In this document: one piece after another, positions 1 to 64,000 of the stretch
How the letters are laid out: the number at the start of each line of letters is the position of its first letter
How positions within the stretch are numbered: position 1 is the first letter of the stretch
NCBI GenBank assembly: GCA_964577675.1
Contig: CAZNZQ010000001.1
Coordinates: 5,875-69,874, forward strand
Length of the DNA: 64,000 bases
From: an uncultured Candidatus Saccharibacteria bacterium
Lineage (GTDB): Bacteria > Patescibacteriota > Minisyncoccia > Phycocordibacterales > UBA5272
Reading direction: 5' to 3'
The notes under the pieces: model-generated
Told to the model about the DNA's origin: nothing
The model's input: the letters and a program-made list of their open reading frames with translations, nothing else
The model's database searches: none
Made by a program: the position numbers and the translations under genes

Positions 1-773
1 TTCCAAAAGTATTTTCTAATACCGAACTCGCCTACCGTAACGACTTAGCTGCGTGGGCTGAAAAAGCTGGCTATAAAGGCATCATCGCAGAAGGATGGGA
101 CCCAATACTTGGGTGGAGGTCATCGAATTTCGTCTACCAGCCGCACGGCACCTCAAAGATAAAACTTCTTCTTAAGAACTATCGCCTTTCAGATGACATT
201 GCTTTCCGATTCAGTAATAAAGGATGGTCAGAATGGCCACTTACGGCGGATAAGTTCGCCTCATGGGTAAATGCACTTAATGGAAACGCAGAAACTGTCA
301 ACCTCTTTATGGACTATGAGACTTTCGGAGAACATCAATGGGAGGACACCGGCATCTTTGAATTTTTAAAGCATATGCCGAAAGAAATATATAAAAACAA
401 AGATAATGGATTCCTCACACTCTCTGAAACATGTAAGCAATATAAGCCAAAAGATGTTGTCGATATGCCACATATAGTGACTTGGGCAGACACCGAGAGA
501 GACCTCTCGGCCTGGACTGGTAATCACATGCAACAATCATCTCTGGCAGAACTCTACAGAATCGAAGGGCAAATTCTGGCCACTAAAAATAAAAAACTTA
601 TTGATGATTGGCGTAAATTGCAGACATCGGATCACGTTTATTATATGTGCACGAAATGGTTCGCAGACGGCGATGTGCATAAATACTTCTCCCCTTACGA
701 ATCCCCTTATGAGGCGTATATAGCATTCACTAACGCTCTCACCGATCTCAAGCTAAGGGCAAAAATTATATAA
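1..773 (+). CDS. GH57-family glycoside hydrolase (alpha-amylase/4-alpha-glucanotransferase-like), 5'-partial
   Basis: The frame is open from the window edge, so translating from nt 3 gives ...LLLKNYRLSDDIAFRFSNKGWSEWPL...FMDYETFGEHQWE... with no stop until 773. That matches the GH57 C-terminal region pattern. The ORF-track entry 309..773 is only an internal Met. Confidence 0.6.
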   Translation, partial: PKVFSNTELAYRNDLAAWAEKAGYKGIIAEGWDPILGWRSSNFVYQPHGTSKIKLLLKNYRLSDDIAFRFSNKGWSEWPLTADKFASWVNALNGNAETVNLFMDYETFGEHQWEDTGIFEFLKHMPKEIYKNKDNGFLTLSETCKQYKPKDVVDMPHIVTWADTERDLSAWTGNHMQQSSLAELYRIEGQILATKNKKLIDDWRKLQTSDHVYYMCTKWFADGDVHKYFSPYESPYEAYIAFTNALTDLKLRAKII

Positions 774-776
774 ACC

Positions 777-2738
777 ATGTCTCGACCTCTCACCCTATCA
801 AACGGAAACATTTTAGTCGGACTCGATAATCGCGGTTCAGTAACCGACTTCTTTTTCCCGTTTGTTGGTGTAGAGAATCATGTACGAGGTGAACCACATC
901 GCATTGGCGTGTGGCAGCACGGGAAGACATCGTGGCTATCAGATGATGAATGGAATATAGAAATAAACCTTCGTAAAGATACGTACATAGGAGAGGTAAA
1001 ATGCTTCAACAAGAGTACAAACTTAGAAATTCTTTTTACTGACATTGTCTACAACGAAAAAAATATCTTCCTTAGAAAGGCAAAAGTGACTAATCACGGG
1101 GAATCAACTGAGGACATAAAACTATTTTTCCATCAAGTCTTTTCAATCTACGGCACTCCTCAACAAGACACTGCGTACTATGATCCAAACAAAAATGTCT
1201 TGATTCACTACGAAGGGCGCAGAATGTTTCTTATTTATGCCGAAATGAGTGATATTCCTTTTGATGAATACAGTGTTGGTCTCTATGGCATAGAAGGAAG
1301 AGAAGGCACTTATAAAGATGCAGAGGATGGGAGTCTTTCTAAAAACTCTATCGAGCATGGCCACGTTGACTCAGTGTGTGGAGTATCTCTTACCCTTCAC
1401 AAAGGAGAAACTAGGGAGGTTTTCTATTGGATAACTGTTGGGGAGACAAAAGGAGAAGTGTATGAACTTCATGACTACATACACTACAAGAGACCAGACA
1501 GCTTAATAGAAAGTACTGATAAGTTTTGGCATGCTTGGCTCACTCGTCAGGACTACATAACATGCGACGTGAAAGATGAGAGAATGCTCGACCTTTTTAA
1601 GAAGAGTCTCTTTTACATACGCGGTAACATTGATAACCGCGGGGCCATACTCGCCTCCCCTGACTCATCGATGCTACAACACGGACGAGACACCTATAGC
1701 TACATGTGGCCACGTGACGGCGCCATGACCGTAATGGCTTTGCTGGAAGTTGGTGAATACAATATCTCTAAACACTTCTTCAAGTTTTGTAACGACGTTA
1801 TTGAGCCAGATGGATACCTAATGCATAAGTATCTAGCGGACAAATCTCTAGGTAGTTCATGGCACTCTTTTGTTAAAGACGGTGGACCTATTCTTCCTAT
1901 CCAAGAGGATGAGACAGCGCTTGTGCTCGTAGCCCTTTGGCAGTACTACGAAAAAACGAAGGATATCGATTTTATCGAAATGCATTACAATGCAGTAATT
2001 CACAGAATGGCGACATTCTTAAGTGAGTTTATCGACGAGGAGACTGGACTACCTATGCCGAGTTACGATCTGTGGGAGGAGAAGCATGGCGTCTCAACAT
2101 TTACTGCAAGCACTGTATACGCAGGACTTCAAGCTGGGGTTAACTTTGCCAAACTTTTCCAGAAGGAAAGCGACGAGGTACTCTTTACTAAAAAGGCAGA
2201 CGAGGTACGAGAAGCTATCTTAACACATCTCTATGATGAGAAGCGCGGCGCTTTCATAAAACTGCTTAACAAAAAGAATGGCGGGATAATAAAGAATACT
2301 ATTATAGACATGTCGAGTGTATATGGAATTTTTGCTTATGGAGTACTTGATGTTCACGATGAGAGAGTTGTCTCTTCTATAAAGGCAATTGAGGAAAATC
2401 TACGCCTACACACTGGGATTGACGGCGTTCCTCGTTATGAAGGTGATCGCTACTACATGCAAGTAGACGGCACACCAAACCCTTGGTACATCACAACACT
2501 ATGGCTAGCTCAATACTATGCGAAAGCTGCAACCAAGTCAGAAGACCTTGAACAAGTGCGTTATTGGATCAACTGGGTCATAGTACACTCCCCGTTATCA
2601 AAAGTATTATCTGAACAGCTTCACCCTTTCACCGGAGAACAGCTCTCTGCGACACCTCTTACGTGGAGCCATGGAGAGTACGTCCGTACGATTATTGCTT
2701 ATTATGAAGCACTTAAACGTATGGGCCTCTGTGAGTAA
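777..2738 (+). CDS. GH15 glucoamylase / glucodextranase-like (archaeal-type)
   Basis: 653 aa. It has an N-terminal beta-sandwich region plus an (alpha/alpha)6 catalytic region with LASPDSS, YSYMWPRDGAMT and WLAQYY motifs typical of GH15. It starts 4 nt after the GH57 stop, suggesting an operon. Confidence 0.75.
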   Translation: MSRPLTLSNGNILVGLDNRGSVTDFFFPFVGVENHVRGEPHRIGVWQHGKTSWLSDDEWNIEINLRKDTYIGEVKCFNKSTNLEILFTDIVYNEKNIFLRKAKVTNHGESTEDIKLFFHQVFSIYGTPQQDTAYYDPNKNVLIHYEGRRMFLIYAEMSDIPFDEYSVGLYGIEGREGTYKDAEDGSLSKNSIEHGHVDSVCGVSLTLHKGETREVFYWITVGETKGEVYELHDYIHYKRPDSLIESTDKFWHAWLTRQDYITCDVKDERMLDLFKKSLFYIRGNIDNRGAILASPDSSMLQHGRDTYSYMWPRDGAMTVMALLEVGEYNISKHFFKFCNDVIEPDGYLMHKYLADKSLGSSWHSFVKDGGPILPIQEDETALVLVALWQYYEKTKDIDFIEMHYNAVIHRMATFLSEFIDEETGLPMPSYDLWEEKHGVSTFTASTVYAGLQAGVNFAKLFQKESDEVLFTKKADEVREAILTHLYDEKRGAFIKLLNKKNGGIIKNTIIDMSSVYGIFAYGVLDVHDERVVSSIKAIEENLRLHTGIDGVPRYEGDRYYMQVDGTPNPWYITTLWLAQYYAKAATKSEDLEQVRYWINWVIVHSPLSKVLSEQLHPFTGEQLSATPLTWSHGEYVRTIIAYYEALKRMGLCE

Positions 2739-2746
2739 AAATAGCC

Positions 2747-3715
2747 ATGCACAACAACGAACAACTACATCCTCTTCTTCTCTTTAAAGACCAGTTCACA
2801 TTTGAACCGAAGCTTCGTAACGCTGAGGCATTAAAGGCACACCAGAGCTACCTCGTCTGTGGAATGGGTGGTTCTGCTATCTCTGTGCATTTTTTGAAAA
2901 TGCTCTTCCCTATGATCCCACTTTCACTTCATAATTCTTATGGCTTACCAAAAAGTATAAAGCCTGGGACTTTAGTAATAGTGAACTCATATTCTGGAAA
3001 CACAGAAGAAGGGCTCGATAGTTATACAAAAGCCTTAAAGAGTGGATACTCTGTGGTAGCTATCAGCAAAGGAGGTGAGCTTATCCGACTTGCTAAAGAG
3101 GTTGGACACCCTTATATAGAACTCCCAGAATCAGAACTTGAACCACGGTTTGCTATAGGACATCAAATGATAGCAATCCTAACCTGTATCTTAGAAAAAA
3201 GGTATCTCAGGCTGTTGCGAGACGCAGCCACAAAAATAGAACAGCGAAAATGCCTAGATGTCGGGTCAGTCTTAGCATCTCGCTTTTCTGAGAGATACCC
3301 AGTACTCTACTCTTCATCTCTGCTTGGTCCGCTCAGCTATACGATCAAAGCTGCAGTTAATGAAGGCGCCAAGCTCCCCTGCTTTACAAATATCATCCCC
3401 GAAGCGAATCATAACGAGTTACAGGGTTTTGTAGTGGACGACACCAGAAATGAGAGCAAAGTGTTTGGTTTCCTCTTTTTTGTATCTACGTTCGATAACG
3501 AAAGGATAAAAAAGAGAATGAACGCCATGAGAGAGCTTTACTCTTCAAAAGGTTTTACATGTGAAGAAATACTAGTTGACCACTCTTCTCCTTCTTCCCT
3601 GTTAGAGGTTCTGTTCTTGGGGTACGCGTTTGCCACGTCTCTCGCCATTAATAGAAATGTTCATCCGTATACAACCCCTTTTATACAAGAGTTTAAAAAA
3701 ATAATGAACACATAG
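2747..3715 (+). CDS. bifunctional phosphoglucose/phosphomannose isomerase-like SIS-domain protein
   Basis: 322 aa. It has the SIS-domain motif VCGMGGSAIS and NSYSGNTEE, and its size and architecture fit archaeal-type PGI/PMI. It is in an operon with the glucoamylase and glucokinase. Confidence 0.55.
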   Translation: MHNNEQLHPLLLFKDQFTFEPKLRNAEALKAHQSYLVCGMGGSAISVHFLKMLFPMIPLSLHNSYGLPKSIKPGTLVIVNSYSGNTEEGLDSYTKALKSGYSVVAISKGGELIRLAKEVGHPYIELPESELEPRFAIGHQMIAILTCILEKRYLRLLRDAATKIEQRKCLDVGSVLASRFSERYPVLYSSSLLGPLSYTIKAAVNEGAKLPCFTNIIPEANHNELQGFVVDDTRNESKVFGFLFFVSTFDNERIKKRMNAMRELYSSKGFTCEEILVDHSSPSSLLEVLFLGYAFATSLAINRNVHPYTTPFIQEFKKIMNT

Positions 3716-3719
3716 CACT

Positions 3720-4541
3720 ATGTATATACTCATCGATATCGGAGGAACAAAAACACGTGTCGCTTCTACACGGACAGGAGAGAACTTTGGCGAGCCTGAT
3801 GTTTTTAAAACACCTCAAGACTTTAGCGAGTGGCTTGCTCACCTCCATAAAAGCAGTGAGAACCTACGTAATGACAAAAGTCTTGCTGGGATTATTGTAG
3901 GATTACCAGGAACTTTTACGACAGAAGGGGTTATCCTCCGGACCCCCAATCTGCCACACTGGCAAGGAATTCCACTCAAAGAACATTTAGATAAACTCTT
4001 TAGAGCAACTACTGTTATTCATAATGACACCGCTCTTGTCGGACTAGGAGAGGCTGTTTATGGTGCAGGGAAAGGTCACAGCATCAACGCTTATATCACG
4101 ATTAGTACTGGGGTTAATGGCGTGCGTATTATAGACGGCAAGATTGATAGAGGTGTGCATGGTTTTGAGATTGGTCACAGCATCATCGACGTCGAACAAG
4201 GAAGAGACGTGGAGAGTATTATTGGGGGAGGTGCTCTTGAACGACGTTTTGGTAAGCCGTCGCACGAAGTGCAGGATGTTACACTCTGGGAAAAGATAAG
4301 CCGTTACGCAGGGGTATTCTGCGCGAATACGACGATGTACTGGTCCCCGTCCGCGATTATAATTGGCGGACCTGTGATGAACGATCTTCATATAGACATA
4401 ATTGAAAAGGAGGCAAAGAGACATCTCTATATGTACAACGACTACCCCGTATTTGCGCGTGGCACTCTTAAAGATTTCGGTGGACTATACGGCGCTTTAG
4501 TTATCAGTAAAGAGTTGATGACTGTTAACAATTCTGAATAA
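3720..4541 (+). CDS. ROK-family glucokinase
   Basis: 273 aa. The N-terminal LIDIGGTKTRVA is a sugar-kinase phosphate-1 motif, and its length fits ROK/glucokinase. Confidence 0.65.
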   Translation: MYILIDIGGTKTRVASTRTGENFGEPDVFKTPQDFSEWLAHLHKSSENLRNDKSLAGIIVGLPGTFTTEGVILRTPNLPHWQGIPLKEHLDKLFRATTVIHNDTALVGLGEAVYGAGKGHSINAYITISTGVNGVRIIDGKIDRGVHGFEIGHSIIDVEQGRDVESIIGGGALERRFGKPSHEVQDVTLWEKISRYAGVFCANTTMYWSPSAIIIGGPVMNDLHIDIIEKEAKRHLYMYNDYPVFARGTLKDFGGLYGALVISKELMTVNNSE

Positions 4542-4548
4542 GAAAAAC

Positions 4549-4576
4549 AAAAACAGATGCAGGCATCTGTTTTTGT
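4549..4576. terminator. bidirectional rho-independent terminator between convergent genes
   Basis: Perfect inverted repeat AAACAGATG-cagg-CATCTGTTT, flanked by an A-run upstream and TTTTTGTTG downstream. It lies between the + glucokinase and the - FAD oxidase. Confidence 0.7.
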
Positions 4577-4587
4577 TGTAAATATCT

Positions 4588-6279
4588 TTACTTCTTATCT
4601 ACGTGACTCCAAGCAAAATCTCTATCTCCGTGCACCTTCTTCCCTGGGTTGAGGATTCCATCTGGATCAAAAATAGCTTTTGTCTTCTCGAAAAGCTGGA
4701 TGACTTCTGGTGAGAACATTTTAGGTAGATATGATGTTCGTAACAACCCGTCATTGTGCTCTCCAGACATTGAGCCTCTGTACTCAAAAATGAGTGCATA
4801 TACCTCATCCATGAGCTGATGCAAGGCTTCTACTATCCCCTCTTTGTGAATATCAACGAGTGGAATAATATGAAAGTTAGCATCTCCCATGTGACCCGCT
4901 ACTGTATAAATAAGATCTTTGTACTCAGGTTTAGAAAAGATTGCCTCTAATCTTGGAAGAAACTCTGGGAGGTCGCTTGGGTGTACAACAATATCGTCTA
5001 TGGTCGGCGCTGTGCGGAACCCCTGCATGCGTGACCGGAGGAGCGCGAAGCTCTCTCTTCTGAATGTCCAATACTTCTTGGCTTGCTTCTCACTGGTTGT
5101 CTTTTTCATCGGAAGATGAAACTGCTTCATATCTTCATACGCCTTGGTGACTTTTTCATCTACCTCCTCTTCTGTATCTCCGGTGAATTCTGCCATAAGA
5201 ATAATTTTAGGCACCCCACCGGTGAGTACCATTATAAACTCTGGCAAGAACTGAAGTCCGAGGGTGAGCATATTCCCTCCCATGCGAAGAGCGATGTCTT
5301 TGAAGAACTTCATCGCTATCTTAAACGTATGGTCATCGTATGACTCCATTGTCTCTGGTTTATGTTCAAGTAACTTTACTATTATCTCCCCTAAGTGGAC
5401 GGTTGATGGTACGAACATCACCATCATTCTTGAGTGAAGTTTTGGCTTAACCCCCGTAAAGGTAACCGAAGAAACTGCAGCAAGTGTCCCTTGGCTTCCA
5501 GCAATCAGTTTAGAGAGATCGAACACACCAGTTTCTTTATCATAAACATTCCATAGGTAGTACCCGGAGGAATTCTTGGAGACAGTTGGTTTCTCTTTCA
5601 TTATTGTCTCGTAATTAGAGGTAATGAGATCGTACATCTCTTTGTGGATTCTTCCGCCTTCACTCTTTTCTGTCATTTTCTGCGCCAGTTCATCTTCACT
5701 AAAAGCATGAAGTACATCTCTTGCACCACTCGCATAAACAACATCTAGGGCTTGTATGTACTTTTCTGTCTTACCGTAGGTAAGTGTCTTTTCACCCCCA
5801 GAGTTATTGGAAACTATCCCTCCAATGGCTGCGAGCTCACGAGAGGCTGGGTAGCTCGGCATAAGCCAACCTTCTTTTAGTGTCTGCTTTTCAAAGTCGC
5901 GGTAGTAAACACCGGGCTCCGCGGAAGCGTAATCAGGTGTCACCTCAGTGACGTGATTCATATGGCGGGTCGTGTCTACCACGATTGAGGTCGAGAGAGG
6001 TCCTCCCGTCATACATGTTCCAGCAGCACGAAATGCCACACTAACATCTAATCCTTCTTTCTTTTTCTTAGTCACAAAGTCAAGAAGAATACTTATATCT
6101 TGGGCGTCTTTCGGATAAATAACCATCTCTGGTTTAACATAAAAGATGCTTGTGTCTCGTGCAACATGTTCTCTGTCAACATCAAGAAGCGATCCGTCTC
6201 CTTTAATAAGTACTGATAATTCTTTTGCTAATTCTTCGTAGTTGGGAGTTGTCATATAGTACCTTAGAGTGTAGCACAT
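4588..6279 (-). CDS. FAD-linked oxidase (GlcD / D-lactate dehydrogenase-like, FAD_binding_4 + C-terminal oxidase domain)
   Basis: 563 aa with AAIGGIVSNNSGGEKTLTYG typical of FAD_binding_4. The likely true start is MTTPNYEEL at 6255. Confidence 0.65.
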   Translation of the reverse strand: MCYTLRYYMTTPNYEELAKELSVLIKGDGSLLDVDREHVARDTSIFYVKPEMVIYPKDAQDISILLDFVTKKKKEGLDVSVAFRAAGTCMTGGPLSTSIVVDTTRHMNHVTEVTPDYASAEPGVYYRDFEKQTLKEGWLMPSYPASRELAAIGGIVSNNSGGEKTLTYGKTEKYIQALDVVYASGARDVLHAFSEDELAQKMTEKSEGGRIHKEMYDLITSNYETIMKEKPTVSKNSSGYYLWNVYDKETGVFDLSKLIAGSQGTLAAVSSVTFTGVKPKLHSRMMVMFVPSTVHLGEIIVKLLEHKPETMESYDDHTFKIAMKFFKDIALRMGGNMLTLGLQFLPEFIMVLTGGVPKIILMAEFTGDTEEEVDEKVTKAYEDMKQFHLPMKKTTSEKQAKKYWTFRRESFALLRSRMQGFRTAPTIDDIVVHPSDLPEFLPRLEAIFSKPEYKDLIYTVAGHMGDANFHIIPLVDIHKEGIVEALHQLMDEVYALIFEYRGSMSGEHNDGLLRTSYLPKMFSPEVIQLFEKTKAIFDPDGILNPGKKVHGDRDFAWSHVDKK

Positions 6280-6308
6280 ACCTGGAACCAGTTCGGCCGT
6301 GCTGATTA

Positions 6309-8015
6309 CTATGCCGCTGCTTCTAGTTTCTTCTCTATCTCTTGTTCTATTATCTCCAGTCTTTTCTTAAATTTTTTGAGAATAGCCTGTTCTTCTTTTG
6401 TTAACTCTCTTTTACGTTCCGCTTTAACAAGGACATCGTGGAACTCTTCGACATCACGTCTTAGTGCAGCCACGTTAACCTCAAGAGTGTTCTCCACTTC
6501 TTTCAACTTTCTACGGACACCTCTTCTAAAACGATTAAATTGCACGAACGAATACCAGAGCGTCCCTAGTACAGCAAGGACAGCAATAATAATAATCAAG
6601 ATAACTGAGAGCCAGTTCATAACAAAGATACCGAAACGCACGAGCATCATTCTTTCTATTTCTATAACCCTAGTATCTGTATACTCACTTACTGCCCCAC
6701 GACTATCCAGAACCCTTGCTTTCATTTCATAAACACCAGAGGTTAGTTTGTCTCCCCACACCAAACTAAAAACACCTGACTCGTTAGATACTGCTTCTTT
6801 AGTAAACGTCTTACTATTCTTGTCTGTAAGCACCACCTCAACTGTTGACTGCGGGTATGTCGCCCCTACTATTTTAAACGTATTATCAAACTCAACTTTT
6901 CTTGTGTACTCGGTTATAACAGGAGGGGTGATGGCTTGTACTGTATAGTCTAACGAGACACTGCTACTGTTTCCTGCACCATCAATTGCGTTTACTATAA
7001 CTGTATGGTTGCCCGGGGTTTGTTTTGGAAGACGGTATAAGTTCGTAGCATCAATAGGATATTCTATCGCCTGCCCATTATCTATACTTACTGTGATTTT
7101 ACTAATCCCTGACCTAGCATCTTCTGCTTGCACCAAAAGATTTGGGGTTAAGTTGGTGGTGACACTTCCATCAGGGAAAGAAGCTTTTAAGGACTCTGGC
7201 GCTTGTGAGTCTATTTGAAACTTATACGTTGTTACAGAACCCCATCCGCTCCTGGTCTTAAACTGTACATGCATGTAGAAAACACCATCCTCATCTACGG
7301 TAAAAGAACGATTTGAGACTGGAGGGTCGTACACCTTGGTCGGCGTTTCTTTTTCATTCTCTCCATACAAAGTTCTTACCGCGGTGACACCATCAGGTAT
7401 CTTCCATTCAAATGTCGCGTCTCTTCTTGAATACCATTTGGTGCTGTCTTCGTGGGTGGGAGAGGTTATGACCGGCACGAAAGACTCTGTCTTAACTTCT
7501 GGAGCCTCGACTTCGTTAATATAAATAAGCGCAGCCCCTGTTGTCTTTAAAACATCAGTAGCGTTACCATCATTTGCAAGCACCGAACCTTCCTTAATCG
7601 ATAAGGTTACGTTCCCAGCCTGTTTTGCCTTAAACGTTACAGAAAGCACGTTACCCGTTGCTTTATTGAAACCTGGGTTAAGAGCGACCCCCTCTAATGA
7701 AACAGTTCCTTTATCGTTGGAGAAATTAGGCTCTTCTGCCCAGAGGGTTATAAAAGAGCTAGTCTTAGACGTGGAAGTTACCTCTAGTGCATCTTTTGGA
7801 AATGAGAGCAGCGCGGAGACAGCGTTAATAGCGTCGAGATTATTATTAACAATAATATCAACCTTAAATGTCTTCCCTACCGTTGTGGTAACTGAAGAAG
7901 GAGAAAGTACCAGGTTGGCAGCGAAAGCTCCATTTACTAAAAAAGTAAACGCACTAAAAAATATGAGAGTATTACGAATTTTTCTTAAAGTGCTTTTTTG
8001 AAAAAAAGTGAACAT
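6309..8015 (-). CDS. membrane-anchored surface protein with N-terminal cohesin-like domain
   Basis: The signal peptide is MFTFFQKSTLRKIRNTLIFFSAFTFLVNGAFA. A cohesin-like segment follows (TVGKTFKVDIIVNNNLDAINAVSALLSFPKDALEVTS), then Ig-like middle regions. The C-terminus has a TM helix (ILIIIIAVLAVLGTLWY) and a charged coiled-coil tail. The ORF-track start 8066 was replaced by the Met that gives a canonical signal peptide. Confidence 0.5.
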   Translation of the reverse strand: MFTFFQKSTLRKIRNTLIFFSAFTFLVNGAFAANLVLSPSSVTTTVGKTFKVDIIVNNNLDAINAVSALLSFPKDALEVTSTSKTSSFITLWAEEPNFSNDKGTVSLEGVALNPGFNKATGNVLSVTFKAKQAGNVTLSIKEGSVLANDGNATDVLKTTGAALIYINEVEAPEVKTESFVPVITSPTHEDSTKWYSRRDATFEWKIPDGVTAVRTLYGENEKETPTKVYDPPVSNRSFTVDEDGVFYMHVQFKTRSGWGSVTTYKFQIDSQAPESLKASFPDGSVTTNLTPNLLVQAEDARSGISKITVSIDNGQAIEYPIDATNLYRLPKQTPGNHTVIVNAIDGAGNSSSVSLDYTVQAITPPVITEYTRKVEFDNTFKIVGATYPQSTVEVVLTDKNSKTFTKEAVSNESGVFSLVWGDKLTSGVYEMKARVLDSRGAVSEYTDTRVIEIERMMLVRFGIFVMNWLSVILIIIIAVLAVLGTLWYSFVQFNRFRRGVRRKLKEVENTLEVNVAALRRDVEEFHDVLVKAERKRELTKEEQAILKKFKKRLEIIEQEIEKKLEAAA

Positions 8016-8955
8016 GGTTGTGAAGATACACAGAGAAGATATACAACAAACAAAGAAGTAGTACACCCTTAAGTATACGCGAGATTGTGTTGCTTAATTG
8101 TAAGTTTTCAACAGGAGCAATTGTTTTGAAAGCGTATGCGCCATTTGAGTACTCAACCTTCACCTGTGTAAACTTACTTCTATCTTGGTGGAACAAAATA
8201 TACGGTGTCGTTATTTTTTTCCAACGCCTGTCATCCTTATCAGTCACACTTGCTTCAGATGTTTCGATGAGGAAGATATTCTCTATGGCACTCTTAGGTT
8301 CGCCATCATATATTGTGAGGTACCATGCCCCCATATGAATAAGGTCACTCTTTTCAATTGAAGCCTTAAGACTATCTGGCTGTACTTGTTTCACCACCTT
8401 GCCAGGAAGGATAGCGTTCGAAATAAGGCTCGGTACAGATATACTTACATATTGAGGGGTAACAGGGAAAGGGGTAGCTCGCTCATCAAATGAATTAAGA
8501 GAGATATTATCTAAAGAGATGATGCCAATACCTTGTTGGATAGGAAGTAAGATAGCAGTGAAGATGGTTCCCGTGTTTTCTCCAGAATGGTATGCGCTCT
8601 TTACTCCACCGAAACCTCCAGCAAAAATACCCTCAAAGGTAATATGCTCCTTCCCGTCTAGGTATTCTCCTTGCCTCACATTTGGATAAATAAGCCAAGG
8701 AGAAACAACAGACTCATCGACAGAGATTGAGTGCAGTTTAAAAAGCTCTTTCGGGTAAGAGAGTTCTCCTGATATACCGCTCACAATGCCCCCCTCTGGG
8801 TCGAGCATCACTCGGACCATCACCGGGTCACTAGTATTACTAGCCCGCTCAGGCGCGACTATTTCTAGTCTTGCAGCAGAAACAGACATGCATGGCGTCA
8901 ACATGATCCAAATTGCTATGATGCTATTTCTCATATAGTTTCTTTTCATGTTCAT
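7972..8955 (-). CDS. secreted cohesin-like domain protein with C-terminal TM anchor
   Basis: It has a signal peptide and a cohesin-like segment (LEIVAPERASNTSDPVMVRVMLDPEGGIVSGISGELSYPKELFKLHSISV), and ends in a hydrophobic helix plus a basic tail. Confidence 0.4.
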   Translation of the reverse strand: MNMKRNYMRNSIIAIWIMLTPCMSVSAARLEIVAPERASNTSDPVMVRVMLDPEGGIVSGISGELSYPKELFKLHSISVDESVVSPWLIYPNVRQGEYLDGKEHITFEGIFAGGFGGVKSAYHSGENTGTIFTAILLPIQQGIGIISLDNISLNSFDERATPFPVTPQYVSISVPSLISNAILPGKVVKQVQPDSLKASIEKSDLIHMGAWYLTIYDGEPKSAIENIFLIETSEASVTDKDDRRWKKITTPYILFHQDRSKFTQVKVEYSNGAYAFKTIAPVENLQLSNTISRILKGVLLLCLLYIFSVYLHNHVHFFSKKHFKKNS

Positions 8956-8956
8956 T

Positions 8957-9916
8957 TTATCCCGTCCAACAATAAGCGAGAATGCTCAAGTCAGTCAAGT
9001 TTATTTGCCCGTCGACACTAAGATCTACCTTCGCAGGAAATCCGGTGCGCTTATACCAAAAGGCCATAATACTAAAGTCTAGCAGGTTAACCCTGTTGTC
9101 ATTATTTAAATCACACCTCCTGCGGAACCCGCTCAGTTCTGAAAGTTTTGCTCTTAGACGATTAGCATCACCAATCCTAAAATCTATTTCTTGAGAGTAT
9201 GCAGATAGATCATCTACAGTTATAGATCTTGCCTTGGCATAGTGATCTCCAAGCCCTCCTTCCTTTGAGTCAAATACGTACACCCATTTCCCTTCTGCAT
9301 TAGCTCTTACCTGCTTCAGCATCTCCTGTTCAAGCCCGAGCAAAAGACGGACTTCTGCCAAAGGAGCAGAACGTCCAGTAAATGTAACAGGGTCGCCGTA
9401 CTTTACTTCTATCTTATCTGATGTAATCGTAGGCGAAACAAAAATACCATCTATTACAGTCACGACACCATCTGTCACATAAACGCTAAACGTAAGGAGC
9501 TTAGAAGTGAGCCTTTCTACATCCTCTGCCCTAATACCGAAACTATACGTTCCTTGTGTTAAATTGCCAAGACGTATCTCAAATGTCCCGTTCGGAGCAG
9601 CTGGTGATTCTGCGACAATTGAGCCATTTTTTAGAAGAGAGACAACACTACCCGGGTACGCAACACCTCTAAAAATTGCAGCGTCTTTGGTAGTTACTAG
9701 ATTGAGAGGCCCAGGTGCGGGCGGAATCGGGGGGGTGTCTGGGTAGACCAAAGGTGACTGAGGCACAACCGCAGTCACCGTTATGTCTACATACAAAGGA
9801 TTCTGTGTCTGAGCAAAAACCACATCTCTAGCACCTAACAAAAGCACTATTACTGTTAGCGAAGAAAGTGCAGTTCTTATTGCTTTGCTGCAGCGCGAGC
9901 TTGCTCTATGATCCAT
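8957..9916 (-). CDS. secreted protein with C-terminal type-I dockerin domain
   Basis: It has a signal peptide (cleavage VFA-QT). The C-terminus carries two canonical Ca-binding dockerin repeats, DLNNDNRVNLLDFSIMAFWY and DLSVDGQINLTDLSILAYCW. Confidence 0.6.
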   Translation of the reverse strand: MDHRASSRCSKAIRTALSSLTVIVLLLGARDVVFAQTQNPLYVDITVTAVVPQSPLVYPDTPPIPPAPGPLNLVTTKDAAIFRGVAYPGSVVSLLKNGSIVAESPAAPNGTFEIRLGNLTQGTYSFGIRAEDVERLTSKLLTFSVYVTDGVVTVIDGIFVSPTITSDKIEVKYGDPVTFTGRSAPLAEVRLLLGLEQEMLKQVRANAEGKWVYVFDSKEGGLGDHYAKARSITVDDLSAYSQEIDFRIGDANRLRAKLSELSGFRRRCDLNNDNRVNLLDFSIMAFWYKRTGFPAKVDLSVDGQINLTDLSILAYCWTG

Positions 9917-10854
9917 TTGTTGTACTTCTTAACTAAGATGATAAGAAGAAGAATAACTATGAGCAAAATACCAATGACAACTGATAGGAGCTGCCAAGGA
10001 AACATAAAATACGTGACAGAGGCTCCTGCCTTTCCCTCTGCACCAAAAGATAGTTCAAGGTCTGCGGTATACATACCAACGGCTAAGTTACTCATTTGAT
10101 ATTTAACATGATCAAAGAAAGGCGCAGAAACCGCAGGGGCTTCTCCTTCACCATAACGAACATCGAAACGTCTCACACTGCCAGGAAGTACGTTACCTTC
10201 ATTCTGGTTTGCATTAATGCGTGCAGTTTCCATCCCGATACTGTTGCGAATGACAATATCTCCAGCTGGCTTAACACGATCATTACCTGCGTTATTAAAA
10301 CGATAAACGAAATCTACCGGAATACTGCTGAGAACTTTTTTATCTTCTTTGATTGTAAATGAGGAGAGCCCTCCTTCTTCTTTTATGTCACCTGTAACCT
10401 TGAGCAGTATAAGCATTCCAACCTTTGCTCCAACAGAAACCTGACCTCCGTCAGCGCTTGGTGGCACTGTAGAGAGGAAAACTGCAGCAAAGTGTCCACC
10501 AGCGTCAGCGTCTTGAGGGATAGTAACTGTATATGGAATAGTTATTCTCTCCCCTTTCTTAATAGTTACTTTGTCCGTAATAGTTATCCAAGAAGGCAGA
10601 CCGTCTGTTCCTGGTGTAAAGTTAGGTGTACCACTTTCACCTTGTGAGTCGAATGCTTCAACTGAGGTATACAGCACCTGGTCAGTATCTTGTTCATTAA
10701 TAACCAAGAAAGTTTTAGCTATTGACTCCCCCCTATCCCCGGTGAGCTCTTCTCTGGCCGGTGAAATAGTGAGCGCTGTAGCGACACCTAGAGAAAGTGC
10801 TAGCTGTAATGCTACTAGCCCTAGAATTTTTTTCGTGAAGTGATTAGATGACAT
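9877..10854 (-). CDS. cell-surface protein resembling DUF916/DUF3324 (CscA-like) with C-terminal TM anchor and Lys-rich tail
   Basis: 325 aa with a signal peptide, a ~280-aa ectodomain (GGHFAAVF motif), a C-terminal TM helix (VVIGILLIVILLLIILV) and a KKYNK tail. This is the architecture of WxL-cluster DUF916/DUF3324 proteins. The assignment rests on architecture and loose motif resemblance. Confidence 0.35.
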   Translation of the reverse strand: MSSNHFTKKILGLVALQLALSLGVATALTISPAREELTGDRGESIAKTFLVINEQDTDQVLYTSVEAFDSQGESGTPNFTPGTDGLPSWITITDKVTIKKGERITIPYTVTIPQDADAGGHFAAVFLSTVPPSADGGQVSVGAKVGMLILLKVTGDIKEEGGLSSFTIKEDKKVLSSIPVDFVYRFNNAGNDRVKPAGDIVIRNSIGMETARINANQNEGNVLPGSVRRFDVRYGEGEAPAVSAPFFDHVKYQMSNLAVGMYTADLELSFGAEGKAGASVTYFMFPWQLLSVVIGILLIVILLLIILVKKYNKWIIEQARAAAKQ

Positions 10855-10873
10855 TGGAGATTAGTTTAGATTT

Positions 10874-11965
10874 CTAGAAGTTTGCAGTAGCAACGTAAGT
10901 AAGGTTGGCTGCATATGTACCTGCTTCTGTGATAGCAGCGATGTTAGCGAGATAACGTAGAGAAATTGTCGATGTTGGAGTCGACCCTGTTCCTGATGCT
11001 AGTGATGACGGTGTTGAAGACGAAGCATCAAAGCCGTACGACGTAGCCGCTGAGTAAGTCGGATCTAGAGTGACGTTCGTGCCACCAGATTCGGTCGCAC
11101 GTAGTGCAAATTGTTCTGTTCCTGGTGTAGAAGATGCAGCTGTCCCGCCAACCGCTGTAATGGTATTGAGAGAGTTCTGTTGAGAAGTTAATGTATCTCC
11201 GCGCACAGTAACAGCGAAGCCGTATGGCGCATTCGTAGAAACAGCTAACGTATGCGCAATTGTATCTGTAGTATCTCCAGCTGTATTAGTCGATGAAGCG
11301 AATTTAGCAGCGCCAGACCCTAGGTTGCCGAAATAGATAGTAGTAGTAGAGATAGTGAAGGTGAGAGACTGTTGGACGGTGCCAGTCATAGACACTGTAT
11401 CATCTGAGATAATATAGGTGCTTATAGAGCCTGTATCGCCAAAGGTTCCTCCGATTGTTATTTCGTAGAGACCAGGTGTAGCAGGGTTAGTGATCTGCTG
11501 AGCGCCTGTCGCGCCGAAAGTAGCATTTGAGCCAATTTCTATCTGAACACACCTGTTCGCTGGAATAACAGCAGTGCCTGACGTGATAGTGATGGTCTGG
11601 GAAGCCTGAGCGGTTCCCCACGTCTGACCAGATGCTGCACCCGCTTGAAGTGCGGCATCCTGGAAACCAGAACACGTAGCTGAGGTGCTAGTTGCGAAAT
11701 CTAGATTGTTAACACTAAAAGTTCCCATTGCGTATCCGGCTGGGAATGTGATTTGAATGTTCTGTCCCGCACCCACACCAGTAGGAGTTACAAACTGAAT
11801 TGTATGGTTAGAAAGAGTGCTCACCTGAACCGAACTCTGAGTATTGGAAAGGCTAGTAAGAGAAGCAGCAAATGCGAGCTCTATGTGAACCAGAGAAGCT
11901 CCGACACCGATAGCCGCAACAGTAACGGCGCTTACAGCTTTCTTTATAAATGAATTTTTAAGCAT
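10874..11965 (-). CDS. secreted T/S/G/A-rich protein, paralog 1, with WxL-like C-terminal module
   Basis: 363 aa with a signal peptide. Its C-terminal ~170 aa are shared with 12108..13226 and 13275..16553 (QQSLTFTISTTTIYFGNLGSGAAKFASSTNTAGDTT...AGTYAANLTYVATANF). Confidence 0.5.
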   Translation of the reverse strand: MLKNSFIKKAVSAVTVAAIGVGASLVHIELAFAASLTSLSNTQSSVQVSTLSNHTIQFVTPTGVGAGQNIQITFPAGYAMGTFSVNNLDFATSTSATCSGFQDAALQAGAASGQTWGTAQASQTITITSGTAVIPANRCVQIEIGSNATFGATGAQQITNPATPGLYEITIGGTFGDTGSISTYIISDDTVSMTGTVQQSLTFTISTTTIYFGNLGSGAAKFASSTNTAGDTTDTIAHTLAVSTNAPYGFAVTVRGDTLTSQQNSLNTITAVGGTAASSTPGTEQFALRATESGGTNVTLDPTYSAATSYGFDASSSTPSSLASGTGSTPTSTISLRYLANIAAITEAGTYAANLTYVATANF

Positions 11966-12107
11966 ATCAATAATTAATTACTAAACTATCTTTTAAGAAT
12001 TTTTTATTCTTATTTTATCTAAGTGTACCATCTGCGTAGAATTTTCCATCGTTTTATGTGGAAAAGCTTGGAAAGTAATAGAAGTTACACACTCAAACAG
12101 CCCACAA

Positions 12108-13226
12108 TTAGTAGTTAGCAGTCGCCACATAGATAAGACTGGCTACGTAGGTACCAGCTTCAGTGGTACCAGCTATATTGGCCACATATCTGAGCGAATA
12201 GGTAGAAGTGTTCGTTGACCCGCTTCCTGTTGCTAGAGTTGCCGGGGTTGTGGATGAGGCATCAAACCCGTATGATGTTGCAGCAGAAAACGTAGCATCG
12301 ACAGTAGCGCCTGTTCCTCCTGATACGGTAGCCCTGATTCCGAACTGCTCAGTGGCAATAGTAGAGGAAGCAGCTGTTGCCCCCATGGCAGTAATAGTAT
12401 TGAGTGCACTTTGCTGAGAAGTAAGCGTATCTCCTCGTATTGTTATGTTGTACCCAGAAGGCGCGTTAGTTGATATAGCTAAAGTATGCGCAATTGTTTC
12501 TGTTGTATCTCCTGCAGTATTAGTTGATGAGGCAAACTTAGCTGCACCAGACCCTAGGTTACCAAAATAGATAGTAGTAGTAGAGATAGTGAAGGTGAGA
12601 GATTGTTGGACGGTCGCACTGACGATAACAGTATCGTTAGTGATAATATTCTGTGTAATTGTTCCATCGTCTGCTCCGGCTCTAATTGTGAGTGCATAAG
12701 AACCAGGAGATGCTGGGTTAGTTATCTGCGAGACCCCAGTTGCGCCTGACGTTGCATTGGCTCCGATCTGAACTTGTACACAACGGTTGGCTGGAATGGT
12801 GGCTGTACCAGAAGTAAGGTACACAGTTGCAGTTGCTTGTGTTACTCCCCATGTGTTTCCAGAAGCTGCACCAGACTGGATAGCTGCGTCTTGGAAAGTA
12901 ACACATGACGCTGAAGTACTAGTTGCCAGATCAAAGTTAGCTATTGCAAAAGTACCCGTTGCGTAACCAGAAGGAAAGGTGATGCTAATTCCCTGCCCCG
13001 CAGAAAGCCCTGTTGGTGTAACAAATTGAATTGTGTGATCAGACAGCGTACTTACTTTGAGTGAGCTTTGAGTGTCTGAGAGACTTGAGAGGGCTGCAGC
13101 ATGAGCTAGCTCAACATGCACAATAGAGACACCTAAAACGATTGAAATAATTGTGACAAACGAAAGCGTCCTATTTAAAAAGCTGCTACCAATCCGTATT
13201 CTGGAAAAAAGACTGCTGAGTACCAT
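12108..13226 (-). CDS. secreted T/S/G/A-rich protein, paralog 2, with WxL-like C-terminal module
   Basis: 372 aa, about 65-70% identical to paralog 1 over the full length, ending ...AGTYVASLIYVATANY. Confidence 0.5.
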   Translation of the reverse strand: MVLSSLFSRIRIGSSFLNRTLSFVTIISIVLGVSIVHVELAHAAALSSLSDTQSSLKVSTLSDHTIQFVTPTGLSAGQGISITFPSGYATGTFAIANFDLATSTSASCVTFQDAAIQSGAASGNTWGVTQATATVYLTSGTATIPANRCVQVQIGANATSGATGVSQITNPASPGSYALTIRAGADDGTITQNIITNDTVIVSATVQQSLTFTISTTTIYFGNLGSGAAKFASSTNTAGDTTETIAHTLAISTNAPSGYNITIRGDTLTSQQSALNTITAMGATAASSTIATEQFGIRATVSGGTGATVDATFSAATSYGFDASSTTPATLATGSGSTNTSTYSLRYVANIAGTTEAGTYVASLIYVATANY

Positions 13227-13274
13227 AGACCTTTATAGAATATCATAGAAGAAACTGCTTAGTAAGTGGGCTAC

Positions 13275-16200
13275 TTAAAAATTAGCCGTAGCTACATATA
13301 CTAGACTGGTACTGTAATCTGCGGGCGGAGTTGTAGCAGCTACATTAAGAAGATATCTAAGCGAAAAAGTGGTCGTCGCACTGTCGCCAACCGTAGAAGA
13401 AGCCACTTGCACCGCAGTAGATGTAGAAGCACCGAATGCGTAGAGAGCCGATGCGTAAGGAGAATTAACGCCACCAGAACCACCTGATGCTGTAGCTCGT
13501 ATACCGAACTGTTCAGTCCCTGGATTGGAAGTCGAGCTTGTGCCACCTAATCCAGCTATGGTCGTTGTCCCTGCTGAAAGACTTCCACCCTGGAGGGTGA
13601 TAGAATACCCGTTTGTAGCGCTTGTTAAGACAGAGACGGTGTGCGCCACGACTTCTGTGTTACTTCCGCCTGTACTTGTACTCGACGCATATCTCGCCTG
13701 CGCAGGAGAGGCTACACCAAAGTAAACGCTTGATGTTGATATGCTAAACGTAATCGCCTGCGAAGATGACGCACTACTGCGCTCCTCCCACTCTACGAGC
13801 AACCTGTACCGGACCAGGGCATCGCCGCGAGCCTGTTCGTTATAGAGAGCAAAACCTTCTCCTTCTTTGAGAATAAGTTCGTCTCCATAATAGATGTCAC
13901 TTTCATAGTTACCAAAGGGTTGGTTGACCACGCCCGGCACAGTAATACCAAGAAGTCGTGATTCGGCAGCCTGCGCAAGCGTTACCGTGACACCTGTGGT
14001 ACGTATATCTGATGTGGTCGTTGCCGTGCCTGAATGTTTTCTAGGGATACTCGTAGAAGCGACAGAAGTCCCAGCTGAGACTGCGCTTATTTTTCTAACG
14101 GCCGCTGAACCGTAGACTGGCGCAACCGCTGTACCACTACGATTAACCCTGATGCCTAACTTCTTCACCAAAAAGTTTTTACCTGAACCAGACGGGTTAA
14201 AGAATGACGTATAGACATACCCATTTGCAGTAGACTGATTGACTGGACCAGATGTGTACAGATACTCTCCTTGAGAAGATGGAGTTACAGATTCCTCGTC
14301 CCATTCAATAAGAACTTTTACCCTAAAATCAGCATCCCCAGCTGCAGTATCATGATAAAAACCAACACCTTCACCTGCTTGTAAAATTAAAGGTTCCTTA
14401 TTGCTAAATTCTATTTCTTTATACCCAGTATTGCCAGCTGCAGCACTGGCTACTGCCCCTGGTGTCTGTATCGCGAGAAGCTTAGAATCGGTTGTCCCGG
14501 AATATGTAGCCGTAACACCAGTTCGACGTATTTCTACAATACTATTTGCAGTTCCAGAATGTTTTTTAGGTATGTTTGCTGCAGTAATTTGTGTCCCTGC
14601 TGACGCAGCAGAGATACGCCGTAGCTGCATTGGAATATAGACCGCCGCTGCAGCAGTGTCTACTCTTATACTTACCCTCCTAATAATTGCAGTCTTACCA
14701 GAGCCAGCTGGGTTAAAAAATGTCGCATAGTTATATGAGGTCGCAGCACTTCCGTTAATAGGTCCTATATCTATAAGGTACTCTCCTTGGGATGTGGGCG
14801 CAGAAGCTTCTTCATCCCACTCGATCTGAATCTTTACATAATTATCAACATCCCCTGTTGCTAAGTTATAGAGCCCTATTCCTTCCCCTGGTTGTAGTAC
14901 TATCTTCTCATTCTCACCAAGAACAATTTCTCTCTCTCCTATGGTCTGCCCTACAGCACCTGGGGAGTTAACGGTTAGAAAGTTAGAGTCTGTTGTTCCG
15001 AAGTAAGTAGCAGTAATGGCAGAAGCACACGCAAGTCCACACCACCTCATTTCCATTACACTATTTGCTGTCCCGGTATGCTTCTTCGGTAGAGCACCAG
15101 CTGCTACGAGTGTACCCCCCGACGCTACGGTCATCCTCCTAAAAGCGTACCCAACATACACTGCGGTAGTATCTGCATTTATCTTCACCAAGAGCCTCTT
15201 AACAACCGCGGTCTTACCTGAACCAACTGGATTAAAGAACGAGTAGTGGGTTGTGTTAGCTGCGGGTGACGCTTCTACGCGTGATGACGCCCATATATAC
15301 TCGCCCTGCGACGAAGGCGTATTACTTGTATCAACTTCTTGCCACTCTATAATCATACGAACAATTTGATCGATGTCACCAGCCGTCTCTGAAATAAGGG
15401 CTATTCCTTCACCGGCCTGTAATATAAGTTTTTCATCACTCTCATGAAAGTCCATTTGTTGCCAGCCTATTGCCTGTCCTGTTGTGCCACATGGAGTAAC
15501 ATTACCGATACGCGCATCAATACCACCGGCAGTCGTAGTAGAGACAGTAACCCCTGTGCGCCTAAACTCCATTTTAGTATCAGTACCGCTTGTGTTTTTC
15601 TTTGGAATACTAGACGTAGCGATAGACGTCCCACCGGTTGCTGATGATGTTCTCTGCAAAATAATGTTATTGGTATAGATGGCGGCTGCGTCACATGTCT
15701 CTGTCCCGAACCAAACACGCTTCACAACTGCTGTCTTACCGGACGCAGATGGGTTAAAAAAGGAATTGTAAGTGTACCCTGCGGTTGCCGCCACTTCAAC
15801 ACGAGGAAAAGCAAAGAGAAACTCGTTTTGCGGAGAAGGAGCATTCACTGTTTCCTCCCACTCTATAAGTACACGGACGCGAGCTGTAACTGTGCCAGCA
15901 GCTTCTTGATAAACTGCGACACCTTCCCCTGGCTGAACCACAATTCGCTCATCACTTTCCCCAAACGTAATATCACGCCCTGGGTAATACGCTCCAACAG
16001 CACCAGAAAGAGGTCGCCCTAAAATTCTGGAATCTGTTGTTCCTGAAAGAGACACTGTAGGGCCAGCTGTTCGAACCTCGATAACAGAATCAGTTGAACT
16101 AGAGTTTTTATCTACATAATCTGTCGCTATAATTTGCGTACCAGCTGAGGATGTAGAAATCCTGCGCAAGCTTAAGTTAACATAGTTTGAAGCAGTAGAG

Positions 16201-16553
16201 GAGGCGGTGTTTGCTCGTATGGCCACTCTCTTAATAGAAGCAGTACGCCCAGAAGCAGATGGGTTAAAAAAAGCTACATATACATAGTTCGCCCCAGTGG
16301 AACCGTTCACAGGCCCGATATCTAACATATATTCTCTTTCTCCTGGGTTTAGTGCAGCCTGTGCCTTGGGCACTGAAAAGTAATTATCAACAACATTTTT
16401 GTTAAGCGAAGCTAAGTAGAGTTTGTCCACTATTTGAGAATTTTTATGCTCTTTTACTATATATTGAGAAGCGTAAAAAAGAGCCACTGGATCAAAACCA
16501 GAGAAGAACAGGTATACAATAAGAAAGAGTGAGAATATTTTCTTAATCAGCAT
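13275..16553 (-). CDS. giant secreted paralog: 5 tandem ~165-aa repeats plus the shared WxL-like C-terminal module
   Basis: 1092 aa. It has five internal repeats, each containing FFNP[SA][GA]SGKTA[VI][VI]KRV and ES/NDE[KR][LI][IV]LQ[AP]GEG[IV][AG] and ending in IEW[EQD]E. The last ~195 aa are homologous to the two smaller paralogs (...SLVYVATANF). Confidence 0.55.
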   Translation of the reverse strand: MLIKKIFSLFLIVYLFFSGFDPVALFYASQYIVKEHKNSQIVDKLYLASLNKNVVDNYFSVPKAQAALNPGEREYMLDIGPVNGSTGANYVYVAFFNPSASGRTASIKRVAIRANTASSTASNYVNLSLRRISTSSAGTQIIATDYVDKNSSSTDSVIEVRTAGPTVSLSGTTDSRILGRPLSGAVGAYYPGRDITFGESDERIVVQPGEGVAVYQEAAGTVTARVRVLIEWEETVNAPSPQNEFLFAFPRVEVAATAGYTYNSFFNPSASGKTAVVKRVWFGTETCDAAAIYTNNIILQRTSSATGGTSIATSSIPKKNTSGTDTKMEFRRTGVTVSTTTAGGIDARIGNVTPCGTTGQAIGWQQMDFHESDEKLILQAGEGIALISETAGDIDQIVRMIIEWQEVDTSNTPSSQGEYIWASSRVEASPAANTTHYSFFNPVGSGKTAVVKRLLVKINADTTAVYVGYAFRRMTVASGGTLVAAGALPKKHTGTANSVMEMRWCGLACASAITATYFGTTDSNFLTVNSPGAVGQTIGEREIVLGENEKIVLQPGEGIGLYNLATGDVDNYVKIQIEWDEEASAPTSQGEYLIDIGPINGSAATSYNYATFFNPAGSGKTAIIRRVSIRVDTAAAAVYIPMQLRRISAASAGTQITAANIPKKHSGTANSIVEIRRTGVTATYSGTTDSKLLAIQTPGAVASAAAGNTGYKEIEFSNKEPLILQAGEGVGFYHDTAAGDADFRVKVLIEWDEESVTPSSQGEYLYTSGPVNQSTANGYVYTSFFNPSGSGKNFLVKKLGIRVNRSGTAVAPVYGSAAVRKISAVSAGTSVASTSIPRKHSGTATTTSDIRTTGVTVTLAQAAESRLLGITVPGVVNQPFGNYESDIYYGDELILKEGEGFALYNEQARGDALVRYRLLVEWEERSSASSSQAITFSISTSSVYFGVASPAQARYASSTSTGGSNTEVVAHTVSVLTSATNGYSITLQGGSLSAGTTTIAGLGGTSSTSNPGTEQFGIRATASGGSGGVNSPYASALYAFGASTSTAVQVASSTVGDSATTTFSLRYLLNVAATTPPADYSTSLVYVATANF

Positions 16554-17532
16554 AACTTATATAAGAATAGACATCTTCGCTAATTTCTTTGAAAATCTCC
16601 TTAATTGCAAATTGATTAAGTTCTCCTGGCTTATTTTGTGCTATCATCACAGTTAGTATGTACGGCCTCCCCGGCACATAAACAATCCCAGAGTCCGCCA
16701 TGACCTTCTCGTCTATCCTGATACCAGTCTTGTGTACGAAAGCTATGTCACTAGGTAACCCAAGAGAAAGATATTCTTTTGGCGCTCGACTCAAGATATC
16801 CAAAAATAACTTAGAGTTCTCGTGTGTAAAGTATGTTGAGTTATAAAGAGATCTAAAAAAGATAGAGTAACGCTTCGCGGTGATTCTGTTGTCTACATCT
16901 GAGTCTTTTTTATTATCGCGTTTAAGTGTATCTATAACGTCGTCCATTCCAAGGTGAACAAACACCTCTTCGAGCTCTTCCCCTTCTAAGTTGCGAAGAA
17001 GGATGAAGTGGGCGGTGTTGTCAGAGTTAATTAACGACTCTTCCAAAAGTCGCTTAATCGACATAGATGTACCTGTTGGAAGTTTATACATTTCACCAAA
17101 CTCACTATCTTTATCTTGATCCAAGATGACGAGCTCGTTATGTAACTTCCACTTCCCTTCCTCCACCTTTTTTAGTGCTGCCATGGCAACAGGTATCTTG
17201 ATGAGACTGGCTGGCCATATCTTCTCATCTTTATTAACAGCAATGTTAGCCCCTGTAGGTAAATACTCAAAATAAATTGATATCGTATAATCCCCTTTCC
17301 CTTCATACCCCTGCAGCTTCTCTCTCAATTCTTGAAAATCAACTATTAGATTCCTTTTGTCTAGGACAGCAAGCGACGGGTTAAGGTAACTAGAAACATC
17401 ATTTGCAGTAAAGCGGGCGTCGCCTCTAGTTAACAGGAGAATAAAAACTGTGCAAAGCAGTACTCCAATAATTACAACATATGCTTTGTTGGTATAAAAA
17501 TTGTGTAGAGCTTTTGTAATTATTTTTTTCAT
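16543..17532 (-). CDS. class A beta-lactamase-fold serine hydrolase (beta-lactamase/transpeptidase-like) with N-terminal TM
   Basis: 329 aa. All three class-A motifs are present in the right order and spacing: S-x-x-K (ASLIK), SDN (INSDNTA) and KTG (HKTGI). Confidence 0.55.
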   Translation of the reverse strand: MKKIITKALHNFYTNKAYVVIIGVLLCTVFILLLTRGDARFTANDVSSYLNPSLAVLDKRNLIVDFQELREKLQGYEGKGDYTISIYFEYLPTGANIAVNKDEKIWPASLIKIPVAMAALKKVEEGKWKLHNELVILDQDKDSEFGEMYKLPTGTSMSIKRLLEESLINSDNTAHFILLRNLEGEELEEVFVHLGMDDVIDTLKRDNKKDSDVDNRITAKRYSIFFRSLYNSTYFTHENSKLFLDILSRAPKEYLSLGLPSDIAFVHKTGIRIDEKVMADSGIVYVPGRPYILTVMIAQNKPGELNQFAIKEIFKEISEDVYSYISYAD

Positions 17533-17537
17533 ATATA

Positions 17538-20057
17538 TTATTCTTCGGTTGTAGTTGCGGTAACCGGCAAGTTGAGGCTGCTGATAGTATCTTTATCTAG
17601 AATACTATCTAGTTCAAACTTTCGCCTAAGAGCTTCTGATAGGCTGCCGTCATCGTCAGAGAATACCTCTCCTGTTTGTTCACTATAAAATGCAAAGTCC
17701 TGCGCTCCAACTATAACTTCCCATCGAACACCGTCAAAGACAACACGGCCTCTTTCTCCAATTGATGTGTCATGTGCCGGAACCTCTCTCACTTGAATAG
17801 ATTTGTCGGTCAAATTAAAAGCATACACTCTTGACCTATCTTCAGAGAGCCAAAATAAGTGCGTATCCTTAATTCCAATCTGCATATTTTTATCTATTGT
17901 AATAGATGTTGAGGATCCAGCTTCTATCTTATACTCCCCTCCATTCTGGAGATCATACAACCACAACTCTTCCTTGCCATCTTTCTCCACCTGAACAATG
18001 ACAGCATTAAGGAGTGCGCCTCTAATTCTTTTAATCAAGTCTTTTGCAAAATCAGGCAAGCGATCCTCTTTCGTTTCTTCTGTCTTATCTTCCTTCTCTT
18101 CTTTTTTTATTTCTTGGACGATTTCGCGAGGAGAAAGTAAGGACCATGATTCTTTCTTCTCCAGCTTAAACCACTTATTCTTCGGTGTAACTGGAATGAT
18201 CACTGTGCTGCTTGTTGCAGTAGAAGTAGCTGTGATATCTGTACTCGCGGCAACTGAGCTTGTAGCTACTTCTGTCGTTGAAGTTGCGGTTACTAACGAG
18301 GATACCTCTTCTGTGGAGGTAGCCAAACTATTAGTTGTTGTCGCTACAGTTGTACTTGCGATATCTAAGGTACTGGTTGCTTGCGACACCTCTTCCTCAA
18401 GATACATATACCATATCTCTTCTTCATTGGTTTCGTTATTGATAATAGTTACTAGTCGCACACCATCAATCATCTCATCGTTAAGTATCGTATCTCTCGT
18501 AAAGTCTGGATGAGTATACTCTAGAGTAGAATCGTAAAGCACTTCTACCTTAACTGCATCGAGATATGTCACAGGCGTCTCACGTTCTAGGCTTTTAACA
18601 GTTACTTTTACTTGTAGCTGAGTCATATCTGCCCAGGTAGACGAGGCAGAAAGCGGGATTTCGAATGTTCTATATTTCATAGAGATCTCGTTGAGTTCAC
18701 CAAGAGAAGTCCAAGTAACTCCATCGAATGTGTACAGTATTTCTAAGAAGTTATTCTGTGACTCTTCTGGCGCTTGAGACAATAGCTCAGATGATGTTGA
18801 AACCATTTCTGTGGTTGATGCTAGACTTGAACTAGCTATAGAGAAGAGGTCGTCTGTGGAGGAAGCCGTTGTTGTGGCTGACAAAGAAACAATACTAGAG
18901 GTAGAGTTCTCCGGTGAAGCTTGTGACGAAGTGGATACAACCAAGGAGAGACCTTCGTCTGCCGTTTGAGTTACAGGCGTAGCTGTTTGTTCCTCTGTTC
19001 CTGGCTCGTCTATCTCTTGCGTCTCACTAGAGATTGAAGTAGTAAAAGATTCTTCGGGTGTAATGGCTACGAGCGGAGCCTCTTCCTCCATAGCCTGAAC
19101 AGGAGTGGCTACCTCCTCACTGCTCTCCTGCGCGAAAACAGTGGTAATAAAAAGTGAACCGATTCCCTGAAGAAGGTCCCGCATAAAAGATGTAGGGGCT
19201 TCAGGTGGTACTGAACTATCTCCTGCGGGCGTGACCTCTGCAGGGATTGACACTTCTTGGGATGCTGGCATGGTTTCTATCACAGGCGGTGGCACTACTA
19301 CCGTGTCTGTAACACTCTCAGACGGTGAGTTGTTAAAAATATTCCCCAGCGTTTCAGTTACCGCTCCTACAATAATCTCCGCGAATGATTGATTATCGTT
19401 TACTGATTGTGTGGTCGAAGCCTCAAGTGCCTCATTGGCAGTTTGAACAGGCGGAGATGAGGAGGCGGATGTTGAAGTTGACACAGTCTCTGTAGAGGAA
19501 GCTGAGAGTAATTCTTCAGAAGTTGAGGATGTTATCAGGGTTGTACTTGCGACAGCATTTATTACCTCAGTTGTTGTAGCTAGTTCACCAATAGTAATTT
19601 CTTCTTTATTAGTTATCGCAAGAGAAACAATTATCTTCTTAGGGACAGTTGCGTCATTAAATGTACCGTCGAAATTACCGCAATAGATATCAGCTGCTGT
19701 ATTCTTGTCTAGAATGGCTGAGTTCTTGTCGTTAAATTGTGAAGGGTCTGCATTAGATGTTGTCTCTCCTTCTTTCTCTGCATTACGAGGGTTGCTCCAA
19801 CCACCTAAACACGTCTCTGGATAAAAAGTTACAATATCAGCCTTACCACGTGGTGAGATAAAGCTGCCAACCACAAGAACAAGGACAAGCGAAGACAGTG
19901 CCATCATCATGTGCTTCTTCTGAAGAGCTCTATCGACTTGCTCTGAATACGAGAAGACCAAGTCATTCAGCGACTTGCTAACATTGTCGATATGAGACCC
20001 GACTTCGGGAAAATTCTTAGAAATGATTCTTGGTTTTCTTAGTTGGAATTTGCCCAT
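17538..20057 (-). CDS. single-pass membrane protein with very long S/T/A/E-rich low-complexity ectodomain
   Basis: 839 aa with an N-terminal TM (MMMALSSLVLVLVVGSF) and several hundred residues of S/T-rich low complexity. It has no recognisable catalytic motifs. Confidence 0.5.
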   Translation of the reverse strand: MGKFQLRKPRIISKNFPEVGSHIDNVSKSLNDLVFSYSEQVDRALQKKHMMMALSSLVLVLVVGSFISPRGKADIVTFYPETCLGGWSNPRNAEKEGETTSNADPSQFNDKNSAILDKNTAADIYCGNFDGTFNDATVPKKIIVSLAITNKEEITIGELATTTEVINAVASTTLITSSTSEELLSASSTETVSTSTSASSSPPVQTANEALEASTTQSVNDNQSFAEIIVGAVTETLGNIFNNSPSESVTDTVVVPPPVIETMPASQEVSIPAEVTPAGDSSVPPEAPTSFMRDLLQGIGSLFITTVFAQESSEEVATPVQAMEEEAPLVAITPEESFTTSISSETQEIDEPGTEEQTATPVTQTADEGLSLVVSTSSQASPENSTSSIVSLSATTTASSTDDLFSIASSSLASTTEMVSTSSELLSQAPEESQNNFLEILYTFDGVTWTSLGELNEISMKYRTFEIPLSASSTWADMTQLQVKVTVKSLERETPVTYLDAVKVEVLYDSTLEYTHPDFTRDTILNDEMIDGVRLVTIINNETNEEEIWYMYLEEEVSQATSTLDIASTTVATTTNSLATSTEEVSSLVTATSTTEVATSSVAASTDITATSTATSSTVIIPVTPKNKWFKLEKKESWSLLSPREIVQEIKKEEKEDKTEETKEDRLPDFAKDLIKRIRGALLNAVIVQVEKDGKEELWLYDLQNGGEYKIEAGSSTSITIDKNMQIGIKDTHLFWLSEDRSRVYAFNLTDKSIQVREVPAHDTSIGERGRVVFDGVRWEVIVGAQDFAFYSEQTGEVFSDDDGSLSEALRRKFELDSILDKDTISSLNLPVTATTTEE

Positions 20058-20130
20058 AGTACTTCTTTAGTATAGCAACGAAAAGTACTTAAAAATGAAG
20101 GGCAATCCACACAAAAGACTTTTACTACTT

Positions 20131-20232
20131 CTAAACTTCAAGAATCTCGCCAGACTGGTGTGCCCATAACTTAGCGTATAGCCCTTCCTGTTTGATGAGG
20201 TCTTCATGTGTACCATCTTGCACAATCTTTCC
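20131..20232 (-). pseudogene. 3'-terminal remnant of an ABC exporter ATP-binding protein gene
   Basis: The last ~33 codons of ORF 20131..20331 read GKIVQDGTHEDLIKQEGLYAKLWAHQ, the conserved C-terminus of MsbA-type ABC ATPases. The upstream part of the ORF has no ABC similarity and there are no Walker motifs anywhere nearby. Confidence 0.5.
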
Positions 20233-20262
20233 CTTGGTTTCCTTTCTCGAAAGATTTGACTT

Positions 20263-20292
20263 ATCGGCGCGCAATGCGCCGATTTTTATTTT
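20263..20292 (+). terminator. rho-independent terminator-like hairpin at the left edge of the island
   Basis: ATCGGCGC-gcaat-GCGCCGAT followed by TTTTTATTTT. Confidence 0.5.
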
Positions 20293-20528
20293 CAAAAACG
20301 GGGTCAGGCATCGTTTTAGAACCTGACTCAACTTGGCTGCGATGTAAGGTCTAGTACGTACTGTGTACGTGTGTGTAAGGGGATTTGGGCTAGTTCGAAT
20401 CTCAAACCCTAAGGGGTTTAGGTCGTTATTTACAGTTTATGAAATACCGTATTTGCTGTGATTTTACTGTGATTTCCGTTAATGAATCTGATATTAAAAA
20501 AGCCACAAGTTTTGTATACTTGTGGCAT

Positions 20529-20936
20529 ATGGCAAACCCAGGATCTCTTAAACCTTTCAAGAAAGGTCATGACCCAAGACGTAATGTTAAAGGGAGAATT
20601 TCTAAACCTCTATCTGAGTCTGGAGCTTTGAAAAAGTATCTTCTAAAGCACCTACATAAGAAAGTTACTGTTAATGGTGTACAAATGAGGATGATGGATC
20701 TCGTAGCGGAAAGACTCGTTGATGATGCTGTCAGAGGTAGTATTTCAGCATTAAAAATATTACTTGATAGAACAGAGGGTAAAGTAATGACACAAGCCCA
20801 GATGGCAAAAGTACGAGATAAAGAAGAACGAAAGTTGTCAGCAGCAGAAGACAAAGAGATGCTTCGAGTTATGAGACTTTTTGCAACCGAAGAAGAATTA
20901 AAGAAACTGGACGCTCAGGACTCGACCAAATCCTAA
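20529..20936 (+). CDS. phage-associated protein with DUF5681-like N-terminus
   Basis: MANPGSLKPFKKGHDPRRNVKGRISKP resembles the FKKGQSGNPxGRPKG motif of DUF5681 phage proteins. The start was chosen at the internal Met of ORF 20439..20936. Confidence 0.35.
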   Translation: MANPGSLKPFKKGHDPRRNVKGRISKPLSESGALKKYLLKHLHKKVTVNGVQMRMMDLVAERLVDDAVRGSISALKILLDRTEGKVMTQAQMAKVRDKEERKLSAAEDKEMLRVMRLFATEEELKKLDAQDSTKS

Positions 20937-21005
20937 GGTGTCTGTACTGTAGCTTACATAAAGGCATTTGTGTAGCCGAAGTTATCCACTCAAGTTACTC
21001 TAGGT

Positions 21006-21419
21006 CTATCTCGTTCCAAAGTGGGTATGTTGAACATAGTTGAACTCACCCTTATCTCCACCAACAATTCTTCCATCAATATTTTCCATATAGTACCCTA
21101 AAGTTTTATTTGTAAATAAATCTACAATACTTTTTTGAGTTATTCCCTGACCAACTGATATAGAGCGATACAAACAATCATTCGTATTTTTATCAAAAAT
21201 ATAGTCAGACGATGAGACAATGTCATTAGATGTATTTTGCTTGTTATATGTCTGATCTTCTTTTTCTCTTTTAGATCCTAATTCCAAGCACTGTTTCTGT
21301 AATGATATTTTGAGAGTCCGTTCATTTTGTTCAGGAATATATTTGAGAAGATAATATACAACTGAGACAGCGATAACCAAACATGACAAAGCAACTATAT
21401 GTTGAGTATTTTTATTCAT
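21006..21419 (-). CDS. hypothetical membrane-anchored protein (island)
   Basis: 137 aa with an N-terminal TM helix (IVALSCLVIAVSVVYYLL) and no recognisable domain. Confidence 0.35.
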   Translation of the reverse strand: MNKNTQHIVALSCLVIAVSVVYYLLKYIPEQNERTLKISLQKQCLELGSKREKEDQTYNKQNTSNDIVSSSDYIFDKNTNDCLYRSISVGQGITQKSIVDLFTNKTLGYYMENIDGRIVGGDKGEFNYVQHTHFGTR

Positions 21420-21422
21420 AAG

Positions 21423-21564
21423 TGTGTGATAGGCCTTATAAAGTGTGGTAGCAAAAATCCCACCACGTGGTGAGGTCTTGCGACCTCCATACCCGTTTCC
21501 AGGTACGGCCTATCACAGCAAAATCCACATGATGGGGTTTTTACTGTGATAGGACATTGTTCGC
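21423..21564. promoter_or_regulatory. palindrome-rich divergent control region (operator-like TGTGATAGG repeats)
   Basis: GTGTGATAGGCC at 21423, the inverse GGCCTATCACAG at 21509 and CTGTGATAGG at 21553; the last two form a 10-bp-stem inverted repeat around a 25-nt spacer. A perfect 12-bp palindrome CACCACGTGGTG sits at 21458, with GAGGTCttgcGACCTC next to it. Confidence 0.45.
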
Positions 21565-21710
21565 CATGCCGCTGATTACTCAAATGGTTTAGGCTACTTG
21601 TATTGATTTGTAAGAACATTATACCTCGTTTTTGAGGTCTTTGGTACTATAGCTTACTAATAAAATTTTGTGTAGAGAAATTATTTTATAATTAGTTTGT
21701 ATTTTTTACA

Positions 21711-21719
21711 TGCTATAAT
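21711..21719 (+). promoter_or_regulatory. extended -10 promoter (TGcTATAAT) giving a leaderless transcript
   Basis: TGCTATAAT ends 6 nt before the ATG at 21726, so the predicted TSS coincides with the start codon and there is no SD sequence. Confidence 0.4.
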
Positions 21720-21725
21720 CAAATT

Positions 21726-21905
21726 ATGTCAAAAACTATTCGCCAAAAAAGAGGAGACACTCTTGTCGGAACAATAGAGAAACAATACAATGTAGATCTT
21801 GGACATCGTTCTGATAAGAAATTAGCAACTGTTTTAAAAGAAACAGGTGCTCCTTCTTTGTCGAAACTACTTAAGATGGCAGACTCTTCGAAAAAGAAGA
21901 AATAA
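21726..21905 (+). CDS. small basic protein (59 aa), first gene of recombinase operon; candidate regulator/RDF
   Basis: MSKTIRQKRGDTLVGTIEKQYNVDLGHRSDKKLATVLKETGAPSLSKLLKMADSSKKKK. It is below the 60-aa cutoff of the ORF track. It ends 6 nt before the next ORF. Confidence 0.35.
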   Translation: MSKTIRQKRGDTLVGTIEKQYNVDLGHRSDKKLATVLKETGAPSLSKLLKMADSSKKKK

Positions 21906-21911
21906 GATGGT

Positions 21912-22436
21912 ATGAGCGAAGATAGTTTTGATTTTATTGATTATCAAAATTTGAGGAACAATATAATTGACTCTATTAATTATATTGCAACACTTTGGAT
22001 ACAAGCTGAAAGTATTGAAAAAGCACATCACCAAGAACTATACAGGACAATTATTTTTTATAACGCATCTATAGTAGAAGCATTATTACTGTTCTTTTGT
22101 ACTAAAAAGTCAATTTTAATTACTCAAGATAAATATACGGAGCCGTATAAATTACCTGACGGTTTTCAAAAAACAGGCGGAGAAACTTACATAGCTATAA
22201 AAAAGAAAGTTAAAAAAACATATGCCGAAATTTCATTTGCAGATCTACTTGGTGCTACTGAAGATTTCTTGGGGAAGGCTTTATTTAAAAAGATTACAGA
22301 TTTGAAAGATCTCCGTAATACTGTACATCTAGCAAAGAGTAGGACACTAATTAAGCAGGAAGTCGTTAAAGGTTCGAGTGATACTGTTTTTAAATTAGTA
22401 AAAAAAATTCAAAAAGAAGTTAGGGTTATCAACTAG
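21912..22436 (+). CDS. hypothetical protein (island)
   Basis: 174 aa, AT-rich codon usage, in an operon between the small ORF and the recombinase. No motif could be assigned; the RNTVH stretch is not a canonical HEPN Rx4-6H. Confidence 0.4.
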   Translation: MSEDSFDFIDYQNLRNNIIDSINYIATLWIQAESIEKAHHQELYRTIIFYNASIVEALLLFFCTKKSILITQDKYTEPYKLPDGFQKTGGETYIAIKKKVKKTYAEISFADLLGATEDFLGKALFKKITDLKDLRNTVHLAKSRTLIKQEVVKGSSDTVFKLVKKIQKEVRVIN

Positions 22437-22461
22437 CTATATTGCGTGTTTCGGGTATGTT

Positions 22462-23751
22462 GTGTGTTGTATGGAAAACATAACAGAACCAATAAGATAT
22501 TGCCTCTACGCCCGTAAGTCAAGCGAAGCTGAGGAAAGACAAGCACTTTCAATAGATTCTCAGATAAAAGAGATGCTTTCACTGGCAAGTAGAGACGGGC
22601 TTGAAATTGTAGATATTTACCGAGAATCCCACTCAGCAAAGGATTGTGGACAAAGACCGGTCTATAACCAGCTTTTAACCGATATACGAGCCGGTAAGTT
22701 CAATGGAGTAGTTGTTTGGCATCCAGACAGACTTGCACGTAATGCAGGCGACCTTGGGGTAATTGTAGACCTTTTAGACCAAAAGAAGCTGGTGGAGATA
22801 CGAACACATAGTCAGAGATTTACCAATAATCCAAATGAGAAGTTCTTGCTGATGATTCTAGGGTCACAAGCAAAGCTAGAGAATGATAATAAGAGTATCA
22901 ATGTGAAGCGTGGACTTAAGATGAGGTGTGAGATGGGGTTTTGGCCAAGCGGAGCACCCACTGGATACATCAACTCACCGAATCGAGATGAGAAGGGTGT
23001 GGTCTATATAGATCCTGCGCGCGCGCATGTAATGAAAGATATGTTTGTGAAAGTTGGTCATGGAGGGTGGAGTGGAAGGAAGCTCTATAAATGGCTAAAA
23101 GATATAAAGTTCACCACCAGGTATGGCAAACCTCTTAGCTTAAGTAATATTTATAAAATACTTTCCAATCACTTCTACTATGGAATGTTTGAATACCCAA
23201 AAGGTAGCGGTAAGTGGTATCAAGGTAACTACGAGCCAATCATTTCCAAAGATTTATTTACTGATGTTCAGAACCAGCTACATCAAGAAGTAAGAGTGAA
23301 AGGAAAGAATAAAGAGTTTACATTCACAAAGATGTTTACTTGTGGAGCATGTGGCTCGGGTGTCACTGCGCAAGAGAAGTATAAAAACCTAAAAGACGGA
23401 ACGATTAATAAGTACATCTATTATGGATGTACACGAGCAAAAGATATAAACTGCAAGGAGGGTTATATAGAGGAAAGAGTACTATTAAGTGAGTTGCTGA
23501 AAGTGTTAGATCAAATAGACTTAGATAAATCAGGACTAAAGAAAAAGCTTGAAAAGGAAATTGAGAGGCATAAAGTTTTTCACTCTAAAATCATGGGTAA
23601 AGAAGAAGAAAACTATGAAGTAAAAGACGTAGACATACGCAATTATGCTAAGTATGTCCTAGAGAAAGGATCGGTGTTTGAGAAGAGAGATTTGTTGGGA
23701 ACTTTTAAGAGTGGAGTGAGTCTAAAAGATAAATATATTACGTTAACCTAA
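22462..23751 (+). CDS. large serine recombinase (resolvase/integrase family)
   Basis: The N-terminal resolvase catalytic region contains YARKSS (the Ser nucleophile) and VVWHPDRLAR. A recombinase domain and a C-terminal Cys-rich zinc ribbon (CGACGSG...YYGCTRAKDINC) plus a coiled coil follow. Confidence 0.8.
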   Translation: MCCMENITEPIRYCLYARKSSEAEERQALSIDSQIKEMLSLASRDGLEIVDIYRESHSAKDCGQRPVYNQLLTDIRAGKFNGVVVWHPDRLARNAGDLGVIVDLLDQKKLVEIRTHSQRFTNNPNEKFLLMILGSQAKLENDNKSINVKRGLKMRCEMGFWPSGAPTGYINSPNRDEKGVVYIDPARAHVMKDMFVKVGHGGWSGRKLYKWLKDIKFTTRYGKPLSLSNIYKILSNHFYYGMFEYPKGSGKWYQGNYEPIISKDLFTDVQNQLHQEVRVKGKNKEFTFTKMFTCGACGSGVTAQEKYKNLKDGTINKYIYYGCTRAKDINCKEGYIEERVLLSELLKVLDQIDLDKSGLKKKLEKEIERHKVFHSKIMGKEEENYEVKDVDIRNYAKYVLEKGSVFEKRDLLGTFKSGVSLKDKYITLT

Positions 23752-23757
23752 TTTATT

Positions 23758-24492
23758 TTAAACTATTTCTACCCACGAAGAGTCATAGCCAATGGTTTCT
23801 AGCAATGTGTCAGTATTAAGGGATGGCGGTTTCTTTATGAAAAACTTTAATCGATTTTCAGGGATATTTTCTTTTATTGTAAATTGAGAACCATGTCTTT
23901 GCCAGGTAAACTTATGTTCTTGAGTTTCCTTATCGAAACCTTCTAGGTTTCCATTTTTATTCTTTTTCCAAAAAAATCTATCTTCTGGATACCTAACTGT
24001 TTCGTACTCAAATACACTAAATGGGATTTTCTCATCTTCAAAATCCGTTGGCTTAAGAAGCACAACGGTTCTTATCTCTTTAAATTTATCCCTAAGTCCT
24101 TCTACTCTTCCATTCCAAATTTGAAGGACCTGGGCTCCAATACCATCATCTGTATCAGCAATTGTATCAAAAGAATACTCAGGATTATTTCTACCAGATA
24201 TAAGTCGTACTGAGGTCACAGTATGAGGGCTGCCTGCTTTTACAGTTTTTGCCCCCCAAGCGAAACTCCCTTTAATTACATCATCTAATCCAACATTAGA
24301 AGGTTTCCATTCCGCGTCTATTGCTTTTGCAAAAATTCTTTCCCACTCTGAACCTTCCAGTGCAGGATGTCTACTGGTGGCAAGCATGAAAACTAATTCC
24401 ATACCAAGAATACTCGTAAATGATTTTGGGAAATCATTTAATTGGTATGGTGGCACAGCCTTTTGCACTGTTTTTAGTTTTGGTTCTGACAT
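23758..24492 (-). CDS. putative type II restriction endonuclease (partner of the m5C methyltransferase)
   Basis: 244 aa, sitting 7 nt downstream of and co-directional with the MTase. It has no similarity I can name. The assignment is by genomic context only. Confidence 0.35.
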   Translation of the reverse strand: MSEPKLKTVQKAVPPYQLNDFPKSFTSILGMELVFMLATSRHPALEGSEWERIFAKAIDAEWKPSNVGLDDVIKGSFAWGAKTVKAGSPHTVTSVRLISGRNNPEYSFDTIADTDDGIGAQVLQIWNGRVEGLRDKFKEIRTVVLLKPTDFEDEKIPFSVFEYETVRYPEDRFFWKKNKNGNLEGFDKETQEHKFTWQRHGSQFTIKENIPENRLKFFIKKPPSLNTDTLLETIGYDSSWVEIV

Positions 24493-24498
24493 AATATC

Positions 24499-25491
24499 TT
24501 ATTTTACTCCAATTTTAGATTTTACGCTTCTTTTTTGCGCGGGAATGGGCTTTTTTGACAATGCTTCTATTATTGCACTTGCCACGGCTTCCATTTGAGG
24601 AACTACCACTGCGTTTCCGGCTTGTTTTCGTGCTTGTGAATCAGGCACTATTATTCTGTAATCATCCGGGAACCCTTGTAGTCTAAACATCTCTCTCGGA
24701 GTAAGTCTTCTTTCTCCATTCACAACAAGATAATTATAAGATCCGCTTGCTCTCAGTGCGCAAGAGTAGGACTTCATACTAATGTTACCTGACATATTCT
24801 CATGCCACACAGAAGGATAGGCAGGGGCTGTCTTATTCTGTTCCTTCAGTTTTCTTTGTAACTTTAATTTAAAATAATTACTTAAGAAATGCTTAGAATC
24901 TATTTCTTTATTATCTTCTAAAATGTCTTCAAGCTTCTTAGCTCTTCTCTTTCCTTTGGTGGGAAATTCGAAAGGATGATTATCTCTGAAACCTACTATC
25001 ATTATTCGCTCTCTTTTCTGAGGCACACCAAAATCTAAACCGTTCAAAACCTTGTAGTGAACAAAATAACCTAACTTTTCAAGACTTGAAATTATTGTAT
25101 TAAAGGTTCTACCATGATCATGGGTTGTAAGGTTCTTAACATTCTCAAGGAACACTACTTTAGGTTTTTTATCTTTTATGATTCTTTCCACTTCAAAAAA
25201 CAAAGTTCCCCGTGTATCTGCAAAACCTTTCCTGTTTCCTGCAATACTAAAAGCTTGGCAAGGGAACCCTCCAGTTAAAATGTCATGGTCGGGGATTTCT
25301 TTTGTGGTTATTTTGGTTATATCTCCGTGAGGTTTATCACCAAAGTAGTTTTCATACATTATTTGAGCTGATTCGTCCCATTCAGAACCAAATACGCAAG
25401 TTGCCCCAGCTTTTTCAAAGCCGATTCTAATTCCGCCAATTCCAGCAAATAAATCTATAAAAGTTAATTTCTTCTCTGTATTTTTTTTCAT
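24499..25491 (-). CDS. DNA (cytosine-5)-methyltransferase, M.HhaI-like
   Basis: Motif I FIDLFAGIGG, motif IV GGFPCQAFSIAG, motif VI VVFLENVKN and motif VIII QKRERI. The N-terminal ~190 aa align closely by eye with my recollection of M.HhaI. The start was taken at MKKNTEKK. Confidence 0.85.
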   Translation of the reverse strand: MKKNTEKKLTFIDLFAGIGGIRIGFEKAGATCVFGSEWDESAQIMYENYFGDKPHGDITKITTKEIPDHDILTGGFPCQAFSIAGNRKGFADTRGTLFFEVERIIKDKKPKVVFLENVKNLTTHDHGRTFNTIISSLEKLGYFVHYKVLNGLDFGVPQKRERIMIVGFRDNHPFEFPTKGKRRAKKLEDILEDNKEIDSKHFLSNYFKLKLQRKLKEQNKTAPAYPSVWHENMSGNISMKSYSCALRASGSYNYLVVNGERRLTPREMFRLQGFPDDYRIIVPDSQARKQAGNAVVVPQMEAVASAIIEALSKKPIPAQKRSVKSKIGVK

Positions 25492-25585
25492 TACTCTAAT
25501 AAGTATACACCAAAACGGGTGCCTAAATTTTAGGCTCTCCACAGGTGGAGATTTTGAACAAATTAGAATAGTATTGTTTCAAAAG

Positions 25586-26878
25586 CTATTGAGTCTCCGT
25601 CTTATCTTCTAGCGATTTTAACTCAGAAAACTTAGCTGCCATTGTAGGGTTACCTTTAACAAGCTTCTTAACAGTTAACTCTTCTGCTTTGTCATTAGCT
25701 AGACGCAAGTTGTTCTCTGAAGAGATAAGATCTTTTTTTGTTTTTTCGAGCTGTTTGATGGATTCATCAATGTGATCTATGGCAGTTTTAAACTTTTCAG
25801 ATGCGAGGCGATAATTGCGATTAAAACCATCTCGGAATTCAGTCAAATCATTTTCAAAATTAGTAACATCAATGTTTTGATTTTTAACAATTGCAAGCTC
25901 AGCTTTATACTCAAGTGATTTGAGGGAAGCGTTACGAAGCAAAGTTATTATTGGAATAAAGAATTGTGGGCGAATAACATACATCTTTGAATGACGATAA
26001 GACACGTCAACTATACCTCCATTGTAAAGATCACTCTCCGGCTCAAGTAGTGAAACTAAAACTGCATACTCACATTTCTTTTCATCTCGATCTTTATCAA
26101 GTTCTTTAAGAAAATCCTCATTCTTTTTCTTTGTGGCAGTTTCGTCTCCTTCGTTTTTCATTTCAAACATAATAGAAATGATCTCATTGCCATTCTGATC
26201 AGTTTCTCGATATATATAATCTCCTTTACTGCCAGTTTTAGAATCATTATCTTTTTCAAAATATGCATTTTGAAAAGCTGTAGCACGAAGCTTGTTGAAT
26301 TCGTTTTCACAGTGTTGCTCTAGTGTCTCACCAATCATTTTTGTTGAGAGTTTAAGCTTCATATCTTTACGAAGAGCAATCTCCTCATCTTTCATTTTTA
26401 TGATGTCGTCTTTGGTTTTTAGTTCGCTAGAAAACTTCTCTTTTAGAGATGTCTCGAGTAACTGTTTTTCAACATCTTTACTCTTAAGTTCACCAGCAAG
26501 CTCGTCACGTTCTTTCTCGATTTTATTTACAGCTTCATTAATAGCCAGTTTCTTCTCGGTTTCAGTGGATGCAATTTTTGCTTTTAGTTCAGATATCTCA
26601 AGTTCGCTCTTTGATTGATGTAGAGCTACTTCACGCTCCTTTTCTGCTTTAAGCTTTGCTATTTCTGTATCTTTTTGAGAAAGATCATCTTTTATCTTAT
26701 TTTTAATCTGTTCTTCGGCAAGCTTCACAGCATTCTCTTTATCAGCCTTAAAAAGCCTTTCTCTCTGGAGCAGCTCTTCTTCAAACTGATGATCTCTTAC
26801 TTGCTTGAGAATGTCAGCAAAACCAGCTTCATCAATTTTAAAAGCTTTATGACAGTTAGGGCAGATAATCTCGTTCAT
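25586..26878 (-). CDS. DUF2130-like protein: N-terminal C4 zinc ribbon, long coiled coil, C-terminal RmuC/PD-(D/E)xK-like region
   Basis: CPNCHKAF...; roughly 200 aa of heptad-rich E/K sequence; then GDYIY...[13 protein letters not shown] (a candidate D...ExK nuclease motif). Confidence 0.45.
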
Positions 26879-26951
26879 TGTTATATTCTAACATTTATCA
26901 AGATGTAATCTAAATCACTAAGTAAAATCAAAATATATAGATAGTAATTGT

Positions 26952-27266
26952 TTACGTCCTTTGATATTTTAGTCGTCCATATAAAGCTTCACTGTAATAG
27001 TTAGCAAAATAAAACCATTGACCGACAAAAGCTCCGCAATCAGAACATGTATTGGCTAAATAGGTTTCATTTGCTGTTTTGCTAGTTACTTTTTTAATGA
27101 GAACTCCGTTTTTCTCAGCAAGCTCTATTTCTTTTTGGTTAAATTTCTCAGGCCCATAATCCATATTTCCGTTGTCGTCCCCAATAAGAGCAATGAGCAT
27201 TTCTTTACCACACTGCCAACAAGGTGCTGATATGATCATCATTTTTTCTTGTTGTTTATTATTCAT
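26952..27266 (-). CDS. small zinc-finger protein (two CxxC pairs)
   Basis: 104 aa containing CWQCGKEM...CSDCGAF. Confidence 0.4.
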   Translation of the reverse strand: MNNKQQEKMMIISAPCWQCGKEMLIALIGDDNGNMDYGPEKFNQKEIELAEKNGVLIKKVTSKTANETYLANTCSDCGAFVGQWFYFANYYSEALYGRLKYQRT

Positions 27267-27299
27267 GCAATAATATTACACTAAACAAACTACATGCAC

Positions 27300-27643
27300 C
27301 ATGTCATTTAGATCTACTAAGTATTGACCCGTTTAGGTCCTTCGATACTTATTTACAAAGCTGGGGCGTTGAGACTGTCACTGTGTATAGGTCTAGTACG
27401 AGTCCTAACAGGGTGATGGGTTTTGGTCTAGAAAATTCTAAAACCACCTATTGAAAAATATAGGTCTTTAGGTCCTTCGATACTTATTGCTTCTGCTGGG
27501 GCGTTGAGAATGTCACCGGCTTTAGGTCTGGTACTAAGTGACCCCATTGAGACTAGCTTTTTTATTTTTGTGTCAATAGTTGATCTTAAAAAACTATTGA
27601 AAAATATACGAAGTGTTTAGGTCCTTCGATACTTATTGATTCT
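27300..27643. repeat. three tandem degenerate ~140-bp repeats containing the tRNA-Gln 3' flank sequence
   Basis: TTTAGGTCCTTCGATACTTATT..CTGCTGGGG recurs at 27332, 27467 and 27615. Copies 2 and 3 also share CTATTGAAAAATATA upstream. The third copy runs directly into the real tRNA-Gln 3' end. Confidence 0.7.
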
Positions 27644-27714
27644 GCTGGGGTATAAGGACTCGAACCTCAATTAACGGTGCCAGAAACCGTTGTCCTACCA
27701 TTAGACGATACCCC
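27644..27714 (-). tRNA. tRNA-Gln (anticodon CUG)
   Basis: Reverse complement TGGGGTATCGTCTAATGGTAGGACAACGGTTTCTGGCACCGTTAATTGAGGTTCGAGTCCTTATACCCCAG folds as a cloverleaf. It has a U1-A72 acceptor, anticodon stem ACGGT/ACCGT, loop TTCTGGC and a TTCGAGT T-loop, and closely resembles E. coli tRNA-Gln. CCA is not encoded. Confidence 0.75.
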
Positions 27715-27756
27715 AATTAATATTTTGTGGCTCACTACCTCGTTCCTGCCCTTAAT

Positions 27757-27952
27757 CTCTTATTGATACTTGAGATTATTTTGCTCGAAATCTTGCTAGA
27801 TTTACGAGCCCTCGAAGCCGAGCTTCTCGGCCCAATTGTTATTCCTACTTCTCAAACTTTTATTTGCCTCGACTCGGTTATTGATTCTCGAGATTACTTT
27901 GTTCAAAACTTTGCTAAGCTTTGAACCCTTCGAGGCCGAGCCTCGGCGGCCC
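27757..27952 (+). repeat. two tandem ~100-bp imperfect repeats each ending in a GC-rich palindrome
   Basis: Unit 1 (27757-27845) and unit 2 (27860-27952) are about 75% identical. Each carries GCCGAGCTTCTCGGC or GCCGAGCCTCGGC followed by a T-rich tract. Confidence 0.55.
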
Positions 27953-28238
27953 ATTTTATATTTCTCACTATCTTCCGCTCTTCGGGCCGTTGCGACTATG
28001 CTTCCGGCACTGCGATTTCAAAAGATTGATTACTATCTAAGAAATCGGGAGCCCATTTCCTGCTGACAACATTTTGTCGCTGAACAGCTGTGCAAATTTC
28101 TAAATTTTTGAACTTTGCCACAGAAACGTATCCGAAATTCTACCACAATGTTGGACTTTTTTCTAGGCTGACCTGATGAGGCACTCGATAAGTGAGTCTA
28201 GCTTAAAAAGCAATTATGTAGTATTATGCAGTACTCAA

Positions 28239-28769
28239 ATGCGATGGGTAATTTTTACAGGGACATGGCGTCTCACAAATAAAGAAGTAGAGAACGACGT
28301 ACGAAAGCGGGCTCGTTCTGTTTTCGAGATGGGTGACGGACTTGTAACAGGTGGGGCTACTGGTGTCGACTACTTCGCAATGGATGAATGGCTAAAACTC
28401 GACCCAGAATGCAAGCGTTTGCGTATCTTTATTCCTGCGCGACTTACTCACTTTATTGAAGACTACCGCAAAAACTGGAAACATTCGCCGATAACTGATG
28501 CAGATATTGATAACCTAGAATATATCCTAAAGATAATCCACGAGAGAAACCCTGCCTGCATGTTTGAAGTACGAAAAGAGTCAGGCGATATTACCCAAGG
28601 TGAGTATGACTTACGTCACAATGAAGAAGTAACGTTCTCTGACGAGGTATACGCATTTCAGGTTAACAACAGTACTGGAACTGGAGATACTATTACGAAA
28701 GCTACGGCAGCTGGCCTCCCTATTACTGTTCACGAGAAATATATAATTGAAGAGTCTAAGAAAAATTAG
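28239..28769 (+). CDS. SLOG-superfamily (DprA/LOG/YpsA-like) Rossmann-fold protein
   Basis: VIFTGTWR...LVTGGATGVDYFAMDEW matches the strand-loop GGxxGxD nucleotide-binding signature of SLOG domains. The start was taken at MRWV. Confidence 0.35.
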   Translation: MRWVIFTGTWRLTNKEVENDVRKRARSVFEMGDGLVTGGATGVDYFAMDEWLKLDPECKRLRIFIPARLTHFIEDYRKNWKHSPITDADIDNLEYILKIIHERNPACMFEVRKESGDITQGEYDLRHNEEVTFSDEVYAFQVNNSTGTGDTITKATAAGLPITVHEKYIIEESKKN

Positions 28770-29458
28770 AGAGGAATTTCTATCAAGAGAAGTTTTGTAT
28801 TTGATGAAAGATGAAGAGGAAGTTCTGTGGTCTCGGCGATACAGAGCGCGTCTCGCCTCTGTGCGGCAACATCTCCCAACTTCACTTCACCTTCAATAAC
28901 AAAAAGGTATACCCCTCTTTCTCTAGCATTAAAAGAATACATTTCGTCTTTTCCTTCAATGCTGCTGATATATGTAATCGAGGCATCCTGATTAATTGTG
29001 AGAGCCTCCTCCCCAACAAGAATGGCGCAGACATCCTCGTCCTTTAAAAAGTCTATTTTCCTCTCTTCATACCTCGGCGCAATCCCTTTTTCCTTAGACT
29101 CAATCCATAACTGGAAGAGCTCAAGCGGAACATCTTCGTTATTATGTTCGGAGTGCATCACGCCGGTGCCTGCTGACATTACCTGTATCATCCCCTGTTC
29201 CACCTTTCGTTCATTACCCATACTGTCCTTATGTGAGACTGCACCTCGCATGACGACGGTGATGATTTCCATGTCTCTGTGGCCGTGGGTATCGAAGCCT
29301 GTATGAGGTGCGATAATGTCCTCATTTAAAACACGCAGCTTACCGAACCCCATGCGTGCCGGGTTATACCAGTTAGAAAATGAGAAGCTATATCTCGTAG
29401 AAAGCCATCCGTATTCCGCTCCGCCCCTATCTTCATTTTTATGTATTTCTATTTTCAT
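28766..29458 (-). CDS. pirin-family cupin protein
   Basis: GWLSTRYSFSFSNWYNPARMGFGKLRVLNEDIIAPHTGFDTHGHRDMEIITVVMRG...MHSEHN matches the pirin N-terminal cupin with its metal-binding His residues. Confidence 0.75.
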   Translation of the reverse strand: MKIEIHKNEDRGGAEYGWLSTRYSFSFSNWYNPARMGFGKLRVLNEDIIAPHTGFDTHGHRDMEIITVVMRGAVSHKDSMGNERKVEQGMIQVMSAGTGVMHSEHNNEDVPLELFQLWIESKEKGIAPRYEERKIDFLKDEDVCAILVGEEALTINQDASITYISSIEGKDEMYSFNARERGVYLFVIEGEVKLGDVAAQRRDALCIAETTELPLHLSSNTKLLLIEIPL

Positions 29459-29460
29459 AG

Positions 29461-31125
29461 TTATTTCTTTTTGTTCTGTGCTCTGTATGCCCTCACTAGC
29501 TTAATATCATTATACGAAACCTTGCCACCTAACTCGTCAAAAATGGGAGTGAGTTTGGTAGTATCGAGCTCGTCGAATGCCTTAGATATCTTTTGCAGCA
29601 AAGCTTTCTTAGGAAGAATCTTGTCGAACATAACTGACTCACCACTATCAACTAACTTTTCGATGTGGGCAATGAGTGTGTCGACACCGATGTCTCTGAA
29701 CGTAGCGATTTCTTCTAAAGTCATACCCTTATCTAGCATCTCCTTAGTCACGATGTGTGACAAGGTCTTCACTTCTTCTGATATCTCATCAATCTCCTCA
29801 ATTGACCCGCCAACTTCCATCAGTCGTTTATTATGCATCCCTTCAAGCTCTTCTTTTGTATATTTCTTCAGAGCGTCAGAGGCTTGAGAGCTTTTCTTGT
29901 GAAAGAGCTCGTCCGCTTCTCTTACCTCTTCACTCACCATGAGAGCTTCATTATTGAAGCCGGCGAGATACAACCCGTCGAGTGTAGTGAGGCGAGAGAG
30001 TGCTACATATCCCTGTCCACGCACGAACGTTCGAGATAGATCCATCTCAGCCTCATCGAGTGTCATACCTTGGCTCTTATGCACAGTTATAGCCCATGCA
30101 TAGCGAAGCGGTAACTGACTGATCTCGGCTTTTACCTTTCCGTCTTCTTCTATCTTCCAACTATCCCCTCGCACAGTTATCTTCCTTCCATTATTAAGCG
30201 AGACCACCGGGAAGCCGTCGTCTGCTATCGCACTCACGATACCAAGGGAGCCGTTCACATATGACTTGTCTTGAGCATTTTTGATACACATCACCTTAGC
30301 CCCTATCTTAAGCCGTAAACTCTCGGGTGCGAGACAGTTACTCTTAAGAGAGTCCACAAGATGCTTCTTACCCTTGGTGACCATTTCAAAGTAATACTCG
30401 TCCCCATCTAACTCGTCAAAAAACTTCTCATTTATCTTGTCTACGTTTTCATTGTGAGTGTACAACTTGAGCGTGCTTTTCTTTGGTTTCTTTTCCGATG
30501 CTTCGCGGAGCGTATCATAGTGCCCCTCTTCTATTTCACCACCACGAATTGCTTTAAGAAGAGATAGTAGCTGATCATCGTCTTGTCTATGCTGCTCAGT
30601 GAGATAGCAGATGACTGGCTTTGCCTCTATCCATGCATTAGAAAGAAAAGCGTACACCTTGGCCCCTGGTATATGATTCTCAGTTCTTACAACAGGAGGA
30701 AGCTGAAAAAAATCCCCAGAGAATATAAGCTGTATGCCACCGAACGGCCTCGCGTCTCTTCGTATATGCTTAGCGACGCTGTTTAACATGTCCAAGAAGT
30801 TCGCGTGGAGCATCGAGACTTCGTCGATGATGAGTACCTGTGTCTCAGTCCAACGTTTATAGAGATTCTGCTTTTCCTCGAGCACGTCCAGGTCGAACTT
30901 CGTTAACTTATCTTTTATGCCGATGCCGCTCCATGAATGGATGGTAGAGCCTCCAATATGGGTCGACGCGATACCGGTAGACGCGGTTACTGCGTACTTC
31001 ACCCCGTGTTTCTTGAGGTAATCTACGTACTCTCTTAAAACGTAACTTTTACCAGAACCAGCCTGCCCTGTAAGGAATGTCGTATGTCCGAGTTTTAGAA
31101 TATTGAGAGCTGTCTTTTGAGTCAT
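29461..31125 (-). CDS. PIF1/RecD-family ATP-dependent DNA helicase
   Basis: Walker A TGQAGSGKSY, motif II IIDEVSM and Pif1 signature GDFFQLPPVV, with a C-terminal extension. Confidence 0.75.
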   Translation of the reverse strand: MTQKTALNILKLGHTTFLTGQAGSGKSYVLREYVDYLKKHGVKYAVTASTGIASTHIGGSTIHSWSGIGIKDKLTKFDLDVLEEKQNLYKRWTETQVLIIDEVSMLHANFLDMLNSVAKHIRRDARPFGGIQLIFSGDFFQLPPVVRTENHIPGAKVYAFLSNAWIEAKPVICYLTEQHRQDDDQLLSLLKAIRGGEIEEGHYDTLREASEKKPKKSTLKLYTHNENVDKINEKFFDELDGDEYYFEMVTKGKKHLVDSLKSNCLAPESLRLKIGAKVMCIKNAQDKSYVNGSLGIVSAIADDGFPVVSLNNGRKITVRGDSWKIEEDGKVKAEISQLPLRYAWAITVHKSQGMTLDEAEMDLSRTFVRGQGYVALSRLTTLDGLYLAGFNNEALMVSEEVREADELFHKKSSQASDALKKYTKEELEGMHNKRLMEVGGSIEEIDEISEEVKTLSHIVTKEMLDKGMTLEEIATFRDIGVDTLIAHIEKLVDSGESVMFDKILPKKALLQKISKAFDELDTTKLTPIFDELGGKVSYNDIKLVRAYRAQNKKK

Positions 31126-31288
31126 TTTGAAAATCGACAATCACTTTCAGAGTTAACGAGAGAGGAAAGCTCGGGAATTATGTTTGATAAGAGATGTGGC
31201 TATCATACACATCAGTGTAAGCGGAAAGTAGAAAACGGAGAAGACTTGACTATTTAATTATATATTTTAAGATAGATTTATCCAAACG

Positions 31289-31603
31289 ATGGAGAAAAGA
31301 TTGAAAACTACGCTCTTTAAAATTTTGAGAGACTCGGCATCTCAAACGTTTCCTGGCACAACATCAACCTACGGGGAAAATGCTGGACAGGCCGTACTAA
31401 TCTGTCTCTTGGGTCTGGCGATAAACATCGCCTCGCAGGACCTTATCGGCACTGTGAGCATCAACAGCCTTCCATGGCTCATGATGTGGTCGATTCATGC
31501 CACATCTACGATGGTTGCCATCGTTTCGATGCTATATTTTTTATTTTTTTTGGTTGTCGTGACACTATCTAGCATAGAAAGGATCATTCAACCAAAAAAA
31601 TAG
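31289..31603 (+). CDS. small hypothetical membrane protein
   Basis: 104 aa with two predicted TM helices, followed by a strong terminator. Confidence 0.35.
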   Translation: MEKRLKTTLFKILRDSASQTFPGTTSTYGENAGQAVLICLLGLAINIASQDLIGTVSINSLPWLMMWSIHATSTMVAIVSMLYFLFFLVVVTLSSIERIIQPKK

Positions 31604-31614
31604 CCTGGTCAATC

Positions 31615-31652
31615 ACCCACCGAAACCCACCTCGGTGGGTTCTTTTATTTTA
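31615..31652 (+). terminator. rho-independent terminator
   Basis: ACCCACCGA-aacccacc-TCGGTGGGT (9-bp stem) followed by TCTTTTATTTT. Confidence 0.8.
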
Positions 31653-31727
31653 TACAAACAGAGTGACTGCTTTAAATATCGAAACACCTGAATTCCTTCA
31701 GAAAGAGGGTGGGTAATTTTAAATATT

Positions 31728-32654
31728 CTATACTTTCAAATATTTTCGTACCGCGAGAAGCGAAGACACTGTTGTCAAAACTGCACCAAAAGCAAGGAGC
31801 GAGAGAACAAGCGCCCCAAGATGAGCTGTATAGAACGAGTGGATATTCATACCTTCGAAAAAGAACACTGTCTTCTTGGTTACCCAGATAGTTGCTGGGA
31901 AGAAAATAATAACGGTTATTAGTGTCGCTGCTACAGAGTATAGAATAGACTCTACTACAAAAGGCCCCCTAATAAACATATTAGATGCCCCCACAAGCTT
32001 CATCACCGCTATCTCATCACGATATACGAAAATGGCTAAACGAATTGTATTGTATACAATCATACAGCTCATCAAGATGAATATAACAGAAAGCCAGAAG
32101 CCTACTGTATTGGTCCATCCGATAATGTTGTTGAGCTTGTCGATACTGTCTTTTATTTGATAATAGTTTATCTTATCGATCGCAGTCTTGTTGTCTCCCA
32201 AGAGTCCAGATGTATCCTCGAGTTGCTTAGCAATAGCCTCATAACGAGAAGTATCGTTAGCCACCACTGAGAGCGACGCCCCGAACGGGTTGATACCCAG
32301 TTCTTCAAGGGCTTGAAGTGTCAGCTGATCCCCTTCGTGTTTCTTTCTAAAGTCTTCGAGTGCTTGTTCCTTTGTTGTTTAGGTAACCATCTTCACATCT
32401 GTTAGACCCATGAGCTTAGCCTTCACCTCGCTTGTCTGTTGTTCTGTTGCGTCAGTCTTGAAATAAATACGAATATCTACCTTCTCTCTTACTTCATTGA
32501 GCGTATAGTCGAAGACCGCTCTAAAAAGATAAAATGATGTAATAATCGAAAGCGTAATCGTCAGAATAAAAATCGAAGACAGTGAAACCGTGCGGTTACG
32601 ATAGAATCCTCTTAGTCCAGCAAGTGCAACCCTTTTCCAAAGTACAGTTCGCAT
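31728..32654 (-). pseudogene. ftsX: cell-division permease FtsX interrupted by an in-frame TAA
   Basis: ORFs 32379..32654 (N-terminal TM1 region) and 31728..32267 (C-terminal TM2-4) are in the same frame. The 37 codons between them (TTKEQALEDFRKKHEGDQLTLQALEELGINPFGASLS) read as the FtsX extracellular loop. The only interruption is TAA at 32379-32381. Confidence 0.6.
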
Positions 32655-32666
32655 AATAATTATTGT

Positions 32667-33347
32667 TTAAATACTAAATCTTCCAGACTTCTGATCTCTC
32701 ACGATTCTTCCGTTCTCCATCGTTAGTACGCGACGTCCGAGATTATCCACTATACCTTTGTTGTGAGTGGTTAGGATGACGGTAGTACCGAGGTCATTAA
32801 TCTTCTTGAGAATCTGAACAATATCGTAAGTATTAAGCGGATCAAGGTTCCCTGTTGGTTCATCCGCAATAATAATCTCCGGACGGTTGATAATTGCACG
32901 AGCAATAGCAACACGCTGCTGCTCACCACCAGAAAGCTGATGTGGGAAGTGGTGCATCTTACTCTTTAGGTCTACAAGATCTAATACATGTGGAACATCC
33001 TCTTCTATTTCATCGTCGTGCTTGCCAGCTGCTTCCATGGCAAAAGCCACGTTCTCATACGCGGTCTTATTAGGAATGAGCCTAAAGTCTTGGAAAACCA
33101 CTCCGATTTTTCTACGGAAGTGCATCATCTCCTTTCCTTTCAGTGTATGAATATCGTCTGAGTTAAACGACACACTTCCTTCTGTCGGAGACTCTTCTGC
33201 CATCATGAGCTTAATGAGAGTAGTCTTGCCAGCGCCTGAGTGACCTACTATTGAGACCAGTTCGCCTTTGTTTATAGTAAGAGATATGTCGTCGAGTACG
33301 CGGTTACCGTTTTCGTACTCTTTAGAAACTTTGTCGAAGTAAAGCAT
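32667..33347 (-). CDS. ftsE: cell-division ABC ATPase FtsE
   Basis: Walker [10 protein letters not shown], signature [14 protein letters not shown] and Walker B IIIADEPT. It lies immediately upstream of ftsX. Confidence 0.85.
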
Positions 33348-33452
33348 GTAGGGAGTATACCATGCTGACTACACTCCAAAAGGGTGTGGAAAGATGAGAC
33401 TTGCTATTCGTTAGAAAAATTATGACGTTAGAAAGATCCGGCGAAGAGCTTC

Positions 33453-34340
33453 CTAACTTCCTAACAGTACCACCTTTTCTGCTTCAATAAACCCTTCTAT
33501 CTCACCTTTTTCTAAAACAGCTTCTACATTACTGGTCTCATAGTCAGTTCTGTGATCCTTTACCATCTTGTACGGGTGAAGTACGTATGAACGTATCTGA
33601 TTCCCCCACTCTATCTCAGTGGTCTTACTAATCTGCCTCCCCTCTACTTCGGCCTGGCGCTTCTCTTCTTCTAATTTAAAAAGTTTGGATTGCAAAATTT
33701 CTAATGCCTTCTGCTTGTTCTGCTCCTGCTGACGTTCAGTCGCCACATGCACTGCGATATTAGTCGGTATATGAATAACGCGCACAGCAGTCTCTCTCTT
33801 GTTAACGTTTTGACCACCGGGACCGCTCGACTTAGACATCTCTATACGTATCTCGTCCGGCGACAATGTCTTCCTCTCTACTTCTGGGATGATTGGGAGC
33901 ACTTCGACTAGAGCAAAAGAAGTGTGCCGCTTTGCCTGTGCATTAAACGGTGAAATTCTAACAAGGCGATGCACACCGGACTCATGTTTGAGATTACCGT
34001 AGACCATCTTACCCTCTATTTCGAGCGTGATATTGCGATACCCGCCATGGTCGTTCTTATTATCATGAAGCGTGTTATAACGATAACTATTTCTATCGAA
34101 GTACTTCTGATACATCATTAGGAGTATACGAGCGAAATCTTCACTATCATCCCCTCCTGCACCAGCCAAGATGGAGAAAATTGCTCCACCTTTATCGAGT
34201 GCTCCCACACCCTCCTTTTTATCCTTTAATTCTTTAATTTTTTTGATGACAGACTGCGCTTTCTCTTTATCAGTCCAAAAATCAACCTCATTCATCGAGG
34301 CTTCAAGCTCTGCTATTTCGAGATCCAGGTTTTCTCCCAT
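33453..34340 (-). CDS. prfB: peptide chain release factor 2
   Basis: GGQ motif (SGPGGQNVNK) and the RF2-specific SPF motif (RISPFNAQAKRHTSF). The start was taken at MGENLDLEI. No CUU-UGA-C frameshift site is present. Confidence 0.75.
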   Translation of the reverse strand: MGENLDLEIAELEASMNEVDFWTDKEKAQSVIKKIKELKDKKEGVGALDKGGAIFSILAGAGGDDSEDFARILLMMYQKYFDRNSYRYNTLHDNKNDHGGYRNITLEIEGKMVYGNLKHESGVHRLVRISPFNAQAKRHTSFALVEVLPIIPEVERKTLSPDEIRIEMSKSSGPGGQNVNKRETAVRVIHIPTNIAVHVATERQQEQNKQKALEILQSKLFKLEEEKRQAEVEGRQISKTTEIEWGNQIRSYVLHPYKMVKDHRTDYETSNVEAVLEKGEIEGFIEAEKVVLLGS

Positions 34341-34393
34341 TAGTGGACAGTATACCAAATCTCCACCACCTCGTGGTATGCTATAAAGCAATT

Positions 34394-34816
34394 ATGAAAA
34401 TCGGATTCACAGCAGGTGCGTTTGACCTCTGTCATGCAGGGCACATGCTCATGTTTAAAGAATGTAAAGAATACTGCGATTACCTTATTGTGGGCTTACA
34501 CACTGATCCGACAATTGACCGACCAGAAAAAAATAAGCCAGTGCAAGACATAGAAGAAAGAAAAGCTCAACTGGAGGCCGTGAGGTACATCGATAAGATA
34601 GTGCTTTACGACACAGAAAAAGATTTATACGATATTTTACAAAAAAACGAACTAGGGATTAATATTAGAATCATAGGCGCAGACTGGAAAGGTAAACCTT
34701 TTACTGGCCATGATCTTCCCCTTGATACAGTTTTCAATACCAGAGACCACGGGTACTCATCATCTAACCTAAGAAAGAGAATCTACGAGGCAGAGAAAAA
34801 GAAATATGAGCCATAG
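34394..34816 (+). CDS. cytidylyltransferase (TagD / glycerol-3-phosphate cytidylyltransferase-like)
   Basis: GAFDLCHAGH (HxGH), VRYIDKIV and GADWKGK, at ~140 aa like TagD. The start was taken at MKIGF. Confidence 0.6.
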   Translation: MKIGFTAGAFDLCHAGHMLMFKECKEYCDYLIVGLHTDPTIDRPEKNKPVQDIEERKAQLEAVRYIDKIVLYDTEKDLYDILQKNELGINIRIIGADWKGKPFTGHDLPLDTVFNTRDHGYSSSNLRKRIYEAEKKKYEP

Positions 34817-34857
34817 CTATAGAAAAATTCTGTTAGGAAAGCGTCTCATTTTGATAT

Positions 34858-35988
34858 TTATTTAAAGTAATTTTTATTTTTTATCTCTTCTGGTAAAAAG
34901 CTTTCGTCGTCGTACATCTCATACCCTTTTCCGTATCCATTTGCTTTCATAAGCTTCGTAGGAGCATTCCGTAGCTTCATTGGTATAGGCAAATTGCCTA
35001 ATTTTTTAGCATCCTGGAGAGCTTCCTGGTAAGCATCATATGCGCTTCTGTCTTTCTTTGCTGCTGAAAGATATGCCACCCCGTGAGCTAAGTTGATACC
35101 ACACTCAGGTAACCCAACAGTTTCTACAGCTTTAAATACTTCATTGGCTATAATGAGGGCCCCCTTATCAGCGAGACCTATGTCTTCTGATGCGAATATT
35201 ACCATTCGGCGAGCTATAAACTTCGGGTCTTCGCCAGCATCAATCATGCGCGCTAGGTAGTACATAGCAGCGTCTGCCTGAGATGCGCGCATACTTTTTA
35301 TAAACGCACTGATTGTGTTGTAGTGCTCCTCTCCTTTCTTATCATAACGGAGATGCTTGGATTGAATAGTATCTTTTATGGTCTCAGTGGTGATGTCACC
35401 ATAAAGGTCTCGTGTTGAGGAAATAACGCCAAGTATCTGCCTAGCGTCACCGCCACCAAGTGCACACAACATCTCTCTAGCTTCTTGGTCTATAGAGATA
35501 TTAGTACGATCAATGATGGTATTGATTTCGTCTTTTGTTAATTCGTTAAGAACAAAGACTCGACATCTGGAAAGGAGTGCAGAGATAACCTCAAAGCTTG
35601 GGTTCTCTGTCGTTGCCCCAATGAGAATAAGCTTTCCGTTTTCAACATACGGAAGGAGAAAGTCCTGCTGCGCTTTATTAAAACGATGTATCTCGTCTAG
35701 GAAGAGAACCCGTGGACCAAAGAGGTCTCCTCCTGAGTCTACGATATGGCGAATATCATCTTTGCCAGCTGAGACAGCAGAAAGCTCATGATAATCAGCA
35801 TTGACTGCCTTAGCATAAATACGTGCAAGACTTGTCTTCCCTGAGCCTGGAGGTCCCCAGAGAATAAATGAGAAGATATGTTTCTTTTCTATAGCAACAC
35901 GAAGAGGTTTACCTGGACCGACCAGGTGAGTCTGACCAATATAGTCATCAAGAGATGTTGGACGAAGAATGGAGGCGAGAGGTTCCAT
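34858..35988 (-). CDS. rarA: replication-associated recombination protein A (AAA+ ATPase RarA/MgsA)
   Basis: LWGPPGSGKTSLARI, LFLDEIHRFNKAQQD and a conserved C-terminal MgsA domain. Confidence 0.85.
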   Translation of the reverse strand: MEPLASILRPTSLDDYIGQTHLVGPGKPLRVAIEKKHIFSFILWGPPGSGKTSLARIYAKAVNADYHELSAVSAGKDDIRHIVDSGGDLFGPRVLFLDEIHRFNKAQQDFLLPYVENGKLILIGATTENPSFEVISALLSRCRVFVLNELTKDEINTIIDRTNISIDQEAREMLCALGGGDARQILGVISSTRDLYGDITTETIKDTIQSKHLRYDKKGEEHYNTISAFIKSMRASQADAAMYYLARMIDAGEDPKFIARRMVIFASEDIGLADKGALIIANEVFKAVETVGLPECGINLAHGVAYLSAAKKDRSAYDAYQEALQDAKKLGNLPIPMKLRNAPTKLMKANGYGKGYEMYDDESFLPEEIKNKNYFK

Positions 35989-35993
35989 GGGGA

Positions 35994-36054
35994 GTAGCGT
36001 GTAGCGTGTAGCGTGTAGCGTGTAGCGTGTAGCGTGTAGCGTGTAGCGTGTAGG
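35994..36054. repeat. heptanucleotide microsatellite (GTAGCGT)x8.7
   Basis: Eight perfect copies from 35994 to 36049 plus a partial copy. It begins 6 nt upstream of the rarA start codon on the transcribed strand and replaces any SD sequence. Confidence 0.9.
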
Positions 36055-36234
36055 AGATAGTTTACGCTTTTGGCTGGAAGACGTAAATAGAACGGAAATG
36101 CTAAGAATCGGTCACAAGAGCACTCGCTTCGCTCAAGAAGCTATTGCTTGTTCCTAGAACCGAACTTGCTAACTCGCCTATTCGACTCTCGACATAAAGT
36201 CACTCAAGTGACTTTTTCTTTGGATCACTGCGTG

Positions 36235-36490
36235 AGCCAAGAGCGGGAATCGAACCCGCGACCTCTTCCTTCGTTTACACCCCATCTTCATTCTTATACA
36301 TAGGGACTAGACTGTATCTTTATCCACTAAGGATACCCTTGTCAGTCGTTCGGGCGAATACTCGCCACGGTCTTAGCTTATTGTCAGCCGTTAACCGTTA
36401 TTCGGGATTCACAATACAGTTACCTGTATTGTGGGCAGGAATCTTTTACGACCCACCATGGAAGTGCTCTACCAACTGAGCTATCTTGGC
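36235..36490 (-). tRNA. tRNA-Thr (anticodon GGU) interrupted by a 183-nt intron between positions 36 and 37
   Basis: Exon 1 is GCCAAGATAGCTCAGTTGGTAGAGCACTTCCATGGT and exon 2 is AAGGAAGAGGTCGCGGGTTCGATTCCCGCTCTTGGCT. Joined, they give a perfect 73-nt cloverleaf with a 7-bp acceptor stem, D-arm GCTC/GAGC, anticodon stem CTTCC/GGAAG, loop AUGGUAA and T-arm GCGGG-TTCGATT-CCCGC. Confidence 0.7.
36272..36454 (-). ncRNA. putative group I self-splicing intron in the tRNA-Thr anticodon loop
   Basis: The 5' exon ends in U and the intron ends in G. The intron contains AAGAUACAGUCUAGUCC, resembling the group I J8/7-P7 (S) element, and GACUG upstream as a P7 partner. It has a P8-like hairpin UAUCC-uuagu-GGAUA and a 10-bp hairpin capped by a GUAA tetraloop. 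Confidence 0.5.
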
Positions 36491-36978
36491 TTTTTAGAAA
36501 CAATCTAATAAGCTTACCTTATTTTCTGCAGTTTTTCAATTTCATTAATGAGCACATCCCTCATTTTTTTATTATTATAATAAACTGTCAAAACTCCATG
36601 TTCAATCTTCCTTTTATACGAACCAGATCCTCGAGAAGGCGTGACAACGGTCTTCATGAACTGACTACTGGAAACTTTTAGTTACCGTTTCCAAAAACTC
36701 AATACATCCTCGACCTCGGTGGTATTAAAAACTTGAATACCGAATCTCATGTCTTTTTTATCCACTTCAAAAAAAGTTTCCAAAAACAAGACGAAAGTGG
36801 TGACTAACTTTGGTTCCGTATTGCCTAGCCGAACTTAATACTTATTGGCTTTTGTGCCTTCTCCCCAATACAGGCCAAGGCCAAGGCCAAAAAGAATAGC
36901 TTCTTCATTAGAACTTGGCCCCCCTAAACAGAAATGGGTCTCCGCCAGGGTTATTTTTTAAGTAAACCCTGTAACGAG

Positions 36979-37191
36979 CTAGTTGATAGAAATAATTTTT
37001 GATGGTGAATGGTGACCATTTATAATACGCACTGAAACACCAGGAAACTTTTCATGTAAAAGATCTATGACTCTTCTGTTAGCTGCATTATTTTCGGCAG
37101 GGACCTTTACCCAGATACGATACTCATCGTTTTTTATTTGCTCAACCTTTTCTTCTTTAGCGTCTGGAACGACTTTTATTTTTAAGTACAT
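36979..37191 (-). CDS. DUF167 (YggU/UPF0235) family protein
   Basis: 70 aa reading KIKVVPDAKEEKVEQ...WVKVPAENNAANRRVIDLLHEKF, the family pattern. Confidence 0.6.
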   Translation of the reverse strand: MYLKIKVVPDAKEEKVEQIKNDEYRIWVKVPAENNAANRRVIDLLHEKFPGVSVRIINGHHSPSKIISIN

Positions 37192-37285
37192 GTACGAGAT
37201 AGTAATTCGTAATTAGTAACTAGTTTACTTGTATGTTCTTCAAAACCTTGAATAATTTGCATTTCCACTAATTACCAATTACTAA

Positions 37286-37978
37286 TTACCGAGCCTTCTT
37301 CCCTATCGTATTTTCCTTCTTCATTCTGTATTCGTCGATTAGTTTATGATTACCAGAGAGAAGCACTTTTGGTACGCGATACTTCTTACCTCCGGTTTCA
37401 TATATCTCAGGCCGTGCATATATCTCATGTGACGCTACTCGCTTCTCTTCAAGAGAAAGTTCATCATGCAGCACCCCTTTTACTTGTCTAGAGATTGCGT
37501 CGATACACACCATAGCAGGAAGCTCACCTCCGGTTAAAACATATTCGCCAATACTCCATTCTTTTGCCCTCAAAATTTTTTTTACCCTTGAGTCAACTCC
37601 TTCATACCGACCACAGACAAAAATAACATCGGTGTAACTCTTCGAAGTCTTCTGCGCAAGAGTATTCGTGAATTTCTCCCCTCCTGCGTTAAAAATAACA
37701 ACAAGCGCCTTAGACACCTTTCTCTTGGCGATAGTTTTTTGTATTTTTGTAACACAGCTAACGATTGGGTCTACCCACATTACCATTCCAGGACCGCCAC
37801 CGTAGGGCTTGCCATCAACCCTCCTATGCTTATCGGTTGTATACTCGCGAAGTGCGTACGTCTTTACCTCTATCAACTTGTTCTCTATGGCCCGAGAAAT
37901 AATAGACTCAGCGAAGTAGCTGACGAACATATCTGGGAAAATGGTAACTATGTGAAACCTAAGAGGTTGCTGTTTCAT
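37286..37978 (-). CDS. trmD: tRNA (guanine37-N1)-methyltransferase
   Basis: RFHIVTIFPDMF...YGGGPGMVM and the SPOUT knot region. Confidence 0.85.
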   Translation of the reverse strand: MKQQPLRFHIVTIFPDMFVSYFAESIISRAIENKLIEVKTYALREYTTDKHRRVDGKPYGGGPGMVMWVDPIVSCVTKIQKTIAKRKVSKALVVIFNAGGEKFTNTLAQKTSKSYTDVIFVCGRYEGVDSRVKKILRAKEWSIGEYVLTGGELPAMVCIDAISRQVKGVLHDELSLEEKRVASHEIYARPEIYETGGKKYRVPKVLLSGNHKLIDEYRMKKENTIGKKAR

Positions 37979-38085
37979 AGCAAAATACTAACACAGCTTT
38001 TCACTCTTAGCCATGAGCCCGTGGCTTTTTACTACAACAAAAGCGCCCCCTGGCGCTTTTGTTACTATTACCTAGTGACGATTAA

Positions 38086-38427
38086 CTATAAACTTTTCAG
38101 ATCATTCATCACTGCATCCACATCCGTCGTATCATAGCGAGAAACTATAGGAGTCGACTCTTCTTGATCACTATATGAAGCACGACCCTCTGGTTCATTA
38201 ATCTTGAGGTTAACGCGGGCGTTATTCTTCATACCAACCACGCGGAGGAGGGTGCGCAAAGCTTTAGCTGTTGCGCCGTCACGTCCTATAACCTTACCCA
38301 TATCAGCTGCGTCTACATCGAGCGTAATAAGTACCCCCATCTCATCAACACGTCTATCTACTTTTACTTTCTCTCCATTATCTACTAAAGCCTTAACTAC
38401 ATATTCAACAAATTCTTGATCTTTCAT
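38086..38427 (-). CDS. KH-domain RNA-binding protein (YlqC/UPF0109-like)
   Basis: GKVIGRDGATAKALRTLL is a KH GXXG loop. It sits between rpsP and trmD, as in the standard operon. Confidence 0.7.
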   Translation of the reverse strand: MKDQEFVEYVVKALVDNGEKVKVDRRVDEMGVLITLDVDAADMGKVIGRDGATAKALRTLLRVVGMKNNARVNLKINEPEGRASYSDQEESTPIVSRYDTTDVDAVMNDLKSL

Positions 38428-38547
38428 ATTCTATTGTATTTATATCTTTAATCGTATCAGTAATTCTCTCATAGTCCCAACCAGTTATTCACAAAAGAAC
38501 AATGATGACTCATTGTTCTTTTGTTTTCGTATCAATAAGGGTTAAGA

Positions 38548-38847
38548 CTATTTAGCCTTGACGTCCTTTGCTACAGGCTTCTTCTTAGGAAGAACATTTC
38601 TCTTCTTTCCTTCAATAACACCTTTGGAAACGAGAAGATTATGAACGGTGTCACTCGTCTGAGCTCCTACAGAAATCCAGTGCTTGATGCGGTCAGCTTT
38701 TGGTGTAAAAACACCAGCCTTTACATTGAAAGTCCCCAAGATTTCAGCGAACTGAGTAGTCTTTGGTTTGAGGGTGCTTTCTGTAACAATCAAGCGAAAA
38801 TGAGGGTCATTCTTGCGTCCCGTGCGTTGTAATCTGATTTTTAGCAT
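38548..38847 (-). CDS. rpsP: 30S ribosomal protein S16
   Basis: MLKIRLQRTGRKNDPHFRLIVTES... matches the S16 N-terminus. Confidence 0.85.
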   Translation of the reverse strand: MLKIRLQRTGRKNDPHFRLIVTESTLKPKTTQFAEILGTFNVKAGVFTPKADRIKHWISVGAQTSDTVHNLLVSKGVIEGKKRNVLPKKKPVAKDVKAK

Positions 38848-38929
38848 GGACTAGATTCTACCACAAACACAGGAAAAAGGAAAGTGCCAACTAACACCAA
38901 AGAGTCCAGGAACCTTCTCCGCATATATC

Positions 38930-39316
38930 TTATGGCCTCTTGCTAGCAGTGAACTCTTCAACGAGATAATTAACCTTATCGACAAGCTGCCTGCCGACGT
39001 AGTCTACTTTTAGTAAGACCGCGGCAGCTCCTTCTTTTATAGCCTTATTAATCATCTCTATGTCAGAAATATTAGAGCAAACGATGACCGGAATACTAAC
39101 ACTCTCTATTTCTTTTATCTTTTGTAAAAACTCAAAACCATTCACCCCAGGCATCATAAGATCAAGGAGGATAACAGTAGGCAACTCTTCTGCGATAGCG
39201 TCAAATCCGTCTTGACCGTTGTCTTTAGTGACGACCACATAACCATCTTTTTCAAAACTGTGCCTATAAATATCTTGGAGGTCCTTGTTGTCTTCAATGA
39301 TTAAAATTTTTTTCAT
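38930..39316 (-). CDS. single-domain response regulator (receiver only)
   Basis: ILIIEDNKDL...VILLDLMMPGVNGFEFL...PVIVCSN. There is no output domain. Confidence 0.75.
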   Translation of the reverse strand: MKKILIIEDNKDLQDIYRHSFEKDGYVVVTKDNGQDGFDAIAEELPTVILLDLMMPGVNGFEFLQKIKEIESVSIPVIVCSNISDIEMINKAIKEGAAAVLLKVDYVGRQLVDKVNYLVEEFTASKRP

Positions 39317-39321
39317 AAGCA

Positions 39322-40902
39322 CTACTTAATGTTAGCTTCTGGTAACTGTATAAAAAACTGAGTCCCTCTTCCTTCTCCTTCAGACTCAGCCCATATCTTT
39401 CCTTTGTGAGCTTCAATAAATTTTTTAGCAAGGTAAAGACCAATACCGGAACCAAGGATATTAACTCTTTTTAGGTCTGCTCGCGAGAACTCTTTGAATA
39501 GATGAGGAATGATATCTTGCTTTATTCCGACACCTGTATCTGAAACTTTTACTATTACTAAGCCTTTTTCATTTCTTACAGAAACGTTAATTGAGCTCTG
39601 AGGGGTGTACTTGAGCGCGTTATCAATAACGTTGGTGAGCACCTCTTTAATCTTTGATTGGTCAGCAAAGACAGCGTGCCTTTCTTTAGTCTCTACCGCT
39701 TTAGTTAAAGTAACACCCTTCTGTTCTGCGTTAATTTGAAACGTACTTAGCACATCATTAACTGTTCTAGCCAAATCAAAGTTGGCTTTAACATATTCTA
39801 TCTGCCCGAGCTCGATCTTGGACTTGTCTAGATACTGAGACAAAAGATTTATAACGTCATTTCCTGAGATAAGAATTTTTTGGAGCAGATCTCTTACCCT
39901 AGGACTAATCTCACCCTTATCTCCATCTAGGAGCATCGTAGCGTACCCACGCATAACAGTAAGAGGGGTTCGTATCTCGTGTGTAGCAAAAGACATAATC
40001 TCTGACTTTTGCTCATTAGCCAGCTCTATCTCAAATGTATTTTTAACAAGCTGAATACCGATGATAAGGGTCAAGAAAAAGACAGCAACGCGGAGTAATA
40101 CCTGTTCAATACTCTCTGCAACAATAAGTTCAATGAGAGAAACGATGCAGAGAAAGAAAGTGAAGAGACCGGCGAAAATATTCTTAACATGGAAGAGCTC
40201 TACGAGATAGATGGCGTAAGCAGTAAATACAATAATCGGGAATATGAAGAGTGCTCCGTACGGAACGAAATCAAAATTTTTGAATCCGATCGGAAGAATG
40301 AAACTAAACAAGAGAAGCAGCCCGGCTGTTAGAGACATACCTGTAAACATGAGCATCACTTGTCTGCGTTCATCTCCTTTGGTCTCATAGACTCTATGGA
40401 GAAGCACCAAAAGTCCAGAAATAAAGAAGCTAAATGTTACTACTGCAGCTAATATAATCCCCTGACTTTGCTCTGGATTAATAACTTCATCTACCGAAAT
40501 GAGACCGCTTACCTGTTTGAAAACAAATGGAATGAGAAGTAGGGACGATGTAAAAAAAGCAAGAGGAAGGAGCACATACCTGTGCCATGCAGGCAAAACC
40601 TTATTCTCATACGGGAATACGAATGCCAACTGGAAGAAAGAGTACGCATGCCAAATGGTGAGGAAGATGTGTAAGCGGAGGGCCAGAAGCGCCAGATCTG
40701 GGTCGGTAAACTTATACAAAAAATAATTAGAAAGTCCCCAAAAGATGGTAACAATAGCAAAGAAAAAGAAACTTCTGCTTGTAATACTGTTAGTGCTACG
40801 AACAAAAACAATGCCGGCCAAAACGAGAATCCCAATGACAGCCACCACCACACCTATTAAGTCAAACTGAATATCAAAAAAAATAGTAGGTAGAAAGTCC
40901 AT
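39322..40902 (-). CDS. sensor histidine kinase with polytopic N-terminal membrane domain
   Basis: About 8 TM helices, then a HisKA H-box (SFATHEIRTPLTVMRGY) and HATPase_c with N, G1 and G2 boxes. Confidence 0.8.
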   Translation of the reverse strand: MDFLPTIFFDIQFDLIGVVVAVIGILVLAGIVFVRSTNSITSRSFFFFAIVTIFWGLSNYFLYKFTDPDLALLALRLHIFLTIWHAYSFFQLAFVFPYENKVLPAWHRYVLLPLAFFTSSLLLIPFVFKQVSGLISVDEVINPEQSQGIILAAVVTFSFFISGLLVLLHRVYETKGDERRQVMLMFTGMSLTAGLLLLFSFILPIGFKNFDFVPYGALFIFPIIVFTAYAIYLVELFHVKNIFAGLFTFFLCIVSLIELIVAESIEQVLLRVAVFFLTLIIGIQLVKNTFEIELANEQKSEIMSFATHEIRTPLTVMRGYATMLLDGDKGEISPRVRDLLQKILISGNDVINLLSQYLDKSKIELGQIEYVKANFDLARTVNDVLSTFQINAEQKGVTLTKAVETKERHAVFADQSKIKEVLTNVIDNALKYTPQSSINVSVRNEKGLVIVKVSDTGVGIKQDIIPHLFKEFSRADLKRVNILGSGIGLYLAKKFIEAHKGKIWAESEGEGRGTQFFIQLPEANIK

Positions 40903-40976
40903 ACATGATAATAACTTATATGTGTACTACCTCAAAGTATATCTGCTTTTCTCCATTTCTTGCTGTGTGTAACCGG

Positions 40977-41360
40977 TTATTTGTGGACGCTGTTTTTTTG
41001 CATCAGGATACCTTCTATTTTCTGGACAAGCTCTTTACCAGAATAATCTACCTTAAGGAGCACCGCGGAAGCTCCTGCGGCAAAAGCTTTATCATATGTT
41101 TCCTTATCTGAAAGATTAGAACACACAACGATTGGAACACTAATGCTCGTATTCTCTTTTACTGCGCGCAAGAAAGCAAAGCCATCCATATTAGGCATCA
41201 TAATATCAAGAAGGATGATATCTGGCTTCTTTTCTACTACCGCAGAGATCCCAGAGAGGCCATCTGCTTCTATCACGACATCAAAGCCAGCAACTTCAAA
41301 ATTGATCTTATAGATCTCTTGAAGGCTTTTGTCATCCTCTATAATCATTATTTTTCTCAT
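40977..41360 (-). CDS. single-domain response regulator (receiver only), paralog
   Basis: IMIIEDDKSL...IILLDIMMPNMDGFAFL...PIVVCSN. Confidence 0.75.
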   Translation of the reverse strand: MRKIMIIEDDKSLQEIYKINFEVAGFDVVIEADGLSGISAVVEKKPDIILLDIMMPNMDGFAFLRAVKENTSISVPIVVCSNLSDKETYDKAFAAGASAVLLKVDYSGKELVQKIEGILMQKNSVHK

Positions 41361-41408
41361 ATTCTTTGCATTATACCACTTCTACCTGGAGTAAAGGAGC
41401 CCGCTCAC

Positions 41409-43052
41409 CTACCTTTTACCGTCTTGGTGAAGTGGTAGGTACACAGAAAAAGTAGAGCCCTTACCCTCTCCCGGTGAGGAAACCTCTATTCTACCCTTAT
41501 GCGCCTCGACTATTGATTGGGCAAGATAGAGTCCAAGACCAGAGCCTCCACCGTTAAGCGCACTTCCGGCTCCACGCCCAAATTTTGTAAACAACTTCTC
41601 TATTGTTTCCTTGCTTATACCTATTCCAGAGTCCGAGACCGAAAACTTCATACTCTCGTCGAGCGCATTCTGAGAAAGTGTCACTCTCACGAATCCTTCT
41701 TTCGTATACTTGATACTATTATCTACTAGGTTAAGAAATACCTGCTTTAGCTTAGTGCTATCTCCTTCTATTGTATAGTCGCGAGTACTATCAATAACAC
41801 TTTCGAACGTAAGCCCTCTATCTTCTGCCGCTATCCTCATATCACTCGAAAGATCTTCGGCTATTTTTTTAATATCCACCAAACCGAACTCATACTTCAT
41901 GCCTCCTTGTTCAATCTTAGTCACATTAAGAAAATCCTCTACCACGTTAGCAAGTCCTTGTGCTGCAGTGTAGATATGTCTCACTATCTCTTTTTGTTTA
42001 GGTTCAAGCTCACCGACAACACCATCAGTCAGGGTAGATGCATATCCTTTTATGACTGTAAGCGGGCTACGGAGTTGGTGAGAGGCAAGTGAGATGAACT
42101 CACTCTTTAACGTATCGAGAGATTGAAGTTTTTTATTAGCAACTTCTAATTCTTGGTTAATGTTTTTAATTCTTTTGTTAAGACTAAGCGTATGCTCTAA
42201 AGAAAGCCTTTCATTCTTACTCATCTTTACAAGATAATATCCTGTTACTAATGCTATCAAAAAAACGATAGCACTTACCAAAAGATTTTTTGTCGAGTCT
42301 GCAAAAAGTATCTGAGAAAAGGTAATAATACAGAGAAGTACCACTCCAGTATTAATAGCAACAAGTTTAATGTTCATCGAGTTAAACTTAATGATAGAGT
42401 ACGTTGTAAAAGAAACGAGAATAATAGTAAAGTATTGCCCAACCCAATTATAATCAAAGATACCTACCCAAGGTAAAAATAAATTAGTCACAAAAGCAAT
42501 ATTGGCTGACATAAGATATCCGATAAATAAATACCAGAGCTTATGATGATGTTTAACAATAAGATAAAAATATCGAGAAAAAGCAAGGATAAACGGCACA
42601 AGAATTATCCCCATATAGAGTAAGTATCCGGGGCCAAACACTATGGAAGGCTCTCCTCCTATAACCTTAGTTGCGGACACAACTATTAAATTACTAAACA
42701 TAGTAAGTAGGGATGTTGCTACAGCAAGTAGAGTAACAAGGCCTACATATAGCTCAGCGCGCTTTATTTTTACAGGATAGTAAAAAGTAAACTGCATATA
42801 CGTAACTCCTATGAAAATTGCAGAAGTATAGAGGGCTCGCAACCAAAACGAAATGTCATCGTTTTGTGATCTAAAAAATATCATTGTCACGATCCACAAA
42901 AGAAGCATAATGATATTAATTGCGTGCACACGAGTTTCTATATTAGCTCCTACGCTCCTTATCATAGGTATAAGAAGTGCTAGATTAAACAGCGTAATAA
43001 TAACTAGGAGCGTATTAATAGTGTCAAAAACAATTGAATTCATCGTTACCAA
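41409..43052 (-). CDS. sensor histidine kinase with polytopic N-terminal membrane domain, paralog
   Basis: Multi-TM N-terminus, a coiled coil, H-box SLASHQLRSPLTVIKGY and HATPase_c. Confidence 0.8.
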   Translation of the reverse strand: MVTMNSIVFDTINTLLVIITLFNLALLIPMIRSVGANIETRVHAINIIMLLLWIVTMIFFRSQNDDISFWLRALYTSAIFIGVTYMQFTFYYPVKIKRAELYVGLVTLLAVATSLLTMFSNLIVVSATKVIGGEPSIVFGPGYLLYMGIILVPFILAFSRYFYLIVKHHHKLWYLFIGYLMSANIAFVTNLFLPWVGIFDYNWVGQYFTIILVSFTTYSIIKFNSMNIKLVAINTGVVLLCIITFSQILFADSTKNLLVSAIVFLIALVTGYYLVKMSKNERLSLEHTLSLNKRIKNINQELEVANKKLQSLDTLKSEFISLASHQLRSPLTVIKGYASTLTDGVVGELEPKQKEIVRHIYTAAQGLANVVEDFLNVTKIEQGGMKYEFGLVDIKKIAEDLSSDMRIAAEDRGLTFESVIDSTRDYTIEGDSTKLKQVFLNLVDNSIKYTKEGFVRVTLSQNALDESMKFSVSDSGIGISKETIEKLFTKFGRGAGSALNGGGSGLGLYLAQSIVEAHKGRIEVSSPGEGKGSTFSVYLPLHQDGKR

Positions 43053-43062
43053 AAAGTATATA

Positions 43063-43090
43063 ACAAAAAGCGCCGGATTTTATCCGGCGC
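43063..43090 (-). terminator. rho-independent terminator for the 43117..44001 gene
   Basis: GCGCCGGAT-aaa-ATCCGGCGC followed by TTTTTGTT on the minus strand, with a second CCCCC-aaaga-GGGGG hairpin adjacent. Confidence 0.7.
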
Positions 43091-43116
43091 CCCCCAAAGA
43101 GGGGGACAAAGAACTT

Positions 43117-44001
43117 TCATGACAATCTTTCAATGACAATCTCGTAAGGCAGACCTGGAATAGCCGCACAGCAAGGTGCTGCATTTCCGTATCCGAATGG
43201 AAAAGCGGGGAATGATTCCCCATTTACTCCAGCTAGGTGATATACTCTCACCACTTTTTCTTTTAGTTCTTCGAGAACTTTTCCGCTTGGTGGCGGATAG
43301 ACCTCGTTTAGAACCACGGTCCTTGCTGTGAATCCTTTCATATGCTTTTTGATCGCGTCAGGAGTTGATATGTCAACCACTATGTGATTTAAAGAGTGGG
43401 CAACAAAAAAATCATGTTTATCTACCCCATACACAGTGACACCATTTTTCCCAAGAAGGCGAACTACCTCCCTCCCCACAAAACCAAGAGAGCCAAGAAT
43501 GGTAACTATATTTTGGGGTCCATGATGCAAGTTTTTTCGTAGTGCAGTAATTGCCCTTACCACATTTTCTGCTGTGGCTTGTTGCTCAACGTTATCTCTA
43601 CGCACCTTAAGACGCGCAAAAACTCCAGGCAAAATACCGGCAAAATGAGTAGTTCCACCCTCTTTACATATCCTCCTTGCTAAACCAAGAACCTCTTCAT
43701 GTAGCTGTTTCAATACCTCCTCGTGTATGCCAGAAAGAAACATCTTGTCATTTGCTGTGATTGCGAGCGAAAGAGTCCGTCTACCGTCTGGGTGTGTTAT
43801 GAATCCAGCAAAACGTGGTTTGAATCGCATGTTTTCTTGCCTGAAACGGAAGAAGTAGTGATCAGCATAACCCTGTTCTCCAGGGTACATGACAAACACT
43901 GCAGAGAATATCTTTCTCTTTTCCAAAAAAGCACGCCCACCCTTACTAAAAAGGATCAGATGCATAGCTTCGAGGAATAATTTTCGAATGAATGCTTTCA
44001 A
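43117..44001 (-). CDS. NAD(P)-binding Rossmann-fold protein of unknown function
   Basis: ILGSLGFVGREVVRLLGKNGVTVYGVD is a GxGxxG dinucleotide-binding motif. The family is not recognised. Confidence 0.35.
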   Translation of the reverse strand: MKAFIRKLFLEAMHLILFSKGGRAFLEKRKIFSAVFVMYPGEQGYADHYFFRFRQENMRFKPRFAGFITHPDGRRTLSLAITANDKMFLSGIHEEVLKQLHEEVLGLARRICKEGGTTHFAGILPGVFARLKVRRDNVEQQATAENVVRAITALRKNLHHGPQNIVTILGSLGFVGREVVRLLGKNGVTVYGVDKHDFFVAHSLNHIVVDISTPDAIKKHMKGFTARTVVLNEVYPPPSGKVLEELKEKVVRVYHLAGVNGESFPAFPFGYGNAAPCCAAIPGLPYEIVIERLS

Positions 44002-44126
44002 AGGAGCCCTCCAAAAAAATTAAAAAGTAATGATGTGCGAACACTAACAATAACCTAAAGGCATACTGTAAGGTTGCTCTAATAAGTATTATACAATAAA
44101 AATATATTTTTGTATAGGCACCCTTT

Positions 44127-46067
44127 CTATCCAACCAAGCTATAGTCAATAATTTTGAGATCAAGGTTCGCTCCTTTTACTTTTATCTTAACAGGTGTTC
44201 CGATTTTCCACTCGATACCGCTACGCTCACCGAACACTCTGTTATTTTTCGCATCGTGAACATAGAAGTCATTTCCGAGATCGCGCAGCTTAATCATTCC
44301 TTCGCACTTACTCTTCTTTTCTTCTACATAGAGTCCCCACTCAGAAATACCAGAGACCATGCCATCAAACTCTTGTCCCACACGATATGACATGTATTCT
44401 ACCTGCTTGTACTTGATACTACCGCGCTCAGCGTCTGACGCTTCCTTTTCCCGACGTGATGCCTGCAGACACAGCTTATCGAACAGACCCCTCTCCTCTT
44501 CTCTCGGATAATCCTTTTCGAGAACTCTCATAAGCAACCTGTGTGTGAGCACGTCTGGGTAACGTCTAATCGGTGACGTGAAGTGAGAGTAGTAATCAAA
44601 AGCAAGACCATAATGTCCGATATTTTTGGTACTATAAATCGCTTTCGCCATTGAGCGAGTGATATGCATCTGCAGGAGCGGCTTTTCTGGTCTATCTCCC
44701 ATCTTTGCAAGGAGAGCATTCAGCTCTGTAGAAGCAATGAGCCCGTCCATAAATCGAACGTTATACCCGAGACTTCTAATATAAAGATCGAGGTCATGCA
44801 TGCGATCAGCATCCGGCTTATCGTGGATACGGTAGACACAGATTGCTTTTCCTTCTCCTACTTTTTCTTCCTGCTTCTTGGTAATAAAATTGCTCACATA
44901 CTTATTAGCTAAGAGCATGTACTCTTCTATAAGCTTATGCGTGTCGCCGCGTTCTTTAGTATAAACATCAATTGGCACACCTTTCTCATCAAGCTTAAAT
45001 TTTACTTCTTCGGTCTCAAGTGAAAGCGCCCCTCCCTCAAACCGTTTCTTTGTGAGTGTCTTTGCAATCTTGTTAAGAATAGTTAACTCTTCGTAAAAGT
45101 CCCCTTTCCCGGTATCGAGCGTAATCTGCGCATCTTCATAGGTGTATCTCCTATGAGAATTAATAACAGACCTTCCATACCATTCACCATATACTTCCCC
45201 TTCGTCATCTAGCTCAAGCACACATGACATCACCAACCGGTCTTGTCCTTGCACGAGAGAACAGAGGTCGTTAGAGAGTACTTCTGGAAGCATTGGGATA
45301 CATCTATCCACAAGATAGACGGATGTCTCGCGCGCGATTGCGTCTTCATCGAGCGCCATCCCTGGGCGGACGTAATATGAGACGTCAGCAATATGAACCC
45401 CAACTTCATAGCGACCATTTTCTAATTTTTTAAAGGAAATAGCATCATCAAAATCTTTCGCATCAATTGGGTCGACGGTAAACGTAGGCACCTGACGGAA
45501 GTCTCTTCGCCCTGCTTTATCTTCTTCCGTGATGCCGCGTGACTTAATGGCATTAGCCTCATCTACTACAGCGTGATTATGTTCGTCAGAAAACCCTCGC
45601 TCAAGAGCATAAGCGAGCATCTCGGCGTTATTATCTCCAGGCATTCCGAGCACCGCTGATATTACGCCGATCGGAGACTTCTTCGGATCTGACCATTCGA
45701 TAAGGGAAGCTATTACCTTCATCCCAGGCTCTGCATCATGAAGATGATTAGCGTCTATCAAGATGTCGGTATACATCTTCTTATCATCCGGCACCAAGAA
45801 ATACATACCGTGATCTTGCTCCAAGACACCTGCGTACCCTTTCTTGCTTCGTTCAATAACTTGAGTTACCTTGCCGTATAATTCTTGCTCTCCTTTCTGA
45901 TTAGTGTGCTTACCAAGAAGTTCTACCTCCACTGTGTCATAGTGAAGCGCAGTATTAAGATGAGAGTGGTCAACAAAAATAGAACCCTCAGCCTCTAGCT
46001 CAGAAACACGTACATAGCCATCTTTTTTAGAGGTAATGGCAATAGAACCTGTATAGAGTCGTTGCAT
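44127..46067 (-). CDS. rnr: ribonuclease R / RNase II-family 3'-5' exoribonuclease
   Basis: N-terminal cold-shock domain, RNB catalytic motifs (DFDDAISF, CIPMLPEVLSNDLCSL) and a C-terminal S1 domain. Confidence 0.8.
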   Translation of the reverse strand: MQRLYTGSIAITSKKDGYVRVSELEAEGSIFVDHSHLNTALHYDTVEVELLGKHTNQKGEQELYGKVTQVIERSKKGYAGVLEQDHGMYFLVPDDKKMYTDILIDANHLHDAEPGMKVIASLIEWSDPKKSPIGVISAVLGMPGDNNAEMLAYALERGFSDEHNHAVVDEANAIKSRGITEEDKAGRRDFRQVPTFTVDPIDAKDFDDAISFKKLENGRYEVGVHIADVSYYVRPGMALDEDAIARETSVYLVDRCIPMLPEVLSNDLCSLVQGQDRLVMSCVLELDDEGEVYGEWYGRSVINSHRRYTYEDAQITLDTGKGDFYEELTILNKIAKTLTKKRFEGGALSLETEEVKFKLDEKGVPIDVYTKERGDTHKLIEEYMLLANKYVSNFITKKQEEKVGEGKAICVYRIHDKPDADRMHDLDLYIRSLGYNVRFMDGLIASTELNALLAKMGDRPEKPLLQMHITRSMAKAIYSTKNIGHYGLAFDYYSHFTSPIRRYPDVLTHRLLMRVLEKDYPREEERGLFDKLCLQASRREKEASDAERGSIKYKQVEYMSYRVGQEFDGMVSGISEWGLYVEEKKSKCEGMIKLRDLGNDFYVHDAKNNRVFGERSGIEWKIGTPVKIKVKGANLDLKIIDYSLVG

Positions 46068-46275
46068 ATAGAGGCTATTCTAGCACAAGACACAGACAGT
46101 AGACAGTAAGTCTACTGGGGTGCAGAGTAGTCAGCCAAGCTTTTAGTGATTTGCCTTTATCTTCCTGCACTTTCCTCATTCTCCCCAAAAGCTCCCAACC
46201 ATTTCCATGCGACAAAAGTCCAGAATAACTAGAAATATACACTCTACAAGCGAAGCGGTCTAGATTCTTCCCCAT

Positions 46276-48516
46276 CTACCCTCTCGCGTACCCACCTGCG
46301 TCTTTTAGGTTAATGGAGAGGAGCTTAGACCCGCCTTCTACGCCAAGCGTCACTCCGTAGAGCATGTCACAGTGATTCATTGTCTCACGGTTGTGGGTAA
46401 TCACGAGAAGCTTACTCTTCTCTGCTAATCTCCTCATCATAGCGCCGTACTTTCGTGCGTTACTCTCATCAAGCGGTGCGTCTGTTTCGTCGAGCACCAT
46501 AAACGGAGGAGGTGTCACCTGAGACATAGCGAAGAGAAGTGCGATAGAGACGAGAGCTCTCTCGCCACCTGAAAACATGGCGAGCTCTTTTACTTTCTTA
46601 TTCGGAAGACTTACGTCTAAATCAATTCCCTCTTCCACCTCTTCATTACCATCTTCATCTGTTTTCTTCAAAGTAACACGTGACAACTTAGCCTTCCCTC
46701 CTGGATATACCTCGTGGAAAAATGTTGTGAATATCTTAGAAACCTCCTCAACACCATGAGCGAAGCGTTCGCTTAGCGTAGTCGTTAATTCTTCTATTAA
46801 TTGAAGCAGTTTACCTTCTGTCTCACGAATATCGAGAAGCTCCTTAGAGAGATACTCCTCGCGCTCCTTGGTGGTCGCATATTCTGTAAGAATCTCTTCA
46901 CGATTAGGAACACTCGCCTCTTCGATACGAAGCTTGGACCGCTCTATCGCACGTGTCAGGTCAGTATCTGACATAGCGACAACATTAGGATCGTCATTTG
47001 ATTCCCTATACTCAAGAATCACTCTTCCAACAATAAGAACACCCTCTTCGAGGAGCGCTTTCCATCTTGCTGTCCTGTCGCCAAGCTCCCTCTCTTCTTG
47101 CTCACGAAGGCGTATCTCACTTCCGAGTTCGCGGAGCTTGCTCTCTAAAAGCACCTTTTTCTTTTCTTCCTCATGACGAGAGATGATTCCTTCGTTTACA
47201 GAACTACTCAACCTTTCTATCTGTTCACTTACAATTCTTACCGAACCAGTAAGGGCAAGCGCTGTCTTTTCATGTTCACTGATTCTTTCACTTACTTCAC
47301 TAATGTCTTTTTCTAGGTCCTCTTTTCTCGTCTTGTCGTCATACAGATACTTTTGGAAGAAAGAGCTGGCCTCTTCTTTTAAAACGTCTACTGCCTCAAT
47401 AGCTTTCTCCTCTTCTCCAGTAACAATGGCACGAGCAATGGAGGAGAGCCCATTTTCAATAAGTGTCGCACCTGCTCGCAAATCCTTTTCTTCTATTGTG
47501 ACACTAGTCACTTCTACCTCCCTCTTTAGTTCACGCTCTAGATATGACTTCTCAGCCTCAAGTCGTCCTAGGGTTTTCGTTACTTCACGAAGCTTCTCTT
47601 CATTAAGCGACTTTTCTGCATAGAGTCTTTCTTTTTCTAGATTAATAGATATGGCCACATCTTCTCGCTTAACGCTTTTTAAGAGCTCGAGCTCCTTCTC
47701 TATTGTGTCTCTGACAAGATGAAGCGACGTCGCGGTGCCTCTTTCGTACATTTCCCCTTTCCTTCTTTCAAGCTCACGTTCTTCTCTTTTTAAATACACG
47801 ACTAAAAGTCTATGGAGTTTCTGACGCTCTTCTTCTTGTGACTCTATTTTTTTTACCTGTCGTTCCAGGTGTGCAAGGTGTGGCCTTATCTCATTACGAA
47901 GGAGTTCTATCTCTCGCACGTGAGATTTTACTTTTTCTAACTTACGACTGCTTTCGTTCAACCGAAGATGAAACACACGGAGCCCAAGAGCGTCTTCTAG
48001 TGCTTCTTTTCTTTCACGGGGGTTCGCTAACAGTATCTTATCGGCTTCACCTTGATTAATAATGGTATGAGCGCTACCACCAATACCTGCGAAGGACAAT
48101 AATTCCTGCACGTCCTTGAGGCGAACTTTTGCATCGTTTAACGTATACTCACTTCCTCCATCTGCATAAATAGTACGCGAGAGCGTAAGTTCATCATATA
48201 CAAGGTATGAAGCAAGGTCTTCGCTAATATGAGAAGTGCTGATGCGCGATTTATCCTTGTTATCTATGACCATCGTGACAGTTGCTCGCGACATGGGAGA
48301 AAGATGTTCAGAGCCCTTAAAAATAACATCACTTCCTGACTTGGAACGCATACTCTTCATTGACTGCTCACCCAAGACGAAGCGGATTGCTTCTGCGATG
48401 TTACTCTTACCACTTCCGTTTGGGCCAACAACACCTGTCACCTGATGTGTGACATCGAGAGTAGTTTTCTTGGCAAAAGACTTGAAGCCGTGGACAGTAA
48501 TGTGAGATAGATGCAT
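46276..48516 (-). CDS. smc: SMC-family chromosome-partition ATPase (short, 746 aa)
   Basis: Walker A GPNGSGKSN, long coiled coils, signature FSGGERALVSIALLFA and Walker B MVLDETDAPLD. It is much shorter than the canonical ~1150 aa and the hinge is only vestigial. Confidence 0.65.
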   Translation of the reverse strand: MHLSHITVHGFKSFAKKTTLDVTHQVTGVVGPNGSGKSNIAEAIRFVLGEQSMKSMRSKSGSDVIFKGSEHLSPMSRATVTMVIDNKDKSRISTSHISEDLASYLVYDELTLSRTIYADGGSEYTLNDAKVRLKDVQELLSFAGIGGSAHTIINQGEADKILLANPRERKEALEDALGLRVFHLRLNESSRKLEKVKSHVREIELLRNEIRPHLAHLERQVKKIESQEEERQKLHRLLVVYLKREERELERRKGEMYERGTATSLHLVRDTIEKELELLKSVKREDVAISINLEKERLYAEKSLNEEKLREVTKTLGRLEAEKSYLERELKREVEVTSVTIEEKDLRAGATLIENGLSSIARAIVTGEEEKAIEAVDVLKEEASSFFQKYLYDDKTRKEDLEKDISEVSERISEHEKTALALTGSVRIVSEQIERLSSSVNEGIISRHEEEKKKVLLESKLRELGSEIRLREQEERELGDRTARWKALLEEGVLIVGRVILEYRESNDDPNVVAMSDTDLTRAIERSKLRIEEASVPNREEILTEYATTKEREEYLSKELLDIRETEGKLLQLIEELTTTLSERFAHGVEEVSKIFTTFFHEVYPGGKAKLSRVTLKKTDEDGNEEVEEGIDLDVSLPNKKVKELAMFSGGERALVSIALLFAMSQVTPPPFMVLDETDAPLDESNARKYGAMMRRLAEKSKLLVITHNRETMNHCDMLYGVTLGVEGGSKLLSINLKDAGGYARG

Positions 48517-48615
48517 AAGGGTGGCGTATAGTTGCTAGGGTGTAGCGCATAGAAAAACCAAAACCAGCACCCCAAGATGAACAAAGTGTAGCACGAAGAT
48601 TATCCCACTAATTGT

Positions 48616-49053
48616 TTATAGAGTAAAAAGAAAGATGAGCCCAAAGATGAGCAACATGGTCACAATACCCCCGACTAAAATTCCCCCTACTATGTCTTTG
48701 TAGTCGTGCACCTTACCCTTAACCCTAGCTAAAAGAATTATGCCTGACGATACAGCAATAAATATAGAGACAGGATCGCCGAGAGTGGAAACAATAAGTG
48801 AAGAGAGTCCAGCTGCATGACTAGAAGGAAACGCATACATATTACCTGTTGTAAACATCTGCTCTTTTACATTTCTTTTCTTGGCAATAATCCGCTTCAA
48901 GAGCTTGGTCATAAGGACTGAGATACAAGAGAACATCCCCGACAGAATAAGAGCAACGGGGAACCCTAGGATAAACAGAAAGTAAGCACTCACCATGACG
49001 ACAACAATATAGATATAGTATTGTGCGAAAAATCGGATTAGGGGTGTTTTCAT
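48616..49053 (-). CDS. PAP2-superfamily membrane phosphatase
   Basis: PSSHAAG (the PSGH motif) and RVKGKVHDYKDIVGG (SRx5Hx3D) in a small 4-TM protein. The start was taken at MKTPLI. Confidence 0.5.
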   Translation of the reverse strand: MKTPLIRFFAQYYIYIVVVMVSAYFLFILGFPVALILSGMFSCISVLMTKLLKRIIAKKRNVKEQMFTTGNMYAFPSSHAAGLSSLIVSTLGDPVSIFIAVSSGIILLARVKGKVHDYKDIVGGILVGGIVTMLLIFGLIFLFTL

Positions 49054-49115
49054 GAATGTAAGTATAGCATTCTGTCTTTGCCTTAGGTGGCGCACCAATA
49101 TGCTACACTTCTCTA

Positions 49116-49892
49116 ATGACTATTATACAATCTATACTTTTTGGAGTAGTGGAGGGTCTCACTGAGTTCCTCCCTGTATCATCCACTGCCCACCTCATCA
49201 TCACTTCGCATCTCCTTGGTATCGCTCAATCTGACGAACACATACTCTTTGAAATTGCTATCCAGCTAGGAGCAATTAGTGCCGTCCTTGTGATGTTCTT
49301 TAAAAAGTTTCTGTCATTCGCCAGGATCAAAAAACTCGCCTTTGCATTTATCCCAACCGGGATAGCAGGGCTCTTTATCTACCCCTACCTTAAACTTATT
49401 TTTAATACACCGATTATAATTGGATTCACACTTTTAGTCGGAGGGATCATCATCCTCTTCGCTGAGCATTTCTATACTAAAGCTGAAGCAAAAGGAGAGG
49501 TAGAAGCAAGTCACGAGATAACACTCGCTCAAGCGCTCTTCTTGGGATGCTACCAAGCTCTCGCCATCATACCTGGAGTATCTAGATCAGGCGCCATGAT
49601 TGTTGGAGGGCTTTTCCACAAAATGGAAAGAAAAATACTCACTGAATTTACTTTCTTACTTGCAGTTCCGACAATGGTAACAGCTACTGCGTACTCGCTC
49701 TACAAAAACAAAGAAGCTCTCTTAGGCGGCACTCATGACTTGCTACCTTTTGGCGTTGGTTTTATTTCGTCATTTCTGGTAGCTTCTTTTGTCATAAAAT
49801 TCTTCCTTGATTACATCAAGAGGCACTCTTTCGCCCCTTTCGGTTTCTACAGAATCATCTTGGGTGTCGTCGTGATTGTTATGTTTTTGTAA
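49116..49892 (+). CDS. uppP: undecaprenyl-diphosphatase (BacA/UppP)
   Basis: FGVVEGLTEFLPVSSTAHL and the second conserved GVSRSGA motif. Confidence 0.85.
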   Translation: MTIIQSILFGVVEGLTEFLPVSSTAHLIITSHLLGIAQSDEHILFEIAIQLGAISAVLVMFFKKFLSFARIKKLAFAFIPTGIAGLFIYPYLKLIFNTPIIIGFTLLVGGIIILFAEHFYTKAEAKGEVEASHEITLAQALFLGCYQALAIIPGVSRSGAMIVGGLFHKMERKILTEFTFLLAVPTMVTATAYSLYKNKEALLGGTHDLLPFGVGFISSFLVASFVIKFFLDYIKRHSFAPFGFYRIILGVVVIVMFL

Positions 49893-49924
49893 AGAAAAAG
49901 TTAATGGCGGTAAGTTAGGGCAAC

Positions 49925-49943
49925 GCGCAGCCTTCGGCTGCGC
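49925..49943. terminator. UUCG-capped hairpin between convergent uppP and atpC
   Basis: GCGCAGCC-ttcg-GCTGCGC. The U-tract is weak on both strands. Confidence 0.4.
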
Positions 49944-49967
49944 TTTGACCTTCCTCGCTTCTAGAAA

Positions 49968-50384
49968 CTATCTTCTATACTTCCTTGCAATCTTAACCCT
50001 GTTTAATTCTCGTTCGATTGTACTCTCAATTCTTCCTACATCTAAGTCTTCTTCTTTTTCGTCCTTTATTTCTTCTGCGCGCTTAAGAGCCTGCTCTATT
50101 TTCTCGGTATCAAGCTCGTCTACCTTATCTGCACTTTCTAGCATTACAACAACTTCGGTAATGCCTTTGCGATGAGGGCGCACGTTAACGAGACCTTTAT
50201 AAACAGCAAAACCAAAACCTGCTCCTTCCTTTCTAACAGTCATCTCCCCTGACTTAATAATCGAGACGATAGGCACATGCTTATTAAGGACGGTAATCAT
50301 ACCGCTCACCGTAGGAAGTGACACACTTGTCACTATCTCATCTACCAATATTTTATCTGGGGTAACAAGTTTGAGTTTTAACAT
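49968..50384 (-). CDS. atpC: F1 ATP synthase epsilon subunit
   Basis: LKLVTPDKILVDEIVTSVSLPTVSGMITVL matches the epsilon N-terminal beta-sandwich. It is the last gene of the atp operon. Confidence 0.8.
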   Translation of the reverse strand: MLKLKLVTPDKILVDEIVTSVSLPTVSGMITVLNKHVPIVSIIKSGEMTVRKEGAGFGFAVYKGLVNVRPHRKGITEVVVMLESADKVDELDTEKIEQALKRAEEIKDEKEEDLDVGRIESTIERELNRVKIARKYRR

Positions 50385-50434
50385 ACTAGTTATTCATTAT
50401 TAGTTATTCGTTCTACTACACTAATTACGAATTA

Positions 50435-51829
<1,395 letters not shown>

Positions 51830-51885
51830 TTATTAGTAATTAGTTGGTGGTTAATAGTTAATGGTTGATAGTTTTGCTCGGTGGT

Positions 51886-52449
51886 TTAAGTTGTTATGCC
51901 GAGTAAGTCTTTTAGTTTTTGTTTTTCCTTTTCGTCTTCACTGGCTTTTTGAAATATGGCTATTAAATCTTTGTTTCTAAAACTTGGATTATCTTTTAAT
52001 TCAAGTAACTGTTCAAAGGAAATTAATTGTACTTCTATTTTTTCACCCGGATCATTGGTCGGATCTTTTTGTTGTACAGCGTCTTTTGCAATATAATAAT
52101 GGTTATTCCAAACCATCTTACTATAACCAAGCACGTCTACAGAAAACCATTCCTTCCATTCCTTGCTTACATATCCCGTCTCTTCGAGTAATTCACGTTT
52201 TGCGTCTTCAATAAAAAATTCAGATCCCGTGTCGCCAGCAGGAAGAGAGATAAATTTGCCCACGCTTGGTTGTTCTTCGTGATTAATAAGAATCTTATCA
52301 CCAGCAACAGCAAGGACCGTAACCGCATCACGCCTCCTCAACATTTCAAATGTAGAAAAAGAACCGTCGAACATTTCCTGTTGCCACTGATAAACATCAT
52401 GAAGAACCCCTTCAAATACCTTCTTTGCATTGTCTGGAATTTTTTTCAT
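51886..52449 (-). CDS. NUDIX hydrolase inserted in the atp operon
   Basis: Nudix box GDTGSEFFIEDAKRELLEETGY (Gx5Ex7REUxEExGU). Confidence 0.7.
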   Translation of the reverse strand: MKKIPDNAKKVFEGVLHDVYQWQQEMFDGSFSTFEMLRRRDAVTVLAVAGDKILINHEEQPSVGKFISLPAGDTGSEFFIEDAKRELLEETGYVSKEWKEWFSVDVLGYSKMVWNNHYYIAKDAVQQKDPTNDPGEKIEVQLISFEQLLELKDNPSFRNKDLIAIFQKASEDEKEKQKLKDLLGITT

Positions 52450-52454
52450 AATAG

Positions 52455-53303
52455 TTATTGAGCGAGCGCCGCGGCCCCACCTACGATTTCGGAGATCTCT
52501 TGTGTTACAGCGCTTTGACGGGCTCGGTTATAGTAGAGCTTAAGATCCTTTTGGAGTTCATTTGCATTGTCAGTCGCACTCTTCATTGCTAACATTCGAG
52601 CTGAATGCTCAGAAGCATAGCTCTCAAGAATTGCACCATAAATAAGATTATGTACCATCATTGGAACAATAGTTGATAATACTGAATCTCGATCGGGTTC
52701 ATAGCTATACCGAGGCTCTCCCGTTGAGTCAGGAGAAGACTCCCCAACAAAAGGGAGCAGCTGGAGCACGACCGGCTCAAAAGAAGAAGCGCTCACGTAG
52801 TCGGTATAAATAATACGCACTGTCCCCACCTTCTTTTCTTTATACCACTCGACAACTTTATTTGCTGTAACACGCGCATGATCTCCGGTGAGTACTGGAT
52901 GGTTAAATGAAGCGAGTGTTTCTATATGAAGCTTCTTGGCAACTTTTTCTGCATACTTACCAAAGGTAACCATCTTCAGTTTCTTCCTTTCTTCCTCAGA
53001 ATAAGCTTCGAGCAGCTTACGATATATGTTCACATTAAAACCTCCGCAGAGGCCTTTGTTAGATGTAACTAGGATGACGAGTTCAGTATCCACACCATTA
53101 TGCATAAGTAACTCATGTCGCATGAGCGGATCAAGAGACATGTCTTCTAAAATATGCGCTGCCTCTTTATGAAATGGTCTAAGGGTGAGCGCTTGGTCAA
53201 TCGCCTTTTTCATCTTTGCAGCAGAAATCATCTCCATTGTCTTGGTGATTTTCTTGATACTGCCGACACTTTTTATTTTTTGGCGAATTGCTTTTGTTTG
53301 CAT
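52455..53303 (-). CDS. atpG: F1 ATP synthase gamma subunit
   Basis: N- and C-terminal gamma coiled-coil helices (IKSVGSIKKITKTMEMISAAKM ... ITQEISEIVGGAAAL). Confidence 0.9.
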   Translation of the reverse strand: MQTKAIRQKIKSVGSIKKITKTMEMISAAKMKKAIDQALTLRPFHKEAAHILEDMSLDPLMRHELLMHNGVDTELVILVTSNKGLCGGFNVNIYRKLLEAYSEEERKKLKMVTFGKYAEKVAKKLHIETLASFNHPVLTGDHARVTANKVVEWYKEKKVGTVRIIYTDYVSASSFEPVVLQLLPFVGESSPDSTGEPRYSYEPDRDSVLSTIVPMMVHNLIYGAILESYASEHSARMLAMKSATDNANELQKDLKLYYNRARQSAVTQEISEIVGGAAALAQ

Positions 53304-53327
53304 CTTTTAATGAATACGCATAATTCT

Positions 53328-54824
53328 CTAAACACTACGCGTCTCAGAGTAAGAAGTGAGAGCATCCTTAAGGGCATTCTCTGTCGCATCATCCCAACCT
53401 TTATCAATAAGCTCAAGCGTTCCTTTATGAGAAATATCTAGATACTCATGCATTCCTTTCTCCCACTTAGTCACGTCAGTAACTGGTACTGCGTCTAAAA
53501 AACCATTATTCACTGCGTAAACAGATGCAATTTGAAGTGAGGTCTTAATTGGGTTACCGTTTGACTGCTTGAGCATCTCGGCTGTTCTCTTGCCTCGTTC
53601 TATTGTCTTCTTGGTTTCATGATCGAGGTCAGAGTCGAACTGCGCAAATGATTCAAGCTCTCGATATTGTGCCATAGCGAGCTTCATCTTCCCTGCGTTT
53701 TTCTTCATAGCTTTTGTCTGTGCTGATCCTCCTACACGCGACACAGAAAGACCTACGTCAATCGCTGGACGCATACCCTTATAGAAAAGGTTAGAGTCAA
53801 GGAATATCTGACCATCGGTAATTGAAATAACGTTTGTTGGGATATACGCTGACACATCTCCTGCCTGTGTCTCAATAATTGGGAGCGCTGTGATTGAACC
53901 ACCTCCTGCATTTTCGTTACGACGACATGCACGCTCCAGAAGGCGTGAGTGAAGATAAAAAACATCTCCTGGGTACGCCTCACGTCCTGGCGGACGACGA
54001 AGGAGAAGTGACATCTCACGATACGCGACTGCGTGTTTAGAAAGATCATCATAGACAACGAGCACATCTTTCTTTTTGTTCATAAAATATTCTGCAACCG
54101 CAGTCCCTGAGTATGGCGCAAGGAACGACAATGCGGCCGAGTGTGACGCACCTGCAAGCACGACAACGGTATACTCCATCGCCCCTGCTTCACGGAGCTT
54201 TTCTACGATCTGAGCAATCTTGGATTCTTTTTGCCCAACCGCAACATAAACACAAATAACACCATTACCTTTTTGGTTAATGATTGTATCAATAGCAATA
54301 GTGGTCTTCCCTGTTTGTCTGTCACCGATGATAAGCTCGCGCTGTCCACGCCCAACTGGAATCATGGCATCGACCGCCTTCACACCTGTCTGAAGTGGAA
54401 CATTCACAGGCTCGCGTTCCATTACACCAGGTGCGATCTTCTCTACGAGCTCACGCCCGTCTATATCTGTTAACTTAGATCCATCGAGAGCATTTATAAG
54501 GGGGTCAACCACGTGACCAAGAAGCCCCTCACCCACTGGAATAGAAAGTACCTGTTTTGTTCTTTTCACCTCTTCACCTTCTTTTACTTTTTCTCCACCA
54601 CTTACAATCACCACACCAACCAAATCACTCTCTAGGTTAAGTGCGAGTCCGCGCGCACCAGAAGCAAAAATAACTTCTTCCATGCTCGCTACTTCGCGAA
54701 GCCCGGATACACGAGCAATACCGTCACTTACAGAAATAACATTCCCGATATCACTCACCTCAAATGAGGTTTCGAGGTTCGCAACTTTCTTTTCAAGTTC
54801 TTTGATTATTGTATCTACTGACAT
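53328..54824 (-). CDS. atpA: F1 ATP synthase alpha subunit
   Basis: Walker A GDRQTGKT and the characteristic alpha C-terminal domain. Confidence 0.95.
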
Positions 54825-54866
54825 AACTTTTGGTACTAGTTTGTAAATTAGAATTGGTAGGGATTA

Positions 54867-55220
54867 TTAATAATTTTTTGTGAACTGCTTAATGATTCTC
54901 TCAGCACTTCCGTCGTACATCACATCTTTATATTTAGCTTTGAATCCAGCCAAGAGGTTCTCATTAATTGTCACTGAGTGCCTGGCTTCGCTTGCTTTAA
55001 CTAGTTGTTTAATAAACAGGAGCGATTCTTCGTTTAAGAGGAAAGGAGATTCGATCTCCACCATTTCTTTTTGTTCTCTCATCTTTTGTTTACGAGAGAG
55101 AATTCTTAGTATTTCTGGGAGCAGTGACTGAAGGTTGTACTTACCGAGAACCTCTTCTAGGTCTTTGAGAGTAGTGTTACTAGTTTCTAGATATAGAGCT
55201 ATGGAGCGAGAGAGAGACAT
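54867..55220 (-). CDS. atpH: F1 ATP synthase delta (OSCP) subunit, truncated form
   Basis: 117 aa matching only the C-terminal half of delta. It sits between atpF and atpA. Confidence 0.55.
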   Translation of the reverse strand: MSLSRSIALYLETSNTTLKDLEEVLGKYNLQSLLPEILRILSRKQKMREQKEMVEIESPFLLNEESLLFIKQLVKASEARHSVTINENLLAGFKAKYKDVMYDGSAERIIKQFTKNY

Positions 55221-55225
55221 ATCAA

Positions 55226-55720
55226 CTACTTAATACGGGAGATAAAAGCGTTATTCTCTGACTCATTCATCTCCCTTTTGAGGGTTGCAGCGTACAGCGC
55301 AGCAACAAGTGCTGGAGCTCTCTCGAGAAATTCTTTTTCCACCTTCTCTACTATTGTTGCCTCTTTAGCACTTAACTGCTCTTCTTTTACGTCTATTTCT
55401 TTCTGAGCAATAGTCTTCATCTTGGCCACAAGTTCCTGACCTTCTGTTCTAGCTTTTTCCAAAAGGGCGTGACTTTCTTTTTTAGCCTCGCTTAAGATAG
55501 CGCTTTTCTCCTCTTCAGCTCTCGCTAAAAGCTTCTCGCCATCACTAGCTTTAGTGAGACCTCTTTCAATTATCTCACCTCGTTCTCGTATGGTTCTCCC
55601 AAGCTTCTTAAAGAAGAAGGTATTGAGAAGAAAAAGAATAATAAGAAAGTTAACAAAGTTAGCAAGTGCAACATGCCAATTGAAACCTACTGATGAGAGA
55701 ATTTCTAGAATGCTTTGCAT
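55226..55720 (-). CDS. atpF: Fo ATP synthase b subunit
   Basis: A single N-terminal TM followed by a long charged coiled coil. Confidence 0.75.
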   Translation of the reverse strand: MQSILEILSSVGFNWHVALANFVNFLIILFLLNTFFFKKLGRTIRERGEIIERGLTKASDGEKLLARAEEEKSAILSEAKKESHALLEKARTEGQELVAKMKTIAQKEIDVKEEQLSAKEATIVEKVEKEFLERAPALVAALYAATLKREMNESENNAFISRIK

Positions 55721-55787
55721 AGTAATTAGTAGCTAGCAACCAGCAACCAGGGCAACCCCTGATTGCTATTTACTAATTGCTTTCTAC

Positions 55788-56006
55788 TTATTTAATGAGG
55801 AAGAACGCTACGAGCGCAAAGATCGCAGTAGTTTCTGTCATCGCGATTGCAATAATCATCTTAGAAAAGATGGAACCTTCTACGTCTGGGTTGCGTCCAA
55901 TGGCTTCCATAGTTTTACCTACGAGGTAGCCTTGTCCGATGGCTGTTCCTAGCATTGCTAAGATACACATTCCTTTTGCGATATAAATTGCTGCTTCTGG
56001 GGTCAT
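55788..56006 (-). CDS. atpE: Fo ATP synthase c subunit
   Basis: 72-aa two-helix hairpin with the conserved carboxylate in AIAMTETTAIFALV. Confidence 0.9.
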   Translation of the reverse strand: MTPEAAIYIAKGMCILAMLGTAIGQGYLVGKTMEAIGRNPDVEGSIFSKMIIAIAMTETTAIFALVAFFLIK

Positions 56007-56156
56007 AAAATTAGTTGTTAGTTATTAGTTGTTAGTTATTAGTTGAATGCAAAACACATTCAAAATTCTAACTGCAACATTTCAATAAAAATCTGCCCTA
56101 CCTAGGCTTTAGCTTGTAGTATAACAGAAATTATCCTCTCAAGCCAGTTAGTTCTG

Positions 56157-56996
56157 CTAATGCCCATTACCTTCTTTCTTTAAAACAAGAGAGTAGTATA
56201 CAGTAACGAGCGCGACGAATACTACCGATTGTACAACCCCAACGAGTACACCCATCCCCATCCAAATCGCAGGCACACCGTATGCAAAAGCCCCTAGTAA
56301 AATAACAGTTAACACTTCGTGTGCGAACAAGTTACCAAAAAGACGTAGCGAAAGTGAAAGCATCTTGGCAAACTCAGAAATAATTTCGATAAGACCAACT
56401 AAGAAACCAACAATGGAAACCAACCCCTCTCCGAAACTTTTTCTAAAACCATGGTACACCTGCTTCACCTGAATAAAATGTGAGAGGTACCCAAAAACCC
56501 CCTGCTCTTTCATCCCAATCAGCTGCATCATAAGAATAACCGCGAGCGCGAGACCGAATGTAGTATTAAAATCTGTGGTCGCGCCTCTAAAAAGAGTGAC
56601 ATGTTCTCCATTCGCACCGGTGACATAAAAAGCGGCCACCCCAGGCATCATAGGGAGAAGGTTCGCTATGATGAGGTACACCATGAGCGCACCCACAAAT
56701 GGCACCGCCTTTTCACTTTTTTCTTTACTTCCAAGAATTGATGAGAGGAAAGAGACGACAGCCTCATAAAACATTTCCATAACATGCTGAACCTTACCAG
56801 GAATAAGCTTAGACCGGAGAGCAAGTACACAAAGTGCCGTAACAATAAAGGTAATCAAACCAACTGTGACTGTTGAGGTTGCGATAGAAAAAGGCCCAAT
56901 ACTTCCGAGAATTGGTGCATCTATAGTCGGTAGCGGTTCATGAACCTGGAAAAAAGAGCCCGCTGTCTCTCCGTGTTCTGTAACTGGTGTAGCCAT
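56157..56996 (-). CDS. atpB: Fo ATP synthase a subunit
   Basis: LSLSLRLFGNLFAHEVL carries the essential Arg of subunit a. Confidence 0.85.
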   Translation of the reverse strand: MATPVTEHGETAGSFFQVHEPLPTIDAPILGSIGPFSIATSTVTVGLITFIVTALCVLALRSKLIPGKVQHVMEMFYEAVVSFLSSILGSKEKSEKAVPFVGALMVYLIIANLLPMMPGVAAFYVTGANGEHVTLFRGATTDFNTTFGLALAVILMMQLIGMKEQGVFGYLSHFIQVKQVYHGFRKSFGEGLVSIVGFLVGLIEIISEFAKMLSLSLRLFGNLFAHEVLTVILLGAFAYGVPAIWMGMGVLVGVVQSVVFVALVTVYYSLVLKKEGNGH

Positions 56997-57023
56997 AATA
57001 GTCGCTATTCTAACACAAGAGAG

Positions 57024-57626
57024 CTACTTCTTAAAAATGGGGTTCGGGTGAATATCGTCTTTAAGCTCAAAACTTAAGTATAGCGCCACAAGGCCGAACA
57101 GACTTGTAAGAATAATAACTATTCCCTTAAATAATAGCCAATCTGAAAAACTGTAAAAATTGCGGACCAGTTCATTAGTTATGGCAGTTATCAAAAAGTA
57201 ACCAATCCATAGATGTGTGAGTCTATTCCATGCTCGGCTGGTAAGCGGGAACACTTCCTCAAATGCATACTTTAGGAACGGCTTCTGAAAAATCATCCCA
57301 ATGACCAGAGTGAGTGCGCACGTCATGTCATATAACGTATCTCTCATCTGTATGAATTTAATATCATGCGAGGAAATAGTAAGGTACCCAAACGTAGTAG
57401 TAATAAGTGCTATATAGAGAGCAAGAAAAGGCACCCTTCTCTGGAGACGATACGTTACGAACGTAGATATAATAGTAGTAACCATGAGAAGCACGGTCGA
57501 CTCATATATATTCATATATTCAGTCGATGCTAGAAAAGCAAGGACAGGACCAAACTCAAGGAATGCAGAAAAGATAACATGACGCAAGACGCGAGCAGAG
57601 AAGAAAGAATGTTTTTGTTCTGTCAT
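57024..57626 (-). CDS. YciB/IspZ-family inner-membrane septation protein-like
   Basis: EFGPVLAFLA...HDIKFIQMRDT...LTHLWIGYFLITAI aligns block-by-block with my recollection of E. coli YciB. The start was taken at MTEQKH. Confidence 0.5.
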   Translation of the reverse strand: MTEQKHSFFSARVLRHVIFSAFLEFGPVLAFLASTEYMNIYESTVLLMVTTIISTFVTYRLQRRVPFLALYIALITTTFGYLTISSHDIKFIQMRDTLYDMTCALTLVIGMIFQKPFLKYAFEEVFPLTSRAWNRLTHLWIGYFLITAITNELVRNFYSFSDWLLFKGIVIILTSLFGLVALYLSFELKDDIHPNPIFKK

Positions 57627-57664
57627 GGTATGATTGTTTATATAGTAAATAGAGTATAAATCAT

Positions 57665-58423
57665 ATGGACACAATTACAGAACCAGAACATAAACATACA
57701 GCTGAGATGGGAATAAAATCTCATGCCACTCATAAGAAAAAGTTTGAACTTACCACACCTGTTGCGATCATACTTGGGTCAATTATCATCGCGGTTTCAC
57801 ACATAGCATACGGAGTACTTGTAGGACCTACTAACTCTCAACCAGTAACACTCTTCGCTGGGGCGCCGATCACAGAAAAAGATTTCCCGACTGGCGATGT
57901 TAAGAGTGATGTTGTTGTTGTCGAATACTCTGACACAGAGTGCCCTTTCTGTGCTCGACTCCATCCTACGATGACCCAGATACAATCAGAGTACAAGGAT
58001 AGAGTAGCTTTTGCTTACCGCTACTTCCCGCTGACTCAGATACACCCTAACGCGTTCGCTGAGGCTCAAGCTATTGAATGTGTTGGCAAGCAGTTAGGTG
58101 CAGCAAAACGTAGAGAATATATCGACCAGATGTTCCAGTACAAAATCACCAAGAATTCCATGACACTTCCAAAAAACGGCAAGGAAGACCTGGCTAAAAA
58201 CTTCGGGGTCAATATGGCTACATTTAACTCTTGTGTCTCTGGTGAAGAATCATCTGCAACAGTAACTGCGGGAATACAGGATGGTGTGGCAGCTGGTGTT
58301 ACAGGCACCCCAGCAACTATTATTCTCAAGCGAGATGGTGACGACTACGAAGTCTTTGCTCTCATAGAAGGTGCGAGGGAGTACGAGTACTTTAAGGCAG
58401 CCCTAGATGCTGCGTTAGAGTAG
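57665..58423 (+). CDS. DsbA-like thiol:disulfide oxidoreductase (thioredoxin fold, membrane-anchored)
   Basis: N-terminal TM helix and CPFC active site in VVVEYSDTECPFCARLHP. Confidence 0.75.
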   Translation: MDTITEPEHKHTAEMGIKSHATHKKKFELTTPVAIILGSIIIAVSHIAYGVLVGPTNSQPVTLFAGAPITEKDFPTGDVKSDVVVVEYSDTECPFCARLHPTMTQIQSEYKDRVAFAYRYFPLTQIHPNAFAEAQAIECVGKQLGAAKRREYIDQMFQYKITKNSMTLPKNGKEDLAKNFGVNMATFNSCVSGEESSATVTAGIQDGVAAGVTGTPATIILKRDGDDYEVFALIEGAREYEYFKAALDAALE

Positions 58424-58444
58424 TAAAGATTAAAGCAGGAATAC

Positions 58445-58476
58445 AAAAGGGCGCCCTTCGGGCGCCCTTTTGTATT
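58445..58476. terminator. bidirectional rho-independent terminator
   Basis: AAGGGCGCCC-ttcg-GGGCGCCCTT flanked by A-rich upstream and TTTTGTATTC downstream. It lies between the convergent dsbA-like and SIMPL genes. Confidence 0.8.
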
Positions 58477-58492
58477 CTAAACAAACAGCCTC

Positions 58493-59266
58493 TTACTTAA
58501 CTTCAAATGACGCTCTCACTATCGCTGTCACTTTCTTTTCTATAGTAGAGGTGTCATAGGAACCATAATCACTCACCTCGATACTATTCCTTTGGGTGAC
58601 CTGAAATACTCCCTGGGACGCACTACGAACTCCGCCAATTCTATCCCCAGTTGCCTTCGCGATTGCTTCTGCTCTATCTTTAGCGTTCTTACCAGCTTCC
58701 TCTAACAGTTCAACACGAAGGTCTGCTAGCTTGTTATAGAAAAACTCAACCTGATTACTTTGGATAAGTATTCCTTTCTGACTAAGCGCCTGTTGCGCTG
58801 TGAGTGATAGATCTCTTATAAGCTCTACATCTTCTGACTCTACAATAGTCGTCGCCGTAATAGAGTAGGTGTATGGACCGGAACATTGCTGGCGCCCAAG
58901 ACTGTCATACATTACTTGGTTTTGAGACTGACAAACTACATTCGATGTAATCGGCTGAACAGTAATCTGCTTTTCAGTAATTCCCTTTTCTACCAAGTAT
59001 TTAGACGTAGCGACTTGTTGAGCACGTATTTCGTTAGAAACATATGAAAGCTGACTAGGTTCTGCCTGTTTAGTGATAGAAAAGGTCCACTTACCTCCAT
59101 CGCTCTCGACCATCCTTTCTGCTGTCCCGGTTACAGAGATGCTGTTATTCTGGCCAACTGCCTTTACTCCACCTGCGAGGACTAAAGACGCAGCGATGAG
59201 CATCACCCCTCCTAGCACACACGCCGTTACTACATTATTTTTAAAAAGTTCTTTAAATGAGTTCAT
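58493..59266 (-). CDS. SIMPL-domain (DUF541/BP26/YggE-like) periplasmic protein
   Basis: N-terminal TM/signal followed by the SIMPL pattern ...VSVTGTAERMVESD...GGVRSASQGVFQV.... The start was taken at MNSFKE. Confidence 0.55.
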   Translation of the reverse strand: MNSFKELFKNNVVTACVLGGVMLIAASLVLAGGVKAVGQNNSISVTGTAERMVESDGGKWTFSITKQAEPSQLSYVSNEIRAQQVATSKYLVEKGITEKQITVQPITSNVVCQSQNQVMYDSLGRQQCSGPYTYSITATTIVESEDVELIRDLSLTAQQALSQKGILIQSNQVEFFYNKLADLRVELLEEAGKNAKDRAEAIAKATGDRIGGVRSASQGVFQVTQRNSIEVSDYGSYDTSTIEKKVTAIVRASFEVK

Positions 59267-59350
59267 GTAAGCAAAAATTATTTTTATATTTTTAAGTATA
59301 CACCCGAGCTTTGACAGCATAGAGAAAGTCTTTACATTTAGAAGAAATAT

Positions 59351-59360
59351 TGTATAATAT
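59351..59360 (+). promoter_or_regulatory. extended -10 promoter (TGtATAATa) for the 59399 gene
   Basis: TGTATAATAT lies about 40 nt upstream of the ATG, with an AGAGG SD 7 nt before the ATG. Confidence 0.4.
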
Positions 59361-59398
59361 ATTTGCGGAATATACCGTGCATTCTACAAGAGGTTCCT

Positions 59399-59734
59399 AT
59401 GGCAAAAAAGCCAGCAAGAAATATCGACAAGCTTTCAAGGACTCTCACCCTTGCAACAACGAGAAAAGGGGGGTTGTCCCTGCTTGTGACACGACAAGGT
59501 GGTGTCGAAATCACCCCCTTTCGTTTCATTGTCACGAACGAACTTGTCCTTGTGAAAACAGGGCAAGGCGGACGGATACGTGTACTTTTCGGAGTACATG
59601 AAGTAAGGCTCGTCGGAGGAAGGTCAGCCAAGAAAGCGCTCATTGCCTGGGCTAAACAAGCCAACTACTCCCAACAGGAAGCGAAGGGTAAGCTCCTTTA
59701 CGGTCAACCAAAGCCGCATTTTGGTCTGTATTAG
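59399..59734 (+). CDS. small basic hypothetical protein (111 aa)
   Basis: MAKKPARNIDKLSRTLTLATTRKGG.... It has its own promoter, an SD sequence and an immediate downstream terminator. It is preferred over the antisense ORF 59338..59664. Confidence 0.45.
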   Translation: MAKKPARNIDKLSRTLTLATTRKGGLSLLVTRQGGVEITPFRFIVTNELVLVKTGQGGRIRVLFGVHEVRLVGGRSAKKALIAWAKQANYSQQEAKGKLLYGQPKPHFGLY

Positions 59735-59780
59735 GTAGATCTCTCCACTAAACAATCAACCAAAAATGGAGAGGCAAAGA

Positions 59781-59807
59781 GGGTGTCGCCATGCGACACC
59801 CTTTTTT
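59781..59807 (+). terminator. rho-independent terminator
   Basis: GGGTGTCGC-cat-GCGACACCC followed by TTTTTT. Confidence 0.85.
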
Positions 59808-59831
59808 ATATACGCACAAGTACACCTTGCA

Positions 59832-59862
59832 ACAAAAAGGAGGGCGCTTAGCAACGCCCTCC
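59832..59862 (-). terminator. rho-independent terminator for 59890..60276
   Basis: GGAGGGCG-cttagcaa-CGCCCTCC, with TTTTTGTTG following on the minus strand. Confidence 0.75.
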
Positions 59863-59889
59863 AATCTCAAGAAGCAACACCCTCACGAT

Positions 59890-60276
59890 TCATTTTTTTA
59901 TCGTGTAAGGACCGAAATATTTATTTCTTCCATCTTTTGCTTCATCGGGTGACGAGTAGACCCGGCACAGGATAGCGTCATAAATTGAATCACATGATCC
60001 GCCGAAAGAAGCCGAGAGTACGTAGTACTGCCGTTTGCCGCGAGTGTCGGCCACATACCCATTCACTTCCCTTATCGTACAATATTCGGGAAGAATGATG
60101 AGTTTTGATGGGTCTCCGTGCAAAGGTTTAAAATATCTCGTGGCATGCCAAGAGACAACCATGTTGTGATCTTTCGGAGTAACAACATAGCGCTTATCTT
60201 CGTAAGGCACCGCTTTTGCCAAGATACCCCGTATTTCAATTAAGTGTTCATCTTGATTTCGTCGCTTTGCAACCAT
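59890..60276 (-). CDS. hypothetical protein
   Basis: 128 aa with a terminator 30 nt downstream. No recognisable motif. Confidence 0.4.
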   Translation of the reverse strand: MVAKRRNQDEHLIEIRGILAKAVPYEDKRYVVTPKDHNMVVSWHATRYFKPLHGDPSKLIILPEYCTIREVNGYVADTRGKRQYYVLSASFGGSCDSIYDAILCRVYSSPDEAKDGRNKYFGPYTIKK

Positions 60277-60348
60277 TAGAATACCCCAAAGGGAAGGAAC
60301 TAGAGGGGTTCATCATAGCAAACATTAGTGTTAAGTCAAATACGTATT

Positions 60349-60801
60349 TTAAATATCTCCTTTCACCTCCCCTACGTGCTCCTTCGGCTTCACCTCTTCA
60401 TACACCTTTGCTATCTTCCCCTCTTCATCAATCAAAAAACTCATTCTCTCTATACCCATGTATTCACGCCCCATAAACCTTTTCTTTCTCCAGACGCCGT
60501 ACGCTTCGCAGACCTCCCCTGTAGTATCTGATAAAAGCGGGAACGGGAGCTCGTACTTCTCTGCGAATTTCTTGTGACTCTTTACACAATCTTTACTAAC
60601 ACCGAGCACGACAAGTCCAGATTTCTGTAACTCTTCATAGTTATCTCTAAAGTTACATGCTTCTGTAGTACACCCGGGTGTATCGTCTTTTGGATAAAAG
60701 TAGAGGAGAATTTTCTTCCCCTTATATTGCTTTATTGTATGCGTTTCTCCATTCTGATCTTGTAATGAAAAGTCTGGCGCTTTGGTTCCTGTAGTTATCA
60801 T
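60349..60801 (-). CDS. bcp: peroxiredoxin Bcp (thiol peroxidase, AhpC/TSA family)
   Basis: KAPDFSL...ILLYFYPKDDTPGCTTEACNF is the peroxidatic Cys context. The start was taken at MITTGT. Confidence 0.85.
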   Translation of the reverse strand: MITTGTKAPDFSLQDQNGETHTIKQYKGKKILLYFYPKDDTPGCTTEACNFRDNYEELQKSGLVVLGVSKDCVKSHKKFAEKYELPFPLLSDTTGEVCEAYGVWRKKRFMGREYMGIERMSFLIDEEGKIAKVYEEVKPKEHVGEVKGDI

Positions 60802-60819
60802 ATACAGGAAGTGTACCAC

Positions 60820-61953
60820 TTAGTGGTGGTGATGAGTATGCGAAGCGTGAGTAACACTGTCGTCTTTCTTCATCAAAAAAACTGCGATGAGTGTGGTGAG
60901 TGGCACGGCAGCTAATAGCCCGAGAGACCCAACGACCGTCCTCACAATCTCTGTTGTAATAACCTCGCTATTAATAAGCTGAATAGTGGGTGTCTCGCTC
61001 ACATAGAGTAAAAGTACCAGCGGGAGAGAAGCTCCAGTGTACGCGAGTATTAGCGTGTTCACGACAGCACCCATATGATCCTTGCCAACTTTCATTGCTC
61101 TAAAATATAACTCCCCTCTTGAGAGGTGCTCGCCTGCGCTCTTTAACTCCATTACAACAGAAGCTTGGGTGATGGTAATATCGTCTATTACACCTATAAC
61201 ACCTATGATAATTCCACCGATTAAAAGCGCGACAAAGTCTAGTCCACCTTTTGTTGCAAGGTTAAGGAACACAGACTCTTCTGATGCAAACCCCGTAAGA
61301 GCTGTAGCCTTAACGGCAAATGTAGCTGCCACAAGCGTTACAAGCACCGAGCCTACACACCCTAGATACGCAGAGACAGTTAGCCTAGAAATACCGTGCG
61401 TAAGGAACATCACAACAAAGAGAGATAGGAGAGCCCCAAGTGTTGAGATAACGACAATATTCGCACCCGTCAGTATCCCTGGGAACAAAATTTTAAATAT
61501 AAAACCGAAAGAAACAAAGAGTGCAACAAGAGAAAGGAACCCTTGCCTCCCCCCAATCACTACTACCGCCACAACAAATATTCCAAAGAGTAACAAAATT
61601 GTAGGGAACCTGTAGATATCAAAGACACTAAAGTATTCTGTCCCGTCACTGGAGAGTACGTACCTAACATATACCCTGTCTCCGGCTTTTATATCAAAAG
61701 TAGAGTCTGTTATCTCGCTTTCCTTGCCTTTCAAGTCACCTTCTAAAAAACGAACCTTAATTGTCGAATAGGAAGCACTTGTCTCAGTATTAGGAACAAC
61801 TTTTTCCGAAGAAGAAACAACTGATATAACCAGAGCCTTCTCTACAGTCTCTTTACCTTCCACAAACTGTGTTGGTTCGTTAACAGCAAATGTAGACGAA
61901 GTGAAGCTCGCTGTAAGCAATAAGGAGATGAGGACTATGCGCAGCTTTTGCAT
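60820..61953 (-). CDS. YibE/F-family polytopic membrane protein with C-terminal His-rich tail
   Basis: A signal or TM segment, an extracytoplasmic ~110-aa segment, then 7-8 TM helices. It ends ...HASHTHHHH. Confidence 0.5.
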   Translation of the reverse strand: MQKLRIVLISLLLTASFTSSTFAVNEPTQFVEGKETVEKALVISVVSSSEKVVPNTETSASYSTIKVRFLEGDLKGKESEITDSTFDIKAGDRVYVRYVLSSDGTEYFSVFDIYRFPTILLLFGIFVVAVVVIGGRQGFLSLVALFVSFGFIFKILFPGILTGANIVVISTLGALLSLFVVMFLTHGISRLTVSAYLGCVGSVLVTLVAATFAVKATALTGFASEESVFLNLATKGGLDFVALLIGGIIIGVIGVIDDITITQASVVMELKSAGEHLSRGELYFRAMKVGKDHMGAVVNTLILAYTGASLPLVLLLYVSETPTIQLINSEVITTEIVRTVVGSLGLLAAVPLTTLIAVFLMKKDDSVTHASHTHHHH

Positions 61954-62357
61954 AGGCCGTATATCTCTATTGAATGTGTAGTGGTGTTCTTGAACTTCTT
62001 ACTTTTCTTGAGCATCTTCTTAATTGCGTCTTCGACGGAGATGCCTTCTATTTTTTCTATCGTCTCACATTTACCACACACTATTTGGTGAGACGCCCTT
62101 CCAGTTTCTAGTTCGTAATGAGCGTGGCCATGGTTAAAATCAAGCCTGCGAAGAAGCCCAGACTCATGAAGTGAGTTTAAATTACGATAAACAGTTGCCT
62201 GGTCGATGTTTTCCTTCTTACGGAGAAGCTCAACTAGCTCATACACTGTGATCGGCTGCTTTTGACGAGCGACAATATCTAATACGAGCAACCTGTGATC
62301 AGTCACACGAAGCCCGGCCTCTTGAACCATCGTCTTAAGTTCATCTTTTGCGTATGT
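61935..62357 (-). CDS. Fur-family metalloregulator (Zur/Fur-like)
   Basis: Winged helix (RVTDHRLLVLDIV...ITVYEL...TVYRNL) and a metal-site HGH plus C-x2-C...C-x2-C (CGKCETIE...CKSC). The start was taken at MATYAKDEL. Confidence 0.75.
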   Translation of the reverse strand, partial: TYAKDELKTMVQEAGLRVTDHRLLVLDIVARQKQPITVYELVELLRKKENIDQATVYRNLNSLHESGLLRRLDFNHGHAHYELETGRASHQIVCGKCETIEKIEGISVEDAIKKMLKKSKKFKNTTTHSIEIYGLCKSCA

Positions 62358-62450
62358 CGCCATATACCAACATACTATCATGTCTTGTCTATGTTTGCTA
62401 ATGCGAATCTTTTGCAAAAAATAGCCTAAGCGAGTATACTTGGGTACACA

Positions 62451-63113
62451 ATGACTACAATACTTATTACCTTCTTTAGCGCCTTAGCACTCCCAGTTCT
62501 TGCGGTAATTGCTATTCTCCTTCGTAAAGAGCTCATATCGGGGAAGGCGAAACTTCTCATGCTTGGGGTCGGCATTCTACTCCTCTCATACGCAGTGGTA
62601 TCTGACATCTTGCATCACGGCGAAGAGTTTGGACCGAGAGAATTAATAGCTTCTTTTATAGTTGGAGGAATAACTCTTTTTATTCTGGCGTCGTTTAACA
62701 GATATCATAAGCACTCTCCTGCCGAAGGAGGGGTAAAAGGTATTGTAGTGAGCGAAGCATTCCACTCCCTTATCGACGGCGCTGTAATTGGTGCGACTTA
62801 CCTAGTTAACCCAGTCTTGGGGGGCGCTGCAACTTTAGGAATAATCGTTCACGAATTTCCTAAGATACTTGGGACACTCGCCCTATTCCGAGGACTCAAT
62901 CTTTCTATTAAAAGGACGATTATATATGGCGCACTCGCTCAAGGGGGAGCACCAGTTGCGGCGCTCTTCATCTACCTTCTCGGAAAAGAAGTTGACCCTG
63001 AGCAATTCCATACGCTTGAGATTGCTAGTCTCGCATCACTTGCAACAATTATTCTTTGGATAATCTACCTAGAAATAAAGCACCATAGGAAGCATCCTAG
63101 ACACTCTCACTAA
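62451..63113 (+). CDS. ZIP-family divalent metal (zinc) transporter, ZupT-like
   Basis: HEFPKILGT and HSLIDGAVIG motifs in 7-8 TM helices. It is divergent from the Fur-family gene. Confidence 0.65.
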   Translation: MTTILITFFSALALPVLAVIAILLRKELISGKAKLLMLGVGILLLSYAVVSDILHHGEEFGPRELIASFIVGGITLFILASFNRYHKHSPAEGGVKGIVVSEAFHSLIDGAVIGATYLVNPVLGGAATLGIIVHEFPKILGTLALFRGLNLSIKRTIIYGALAQGGAPVAALFIYLLGKEVDPEQFHTLEIASLASLATIILWIIYLEIKHHRKHPRHSH

Positions 63114-63166
63114 AACACATTTGCGAACTACTTGCGTTTATAGAGTCTCTATAGTACGATTGGTCC

Positions 63167-64000
63167 TATGATACTTGGCTTTTTAGGAAAAGGAGGTAGC
63201 GGGAAAAGCACTCTCTCCTACAGATACATACAACTACTCAACAAAAAAGAGGAGGTCGTTTTAGCGGTAGACGCAGACCATAACATGGACCTAACCTATA
63301 ACCTTGGAGTAAACGAGGAGTTTAATTATATGGGCGGAGCACAAACTGATATCCGGGTAATGCATGGCGCACAAGAAGACGATGCCCCTTCTGCTTTGGC
63401 ACTACTGGAAAAAACACCCACTTTCACTATTTCCCCAAAGGATGCCTTTACTCAGAAATATTCCTACTCTATTTCCCCTAACCTGTCCTTGATGACCGCA
63501 GGTCCTCATACTGACGATCAGCTCTATGGACAAGCCTGTAGTCACTGGCTCACTACAGCCATAAAAGTATACTTGCCTCACGTATCCCTCAAAGAAAGGG
63601 AGCACGTTGTTGTTGATGAACGAGCGGGAGTAGATGGGGTTGGAACTGGGATGACTCTAGGGTGGCATGCGGCAATAATAGTCGCAGAAGCCACAGAACA
63701 TGGTATAAAAGCTGCTAATCAGATCGCAAAAATGGTTTCCTTTTTTGGAACACCATATGAGTTCGCTCTCAATAAGGTACGAGAGACTGACGATGTTAGC
63801 GAACTACACAAGAAACTAATTAAGCCTGCCATATTTGTATTTATGCTAGAGCCTGCAATGACAAGAAAAGAGGACGCAGTCACTGAATCATTTGAACAAG
63901 AGTTAGAAAAAATATACACATGGGAGCAGAAGCTAAAAGAGTTACAAGACGACCGACTTGAAAGAACTAAAGAAAAGGTTCTTGCCAACAAAAACTATGA
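63167..64000 (+). CDS. P-loop NTPase of the MinD/ParA/CooC (SIMIBI) type, 3'-partial
   Basis: MILGFLGKGGSGKSTLS is a deviant Walker A with the signature Lys. The frame is open to the window end. Confidence 0.55.

Follow-up and report, generated by a model that had tools for sequence, protein, structure and literature searches.

The interval 21420-21725 of the window, by which we mean the whole 64,000-nucleotide stretch of DNA analysed from an uncultured Candidatus Saccharibacteria bacterium, almost certainly holds a LOOT RNA gene (Rfam RF03000), predicted to be transcribed leftward from the minus strand. This gene lies back to back with an integrase operon, and it may act on the gene that follows it on its own strand. 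The locus itself is a further member of a known RNA family, while its mode of action is what we infer here.

The LOOT RNA motif was first described in 2017 by Weinberg et al. (PMC5737381), was shown as a "metagenomic-based RNA" in Rfam 14 (PMC7779021), and was cited for its covariation in a 2020 paper on covariation-based structure prediction (PMC7657543). Rfam types LOOT only as an sRNA, and no proposed function was found in the searchable literature, a body of text that does not include the 2017 supplement.

A complete LOOT RNA on the minus strand

Searching the window against Rfam with cmscan gave a match of RF03000 to the minus strand at 21472-21595, scoring 83.5 bits at E = 2.9e-14, where the gathering score is 46.4. 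The alignment was complete and not truncated (model positions 1-121 of 121), and it was the sole strong non-tRNA Rfam match of the whole window. All six LOOT helices were present, together with the CCUAA.C/GCAUGG internal loop, the GAAA loop of P4 and the GNRA-type loop of P5; a few non-canonical pairs were flagged by the cmscan alignment in P2 and in the apical part of P3. The minimum free energy fold of the minus strand recovered P3, P4 and P5, and the minus strand of 21415-21625 folded with z = -5.07 relative to dinucleotide shuffles. The P1/P2 loop resembles the 11-nt GAAA-tetraloop receptor, and some LOOT relatives carry the canonical version of that receptor, CCUAAC...UAUGG; judging by this likeness, tertiary docking may take place. 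The search pattern for the receptor-like loop also matched inside a group I intron.

The preliminary description had presented the same interval as a dense palindromic control region with a leaderless promoter for the recombinase operon. Every motif that it listed was recovered at the position given. On the plus strand, TGTGATAGG occupies 21425-21433 and 21545-21553 and recurs inverted, as CCTATCACA, at 21509-21517; the repeat finder returned the 10-bp stem formed by CCTATCACAG (21509-21518) and CTGTGATAGG (21544-21553) around a 25-nt spacer (21519-21543). The perfect 12-bp palindrome CACCACGTGGTG occupies 21461-21472 and GAGGTCttgcGACCTC occupies 21472-21487, and the promoter motif TGCTATAAT at 21711-21719 stands 6 nt ahead of the ATG at 21726. 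As described, a minus-strand gene borders the interval on one side and, on the other, a plus-strand operon in which ORFs of 59 and 174 aa precede a large serine recombinase (Table 1). When the repeat was sought elsewhere, as had been suggested, the exact 9-mer was found three times on both strands of the 64-kb window, all within 130 bp, for an estimated chance expectation of about 0.5 matches. Because the 9-mer is confined to one 130-bp stretch, the repeat pattern is more than chance. Repeats of 12 and 13 nt between 21420-21725 and distant parts of the window were at chance level.

It is the meaning given to these motifs that has to be revised. The palindromes are not a DNA control region of the recombinase operon; they are helices of the LOOT RNA encoded on the other strand. 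Likewise, the third TGTGATAGG copy falls where translation of the 137-aa gene would begin and is no part of the recombinase operon.

Table 1. Features of the LOOT locus and its neighbouring genes, with positions counted from the first letter of the window
Feature	Positions	Strand	Basis
137-aa ORF with hydrophobic N-terminal segment, directly downstream of LOOT	21006..21419	-	ORF and family search
Copy of the P3 5' arm, GGCCUAUCACA, 5 nt before the 137-aa ATG	21425..21435	-	Repeat finder, family comparison
Tail CCACGUGGUGGG and U-run, terminator-like	21453..21471	-	Terminator scan, duplex energy
LOOT RNA core, full RF03000 model	21472..21595	-	cmscan
P5 hairpin with GCAA loop, corresponding to GAGGTCttgcGACCTC	21472..21487	-	cmscan alignment
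P4 hairpin with GAAA loop	21488..21508	-	cmscan alignment
P3 long hairpin, its arms being two TGTGATAGG copies	21509..21553	-	cmscan, repeat finder, minimum free energy fold
P1/P2 with internal loop CCUAAAC/GGCAUGG	21562..21595	-	cmscan alignment
Conserved leader ACAAAUCAAUA, outside the Rfam model	21601..21611	-	Family comparison
Candidate -10 TATAAT of the LOOT promoter, predicted start near 21611	21618..21623	-	Sequence read
Second promoter-like site TACACA-17-TATAGT, upstream of the first	21646..21674	-	Promoter scan
Extended -10 TGCTATAAT, 6 nt before the 59-aa ATG	21711..21719	+	Conserved in L221-L226
59-aa ORF, conserved small protein family	21726..21905	+	41 homologues
174-aa ORF, constant partner of the 59-aa protein	21912..22436	+	Homologue contexts
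Large serine recombinase, probable ATG 22471	22462..23751	+	Pfam, PHROG

Concerted change of the repeats in orthologous islands

Contigs designated L221-L226 encode a 59-aa protein that is 90% identical to that of the window and keep the gene order of the window: a DUF5681 gene, a 139-aa gene, LOOT, the 59-aa ORF, a 175-aa ORF and a 429-aa recombinase. The 139-aa gene is the orthologue of the 137-aa gene and occupies the same position in L221-L225. Beyond the recombinase, the L221-L226 contigs carry an OLD-like nuclease, as against a restriction-modification pair in the window. The block common to the window and L221 measures 3.4 kb (20334-23694), and its flanks differ on both sides.

Within this block, the repeats read CTTGACTGG in L221 and TGTGATAGG in the window, so that 4 of 10 positions are changed in all three copies. 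The L221 copy lies 3 nt before the ATG of the 139-aa gene and has changed together with both arms of P3. The preliminary description had named absence of the repeats from homologous islands as an outcome that would speak against its reading; the repeats are in fact present there, although only as covarying structure and not as a kept sequence. Its further suggestion that the TGTGATAGG repeats are operators of the 59-aa protein is contradicted by the same comparison, in which the repeats are not conserved along with the supposed binding protein. An operator is unlikely because a 90%-conserved repressor is not expected to follow a repeat change of this extent. On comparative grounds, the concerted change of the three copies favours pairing at the RNA level over an operator bound by a protein, and from these alignments we conclude that the TGTGATAGG repeats are not operators of the 59-aa protein. 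The P3-like motif TTGCTGTGATTTTACTGTGAT at 20453-20473, considered as a further target of P3, was rejected, since it is unchanged in L221, where P3 differs.

A copy of the P3 arm at the downstream start codon

Read on the minus strand, 11 nt of the copy GGCCUAUCACA are complementary to the P3 3' arm, and the window copy extends this complementarity (GG with CC) past that of the 5' arm itself. Across the family, an exact copy of at least 9 nt was found in 29 of the 108 loci listed (27%), compared with 2.5% when P3s from another locus were used (p = 8e-22). The copies reach up to 18 nt, span the linker and the P3 5' arm, and are located after the U-run; they often include the unpaired linker 5' of the arm, and by inspection an A/T-rich, -10-like sequence stands directly upstream of many of them. 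Downstream of 24 of the 30 copies, an ORF of 40 aa or more on the same strand begins with ATG no farther than 28 nt away, and for 23 of these no farther than 11 nt. In an ATG-anchored test, applied to the first downstream ATG, 20 of 104 loci exceeded the 1% quantile of the controls, and the window came tenth. Taken over the LOOT loci listed, a start-region copy is visible in only 19-27%. Its frequency is equal in loci with and without a recombinase (Fisher p = 0.2), and the architecture of P3 plus downstream copy is also found in loci that lack a 59-aa homologue (tblastn) and in loci that lack a recombinase.

Two comparisons between loci suggest that P3 may be a specificity element. The paralogues L114 and L118, which come from one genome, are almost the same along 350 nt apart from P3, where four base pairs have changed with full compensation, and the loci L101 and L141 share LOOT, the copy and CTTATG, after which they run into unrelated genes. 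Although the P3 stem has been rewritten between L114 and L118, no copy was found at their downstream start codons, and P3 must therefore have another partner or role there.

A conserved leader and a terminator-like tail

The LOOT loci share two elements that flank the core. On the 5' side, a leader with the family consensus ACAAYUGAAUA ends a few nucleotides before model position 1 and is present in nearly all of the approximately 113 LOOT loci listed. A -10-like hexamer 5-8 nt before the ACAA of this leader likewise recurs in nearly all LOOT loci listed, and in the window the promoter and leader read GGTATAAT-GTTCTT-ACAAATCAATA. The upstream TACACA-17-TATAGT site is also conserved in the orthologue L221, and a -35-like CTACACA is seen again at other LOOT loci.

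On the 3' side, P5 is followed in the family by a tail segment of 12-14 nt and then by a U-run, and the segment is complementary to the top of P3, including G.U pairs. In the window, the tail CCACGUGGUGGG (21459-21470) pairs with the apical P3 sequence CCCAUCAUGUGG (21525-21536) in a 12-bp duplex of -22.6 kcal/mol. The palindrome CACCACGTGGTG is contained in this tail region and pairs with the top of P3; in L221 the palindrome is broken to CACCACGTGAGTG, yet 13 pairs with apical P3 are kept. When each tail was paired with the apical P3 of its own locus, the mean energy was -22.1 kcal/mol, compared with -14.3 kcal/mol (sd 4.7) for pairs from different loci, whereas for 13 of the 14 loci that were looked at, the tail folded by itself gave just -3 to -9 kcal/mol. 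The G.U pairs of the tail/P3 helix would not pair on the opposite strand. The terminator scan gave a match running from 21474 to 21459 with the tail ATTTTTGCTA, in which a G+C-rich stem directly precedes the U-run, as in a Rho-independent terminator; we regard it as a putative terminator. Family-wide, the terminator-type stem is that of the tail with apical P3.

Distribution of LOOT and its gene neighbourhood

Species-representative genomes were surveyed with a pattern built from conserved LOOT positions, which returned at least 120 loci; among those listed, 7 were false positives, and Rfam confirmed LOOT in all 15 of the related loci that were sampled. The loci listed came nearly all from metagenome-assembled genomes of Patescibacteria/CPR, and several genomes gave two loci. 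A scan of viral contigs with GCCTAAACC...GGCATGGC gave 48 matches, nearly all of which were chance matches or belonged to a phage coding family, the only true LOOT being L043.

The first downstream ORF was encoded on the same strand as LOOT in 87 of the 108 loci listed. In the loci inspected, it starts approximately 13-70 nt past the U-run, and by inspection its leader is A/U-rich and lacks a Shine-Dalgarno sequence. The downstream genes range in length from 60 to more than 800 aa and belong to varied families, including DNA methylases, Mrr-type and other nucleases, zinc-ribbon proteins and membrane-anchored proteins, as well as one Ltp lipoprotein and one superinfection-immunity protein. They look like variable genes of an accessory or defence type.

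A large serine recombinase homologous to that of the window was found in 51 of the approximately 114 loci listed (45%), and 49 of 54 recombinase copies stood upstream of LOOT in divergent orientation (p = 2e-24). Close orthologues of the recombinase begin 127-300 nt from LOOT. The window differs from them only in that the 59-aa and 174-aa ORFs intervene between LOOT and the recombinase. Many LOOT loci that are free of a recombinase adjoin housekeeping genes.

The recombinase operon and its candidate promoter

The recombinase combines the catalytic, recombinase and zinc ribbon domains of a large serine recombinase (PF00239 Resolvase, 1.4e-24; PF07508 Recombinase, 7.1e-13; PF13408 Zn_ribbon_recom, 2e-06) and matched the integrase family phrog_95 at 3.3e-68. 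The motif upstream of its operon, TGCTATAAT, was not listed by the consensus promoter scan: it has no -35 hexamer and qualifies only as an extended -10. The arrangement of TGCTATAAT, 6 nt and ATG, without a Shine-Dalgarno sequence, is conserved in L221-L226, and the remote 59-aa homologues L220, L227 and L228 carry a -10-like hexamer 6-9 nt before the ATG, again without a Shine-Dalgarno sequence. The spacing of TGCTATAAT to the ATG and the lack of a Shine-Dalgarno sequence are those of a leaderless promoter, and a leaderless start of the 59-aa mRNA, as put forward in the preliminary description, is plausible on this basis.

The 59-aa protein is always followed by a partner of approximately 170-180 aa. 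Because members of its family often occur with no recombinase nearby (as in L220, L227 and L228), the idea that it is a directionality factor is weakened. The structure model of the 59-aa protein is a three-helix fold (pLDDT 77.6), for which a PDB fold search returned no match among solved structures, and the 59-, 174- and 137-aa proteins had no match in sequence searches of Pfam, PHROGs, PADLOC or PDB.

Mobile-element setting

The block has the appearance of an accessory module next to the integrase of a mobile element from a CPR bacterium; by gene content, the rest of the window is ordinary bacterial chromosome. On phage contigs that encode orthologues of the recombinase, the conserved upstream region comprises the end of a terminase-like gene, tandem GTTACCAAC-type repeats, TCTGGACT, TTGCGTCATT and the ATG. 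In genome loci, the GTTACCAAC-type repeat and its accompanying motifs also occur between the recombinase and LOOT, and in L118 a 21-bp copy of the repeat flanks a 4-kb insert on both sides at this position. Because of the phage contigs and the duplication around the L118 insert, the tandem GTTACCAAC-type repeat is likely the attachment site. Attachment repeats around every recombinase-LOOT insert were considered and rejected, a clear 21-bp repeat being present in L118 only, and no direct repeats of an attachment site were found in the window. The notion that partial LOOTs in phage contigs mark an attachment site within LOOT was also discarded, since the "partial" nhmmer matches proved to be complete LOOTs with the receptor variant CCUAAC...UAUGG.

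Two readings of the relation between LOOT and these elements can be put side by side. LOOT may be cargo of integrase-bearing elements, as suggested by its place inside the 3.4-kb block that L221 also has, with different sequence flanking it on either side, and by the phage contig L170, where LOOT lies 4.5 kb from the integrase and the terminase gene abuts the integrase attachment region. Alternatively, LOOT may be a host-side landing site for such elements, with which the phage loci are consistent: LOOT was found within 6 kb of the integrase in only 10 of 51 of them, leaving 41 of 51 phage integrase loci without LOOT. The many recombinase-free LOOT loci next to housekeeping genes point the same way.

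Proposed mechanism and alternative explanations

We tentatively propose that the target of LOOT is the next gene downstream on its own strand, and the simplest reading of the mechanism is a leader-type or C4-type regulator. The tail would pair with the top of P3 to form a terminator-type helix, and the choice of the top of P3 between local pairing and pairing with the tail could decide between termination and read-through. The P3 3' arm would likewise have two partners, namely the P3 5' arm and the copy of that arm at the start region of the message. When placed on the start region, whether of a read-through or of a separately started message, the 3' arm would block initiation on a message that lacks a Shine-Dalgarno sequence. 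P3 would thereby serve as an address, each helix fitting the gene downstream of it. By nearest-neighbour energies, the window sequence reaches -71.1 kcal/mol with canonical P3, -62.5 kcal/mol with the 3' arm forced onto the copy and -63.7 kcal/mol with the tail helix forced, so that the alternative helices cost 7-9 kcal/mol more than the canonical fold. Because these energies favour canonical P3, a switch would need outside input. P3 and the tail helix are interleaved and together would form a pseudoknot. An efficient terminator would make LOOT and the 137-aa message separate molecules, with the pairing arm held in a stable helix.

A wider proposal, which we put forward as speculative and rather unlikely in its entirety, is that LOOT is a programmable regulatory RNA belonging to the accessory module beside the integrase in CPR phages and integrative elements. 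The hypervariable P3 would be its address, and through the 5'-arm copy at the start codon the 3' arm would silence the adjacent moron or defence gene; the tail would set termination by competing for the top of P3, paralogues within a genome would avoid cross-talk by rewriting P3, as in L114 and L118, and the tandem GTTACCAAC-type site between recombinase and LOOT would be the attachment site of the element.

Two alternatives place the function of the repeats in the DNA. That the repeats and palindromes are operators through which the 59-aa protein, another repressor or a directionality factor controls the recombinase operon would suit a region between divergent genes and a protein that is small, basic, conserved and first in its operon. 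We nevertheless regard it as barely credible: on the other strand the repeats are recognised as part of a LOOT RNA of full length, they lie 170-300 bp away from the TGCTATAAT promoter, and all three copies differ from those of L221 at 4 of 10 positions under a protein that is 90% identical. In addition, the palindrome is not conserved while its RNA pairing is kept, the same architecture recurs in loci without a 59-aa homologue and in loci without a recombinase, and the 59-aa family itself occurs without a recombinase. The other DNA-level explanation takes the P3 palindrome and its direct copy as recombination sites of the serine recombinase, serving terminator excision or cassette exchange. 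The tight and oriented linkage between recombinase and LOOT would fit, as would the joining of an identical LOOT and copy to unrelated genes exactly at the ATG (L101 versus L141) and the size of the P3 palindrome, which at approximately 45 bp is that of a serine-integrase site. Serine recombinases, however, require only an identical core of 2 bp, a need that does not explain the 9-18 nt of kept identity, and the copy is equally common with and without a recombinase (Fisher p = 0.2). A different motif, the tandem GTTACCAAC-like repeat, behaves as the attachment site, and the GNRA loops, the receptor motif and the G.U pairs point to selection at the RNA level; recombination at P3 is accordingly a very improbable account.

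The remaining alternatives accept the RNA and differ over what it does. LOOT could be a free-standing, efficiently terminated sRNA that acts in trans on the downstream message, as C4 does, or on other targets or a protein. Its predicted own promoter and terminator-like tail, the -10-like A/T-rich sequence just upstream of many copies, and the hypervariability of P3 between paralogues, as expected of a specificity determinant that avoids cross-talk, are all consistent with this. It is nonetheless an unlikely explanation, since the complementary arm is buried in a stable helix of 10 bp or more, the gap from U-run to ATG shrinks in some loci to 13 nt, which leaves no room for an independent promoter, and in 70-80% of loci nothing matches the start region next to them. 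Finally, the start-region copy might be functionless, a by-product of LOOT joining new genes, with the role of LOOT unrelated to its neighbour. The copy does occur in a minority of loci only, and the copies often take in the unpaired linker, which suggests copying rather than selection for complementarity. Still, 23 of 30 copies are placed 0-11 nt before the ATG, the three copies have changed in concert between islands with a homologous downstream gene, and the window copy lengthens the complementarity (GG with CC) beyond the 5' arm; we consider a by-product quite improbable. The explanation that we prefer to all of these is regulation by LOOT of the same-strand gene downstream.

Discussion

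LOOT, an orphan since 2017, is a well-supported structured RNA of compact build, found almost only in uncultivated CPR bacteria. The present analysis provides several handles on it, namely the partnership with a divergent serine integrase, the accessory and defence genes downstream, and the three-way covariation of P3 and its copy together with the pairing of the tail. The function of LOOT thereby becomes a hypothesis that can be tested by compensatory mutations in a reporter. These handles also single out LOOT as a marker of mobile-element ends in CPR genomes. The lesson for annotation is that dense palindromes in an intergenic region should be compared with RNA family models, on both strands, before operators are called.

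Compared with RF03000, the window copy has all six helices, the CCUAAAC/GCAUGG loop, and the GAAA and GNRA loops, and its core is identical in kind. Beyond the Rfam model, the window and most relatives carry the 5' leader and the 3' tail that pairs with apical P3. Neither these two elements nor the P3-arm copy and the recombinase linkage were found in the searchable LOOT literature, the 2017 supplement lying outside that literature.

A functional parallel is found in phages P1 and P7, in which expression of Ant is regulated by the C4 antisense RNA (PMC8201110). Like C4, LOOT is a structured RNA that may belong to a temperate element, and it stands just upstream of the gene it would control, on the same strand. 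C4 is complementary to the ribosome-binding region of its target gene, and the matching sequences vary between related elements, as they do in LOOT. Mechanistic details of the C4 antisense RNA and the immI region, c4-icd-ant, were reportedly worked out by Citron and Schuster in 1990. Unlike C4, LOOT has diverse downstream genes and most of its loci lack such a match; the two RNAs share no similarity of sequence or structure, and the pairing segments of C4 are exposed loops, whereas that of LOOT is a helix strand. The Rfam c4 families gave no match in the window at the gathering threshold, nor any at E<=1 in 21300-21800. By analogy, then, the resemblance of LOOT to C4 is functional only.

Riboswitch and attenuator leaders resemble LOOT in standing just before a gene on the same strand, in helices that would exclude one another, in the U-run and in compactness; c-di-GMP-I riboswitches, for instance, have a compact fold with a tetraloop and receptor. 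LOOT differs from such leaders in that no ligand or conserved pocket was identified for it, its downstream genes share no pathway, and its terminator helix would span approximately 85 nt of structured RNA. A type I toxin-antitoxin system was rejected, as the downstream genes, of 60 to more than 800 aa and including methylases and nucleases, are not small hydrophobic toxins.

The gene arrangement recalls an integron platform, with a divergent recombinase, a promoter that faces away from it and variable genes, and in L118 with an insert flanked by 21-bp repeats. In contrast to an integron, the recombinase is of the serine and not the tyrosine type, and the structured element is an RNA with GNRA loops; given the serine-family recombinase, and with no cassette array or attC-like repeats seen at the locus, an integron was rejected. 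Temperate phages also carry "morons" in the lysogeny module next to the integrase, an example being ltp beside int in Streptococcus phage TP-J34. We know of no structured leader RNA for such morons. The LOOT-downstream genes are like them in being accessory genes with a predicted promoter and terminator of their own beside an integrase, and the neighbours of LOOT include one protein of the Ltp family and one superinfection-immunity protein.

Boundaries and cargo of the island

The window and the orthologous island L221 have a 3.4-kb block in common, and its left boundary, as judged from the sequence comparison, is a non-coding stretch of ~200 nt on the 5′ side of the DUF5681 gene, with ~70% identity between the two islands. 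This stretch contains a T-arm-like sequence, GGGCTAGTTCGAATCTCAAACCC, and gave no Rfam match and no tRNA match. The DUF5681 gene itself probably starts at the ATG at 20529 (MANPGSLKPF) rather than at 20439. A hairpin, GCCACAAGT...ACTTGTGGC, runs up to this start codon and covaries in L221, where it reads GCCGTAATT...AATTACGGC.

On the other side, the two islands carry unlike cargo immediately 3′ of the recombinase stop codon, and this site looks like a defence-gene hot spot. A tRNA-Gln (CTG) gene lies ~4 kb past the recombinase and may mark the far boundary of a small island. Downstream of the unit formed by the LOOT RNA and the 137-aa gene, a Ser/Thr-rich protein of 839 aa, without a family match, is the first in a long series of large minus-strand genes; some of these encode Ig-like or dockerin domains, and most are without a family match.

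The 59-aa protein and its partner of ~170-180 aa form a two-gene module that is also present without any recombinase or LOOT. The neighbourhoods of this module vary, as seen in three remote loci with a homologue of the 59-aa protein (L220, L227 and L228) and in one 44-kb ENA contig.

Coordinates of features in the window and in compared loci
Locus	Position	Strand	Feature
Window	17538-20057	minus	839-aa protein
Window	20334-20528		non-coding block
Window	20497-20531		hairpin at DUF5681 start
Window	23758-26878		cargo: 244-aa protein, C5 DNA methylase, DUF2130 protein
Window	27644-27715	minus	tRNA-Gln (CTG)
L221	2654-2906		counterpart of non-coding block
L221	6020-8180		cargo: OLD-like AAA/TOPRIM nuclease, HTH_3/Peptidase_M78 protein
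L169-L219	~100 nt 5′ of recombinase start		motif set: tandem GTTACCAAC-like repeats, TCTGGACT, TTGCGTCATT
L010	3460-8208		large tRNA array, group I intron
L010	6440-6590		short structured segment
L118	-4014 and -78 from LOOT		direct repeat ATGTAGACAAACTGGAGACTA

Motifs and rearrangements in compared loci

The motif set conserved upstream of the recombinase in the viral contigs L169-L219 is often located immediately 3′ of a terminase-like gene's stop codon (protein end ...HDDLADAF). In this clade of integrases, it probably represents the 5′ region together with the attachment site. A different motif, CTTCGCAA...TAAGCTAGGGT...GGAC, was repeatedly found ~60-110 nt 5′ of LOOT in part of the loci (L089, L103, L085, L119, L182, L169 and L170), with a GTTGGTAAC-type repeat on one side and the promoter of LOOT on the other. 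In the phage contig L010, the short structured segment is situated between two tRNAs and has a receptor-like loop and GAAA loops.

Two paralogous LOOT loci of one genome differ by an insertion. In L118, a 21-bp direct repeat stands on both sides of a 4-kb insert, which separates LOOT from a frameshifted recombinase gene; L114 has one copy of the repeat and lacks the insert. From -78 to +260 around LOOT, the two paralogues are nearly identical across ~350 nt, a stretch that also covers the promoter and the point where the downstream gene begins, except in the stem of the long hairpin P3, where four base-pair changes are all fully compensated.

Follow-up and report, generated by a model that had tools for sequence, protein, structure and literature searches.

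The island and its genes

The window, i.e. the whole stretch of 64,000 nucleotides that was analysed, contains a low-GC segment at about 20-28 kb, in which the GC content is 0.34-0.37 compared to 0.41-0.46 in the flanks. The original prediction had singled out two neighbouring genes of this segment and described them as coding for a DUF2130-like zinc-ribbon protein with a cryptic nuclease-like motif and for a small zinc-finger protein, both located on a mobile island beside R-M genes. The two open reading frames, of 430 and 104 codons, indeed share a strand and are separated by 73 bp. The protein motifs quoted at the time are also all present in the 430-aa protein, namely CPNC at residues 6-9, GDYIY at residues 219-223 and a ten-residue motif at residues 232-241. 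The region contains the following features:

22462..23751, plus strand: large serine recombinase (Resolvase, Recombinase and Zn_ribbon_recom domains), convergent with the DUF2130 gene
23758..24492, minus strand: 244-aa open reading frame, presumed restriction endonuclease of a type II R-M cassette, starting 6 bp past the end of the methyltransferase gene
24499..25542, minus strand: C5 cytosine DNA methyltransferase of the same cassette (PF00145, E 1.2e-100; TIGR00675; PADLOC MTase_II)
25586..26878, minus strand: the whole DUF2130 (PF09903/COG4487) gene, 430 aa (open reading frame list; Pfam E 3.9e-85)
26952..27266, minus strand: gene of the 104-aa protein, which carries two CxxC motifs, belongs to no known family and has a lineage-restricted distribution (open reading frame; five homologue clusters)
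27332..27399, minus strand: innermost copy of an att-like repeat, similar to the 3' end of tRNA-Gln plus AATAAGTATCGAAGGACCTAAA (repeat search)
27467..27534, minus strand: second copy of the att-like repeat (repeat search)
27616-27683: third copy of the att-like repeat, formed by the 3' end of tRNA-Gln and its downstream flank
27644..27715, minus strand: tRNA-Gln(CTG) (ARAGORN; Rfam tRNA 59.1 bits)

The location of both genes on a mobile island was corroborated by the low-GC stretch, which includes the large serine recombinase, and by the att-like repeats related to tRNA-Gln. Similarity to related islands begins at the innermost repeat copy, as the blastn matches of L001, L094 and L097 start at 27353-27355; no matching repeat was found in a search of the opposite end of the low-GC region, at 20 kb. 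The large serine recombinase is the integrase of the island. A 93% identical recombinase directly follows DUF2130 in L094, a minimal element that holds little beyond the zinc finger, DUF2130 and the recombinase, while C-terminal remnants of the recombinase are found in L001 and L097/L098. Judged from these sequence comparisons, the conserved island backbone in this lineage consists of a tRNA-Gln att site, the zinc-finger gene, DUF2130 and the convergent large serine recombinase.

The R-M genes are located beside DUF2130 as had been stated, but the significance attached to this position did not hold, since L094 represents the same module without the cassette. In the window, the methyltransferase gene and the 244-aa open reading frame, for which no family, PDB or plasmid match was found, form a 1.8-kb cassette between DUF2130 and the recombinase that behaves as a single unit of gain or loss. 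The adjacency of R-M genes and DUF2130 at this locus is that of an incidental cassette.

Identity and architecture of the DUF2130 protein

The 430-aa protein matches the Pfam DUF2130 profile with 285.6 bits (cut-off 26.7; E 3.9e-85) at residues 151-408 and covers positions 3-254 of the 255 profile positions. Its kinship with DUF2130 is thus closer than the wording 'DUF2130-like' had implied, and it is an ordinary full member of this large uncharacterised family. A 100% identical DUF2130 protein is recorded at NCBI on a 93-kb contig. The protein carries all invariant columns of a 68-sequence family alignment (CPxC; GE..E; GD; SIMF(E/D)MK; CEYA; RPQ) and has the domain order and catalytic residues of the family. 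Nothing sets it apart, and the only lineage-specific features of the window gene are its island context and its zinc-finger neighbour. Four segments can be distinguished:

26831..26878, minus strand: residues 1-16, N-terminal single CPxC zinc knuckle (C6, P7 and C9 invariant in the 68-member alignment)
26345..26830, minus strand: residues 17-178, long helix or coiled coil, the length-variable segment of the family (AF2 helix, pLDDT 78-89)
25964..26332, minus strand: residues 183-305, PD-(D/E)xK nuclease core
25589..25963, minus strand: residues 306-430, C-terminal helical region (AF2 helices 304-333, 339-405 and 411-429)

The N-terminal knuckle was modelled by AF2 as a beta-hairpin with strands at residues 2-5 and 12-15. 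The CPNC motif exists, but the complete zinc ribbon that had been derived from it does not: the N-terminus conserves one CPxC only, and a classical ribbon with two CxxC/CxxH knuckles was not found. Accordingly, 61 of the 68 members match the first half of the Zn_ribbon_4 profile below threshold, and the window protein matches only positions 3-17 of its 36 with 17.4 bits (cut-off 30.3). The approximately 200 residues of helical heptads were recovered as a long helix of about 160 residues (17-178) plus the C-terminal helices. Within the coiled coil, an insertion hot spot of the family follows approximately residue 88, and insertions relative to the window protein cluster at residues 80-90. The last 10 or so residues of the protein are variable, and blastn similarity to relatives stops some 30-40 nt upstream of the stop codon (end points 25616-25629).

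A conserved PD-(D/E)xK core

In the core, E187 is located on helix 1 and D220 at strand 2, strand 3 ends with E239-x-K241, and two cysteines, C190 and C269, are near-invariant. More than 8000 DUF2130 homologues were scored. In an alignment of 68 homologues (43-60% identity), E187, D220 and K241 are each conserved in 68/68 sequences, and position 239 is occupied by E in 61 and by D in seven of them. The catalytic pattern is kept in about 147 of 151 cluster representatives, and all four cysteines together with the ED(E/D)K pattern in at least 131 of the 151. A lack of conservation of the acidic and lysine residues across homologues had been named beforehand as an observation that would speak against the prediction; these residues proved to be conserved.

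The full-length AF2 model, based on 52 close homologues, reached a pLDDT of 66 overall but less than 50 in the nuclease domain, where it was unusable. The domain was therefore modelled separately with a more diverse alignment, and this domain-only model displays a restriction-endonuclease-like fold with an alpha-beta-beta-beta-alpha-beta core. Foldseek searches against PDB and BFVD returned no match at E<=0.001, with restriction enzymes as the best PDB matches. PDB searches at the sequence level, for which the protein or the family profile served as query, returned coiled-coil noise only.

DUF2130 is listed among the PD-(D/E)XK families as a family without assigned function (PMC3424549). The nuclease fold of DUF2130 is therefore not new, as it has been published since 2012, and because of this assignment the motif cannot be called cryptic. 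The motif as such stands, being a canonical D...ExK triad that is conserved family-wide and placed in a modelled fold of the restriction endonuclease type. It points to a putative metal-dependent nuclease activity, for which DNA would be the substrate. In the searchable literature on DUF2130, COG4487 and PF09903, we found no functional study and no assay of any DUF2130 protein.

Comparison with known nucleases

In its general plan, DUF2130 resembles RmuC (PF02646), as in both an N-terminal coiled coil is followed by a PD-(D/E)xK domain and the function is poorly defined. Nevertheless, the RmuC-like kinship that had been proposed was rejected. The comparison of the family profile with E. coli RmuC gave an hhalign probability of 0.14 (E 0.41), none of the 68 members had a Pfam RmuC match at E<=1, and the relationship would thus be one at superfamily level at most. 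The sole local hhalign alignment sets the GDYIF of DUF2130 on the PDVIV motif of RmuC. Furthermore, a CPxC knuckle forms the start of DUF2130, and few E. coli genomes carry this accessory gene, in contrast to rmuC, which belongs to the K-12 chromosome.

The nuclease domains of Can2/Card1 (DUF1887), McrC, BstEII, NgoMIV and EcoRI share 6-18% identity with that of DUF2130, with Foldseek E-values that are not significant. Unlike Can2/Card1, McrC and the type II enzymes, DUF2130 proteins have no CARF domain, AAA+ partner or DNA-recognition domain, and a zinc knuckle and long coiled coils take the place of these parts. A single CPxC joined to a long coiled coil with a variable length at its midpoint is reminiscent of the Rad50/SbcC zinc hook. 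However, the CPxC of DUF2130 is located at the N-terminus and not at the apex of the coiled coil, and an ABC ATPase head is missing. The two near-invariant cysteines C190 and C269 of the nuclease domain suggest an intramolecular metal site rather than a Rad50-like hook.

The zinc-finger gene as a neighbour of DUF2130

No other gene lies between the att-like site and the zinc-finger gene, whose product carries the motifs CWQC (residues 16-19) and CSDC (residues 74-77). Searches of Pfam, NCBIfam, PADLOC, PHROG and PDB revealed no match for this protein, with nothing but generic zinc-ribbon noise at Pfam E<=10. It had been proposed to form an effector pair with DUF2130, and a dedicated two-gene defence or anti-MGE system, in which the small protein acts as sensor, regulator or antitoxin-like subunit, would agree with several observations. 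The two genes adjoin on the same strand with a gap of 70-75 bp in the window, L001, L002, L094-96 and L097-98, and the flanks of these loci differ so that at least five distinct contexts can be counted. Both genes are under purifying selection (dN/dS 0.02-0.10 for the two genes, 0.06-0.10 for the zinc finger), and both are intact where the recombinase has decayed to a remnant. Given the adjacency in at least five contexts and the persistence of both genes after recombinase decay, a lineage-specific functional link may exist. A scan of the 73-bp intergenic region detected one promoter-like site, which is no more than expected by chance, and no terminator.

Outside this setting, the two genes part company. 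Homologues of the zinc finger form only five clusters among 5.8 billion proteins compared to thousands for DUF2130, and the gene is absent from 80/80 DUF2130 loci of other species. It is also absent from L008, although the 90% identical DUF2130 of this locus is the closest relative with known context. Where the zinc finger occurs elsewhere without DUF2130, it is located upstream of MazG+HNH or of the type I R-M genes hsdMSR. For the same pairs of loci, dS reaches 1.8-2.5 for DUF2130 but is far lower for the zinc finger (0.36-0.85), and the nearest-relative relationships of the two genes disagree, which indicates different divergence histories. Finally, no neighbour of DUF2130 is conserved throughout the family. 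We consequently regard a two-gene system as improbable and correct the idea that the zinc-finger neighbour marks one. The zinc finger is probably not a dedicated DUF2130 subunit and seems to be its neighbour in one lineage only, where it appears to behave as a leader or backbone gene before interchangeable cargo. It could regulate this cargo or serve the recombinase as a directionality factor.

Distribution and genomic neighbourhood of DUF2130

Clustered at 50% identity, DUF2130 proteins from many phyla form hundreds of groups or more. Their identity of 55-75% across phyla is unusually high for a defence gene, and several DUF2130 loci look like housekeeping contexts. Together with the strong purifying selection, ordinary metabolic neighbours at many loci and the RmuC-like plan with the aligned GDYIF and PDVIV motifs, this could describe a housekeeping nuclease of repair or recombination that is analogous to RmuC, has no defence role and resides on the island incidentally. 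We consider this unlikely, as the gene is patchily distributed and mobile and shows no statistical similarity to RmuC. Only three of 5426 complete E. coli genomes contain DUF2130, each time in an island adjoining R-M genes. The gene was furthermore detected on 69 plasmids, among them mobilisable and conjugative ones and Lactococcus dairy plasmids, in which it again adjoins R-M genes. According to blastn, it moves as a single-gene cassette with breakpoints at the gene ends. DUF2130 was found in 0/50,697 phage genomes and in 22 of 2.9 million viral contigs.

Another observation at odds with a housekeeping role is the local excess of defence genes. Matches to R-M and defence seed families account for 8.0% of the genes at positions +-1-2 of DUF2130 compared to 2.3% at positions >=6 (Fisher p=0.001), in a test whose seeds stem partly from the same loci and whose distal control lacks independence from defence islands. 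Counts based on Pfam and PADLOC for the proximal and distal sets pointed in the same direction. At the level of species, 15 of 78 loci have a seed-family gene within +-2 positions, while 55/78 have no seed family within 10 kb, a proportion that overstates the loci devoid of defence genes because the seed set was small. Immediate neighbours include HsdR, GmrSD, a DUF4011 helicase, OLD/AAA_15 ATPases and Cas2, and DUF2130 can also be the last gene of type I R-M operons. R-M and defence genes thus appear to be moderately, and in part of the loci, enriched around DUF2130 genes elsewhere. The enrichment that had been expected for the gene pair would apply to DUF2130 neighbourhoods but not to the pair, as the zinc finger occurs in 0/80 loci of other species. 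Neither the 430-aa nor the 104-aa protein matched a component HMM of PADLOC-DB v2.0.0 at E<=0.01, and there was likewise no match for the two proteins in NCBIfam and PHROG.

A separate cassette, composed of DUF2130 and the gene of an OLD-type ATP-dependent nuclease, recurs in Proteobacteria. It was detected in E. coli H5/H6 and ET245, on a Citrobacter plasmid and in the MAG locus L074, where DUF2130 follows 2-5 bp downstream of the OLD gene, and the discrete form, in which the gap measures 2 bp, was encountered in three contexts unrelated to each other. The combination of an OLD enzyme with a partner gene is the kind of arrangement known from OLD systems, and OLD+DUF2130 moves as one cassette. 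According to a 2023 review (PMC10568477), OLD systems fall into class 1, which consists of one gene, class 2 or Gabija, in which a UvrD-like helicase is added, class 3 (retron) and class 4 (PARIS); none of the classes described there has a DUF2130 partner. As the whole window contains no OLD or AAA_15 homologue and the gene upstream of DUF2130 is the 104-aa zinc finger, the DUF2130 of the window stands outside this cassette.

A service of DUF2130 and the zinc finger to the island itself, as addiction or stabilisation module or as accessory factor of integration and excision, would fit their shared core with the recombinase in the window and L094, the small content of the latter and the recombinase remnants in L001 and L097, but is very doubtful given that a serine recombinase match was found in L019 only among the 80 other-species loci, that DUF2130 stays intact after recombinase decay and that it occurs in quite different cassettes such as OLD+DUF2130 and the ends of type I R-M operons.

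A possible role in mobile-element conflicts

We favour, with a probability of roughly 0.55, the interpretation that the DUF2130 enzyme is island cargo and a DNA-cleaving effector in defence or mobile-element conflict, of which the zinc finger is not a dedicated subunit. The predicted enzyme combines the CPxC knuckle, a coiled coil some 160 residues long, the PD-(D/E)xK core with E187, D220, E239 and K241, and the C-terminal helices. It is carried by a small integrative island of what is probably a Patescibacteria genome, on which the zinc finger appears to be placed as leader or backbone gene in front of exchangeable cargo, and it would cleave DNA in defence or in conflicts between mobile elements. 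In the window the enzyme would act alone, and in some other lineages with the adjoining OLD-family ATPase-nuclease. The assignment to DUF2130, the conservation of the catalytic residues, the modelled fold, the anatomy of the island and the local surplus of defence genes are demonstrated by the data, and the nuclease activity, DNA as its target and the role in defence are what we infer from them.

It may be speculated further, albeit tentatively and with more doubt than belief, that DUF2130 is a widespread unrecognised anti-mobile-element nuclease. Its coiled coil could be folded back in an SMC/Rad50-like manner, with C6, C9, C190 and C269 clasping the fold at one metal site, and it could work either alone or as an OLD partner, which would constitute a new OLD class. 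The zinc finger could then act as a portable leader gene or regulator for exchangeable defence cargo on mini-islands of Patescibacteria that carry a serine recombinase and target tRNA-Gln.

Taken alone, the window gene adds one copy to a domain that is already catalogued but has no known function. Its wider value lies in the family, which is present in many phyla with hundreds of clusters at least and is still without assigned function. The cassette-like mobility, the excess of R-M and defence neighbours and the OLD+DUF2130 module point to a role in mobile-element conflicts. Close homologues are found in culturable hosts, i.e. in E. coli H6, whose homologue is 58% identical, in E. coli ET245 and on the Lactococcus plasmid pC42, which makes this role directly testable.

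Locus organisation and family membership

The original prediction concerned two neighbouring genes. They lie in a stretch of low G+C content (34-37% across ~20-28 kb of the window versus 41-46% in the flanks), and the following features were identified there:

22462..23751, + strand: large serine recombinase, convergent with the DUF2130 gene (domain matches)
23758..24492, - strand: 244-aa ORF without family
24499..25542, - strand: C5 cytosine methyltransferase (PF00145, E 1e-100)
25586..26878, - strand: 430-aa DUF2130 protein (ORF)
26952..27266, - strand: 104-aa zinc finger with two CxxC motifs (ORF)
27332-27399: att-like repeat, innermost copy (nearest the zinc finger); tRNA 3' end plus ~35 nt of flank
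27467-27534: att-like repeat, second copy; tRNA 3' end plus ~35 nt of flank
27616-27683: att-like repeat, third copy; tRNA-Gln 3' end itself plus ~35 nt of flank
27644..27715, - strand: tRNA-Gln(CTG) (tRNA prediction)

As predicted, the 430-aa and 104-aa reading frames share one strand in operon orientation, 73 bp apart. The larger protein contains CPNC (6-9), GDYIY (219-223) and the quoted ten-residue string (232-241), and the smaller one both CxxC motifs. The proposed mobile-island setting beside R-M genes is likewise apparent from the methyltransferase, the serine recombinase, the low G+C content and the tRNA-Gln repeats. The observation as a whole was thereby confirmed, while its interpretation is partly supported. 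With a probability only slightly above even (about 0.55), we favour the reading that the DUF2130 protein is a stand-alone DNA-cleaving cargo of a mini-island that would integrate at tRNA-Gln via its serine recombinase, and that the zinc finger is not its subunit but a leader gene, possibly a regulator or directionality factor.

The 430-aa protein is a full member of Pfam family DUF2130 (PF09903, COG4487; 285.6 bits, E 3.9e-85, whole profile covered) with zero matches in NCBIfam, PADLOC and PHROGs. The nuclease motif is not "cryptic", as had been proposed, since DUF2130 was already listed as entry 109, taken from Pfam's own clan and with function "unknown", in a 2012 catalogue of PD-(D/E)XK families (PMC3424549). 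The searchable literature contains no functional study of DUF2130, and the window gene adds one member to a family that is known but uncharacterised. Among 1.84 billion cluster representatives, scanned in full, 687 DUF2130 clusters were found at E<1e-30. GTDB species genomes contain at least 596 confirmed loci, those listed belonging to Patescibacteria, Bacteroidota, Pseudomonadota, Coriobacteriia, Lachnospiraceae and Sulfurovum. DUF2130 is an accessory gene: among 5426 complete E. coli genomes three carry it, always within an island and next to type I or type III R-M genes. It also occurs on 69 plasmids, 13 of them from Lactococcus, including pC42, where its neighbours are an AAA ATPase gene and those of an Eco57I/BsuBI R-M pair. 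No copy was detected in 50,697 phage genomes, and a search of 2.9 million viral contigs recovered just 22 that contain one.

A conserved, predicted nuclease core without specific kinship to RmuC

The predicted D...ExK triad was borne out. Across 68 homologues of 43-60% identity, E187, D220 and K241 never vary; at position 239, 61 of them have E and seven have D. The ED(E/D)K pattern is kept in ~147 of 151 representatives. The full-length AF2 model was poor over the nuclease domain; a model of residues 172-345 built from a more diverse alignment (pLDDT 79.4, pTM 0.74) has an alpha-beta-beta-beta-alpha-beta topology, in which strand 2 opens with D220 and strand 3 ends with E239-x-K241. A Foldseek search gave no significant match, the best-ranked entries being restriction enzymes. 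Specific kinship with RmuC, to which the motif had been likened, was not found: a profile comparison with E. coli RmuC (hhalign) reached a probability of 0.14, its sole aligned stretch pairing GDYIF with PDVIV of RmuC, and none of the 68 members showed even a sub-threshold Pfam match to RmuC.

Of the proposed N-terminal zinc ribbon, the CPNC motif is present, but as one invariant CPxC knuckle it amounts to half a ribbon. Two further cysteines, C190 (three residues past E187) and C269 (at the start of strand 4), are each kept in 67 of 68 sequences. Residues 17-178 form one long helix in the AF2 model, and length variation in the family clusters after ~residue 88, the midpoint of this helix. Such a pattern would be expected of an antiparallel coiled-coil hairpin, which would return the knuckle to the nuclease domain, so that C6, C9, C190 and C269 might form one metal site. 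The division of near-invariant cysteines between knuckle and core, together with the length variation, suggests a possible fold-back coiled coil clasped by this single metal site.

Genomic context of DUF2130 and a possible defence role

DUF2130 genes lie in highly varied contexts: 154 Pfam families are represented in their 141 immediate neighbours. The neighbours include AAA_21 (8), AAA_15 (4), ResIII/HsdR (3), DUF4011+MTES helicase (2), GmrSD (2) and OLD Toprim (2), and PADLOC matches comprise mad3, AriA, AbiLi, PtuA, Old, LmuB and GajA among others. Genes 6-8 positions away are mostly housekeeping genes. Scored against seeds that were themselves R-M and defence proteins from these loci, seed-matching genes make up 8.0% at one to two positions from DUF2130, 3.0% at three to five and 2.3% at six or more (Fisher p=0.001). 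In a Bergeyella MAG (L018), DUF2130 lies between cas2 (9612-9950), which directly precedes it, and the gene of a 1936-aa DUF4011/MTES/DUF3320 helicase (11297-17107); the same giant helicase adjoins DUF2130 in three further loci (L024, L036, L071).

A role in defence is opposed by the unusually high identity of the protein across phyla (55-75%) and by the majority of loci having no seed family within 10 kb. A seed match lies within 10 kb of DUF2130 in at least 23 of the 78 loci, and within two genes in at least 15 of the 78. Both are lower bounds because the seed set is imperfect; the other 55 loci may therefore still carry defence genes. Overall, the case for DUF2130 as a defence gene is mixed but positive. 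Of the predicted uncharacterised effector pair, the mobile, defence-leaning context of DUF2130 holds, but the two-gene pair does not.

In other lineages, a 626-aa OLD-family ATP-dependent nuclease ends 2-5 bp before DUF2130 (E. coli H5/H6 and ET245, a Citrobacter plasmid and a MAG). The cassette was located as follows:

L100 (E. coli H6): 10118-13410
L101 (E. coli ET245): 10118-13413
L093 (Citrobacter plasmid): 5118-8410
L074 (MAG): 8118-11386

These cassettes share 72-75% nucleotide identity over exactly the two genes, within unlike flanks (a type III-like R-M system, a type I R-M system and an unrelated MAG context). An Enterobacter plasmid carries an identical DUF2130 match (gene match alone), and two loci (L055, L062) have a more distant AAA_15 or OLD-like gene directly upstream. 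Judged from these sequences, OLD appears to be a real partner of DUF2130 elsewhere; OLD classes 1-4 of a 2023 review (PMC10568477) include none with a DUF2130 partner. The window contains no OLD homologue; the cassette thus bears on the role of the family and not on the composition of the window locus. The finding as stated is of modest interest, and would matter more if DUF2130 turned out to act as a defence nuclease or as a new partner of OLD.

The zinc finger and the mini-island

The 104-aa zinc finger has no family or structural match in Pfam, NCBIfam, PADLOC, PHROG or PDB, and its homologues form only five clusters among 5.8 billion proteins. It precedes DUF2130 only in close relatives (L001, L002, L094-96, L097-98). 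In L003-6, a 59% identical homologue (~470-780) is followed by genes for a MazG-like protein, an HNH protein, an SDH-type protease and a serine recombinase, and in L007 a 66-73% identical one (1273-1560; the gene call is N-terminally truncated, the first CxxC lying upstream of the annotated start) by type I hsdM-hsdS-hsdR. By tBLASTn, no homologue was found in 80 species-level DUF2130 loci or in L008, which holds the closest DUF2130 relative with visible context. All-against-all clustering of 1096 neighbouring ORFs revealed no conserved DUF2130 neighbour, the commonest family being an ABC ATPase (8 of 78 loci). Values of dN/dS (0.02-0.10) show purifying selection on both genes, but when the same pairs of loci are compared the zinc finger has a dS of 0.36-0.85 versus 1.8-2.5 for DUF2130, and the window zinc finger is nearest to L097 whereas the window DUF2130 is nearest to the zinc-finger-less L008. 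This indicates that the genes were reshuffled relative to each other. The predicted effector pair is therefore not borne out; the zinc finger behaves as a conserved leader before swappable defence-like modules.

The three tRNA-Gln 3'-end repeats follow one another at intervals of ~135-150 nt from the tRNA towards the zinc finger gene and resemble remnants of att sites left stacked by successive integration events; a matching repeat was not found at the 20-kb end of the low-G+C region. Similarity to L001, L094 and L097 starts exactly at the innermost copy. L094 and L097 lack the tRNA there and have tRNA-3'-end-like fragments at the matching position. A 93% identical recombinase lies 21 bp past DUF2130 in L094, while in L001 and L097/98 it is reduced to its C-terminal ~100 codons. 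Together, these data define a conserved module of att site, zinc finger, DUF2130 and recombinase. The 1.8-kb cassette of methyltransferase and 244-aa ORF (23752-25585) exactly fills the convergent DUF2130-recombinase spacer, which in L094 (10590-10612) measures only 21 bp; there, a type I R-M system lies past the recombinase instead. In L008, similarity is confined to the DUF2130 gene, starting 17 nt before the start codon, which implies that DUF2130 also travels as a single-gene cassette.

An 839-aa Ser/Thr-rich protein is encoded next to the far island end (17538-20057, - strand). Its homologue in L002 (2721-5291, -) adjoins the tRNA-Gln side of the module (tRNA 5833-5904, +), so the two genomes differ by an inversion, or some other rearrangement, of the segment from tRNA to island end. 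The low-G+C region also contains a full-length LOOT RNA (RF03000; 21472-21595, -; Rfam 83.5 bits, E 2.9e-14), a motif with almost no searchable literature, adjoining a 137-aa ORF (21006-21419). Just past the tRNA, a 197-aa ORF (28176-28769, +) without Pfam match weakly resembles two PHROG families, one with a GTP-binding domain (phrog_289, E 2.5e-6) and the other DprA-like. Just upstream of tRNA-Gln, two direct repeats of ~95 nt (27745-27840 and 27865-27960, - strand; ~68% identity, 120 nt apart) each contain a short GC-rich hairpin (GCCGAG..CTCGGC).

Follow-up and report, generated by a model that had tools for sequence, protein, structure and literature searches.

The ftsX gene examined here, from a genome of the Patescibacteria, is interrupted by a single in-frame TAA. 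The locus raises the question whether this stop codon is a genuine and recent lesion, an error in the assembled sequence, or a signal that the translation machinery bypasses. The whole stretch of DNA analyzed, 64 kb in length, is referred to as the window.

FtsEX, the complex of FtsX with its ATPase partner FtsE, is conditionally required in E. coli, and in B. subtilis it is not essential and its loss is tolerated. FtsEX activates a cell-wall hydrolase by mechanotransmission (PMC11627006, PMC7668044). It is essential in S. pneumoniae, where its loss is lethal (PMC3735124, PMC7468199), whereas in mycobacteria it is conditionally required, mainly at low ionic strength (PMC10913748). The original prediction described ftsX as an essential gene, which agrees with the pneumococcal data and is too strong as a general statement in view of the mycobacterial data. 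Because FtsEX is only conditionally required in some bacteria, a viable ftsX null is conceivable.

Anatomy and family assignment of the interrupted gene

Translation of the minus strand from position 32654 to 31728 yields 309 codons with a single internal stop at codon 92, in keeping with the original description of one in-frame TAA in an otherwise intact ftsX. The altered base, at window position 32379, occupies the third codon position and reads T on the plus strand and A on the coding strand. The features of the locus and of its surroundings are listed in Table 1. The N- and C-terminal ORFs had been described as lying in the same frame, and the ORF listing bears this out for the upstream 91-aa and the downstream 179-aa ORFs. 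The 37 codons that bridge them encode TTKEQALEDFRKKHEGDQLTLQALEELGINPFGASLS, exactly the sequence that had been called a sensible periplasmic loop of FtsX. A second ftsX was not found within the 64-kb window.

Table 1 Features of the ftsX locus and of other regions of the window.
Feature	Coordinates	Strand	Description	Basis or remark
ftsX	31728..32654	minus	308 sense codons and terminal TAG, one interruption at codon 92	translation, Pfam, intact orthologues
Premature stop TAA, codon 92	32379..32381	minus	ancestral codon TAT (Tyr)	
Upstream ORF	32379..32654	minus	91 aa, ATG start	
91 codons translated as written	32382..32654	minus	N-terminal helix, TM1, first β-α-β of the extracellular domain	
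37 post-stop codons	32268..32378	minus	no canonical start; 22 residues invariant in 33 orthologues	
Downstream ORF (mechanical)	31728..32267	minus	179 aa, GTG at codon 130; rest of ECD and TM2-TM4	
ftsE	32667..33347	minus	intact; TAA 12 nt before the ftsX ATG	TIGR02673, 282.7 bits (cutoff 264.85)
prfB, release factor 2	33453..34340	minus	295 aa; upstream of ftsE	Pfam PCRF and RF-1; best NCBIfam match prfB; start taken from the sequence
ftsX-Pif1-family helicase spacer	31126..31727		602 nt	
Hydrophobic ORF in the spacer	31289..31603	plus	104 aa	no Pfam match
Terminator-like hairpin	31615..31650		directly after the 104-aa ORF	
Conserved part of the spacer	about 31205..31278		~60-70 nt	
Low-G+C island	about 20000..28200		36% G+C	
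DUF5681	20439..20936		in the low-G+C island	
LOOT RNA	21472..21595		in the low-G+C island	83.5 bits
Large serine recombinase	22462..23751		in the low-G+C island	
Putative restriction enzyme	23758..24492		in the low-G+C island, after the methyltransferase	by eye from translation
Putative C5 cytosine methyltransferase	24499..25542		in the low-G+C island	by eye from translation
DUF2130	25586..26878		in the low-G+C island	
tRNA-Gln(CTG)	27644..27715		adjoined by the low-G+C island	
tRNA-Thr(GGT)	36234..36490	minus	183-nt insertion in the anticodon loop; 74 nt mature	ARAGORN, introns allowed

The read-through translation matches two Pfam domains, FtsX_ECD (PF18075) at residues 59–150 with an E-value of 5e-16 (59.4 bits, gathering threshold 23.5) and the FtsX permease domain (PF02687) at residues 188–307 with an E-value of 2e-10 (41.1 bits, gathering threshold 25.5). 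The NCBIfam FtsX models used were the ‘exception’ models FtsX_Gpos and FtsX_actino and the equivalog FtsX_Gneg. The scores fall below their cutoffs, with 177 bits for the best model, FtsX_Gpos (cutoff 225), and 166.8 bits for FtsX_Gneg (cutoff 255). The alignment to the models is full length, and the shortfall is therefore ascribed to the divergence of Patescibacteria rather than to membership in another family. Alignment of the read-through protein with solved FtsX chains is likewise full length, at E-values of 1e-13 to 1e-10.

FtsX is the permease-like subunit of FtsEX, a type VII ABC mechanotransmitter with structures available from P. aeruginosa (PDB accession number 8i6o), E. coli (8hd0) and M. 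tuberculosis (8idb). The window gene resembles known FtsX in the combination of PF18075 and PF02687, in its four predicted transmembrane helices with a large extracellular domain (ECD) between TM1 and TM2, and in the location of ftsE directly upstream. It differs in its divergent sequence, below the NCBIfam equivalog cutoffs, and in the TAA at codon 92, in place of one uninterrupted FtsX reading frame. The ftsX gene lies directly 3′ of ftsE, an order common to its relatives. Its domains, its topology and its synteny together place the gene in the FtsX family.

The AlphaFold model of an orthologue 96% identical in sequence (P0001) contains helices at residues 25–57, 167–214, 223–263 and 271–306 and an α/β domain at residues 61–164. 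The mean pLDDT of this model is 60, and for that reason it was used for placing secondary structure only and not for a fold search. Residue 92 is located in the second β-strand of the ECD, residues 87–93, where the pLDDT is a modest ~ 73–78.

On its 3′ side, ftsX is separated from a gene for a Pif1-family helicase by a spacer much longer than the 66–86 nt seen in the closest relatives (L001, L083 and L084). The spacer contains a small ORF on the plus strand, followed by the terminator-like hairpin, and eight relatives at a greater distance share one conserved segment of it. The spacer gave no match in Rfam.

Ancestral codon and age of the lesion

More than 3000 homologues emerged from a protein search, led by uninterrupted 308-aa proteins with 90–96% identity; with intact orthologues of this length, the read-through protein shares 96% identity from end to end. 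For comparison at the DNA level, 80 loci were collected from a scan of GTDB species representatives, a set that does not include the assembly of the window itself. All 80 belong to metagenome-assembled genomes (MAGs) labeled Patescibacteria, Paceibacterota, Parcubacteria, Nomurabacteria or, loosely, Saccharibacteria, and the source genome is of a Patescibacteria (Paceibacteria/Nomurabacteria-like) lineage.

Codon 92 encodes tyrosine in 77 of the 80 relatives (TAT in 50, TAC in 27) and phenylalanine or leucine in the other three (TTT in one, CTN in two). None of the 80 has a stop at this codon, and no in-frame stop occurs anywhere in ftsX among the 50 relatives with more than 66% identity. The alignment of orthologous proteins likewise has Tyr, sometimes Phe, at position 92. 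The original prediction had expected CAA, GAA or AAA as the sense codon; this expectation was wrong, as the orthologues carry TAT or TAC.

The closest known DNA is a 2.4-kb Logan contig from a different strain (L081), 93% identical overall and 96% identical in its ftsX part, a partial copy that ends three codons past codon 92. For the ACC TAA ACA of the window, the contig has ACC TAT ACA. Its FtsE protein is identical to that of the window, all 19 nucleotide differences being synonymous, and of the five differences closest to the stop, four affect the third base of a codon. Among JGI metagenome contigs, a degenerate DNA pattern that spans the site matched one, again with TAT. With Tyr in 77 of 80 relatives, a stop in none of them and TAT in the closest strain, the sequences compared identify the lesion as a private third-position T>A transversion that converts TAT (Tyr92) to TAA.

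A collection of 153 billion gene positions contains no exact match to the 91-aa and 179-aa truncated products, nor to the products of the neighboring prfB, pif1 and pirin genes; the assembly of the window is likewise missing from this collection. FtsE is the sole nearby product with an exact match, on the Logan contig. A protein search with the C-terminal 216 residues retrieved nothing closer than 96%, so that a branch specific to the window could not be isolated downstream of the stop.

At 96% protein identity, the DNA of the relatives is only ~ 82% identical. For ftsX, dS against the relatives is ~ 0.9 to > 2, near saturation, with dN at 0.02–0.03 and dN/dS at 0.012–0.027 both upstream and downstream of the stop. 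Apart from the stop, the window protein has a single residue that none of the 32 aligned relatives shares, the conservative replacement D146E. By dN/dS and private residues, no further lesion and no relaxed selection were detected in ftsX, and none of the latter on ftsE. The locus thus resembles an ‘internal stop’ nonsense allele, with one substitution from TAT to a stop, private to one genome and with no associated signal, and the lesion is an ordinary nonsense substitution of an already-known kind. Unlike a typical nonsense pseudogene, it is free of secondary decay; with both ftsX and its partner ftsE intact in this respect, the stop is either extremely young or not real.

Two of the ftsX-like loci encountered in the comparison stand apart. 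In contig CAZVHT010000019.1, positions 687..1601 hold a second, distant copy (L080) that aligns by tblastn with 44% identity and has two in-frame stops. The same MAG carries an intact ftsX (L058), and the distant copy is possibly a paralogue in decay. The other locus is on a contig assigned to a Polynucleobacter sp. MAG (SSFP01000011.1, L027). Its FtsX is of the Patescibacteria type, with 75% identity to that of the window, and the contig is probably a binning contaminant.

Genetic code, termination and restart

Fifty-nine large ORFs in the window end in TAA (32), TAG (25) or TGA (2). The context of codon 92, TAA followed by A, is the commonest among the genuine terminators (13 of the 32 TAA stops), and ftsE itself ends in TAA at 226 aa, the same length as in the relatives. 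For a recoding test, all adjacent pairs of long open segments in the same frame were listed and those on the coding strand were read. No other gene interrupted by a stop was found in the 64 kb. The remaining pairs are separate genes, encoding a membrane protein and a peroxiredoxin, a methyltransferase and a restriction enzyme, two glycoside hydrolases, and a septation-protein-like product and AtpB; one further pair consists of an SMC gene followed by a meaningless ORF. The original view that the genome is not recoded, which relied on TAA being a genuine stop in many genes and on the presence of prfB, therefore stands on all these points, ftsX being the sole interrupted gene. Reassignment of TAA was rejected within the window on the strength of its use as terminator and the lack of other genes interrupted by an in-frame TAA. 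TGA stops are rare even though RF2 is present, and in-frame TGA codons were not seen in genes.

A suppressor tRNA with the anticodon UUA was not found in the window, where the only tRNA genes identified are tRNA-Gln(CTG) and an intron-containing tRNA-Thr(GGT). In the latter, the last base of the 5′ exon is T and that of the insert is G, a pattern shared with group I introns. The gene is missed by ARAGORN with default settings and at the Rfam gathering thresholds, and the Rfam group I intron model gave no hit at E ≤ 0.1. In E-value mode, Rfam reports an 18-nt ‘tmRNA’ 3′-end match at 36243..36260, which corresponds to the T-arm and acceptor of this tRNA. The tRNA-Gln(CTG) gene is adjoined by an island of low G+C content (~ 43% elsewhere in the window) that is probably an integrated mobile element; its genes are included in Table 1.

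The match of the prfB product to the RF2 profile starts no earlier than position 113 of 353, such that the protein lacks most of the canonical N-terminal domain, and the gene has no +1 programmed frameshift site. Relatives also call prfB at 295–297 aa, and the short form is therefore considered a trait of the lineage.

Bypass of the stop by a programmed event receives little encouragement from its context. Known programmed read-through includes the A1 protein of phage Q-beta, at UGA, and the UAG of tobacco mosaic virus, decoded by tRNA-Tyr. The window resembles such cases in having an in-frame stop followed by an open and meaningful frame, with Tyr expected at the site. It differs from both in that the stop is unconserved, is UAA, and lies in a standard terminator context and not one distinct from normal stops; a downstream stimulator was not identified from the sequence. 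Programmed read-through is disfavored, as the stop is present neither in the 80 relatives nor in the Logan contig. A frameshift bypass at ACC-TAA-A was rejected as well: the site lacks a slippery sequence, and the reading frame would not be recovered by such a shift.

Restart downstream of the stop was considered for its start codons. The 37 codons after the stop contain no in-frame ATG, GTG or TTG, and the first such codon is the GTG at codon 130, 38 codons downstream. No Shine-Dalgarno motif precedes this GTG, its context is G+C-rich, and the ORF that it opens displays no other sign of independent initiation. A start at this position would omit the invariant residues of the bridging segment. 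Shine-Dalgarno motifs are nearly absent from the genome (2 of 36 genes). In many genes a TATACT, TAGAAT or TATAAT box, often preceded by TG, occurs 7–12 nt upstream of the ATG, for example at the starts 33347, 34340, 38847, 41360, 46067 and 56996 on the minus strand and 62451 on the plus strand. The proximity of these boxes to the ATG suggests leaderless mRNAs or mRNAs with very short leaders.

Competing explanations and significance

The reading favored here, with a probability of about one half, is that the stop is a private and unprogrammed single-base substitution in a fully constrained ftsX, that is, a real and very recent null or strongly hypomorphic allele. The sequences themselves show the anatomy of the gene, its ancestral codon, the private nature of the change and the lack of decay and of recoding or restart signals. 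Three components of the reading are inferred: a genuine base, a null allele and a cell able to live with the loss. Translation would stop at UAA92, leaving a 91-residue fragment that comprises the N-terminal helix, TM1 and the first β-α-β unit of the ECD. The other 216 codons, which specify the remainder of the ECD, TM2–TM4 and the surfaces that contact FtsE, would go untranslated because no start codon is nearby. FtsE would then have no membrane partner, and FtsEX signaling to the cell-wall hydrolase would be lost.

Two of the four candidates put forward originally, sequence error and recent nonsense mutation, survive the analysis, while split FtsX and programmed read-through are disfavored. 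In the choice between the two survivors, a real base is slightly more likely than an error. A base-call, polishing or consensus error, in an organism that in fact has TAT and an intact ftsX, is nonetheless a serious possibility, if one to which less than even odds are given. It would account for a codon just one base away from the conserved one, in a gene that is otherwise perfect and constrained, as is its partner ftsE, and for truncated products that occur in no other assembly. A null allele as the consensus of an assembly is also unlikely a priori, given the strong constraint on ftsX (dN/dS ~ 0.02) and the intact gene in all close relatives. Against a real allele it also counts that errors strike genes regardless of constraint, and that the gene-position collection holds no independent assembly of the same strain to corroborate the base. 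On the other side, the coding density of the window is 91%, and in 30 other ORFs scanned, the Pfam matches, where present, span essentially the whole profile; with no other split gene, a noisy consensus is unlikely. The lack of any other stop or split domain in ~ 58 kb of coding sequence points to a low consensus error rate. Judged from the aligned sequences, the differences from the Logan contig near the stop look like natural strain polymorphism, at wobble positions, and not like random noise. If the assembly is a short-read de Bruijn one, each k-mer would have to be present in several reads, which would make an isolated substitution error unlikely. The stop is immediately preceded by GGTTACC (GGTNACC), where motif-linked miscalls could arise if the assembly is based on nanopore reads.

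Incidental suppression, in which near-cognate decoding of UAA by tRNA-Tyr yields enough of a low-abundance FtsX, is unlikely. Tyrosine is among the amino acids inserted at UAA by near-cognate tRNAs, as found by mass spectrometry in yeast and E. coli. Since the ancestral residue is Tyr and the downstream frame is intact, such decoding would regenerate the exact wild-type protein, and the N-terminally short RF2 of the lineage could conceivably affect termination. However, UAA is normally the tightest stop, with basal read-through typically at 1e-4 to 1e-3; the TAA-A context is the one most used for termination here, the stop is conserved in none of the relatives, and the window has no suppressor tRNA. 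Nothing at this locus points beyond background read-through. Assembly in the membrane of residues 1–91 with a restarted C-terminal polypeptide is very unlikely. Both halves are open and in the same frame, yet the restart would have to be made at GTG130 after 37 codons with no start, with no Shine-Dalgarno motif and with 22 invariant residues skipped. Furthermore, the break falls inside the ECD β-strand 87–93, no relative has a split gene, and the ~ 45-residue N-terminal tail of the C-terminal piece would presumably need to be exported with no signal. That TAA is reassigned to a sense codon, or that ftsX is an old and decaying pseudogene, is the least probable explanation, at a negligible level. 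Nothing beyond the stop itself speaks for either; TAA closes ORFs at the lengths of their orthologues and RF2, which reads UAA, is present, whereas old decay is contradicted by the lack of further lesions, the dN/dS of ~ 0.02 downstream of the stop and the single other private residue.

As it stands, the interruption of ftsX matters little, and its main value is as a flag for curators of this assembly, at base 32379, where ftsX is to be annotated either as ‘intact’ or as ‘internal stop’. Were the stop real and the population healthy, the locus would represent a natural knock-out and would show that a lineage of the Patescibacteria can either do without FtsEX or suppress UAA. Though modest, this would be a real gain in the physiology of an uncultured group, in a lineage not yet genetically manipulable. 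It is improbable that the stop is both real and fixed and that division proceeds nonetheless, through misreading by tRNA-Tyr, perhaps aided by the short RF2, or through dispensability of FtsEX in an episymbiont. If the former were true, termination in Patescibacteria would be unusually leaky; if the latter, an ultrasmall episymbiotic bacterium would be able to do without FtsEX, strongly conserved though the complex is.

Follow-up and report, generated by a model that had tools for sequence, protein, structure and literature searches.

A perfect heptanucleotide array at the 5' end of rarA in a Patescibacteria genome, at a site whose length varies among relatives

In non-typeable Haemophilus influenzae, a 7-bp repeat, (ATCTTTC)n, is found upstream of hmw1A and hmw2A, and more repeats result in less transcript and less protein (PMC8262952). 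AGAT repeats are located in the 5'UTR of uspA2 in Moraxella catarrhalis, where copy number differs by strain and sets expression (Attia and Hansen 2006, as cited in PMC4679880). Direct repeats of TAACTGA are positioned just before start codons in marine Beggiatoaceae, some Cyanobacteria and Bacteroidetes, and an RNA binding platform was proposed for the Beggiatoaceae repeats (MacGregor 2015, PMC4679880). The LSSR class comprises repeats with units of 5-11 nt; heptanucleotides are its commonest and predominant class in prokaryotes and are mostly intergenic, a predominance attributed to the length of DNA that polymerase holds during slippage (Mrazek 2007, as cited in PMC4679880).

Here we describe a perfect heptanucleotide array between the promoter and the start codon of rarA in the genome of an uncultivated, ultra-small bacterium of the Patescibacteria, within a 64-kb stretch of DNA that was analysed as a whole and is called the window below. 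Judging from the sequences of this locus and its relatives, we put a probability of about 60% on the reading that the array is a hypermutable long SSR produced by slippage of a local 7-mer at the 5' end of rarA, and that its copy number likely grades RarA.

Table 1. Positions of the rarA array and of other features in the window
Feature	Position	Strand	Basis or remark
rarA (mgsA) coding sequence, 376 aa	34858..35988, ATG at 35988	-	ORF, Pfam, 8000 homologues
UCCCC spacer, array to start codon	35989..35993 (read 35993-35989)	-	all pyrimidine, without SD
Heptanucleotide array	35994..36053	-	coding strand CTAC(ACGCTAC)8; + strand (GTAGCGT)8.6; perfect; TRF, sequence and chance test
Predicted TSS, T36052/A36051	36051..36052	-	first array bases, 7-8 nt after the -10 box
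-10 box TAAACT	36059..36064	-	TA[ACG]ACT in 12/12 related loci, 17 nt after TTTACG
-35 block TTCTA-TTTACG	36082..36092; -35 box TTTACG 36087-36082	-	conserved block
Hairpin AAAGTCACTTGAGTGACTTT	36196..36215	-	just after the tRNA; + strand palindromic in hairpin scan; - form read
tRNA-Thr(GGU)	36235..36490	-	exon 1 36490-36455, intron 183 nt 36454-36272, exon 2 36271-36235; read by hand
Hexanucleotide (AGGCCA)x3.2	36872-36890		perfect, non-coding, downstream of the DUF167 gene
Facing heptad runs, trmD-DUF167 gap	37200-37290		(AGTAATT-like) x3.6 and (AATTACC-like) x3
atpE leader heptads	56011-56045	-	degenerate, AT-rich; UAACUAA/CAACUAA x5
atpD leader heptads	51825-51873	-	degenerate, AT-rich; AACUAUU-like x7
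atpC leader heptads	50387-50443	-	degenerate, AT-rich
atpF leader heptads	55721-55760	-	degenerate, AT-rich
LOOT RNA (RF03000)	21472-21595	-	83.5 bits, full length

A single perfect period-7 array was reported by TRF, with 8.6 copies of GTAGCGT, 100% matches and a score of 120, and the same array is read in the sequence. This bears out the initial annotation, which had called a heptanucleotide SSR in the 5' region of rarA. The start it gave for the repeat was correct, and the end, 36054 with 8.7 copies, was not; likewise the 6-nt spacer that it read as 'UCC' is UCCCC, 5 nt long and followed directly by the ATG. At the spacer position relatives carry ACCCCT, GCCTCT or AC7-8. The unit dimer, GTAGCGTGTAGCGT, occurs seven times in register within the array and is matched only once elsewhere in the whole 64 kb, with two mismatches, at 37432. 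Eight dimer matches were reached in 0 of 100 dinucleotide shuffles, and the shuffles together with the TRF score place the array, as a tract longer than chance, in the LSSR class.

The unit appears to be particular to this gene. The initial annotation had allowed that the repeat might also stand upstream of unrelated genes; this was looked for, and no other ACGCTAC array precedes a gene in the 64-kb window. The 3-copy (21-nt) pattern of the unit had no match in the 181 loci searched, and a search of 2.9 M viral contigs returned one unrelated match, on a contig with 3.6 copies. As this sole viral match is unrelated, a generic or viral origin of the unit was rejected. Rfam reported no family at or near the array.

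The gene downstream of the array encodes RarA/MgsA, a replication-associated AAA+ ATPase, as judged by Pfam (MgsA_C 1.9e-48, AAA_assoc_2, AAA and RuvB_N). The N-terminus, MEPLAS, is conserved from residue 1 among 8000 homologues, the closest of which come from metagenome-assembled Patescibacteria of the Parcubacteria/Paceibacteria group; exact-protein look-ups for the RarA of the window gave no match. We also considered whether the array encodes an N-terminal extension and rejected this, as the unit lacks TG and there is no in-frame ATG, GTG or TTG between the preceding stop codon and the rarA ATG.

A sigma-70-type promoter, TTCTA-TTTACG-17 nt-TAAACT, precedes the array and is kept in 12 related species or strains. 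The -35 block is identical at 11 of 11 bases in nine tabulated loci and present in three more, although rarA itself is only 72-80% identical at the DNA level among the eight species compared, and the promoter is kept whether the upstream gene encodes TauD, Fic or tRNA-Thr. On this sequence conservation TTCTA-TTTACG-17-TA[ACG]ACT is the rarA promoter. Since rarA has its own promoter, conserved whatever gene lies upstream, the spacing to the tRNA, to which the initial annotation had given weight, is irrelevant. From the spacing to the -10 box, transcription would start at about A36051, in keeping with leaderless relatives whose ATG lies 6-8 nt after the same box. The array directly follows the promoter, beginning 5-7 nt past the -10 box, and the predicted start site falls on its first bases; thus the array plus UCCCC would make up essentially the whole rarA 5'UTR, about 63 nt. 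A perfect short tandem repeat is thereby placed between the -10 box and the ATG, as expected of an SSR-mediated contingency locus, and the earlier claim that a change in copy number alters 5'UTR length stands.

The array does lie between a tRNA-Thr(GGU) and rarA, as the initial annotation had stated, and this tRNA gene is split by an intron between positions 36 and 37. Its fold keeps all four tRNA arms (z -4.63). The gene was not called by ARAGORN or by Rfam (RF00005), and Rfam made no RF00028 group I call for the intron; by eye, the helix order P1-P9 looks like that of a group I intron. Divergent group I introns at position 36/37 of Patescibacteria tRNA-Thr have been described (PMC13011429), and the intron in the window matches these and is thus already known. 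The hairpin AAAGTCACTTGAGTGACTTT is terminator-like and would separate the tRNA from the rarA promoter. A 1.1-kb contig from SRR12712865, 100% identical to the window across the neighbouring DUF167 gene, was also found; it stops in exon 1 of the tRNA.

The absence of a Shine-Dalgarno (SD) sequence before rarA is real. It is not special to rarA, as the initial annotation had implied, but the rule, since GGAG, GAGG or AGGA occurs at -18 to -4 in only 2 of 63 long ORFs in the window (6 in a control stretch further upstream). A TAnnnT-type -10 hexamer is found 5-10 nt before the start codon of 22 of the 63 genes. Together these counts suggest that the genome is essentially free of SD sequences, with many apparently leaderless genes. 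Thus there is no ribosome-binding region for the array to replace, contrary to the earlier claim, since the genome is nearly SD-free and array-free rarA orthologs are leaderless. Genes internal to operons in this genome also do without an SD, and good translation from an unstructured leader that lacks one is therefore conceivable, which tells against a loss of RarA as the leader grows.

The orthologous region was recovered from 12 related loci (Table 2), as the initial annotation had proposed in calling for the same SSR in related genomes. The same site proved to be variable in length, and the units differ between species.

Table 2. Sequence between the rarA -10 box and the start codon
Locus	After the -10 box	Gap to ATG (nt)
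L178	AGTGTC	6
L179	GGTACCT	7
L001	ACTCTAT	7
L008	ATATACCT	8
L183/L184	GCCTTCT-AATGTCT-GCCTCT	20
L185	ATTCTCC-ACTAGCC-ACCCCT	20
L168/L173	ATCCTCT-ATTAGTT-AACTGCT-A(C)8 or A(C)7	30/29
L002	ATTCTCT-(ACTAGCC)5-ACCCCT	48
window	ATCTCCT-AC(ACGCTAC)8-TCCCC	70
L005/L088	ACCTTCT-(AATGTCT)13-GCCTCT	104

Across the relatives and the window the site holds 0, 1, 5, 8.6 or 13 copies. L183 and L005, which at 96.4-98.9% nucleotide identity over 3.4 kb belong to one species, carry 1 and 13 copies of AATGTCT; the same difference separates L183/L184 from L005/L088, all of which are relatives and not the organism of the window. L185 and L002, which are 87% identical, differ by 1 versus 5 copies of ACTAGCC. The nearest relative of the window, L008 (80% nucleotide, 91% amino acid identity), and the nearest tabulated relative of L005 outside its own species, L178 (79%), both lack an array and are leaderless. 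In L008, L001, L178 and L179 only 6-8 nt separate the -10 box from the ATG, so that rarA is leaderless there; the gap in the window is that of a leadered gene. From the within-species difference, the L185/L002 pair and the leaderless nearest relatives, we conclude on sequence grounds that the rarA site is hypervariable both between and within species, with different units amplified in each lineage. With another 7-base unit present in 0, 1, 5 or 13 copies at this place in relatives, the repeat is real and fast-changing.

Another kind of length variation in the rarA leader was seen in L168-L177, where the ATG is preceded by a poly-C tract of 8 C in most samples and of 7 C in L173 and L176. In L001 (872-2068, P0002) the gene caller had extended rarA to a GTG 22 codons upstream, giving 398 aa; judged by the position of the conserved promoter, translation really begins at a leaderless ATG at 938.

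We propose that the array arose when a local 7-mer, located in the few bases from -10 box to start codon, was expanded by slipped-strand mispairing. The ancestral or alternative state is either a leaderless mRNA, in which the gap measures 6-8 nt, or a leader of 20 nt with the unit in single copy, and separate lineages expanded separate units (ACGCTAC, ACTAGCC and AATGTCT). The single-copy alleles hold period-7 microhomology, TCT-AATG-TCT in L183/L184 and CCAC-TAG-CCAC in L185, the substrate for such slippage. Based on these alleles, each array is an expansion of a 7-mer already present in the 20-nt leader.

The period itself needs no explanation particular to rarA. A survey of 1.2 Mb (167 loci plus the window) gave 18 distinct near-perfect tandem repeats with periods from 4 to 15, and 16 of them have period 7, including arrays in Acidobacteria loci that encode close RarA homologues, so the heptanucleotide is the prevailing period here as it is among prokaryotic LSSRs. 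Given this and the known heptanucleotide predominance in prokaryotes, we conclude that period 7 reflects a mutational bias.

A perfect array is also seen at a second gene. Upstream of ftsE, at least 18 perfect copies of (CCAGTAA) run to the contig end (L002 5119-5245 and L003 2653-2682), the first of them in L002 lying 6 nt downstream of a TATACT -10 box; the ftsE orthologs of the window (33347), L004 and L168 are leaderless. All four perfect arrays of the clade, three at rarA and one at ftsE, thus begin 4-7 nt after a -10 box, a pattern that was noticed post hoc.

Other repeats were observed in the window and in the relatives. The leaders of atpE, atpD, atpC and atpF consist of degenerate AT-rich heptads, with an excess of ACTA at lags 7, 14 and 21 on the - strand and none on the + strand, and their units are one mismatch from the Beggiatoaceae TAACTGA. 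The trmD-DUF167 gap of the window contains facing heptad runs, and an inverted pair of this sort also occurs in the prfB-ftsE gap of L004 and L168; such pairs may form terminator-like or insulator-like hairpins. In the intergenic regions of L017 (5144-5266) and L113 (2167-2324 and 3930-3998), and immediately upstream of rarA in L054 and L029, there are several different heptad families, often as inverted pairs; the RarA of these loci is about 70% identical to that of the window. L017, L054 and L029 have Acidobacteria or Pyrinomonadaceae titles and L113 is an untitled metagenome contig, in which (TGATAAC)4, a cyclic permutation of TAACTGA, ends 2 nt before the rarA ATG. Within the trmD coding region, (AAGAAGC)x4 lies in a variable linker (L004 564-592, L005 636-664), where a slip of the 7-nt unit would shift the frame; the copy number is equal in L004 and L005, which are taken as the same strain or data. 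The window additionally contains a short hexanucleotide repeat and a LOOT RNA (Table 1).

How might copy number affect RarA? As UG is absent from the unit, AUG, GUG and UUG are all missing from the leader, which is also free of stop codons in every frame. The leader RNA is predicted to be unstructured (MFE -6.3 kcal/mol, z +0.87). The initial annotation had suggested predicting 5'UTR structure at different copy numbers; when this was run, the modelled accessibility of the start region stayed at 0.63-0.68 for 0-20 units, and a structure-based effect of copy number was dismissed. As the leader is unstructured and free of start and stop codons and accessibility is constant, copy number could act only through leader length. 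Each unit gained or lost would place the rarA AUG 7 nt further from or nearer to the 5' end of the mRNA. In an SD-less, leaderless-favouring lineage this distance should grade RarA translation, most likely lowering it as it grows, and the repeat would serve as a heritable, reversible rheostat, as for the 7-bp repeats of hmw1A and the AGAT repeats of uspA2. By analogy with these systems, we infer a graded and probably negative effect on RarA synthesis.

It is important to realize that rarA is not a typical contingency gene. The idea of a contingency locus, raised in the initial annotation, is supported in relatives by the variability of the site and is not supported by the type of gene, since RarA is neither a surface or host-interaction protein nor part of a restriction-modification system. 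The array thus meets only part of the definition of a contingency locus, and it is not obvious how switching a housekeeping gene such as rarA would bring a selective benefit.

A bolder proposal, which we consider doubtful, is that Patescibacteria use the gain and loss of heptads at the transcription start as a reversible switch, by which the housekeeping genes rarA and ftsE would alternate between leaderless, efficiently translated mRNAs and poorly translated ones with a long leader or capped by short uORFs. The species of L183 and L005 would represent its clearest form. Each AATGTCT unit carries an ATG (L005 2401-2494 versus L183 826-845). With one unit, as in L183, this ATG follows the -10 box by 8 nt and shares the reading frame of rarA (ATG TCT GCC TCT ATG); with 13 units, as in L005, the first ATG opens a 4-codon ORF, MSNV-stop, and the ORFs of the units overlap. 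RarA functions at stalled forks and in template switching; such a switch, if it operates, could therefore influence the stability of the genome and of repeats, and would constitute a contingency locus for genome maintenance.

Several other roles for the units were considered and set aside. Internal promoters could arise from -10-like hexamers; TAATGT was found in L005 only, and none in the window. A UAG-N4 periodicity, as in HutP/TRAP-like sites, is present on the + strand, which is antisense to rarA and carries no gene. A C-rich, G-poor Rho rut site would fit ACGCUAC and ACUAGCC and does not fit AAUGUCU, and was given low weight.

The most serious alternative to a graded effect on RarA is that the array is a neutral by-product of frequent period-7 slippage in a permissive stretch, with no regulatory role, and we regard this as possible, though clearly the less probable reading. 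Translation in these genomes needs no SD, so the stretch from -10 box to ATG would tolerate insertions, and the predicted structure and start accessibility do not depend on copy number. The dominance of period 7 among the tandem repeats of 1.2 Mb of Patescibacteria and Acidobacteria loci, the occurrence of such arrays after stop codons and as inverted pairs, the different unit in each species and the housekeeping role of rarA are all in line with neutrality. Against it, the four perfect arrays sit 4-7 nt after the -10 box of genes that are leaderless in sister taxa, an association that was seen post hoc, and in a lineage with a preference for leaderless mRNAs, a shift of the AUG by 13-97 nt away from the 5' end would probably not be neutral. 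A mycobacterial study has reportedly established that such a shift is not neutral in a leaderless-favouring lineage.

Far less probable is an RNA binding platform, in which the heptads would bind the ribosome or a protein, for instance S1 or a cold-shock protein, and so act as an SD-independent enhancer or repressor site for translation. Like the TAACTGA repeats, the array is in forward orientation and ends a few nucleotides before a start codon with no SD (PMC4679880), and the leader is predicted to be single-stranded, G-poor and pyrimidine-rich. AT-rich TAACTAA-like heptads also precede atpE, atpD and atpC in the window, where ACTA on the - strand is counted 9, 8 and 5 times at lags 7, 14 and 21 and 0-3 times at most other lags. 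ACGCUAC, ACUAGCC, AAUGUCU and CCAGUAA, however, have only composition in common, and ACGCTAC precedes no other gene in the window, nor does its 3-copy pattern recur in 181 loci. CUA is present in three of the four perfect units; a periodic CUA core common to the units was discarded, as (CCAGUAA)n at ftsE lacks it and the coincidence was noticed post hoc. Since the units have no common motif and sister taxa manage with no unit or one, a sequence-specific platform is unlikely for the rarA array, while it is possible for the atp leaders. Least probable of all, to the point of being nearly negligible, is that an assembler produced the copy number or the array itself, an option that the initial annotation had left standing. 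Arrays at this site do break short-read assemblies: three Logan contigs (L003, L006 and L007) begin within the array, and a gap of 100 N stands in its place in L004. That gap might be taken for a longer allele; its flanks are 100% identical to L005, and we treat the two as the same strain or data with the array unresolved. However, the array of the window is 60 nt, below ordinary read length, and independently assembled relatives carry arrays at the exact position with clean unique flanks, L005 and L088 both having 13 copies, which makes an artefact unlikely.

Together the sequences provide direct evidence that uncultivated, genome-reduced Patescibacteria carry hypervariable repeat loci that would rewrite the mRNA 5' ends of core genes. 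In this lineage, which makes no use of SD sites, rarA orthologs vary from leaderless to a leader length of about 100 nt, and alleles with 0, 1, 5, 8.6 and 13 units form a natural allelic series that could be used to test start-site choice in SD-less, leaderless-rich bacteria. There is also a practical side, as such arrays break assemblies at contig ends and N gaps and the array-free rarA of L001 had a mis-called start. Genome pipelines for these phyla should expect both.

Compared with the described systems, the rarA array resembles hmw1A and hmw2A in that perfect heptanucleotide repeats of variable copy number lie between promoter and start codon; the position is of the hmw1A type, and the effect on expression is one that we extend to rarA by analogy. 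In contrast, the hmw repeats have a promoter on either side, belong to the gene of a surface adhesin in a pathogen adapted to its host and keep one unit in all strains, whereas rarA encodes a housekeeping AAA+ ATPase, has a unit that differs between species and, unlike hmw, would have a leaderless or short-leader mRNA turned into a long-leader one. Similarly, uspA2 has its SSR inside a transcribed 5'UTR, as is predicted for rarA; it differs, in the account given in PMC4679880, in being a tetranucleotide before a surface protein gene, with best expression at about 18 copies.

The TAACTGA repeats are alike in location, as forward heptamers that end a few nucleotides before the start (5 nt at rarA), where an SD is missing, in SD-poor genomes. 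They differ in that one unit recurs at about 170 loci per genome with 2-6 copies each (PMC4679880), whereas the rarA unit is species-specific and, in 64 kb of the genome and with the 3-copy pattern in 181 loci, was found at one gene only. As the unit, ACGCTAC, is not TAACTGA and does not recur before many genes, the rarA array is not a member of the TAACTGA family, to which the TAACTAA-like atp leaders of the window are closer. With the LSSR class the array shares a heptanucleotide unit and an origin thought to lie in polymerase slippage in a preferred 7-nt register. The heptanucleotide STRR repeats of cyanobacteria are a comparable genome-wide repeat class; both LSSR and STRR differ from the rarA array in being genome-wide statistical classes with no defined position relative to promoters. 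We know of no description of LSSR- or STRR-type repeats for Patescibacteria, and a literature search for them in this phylum found nothing.

Overall, the array is of a known kind, a long heptanucleotide SSR in a 5'UTR, which would resemble hmw1A/hmw2A and uspA2 in its action and the TAACTGA repeats in its location. New, as far as literature searches show, are the phylum, a housekeeping gene as target, units that differ from species to species at a single orthologous site, and the predicted conversion of a leaderless mRNA into a long-leader one.
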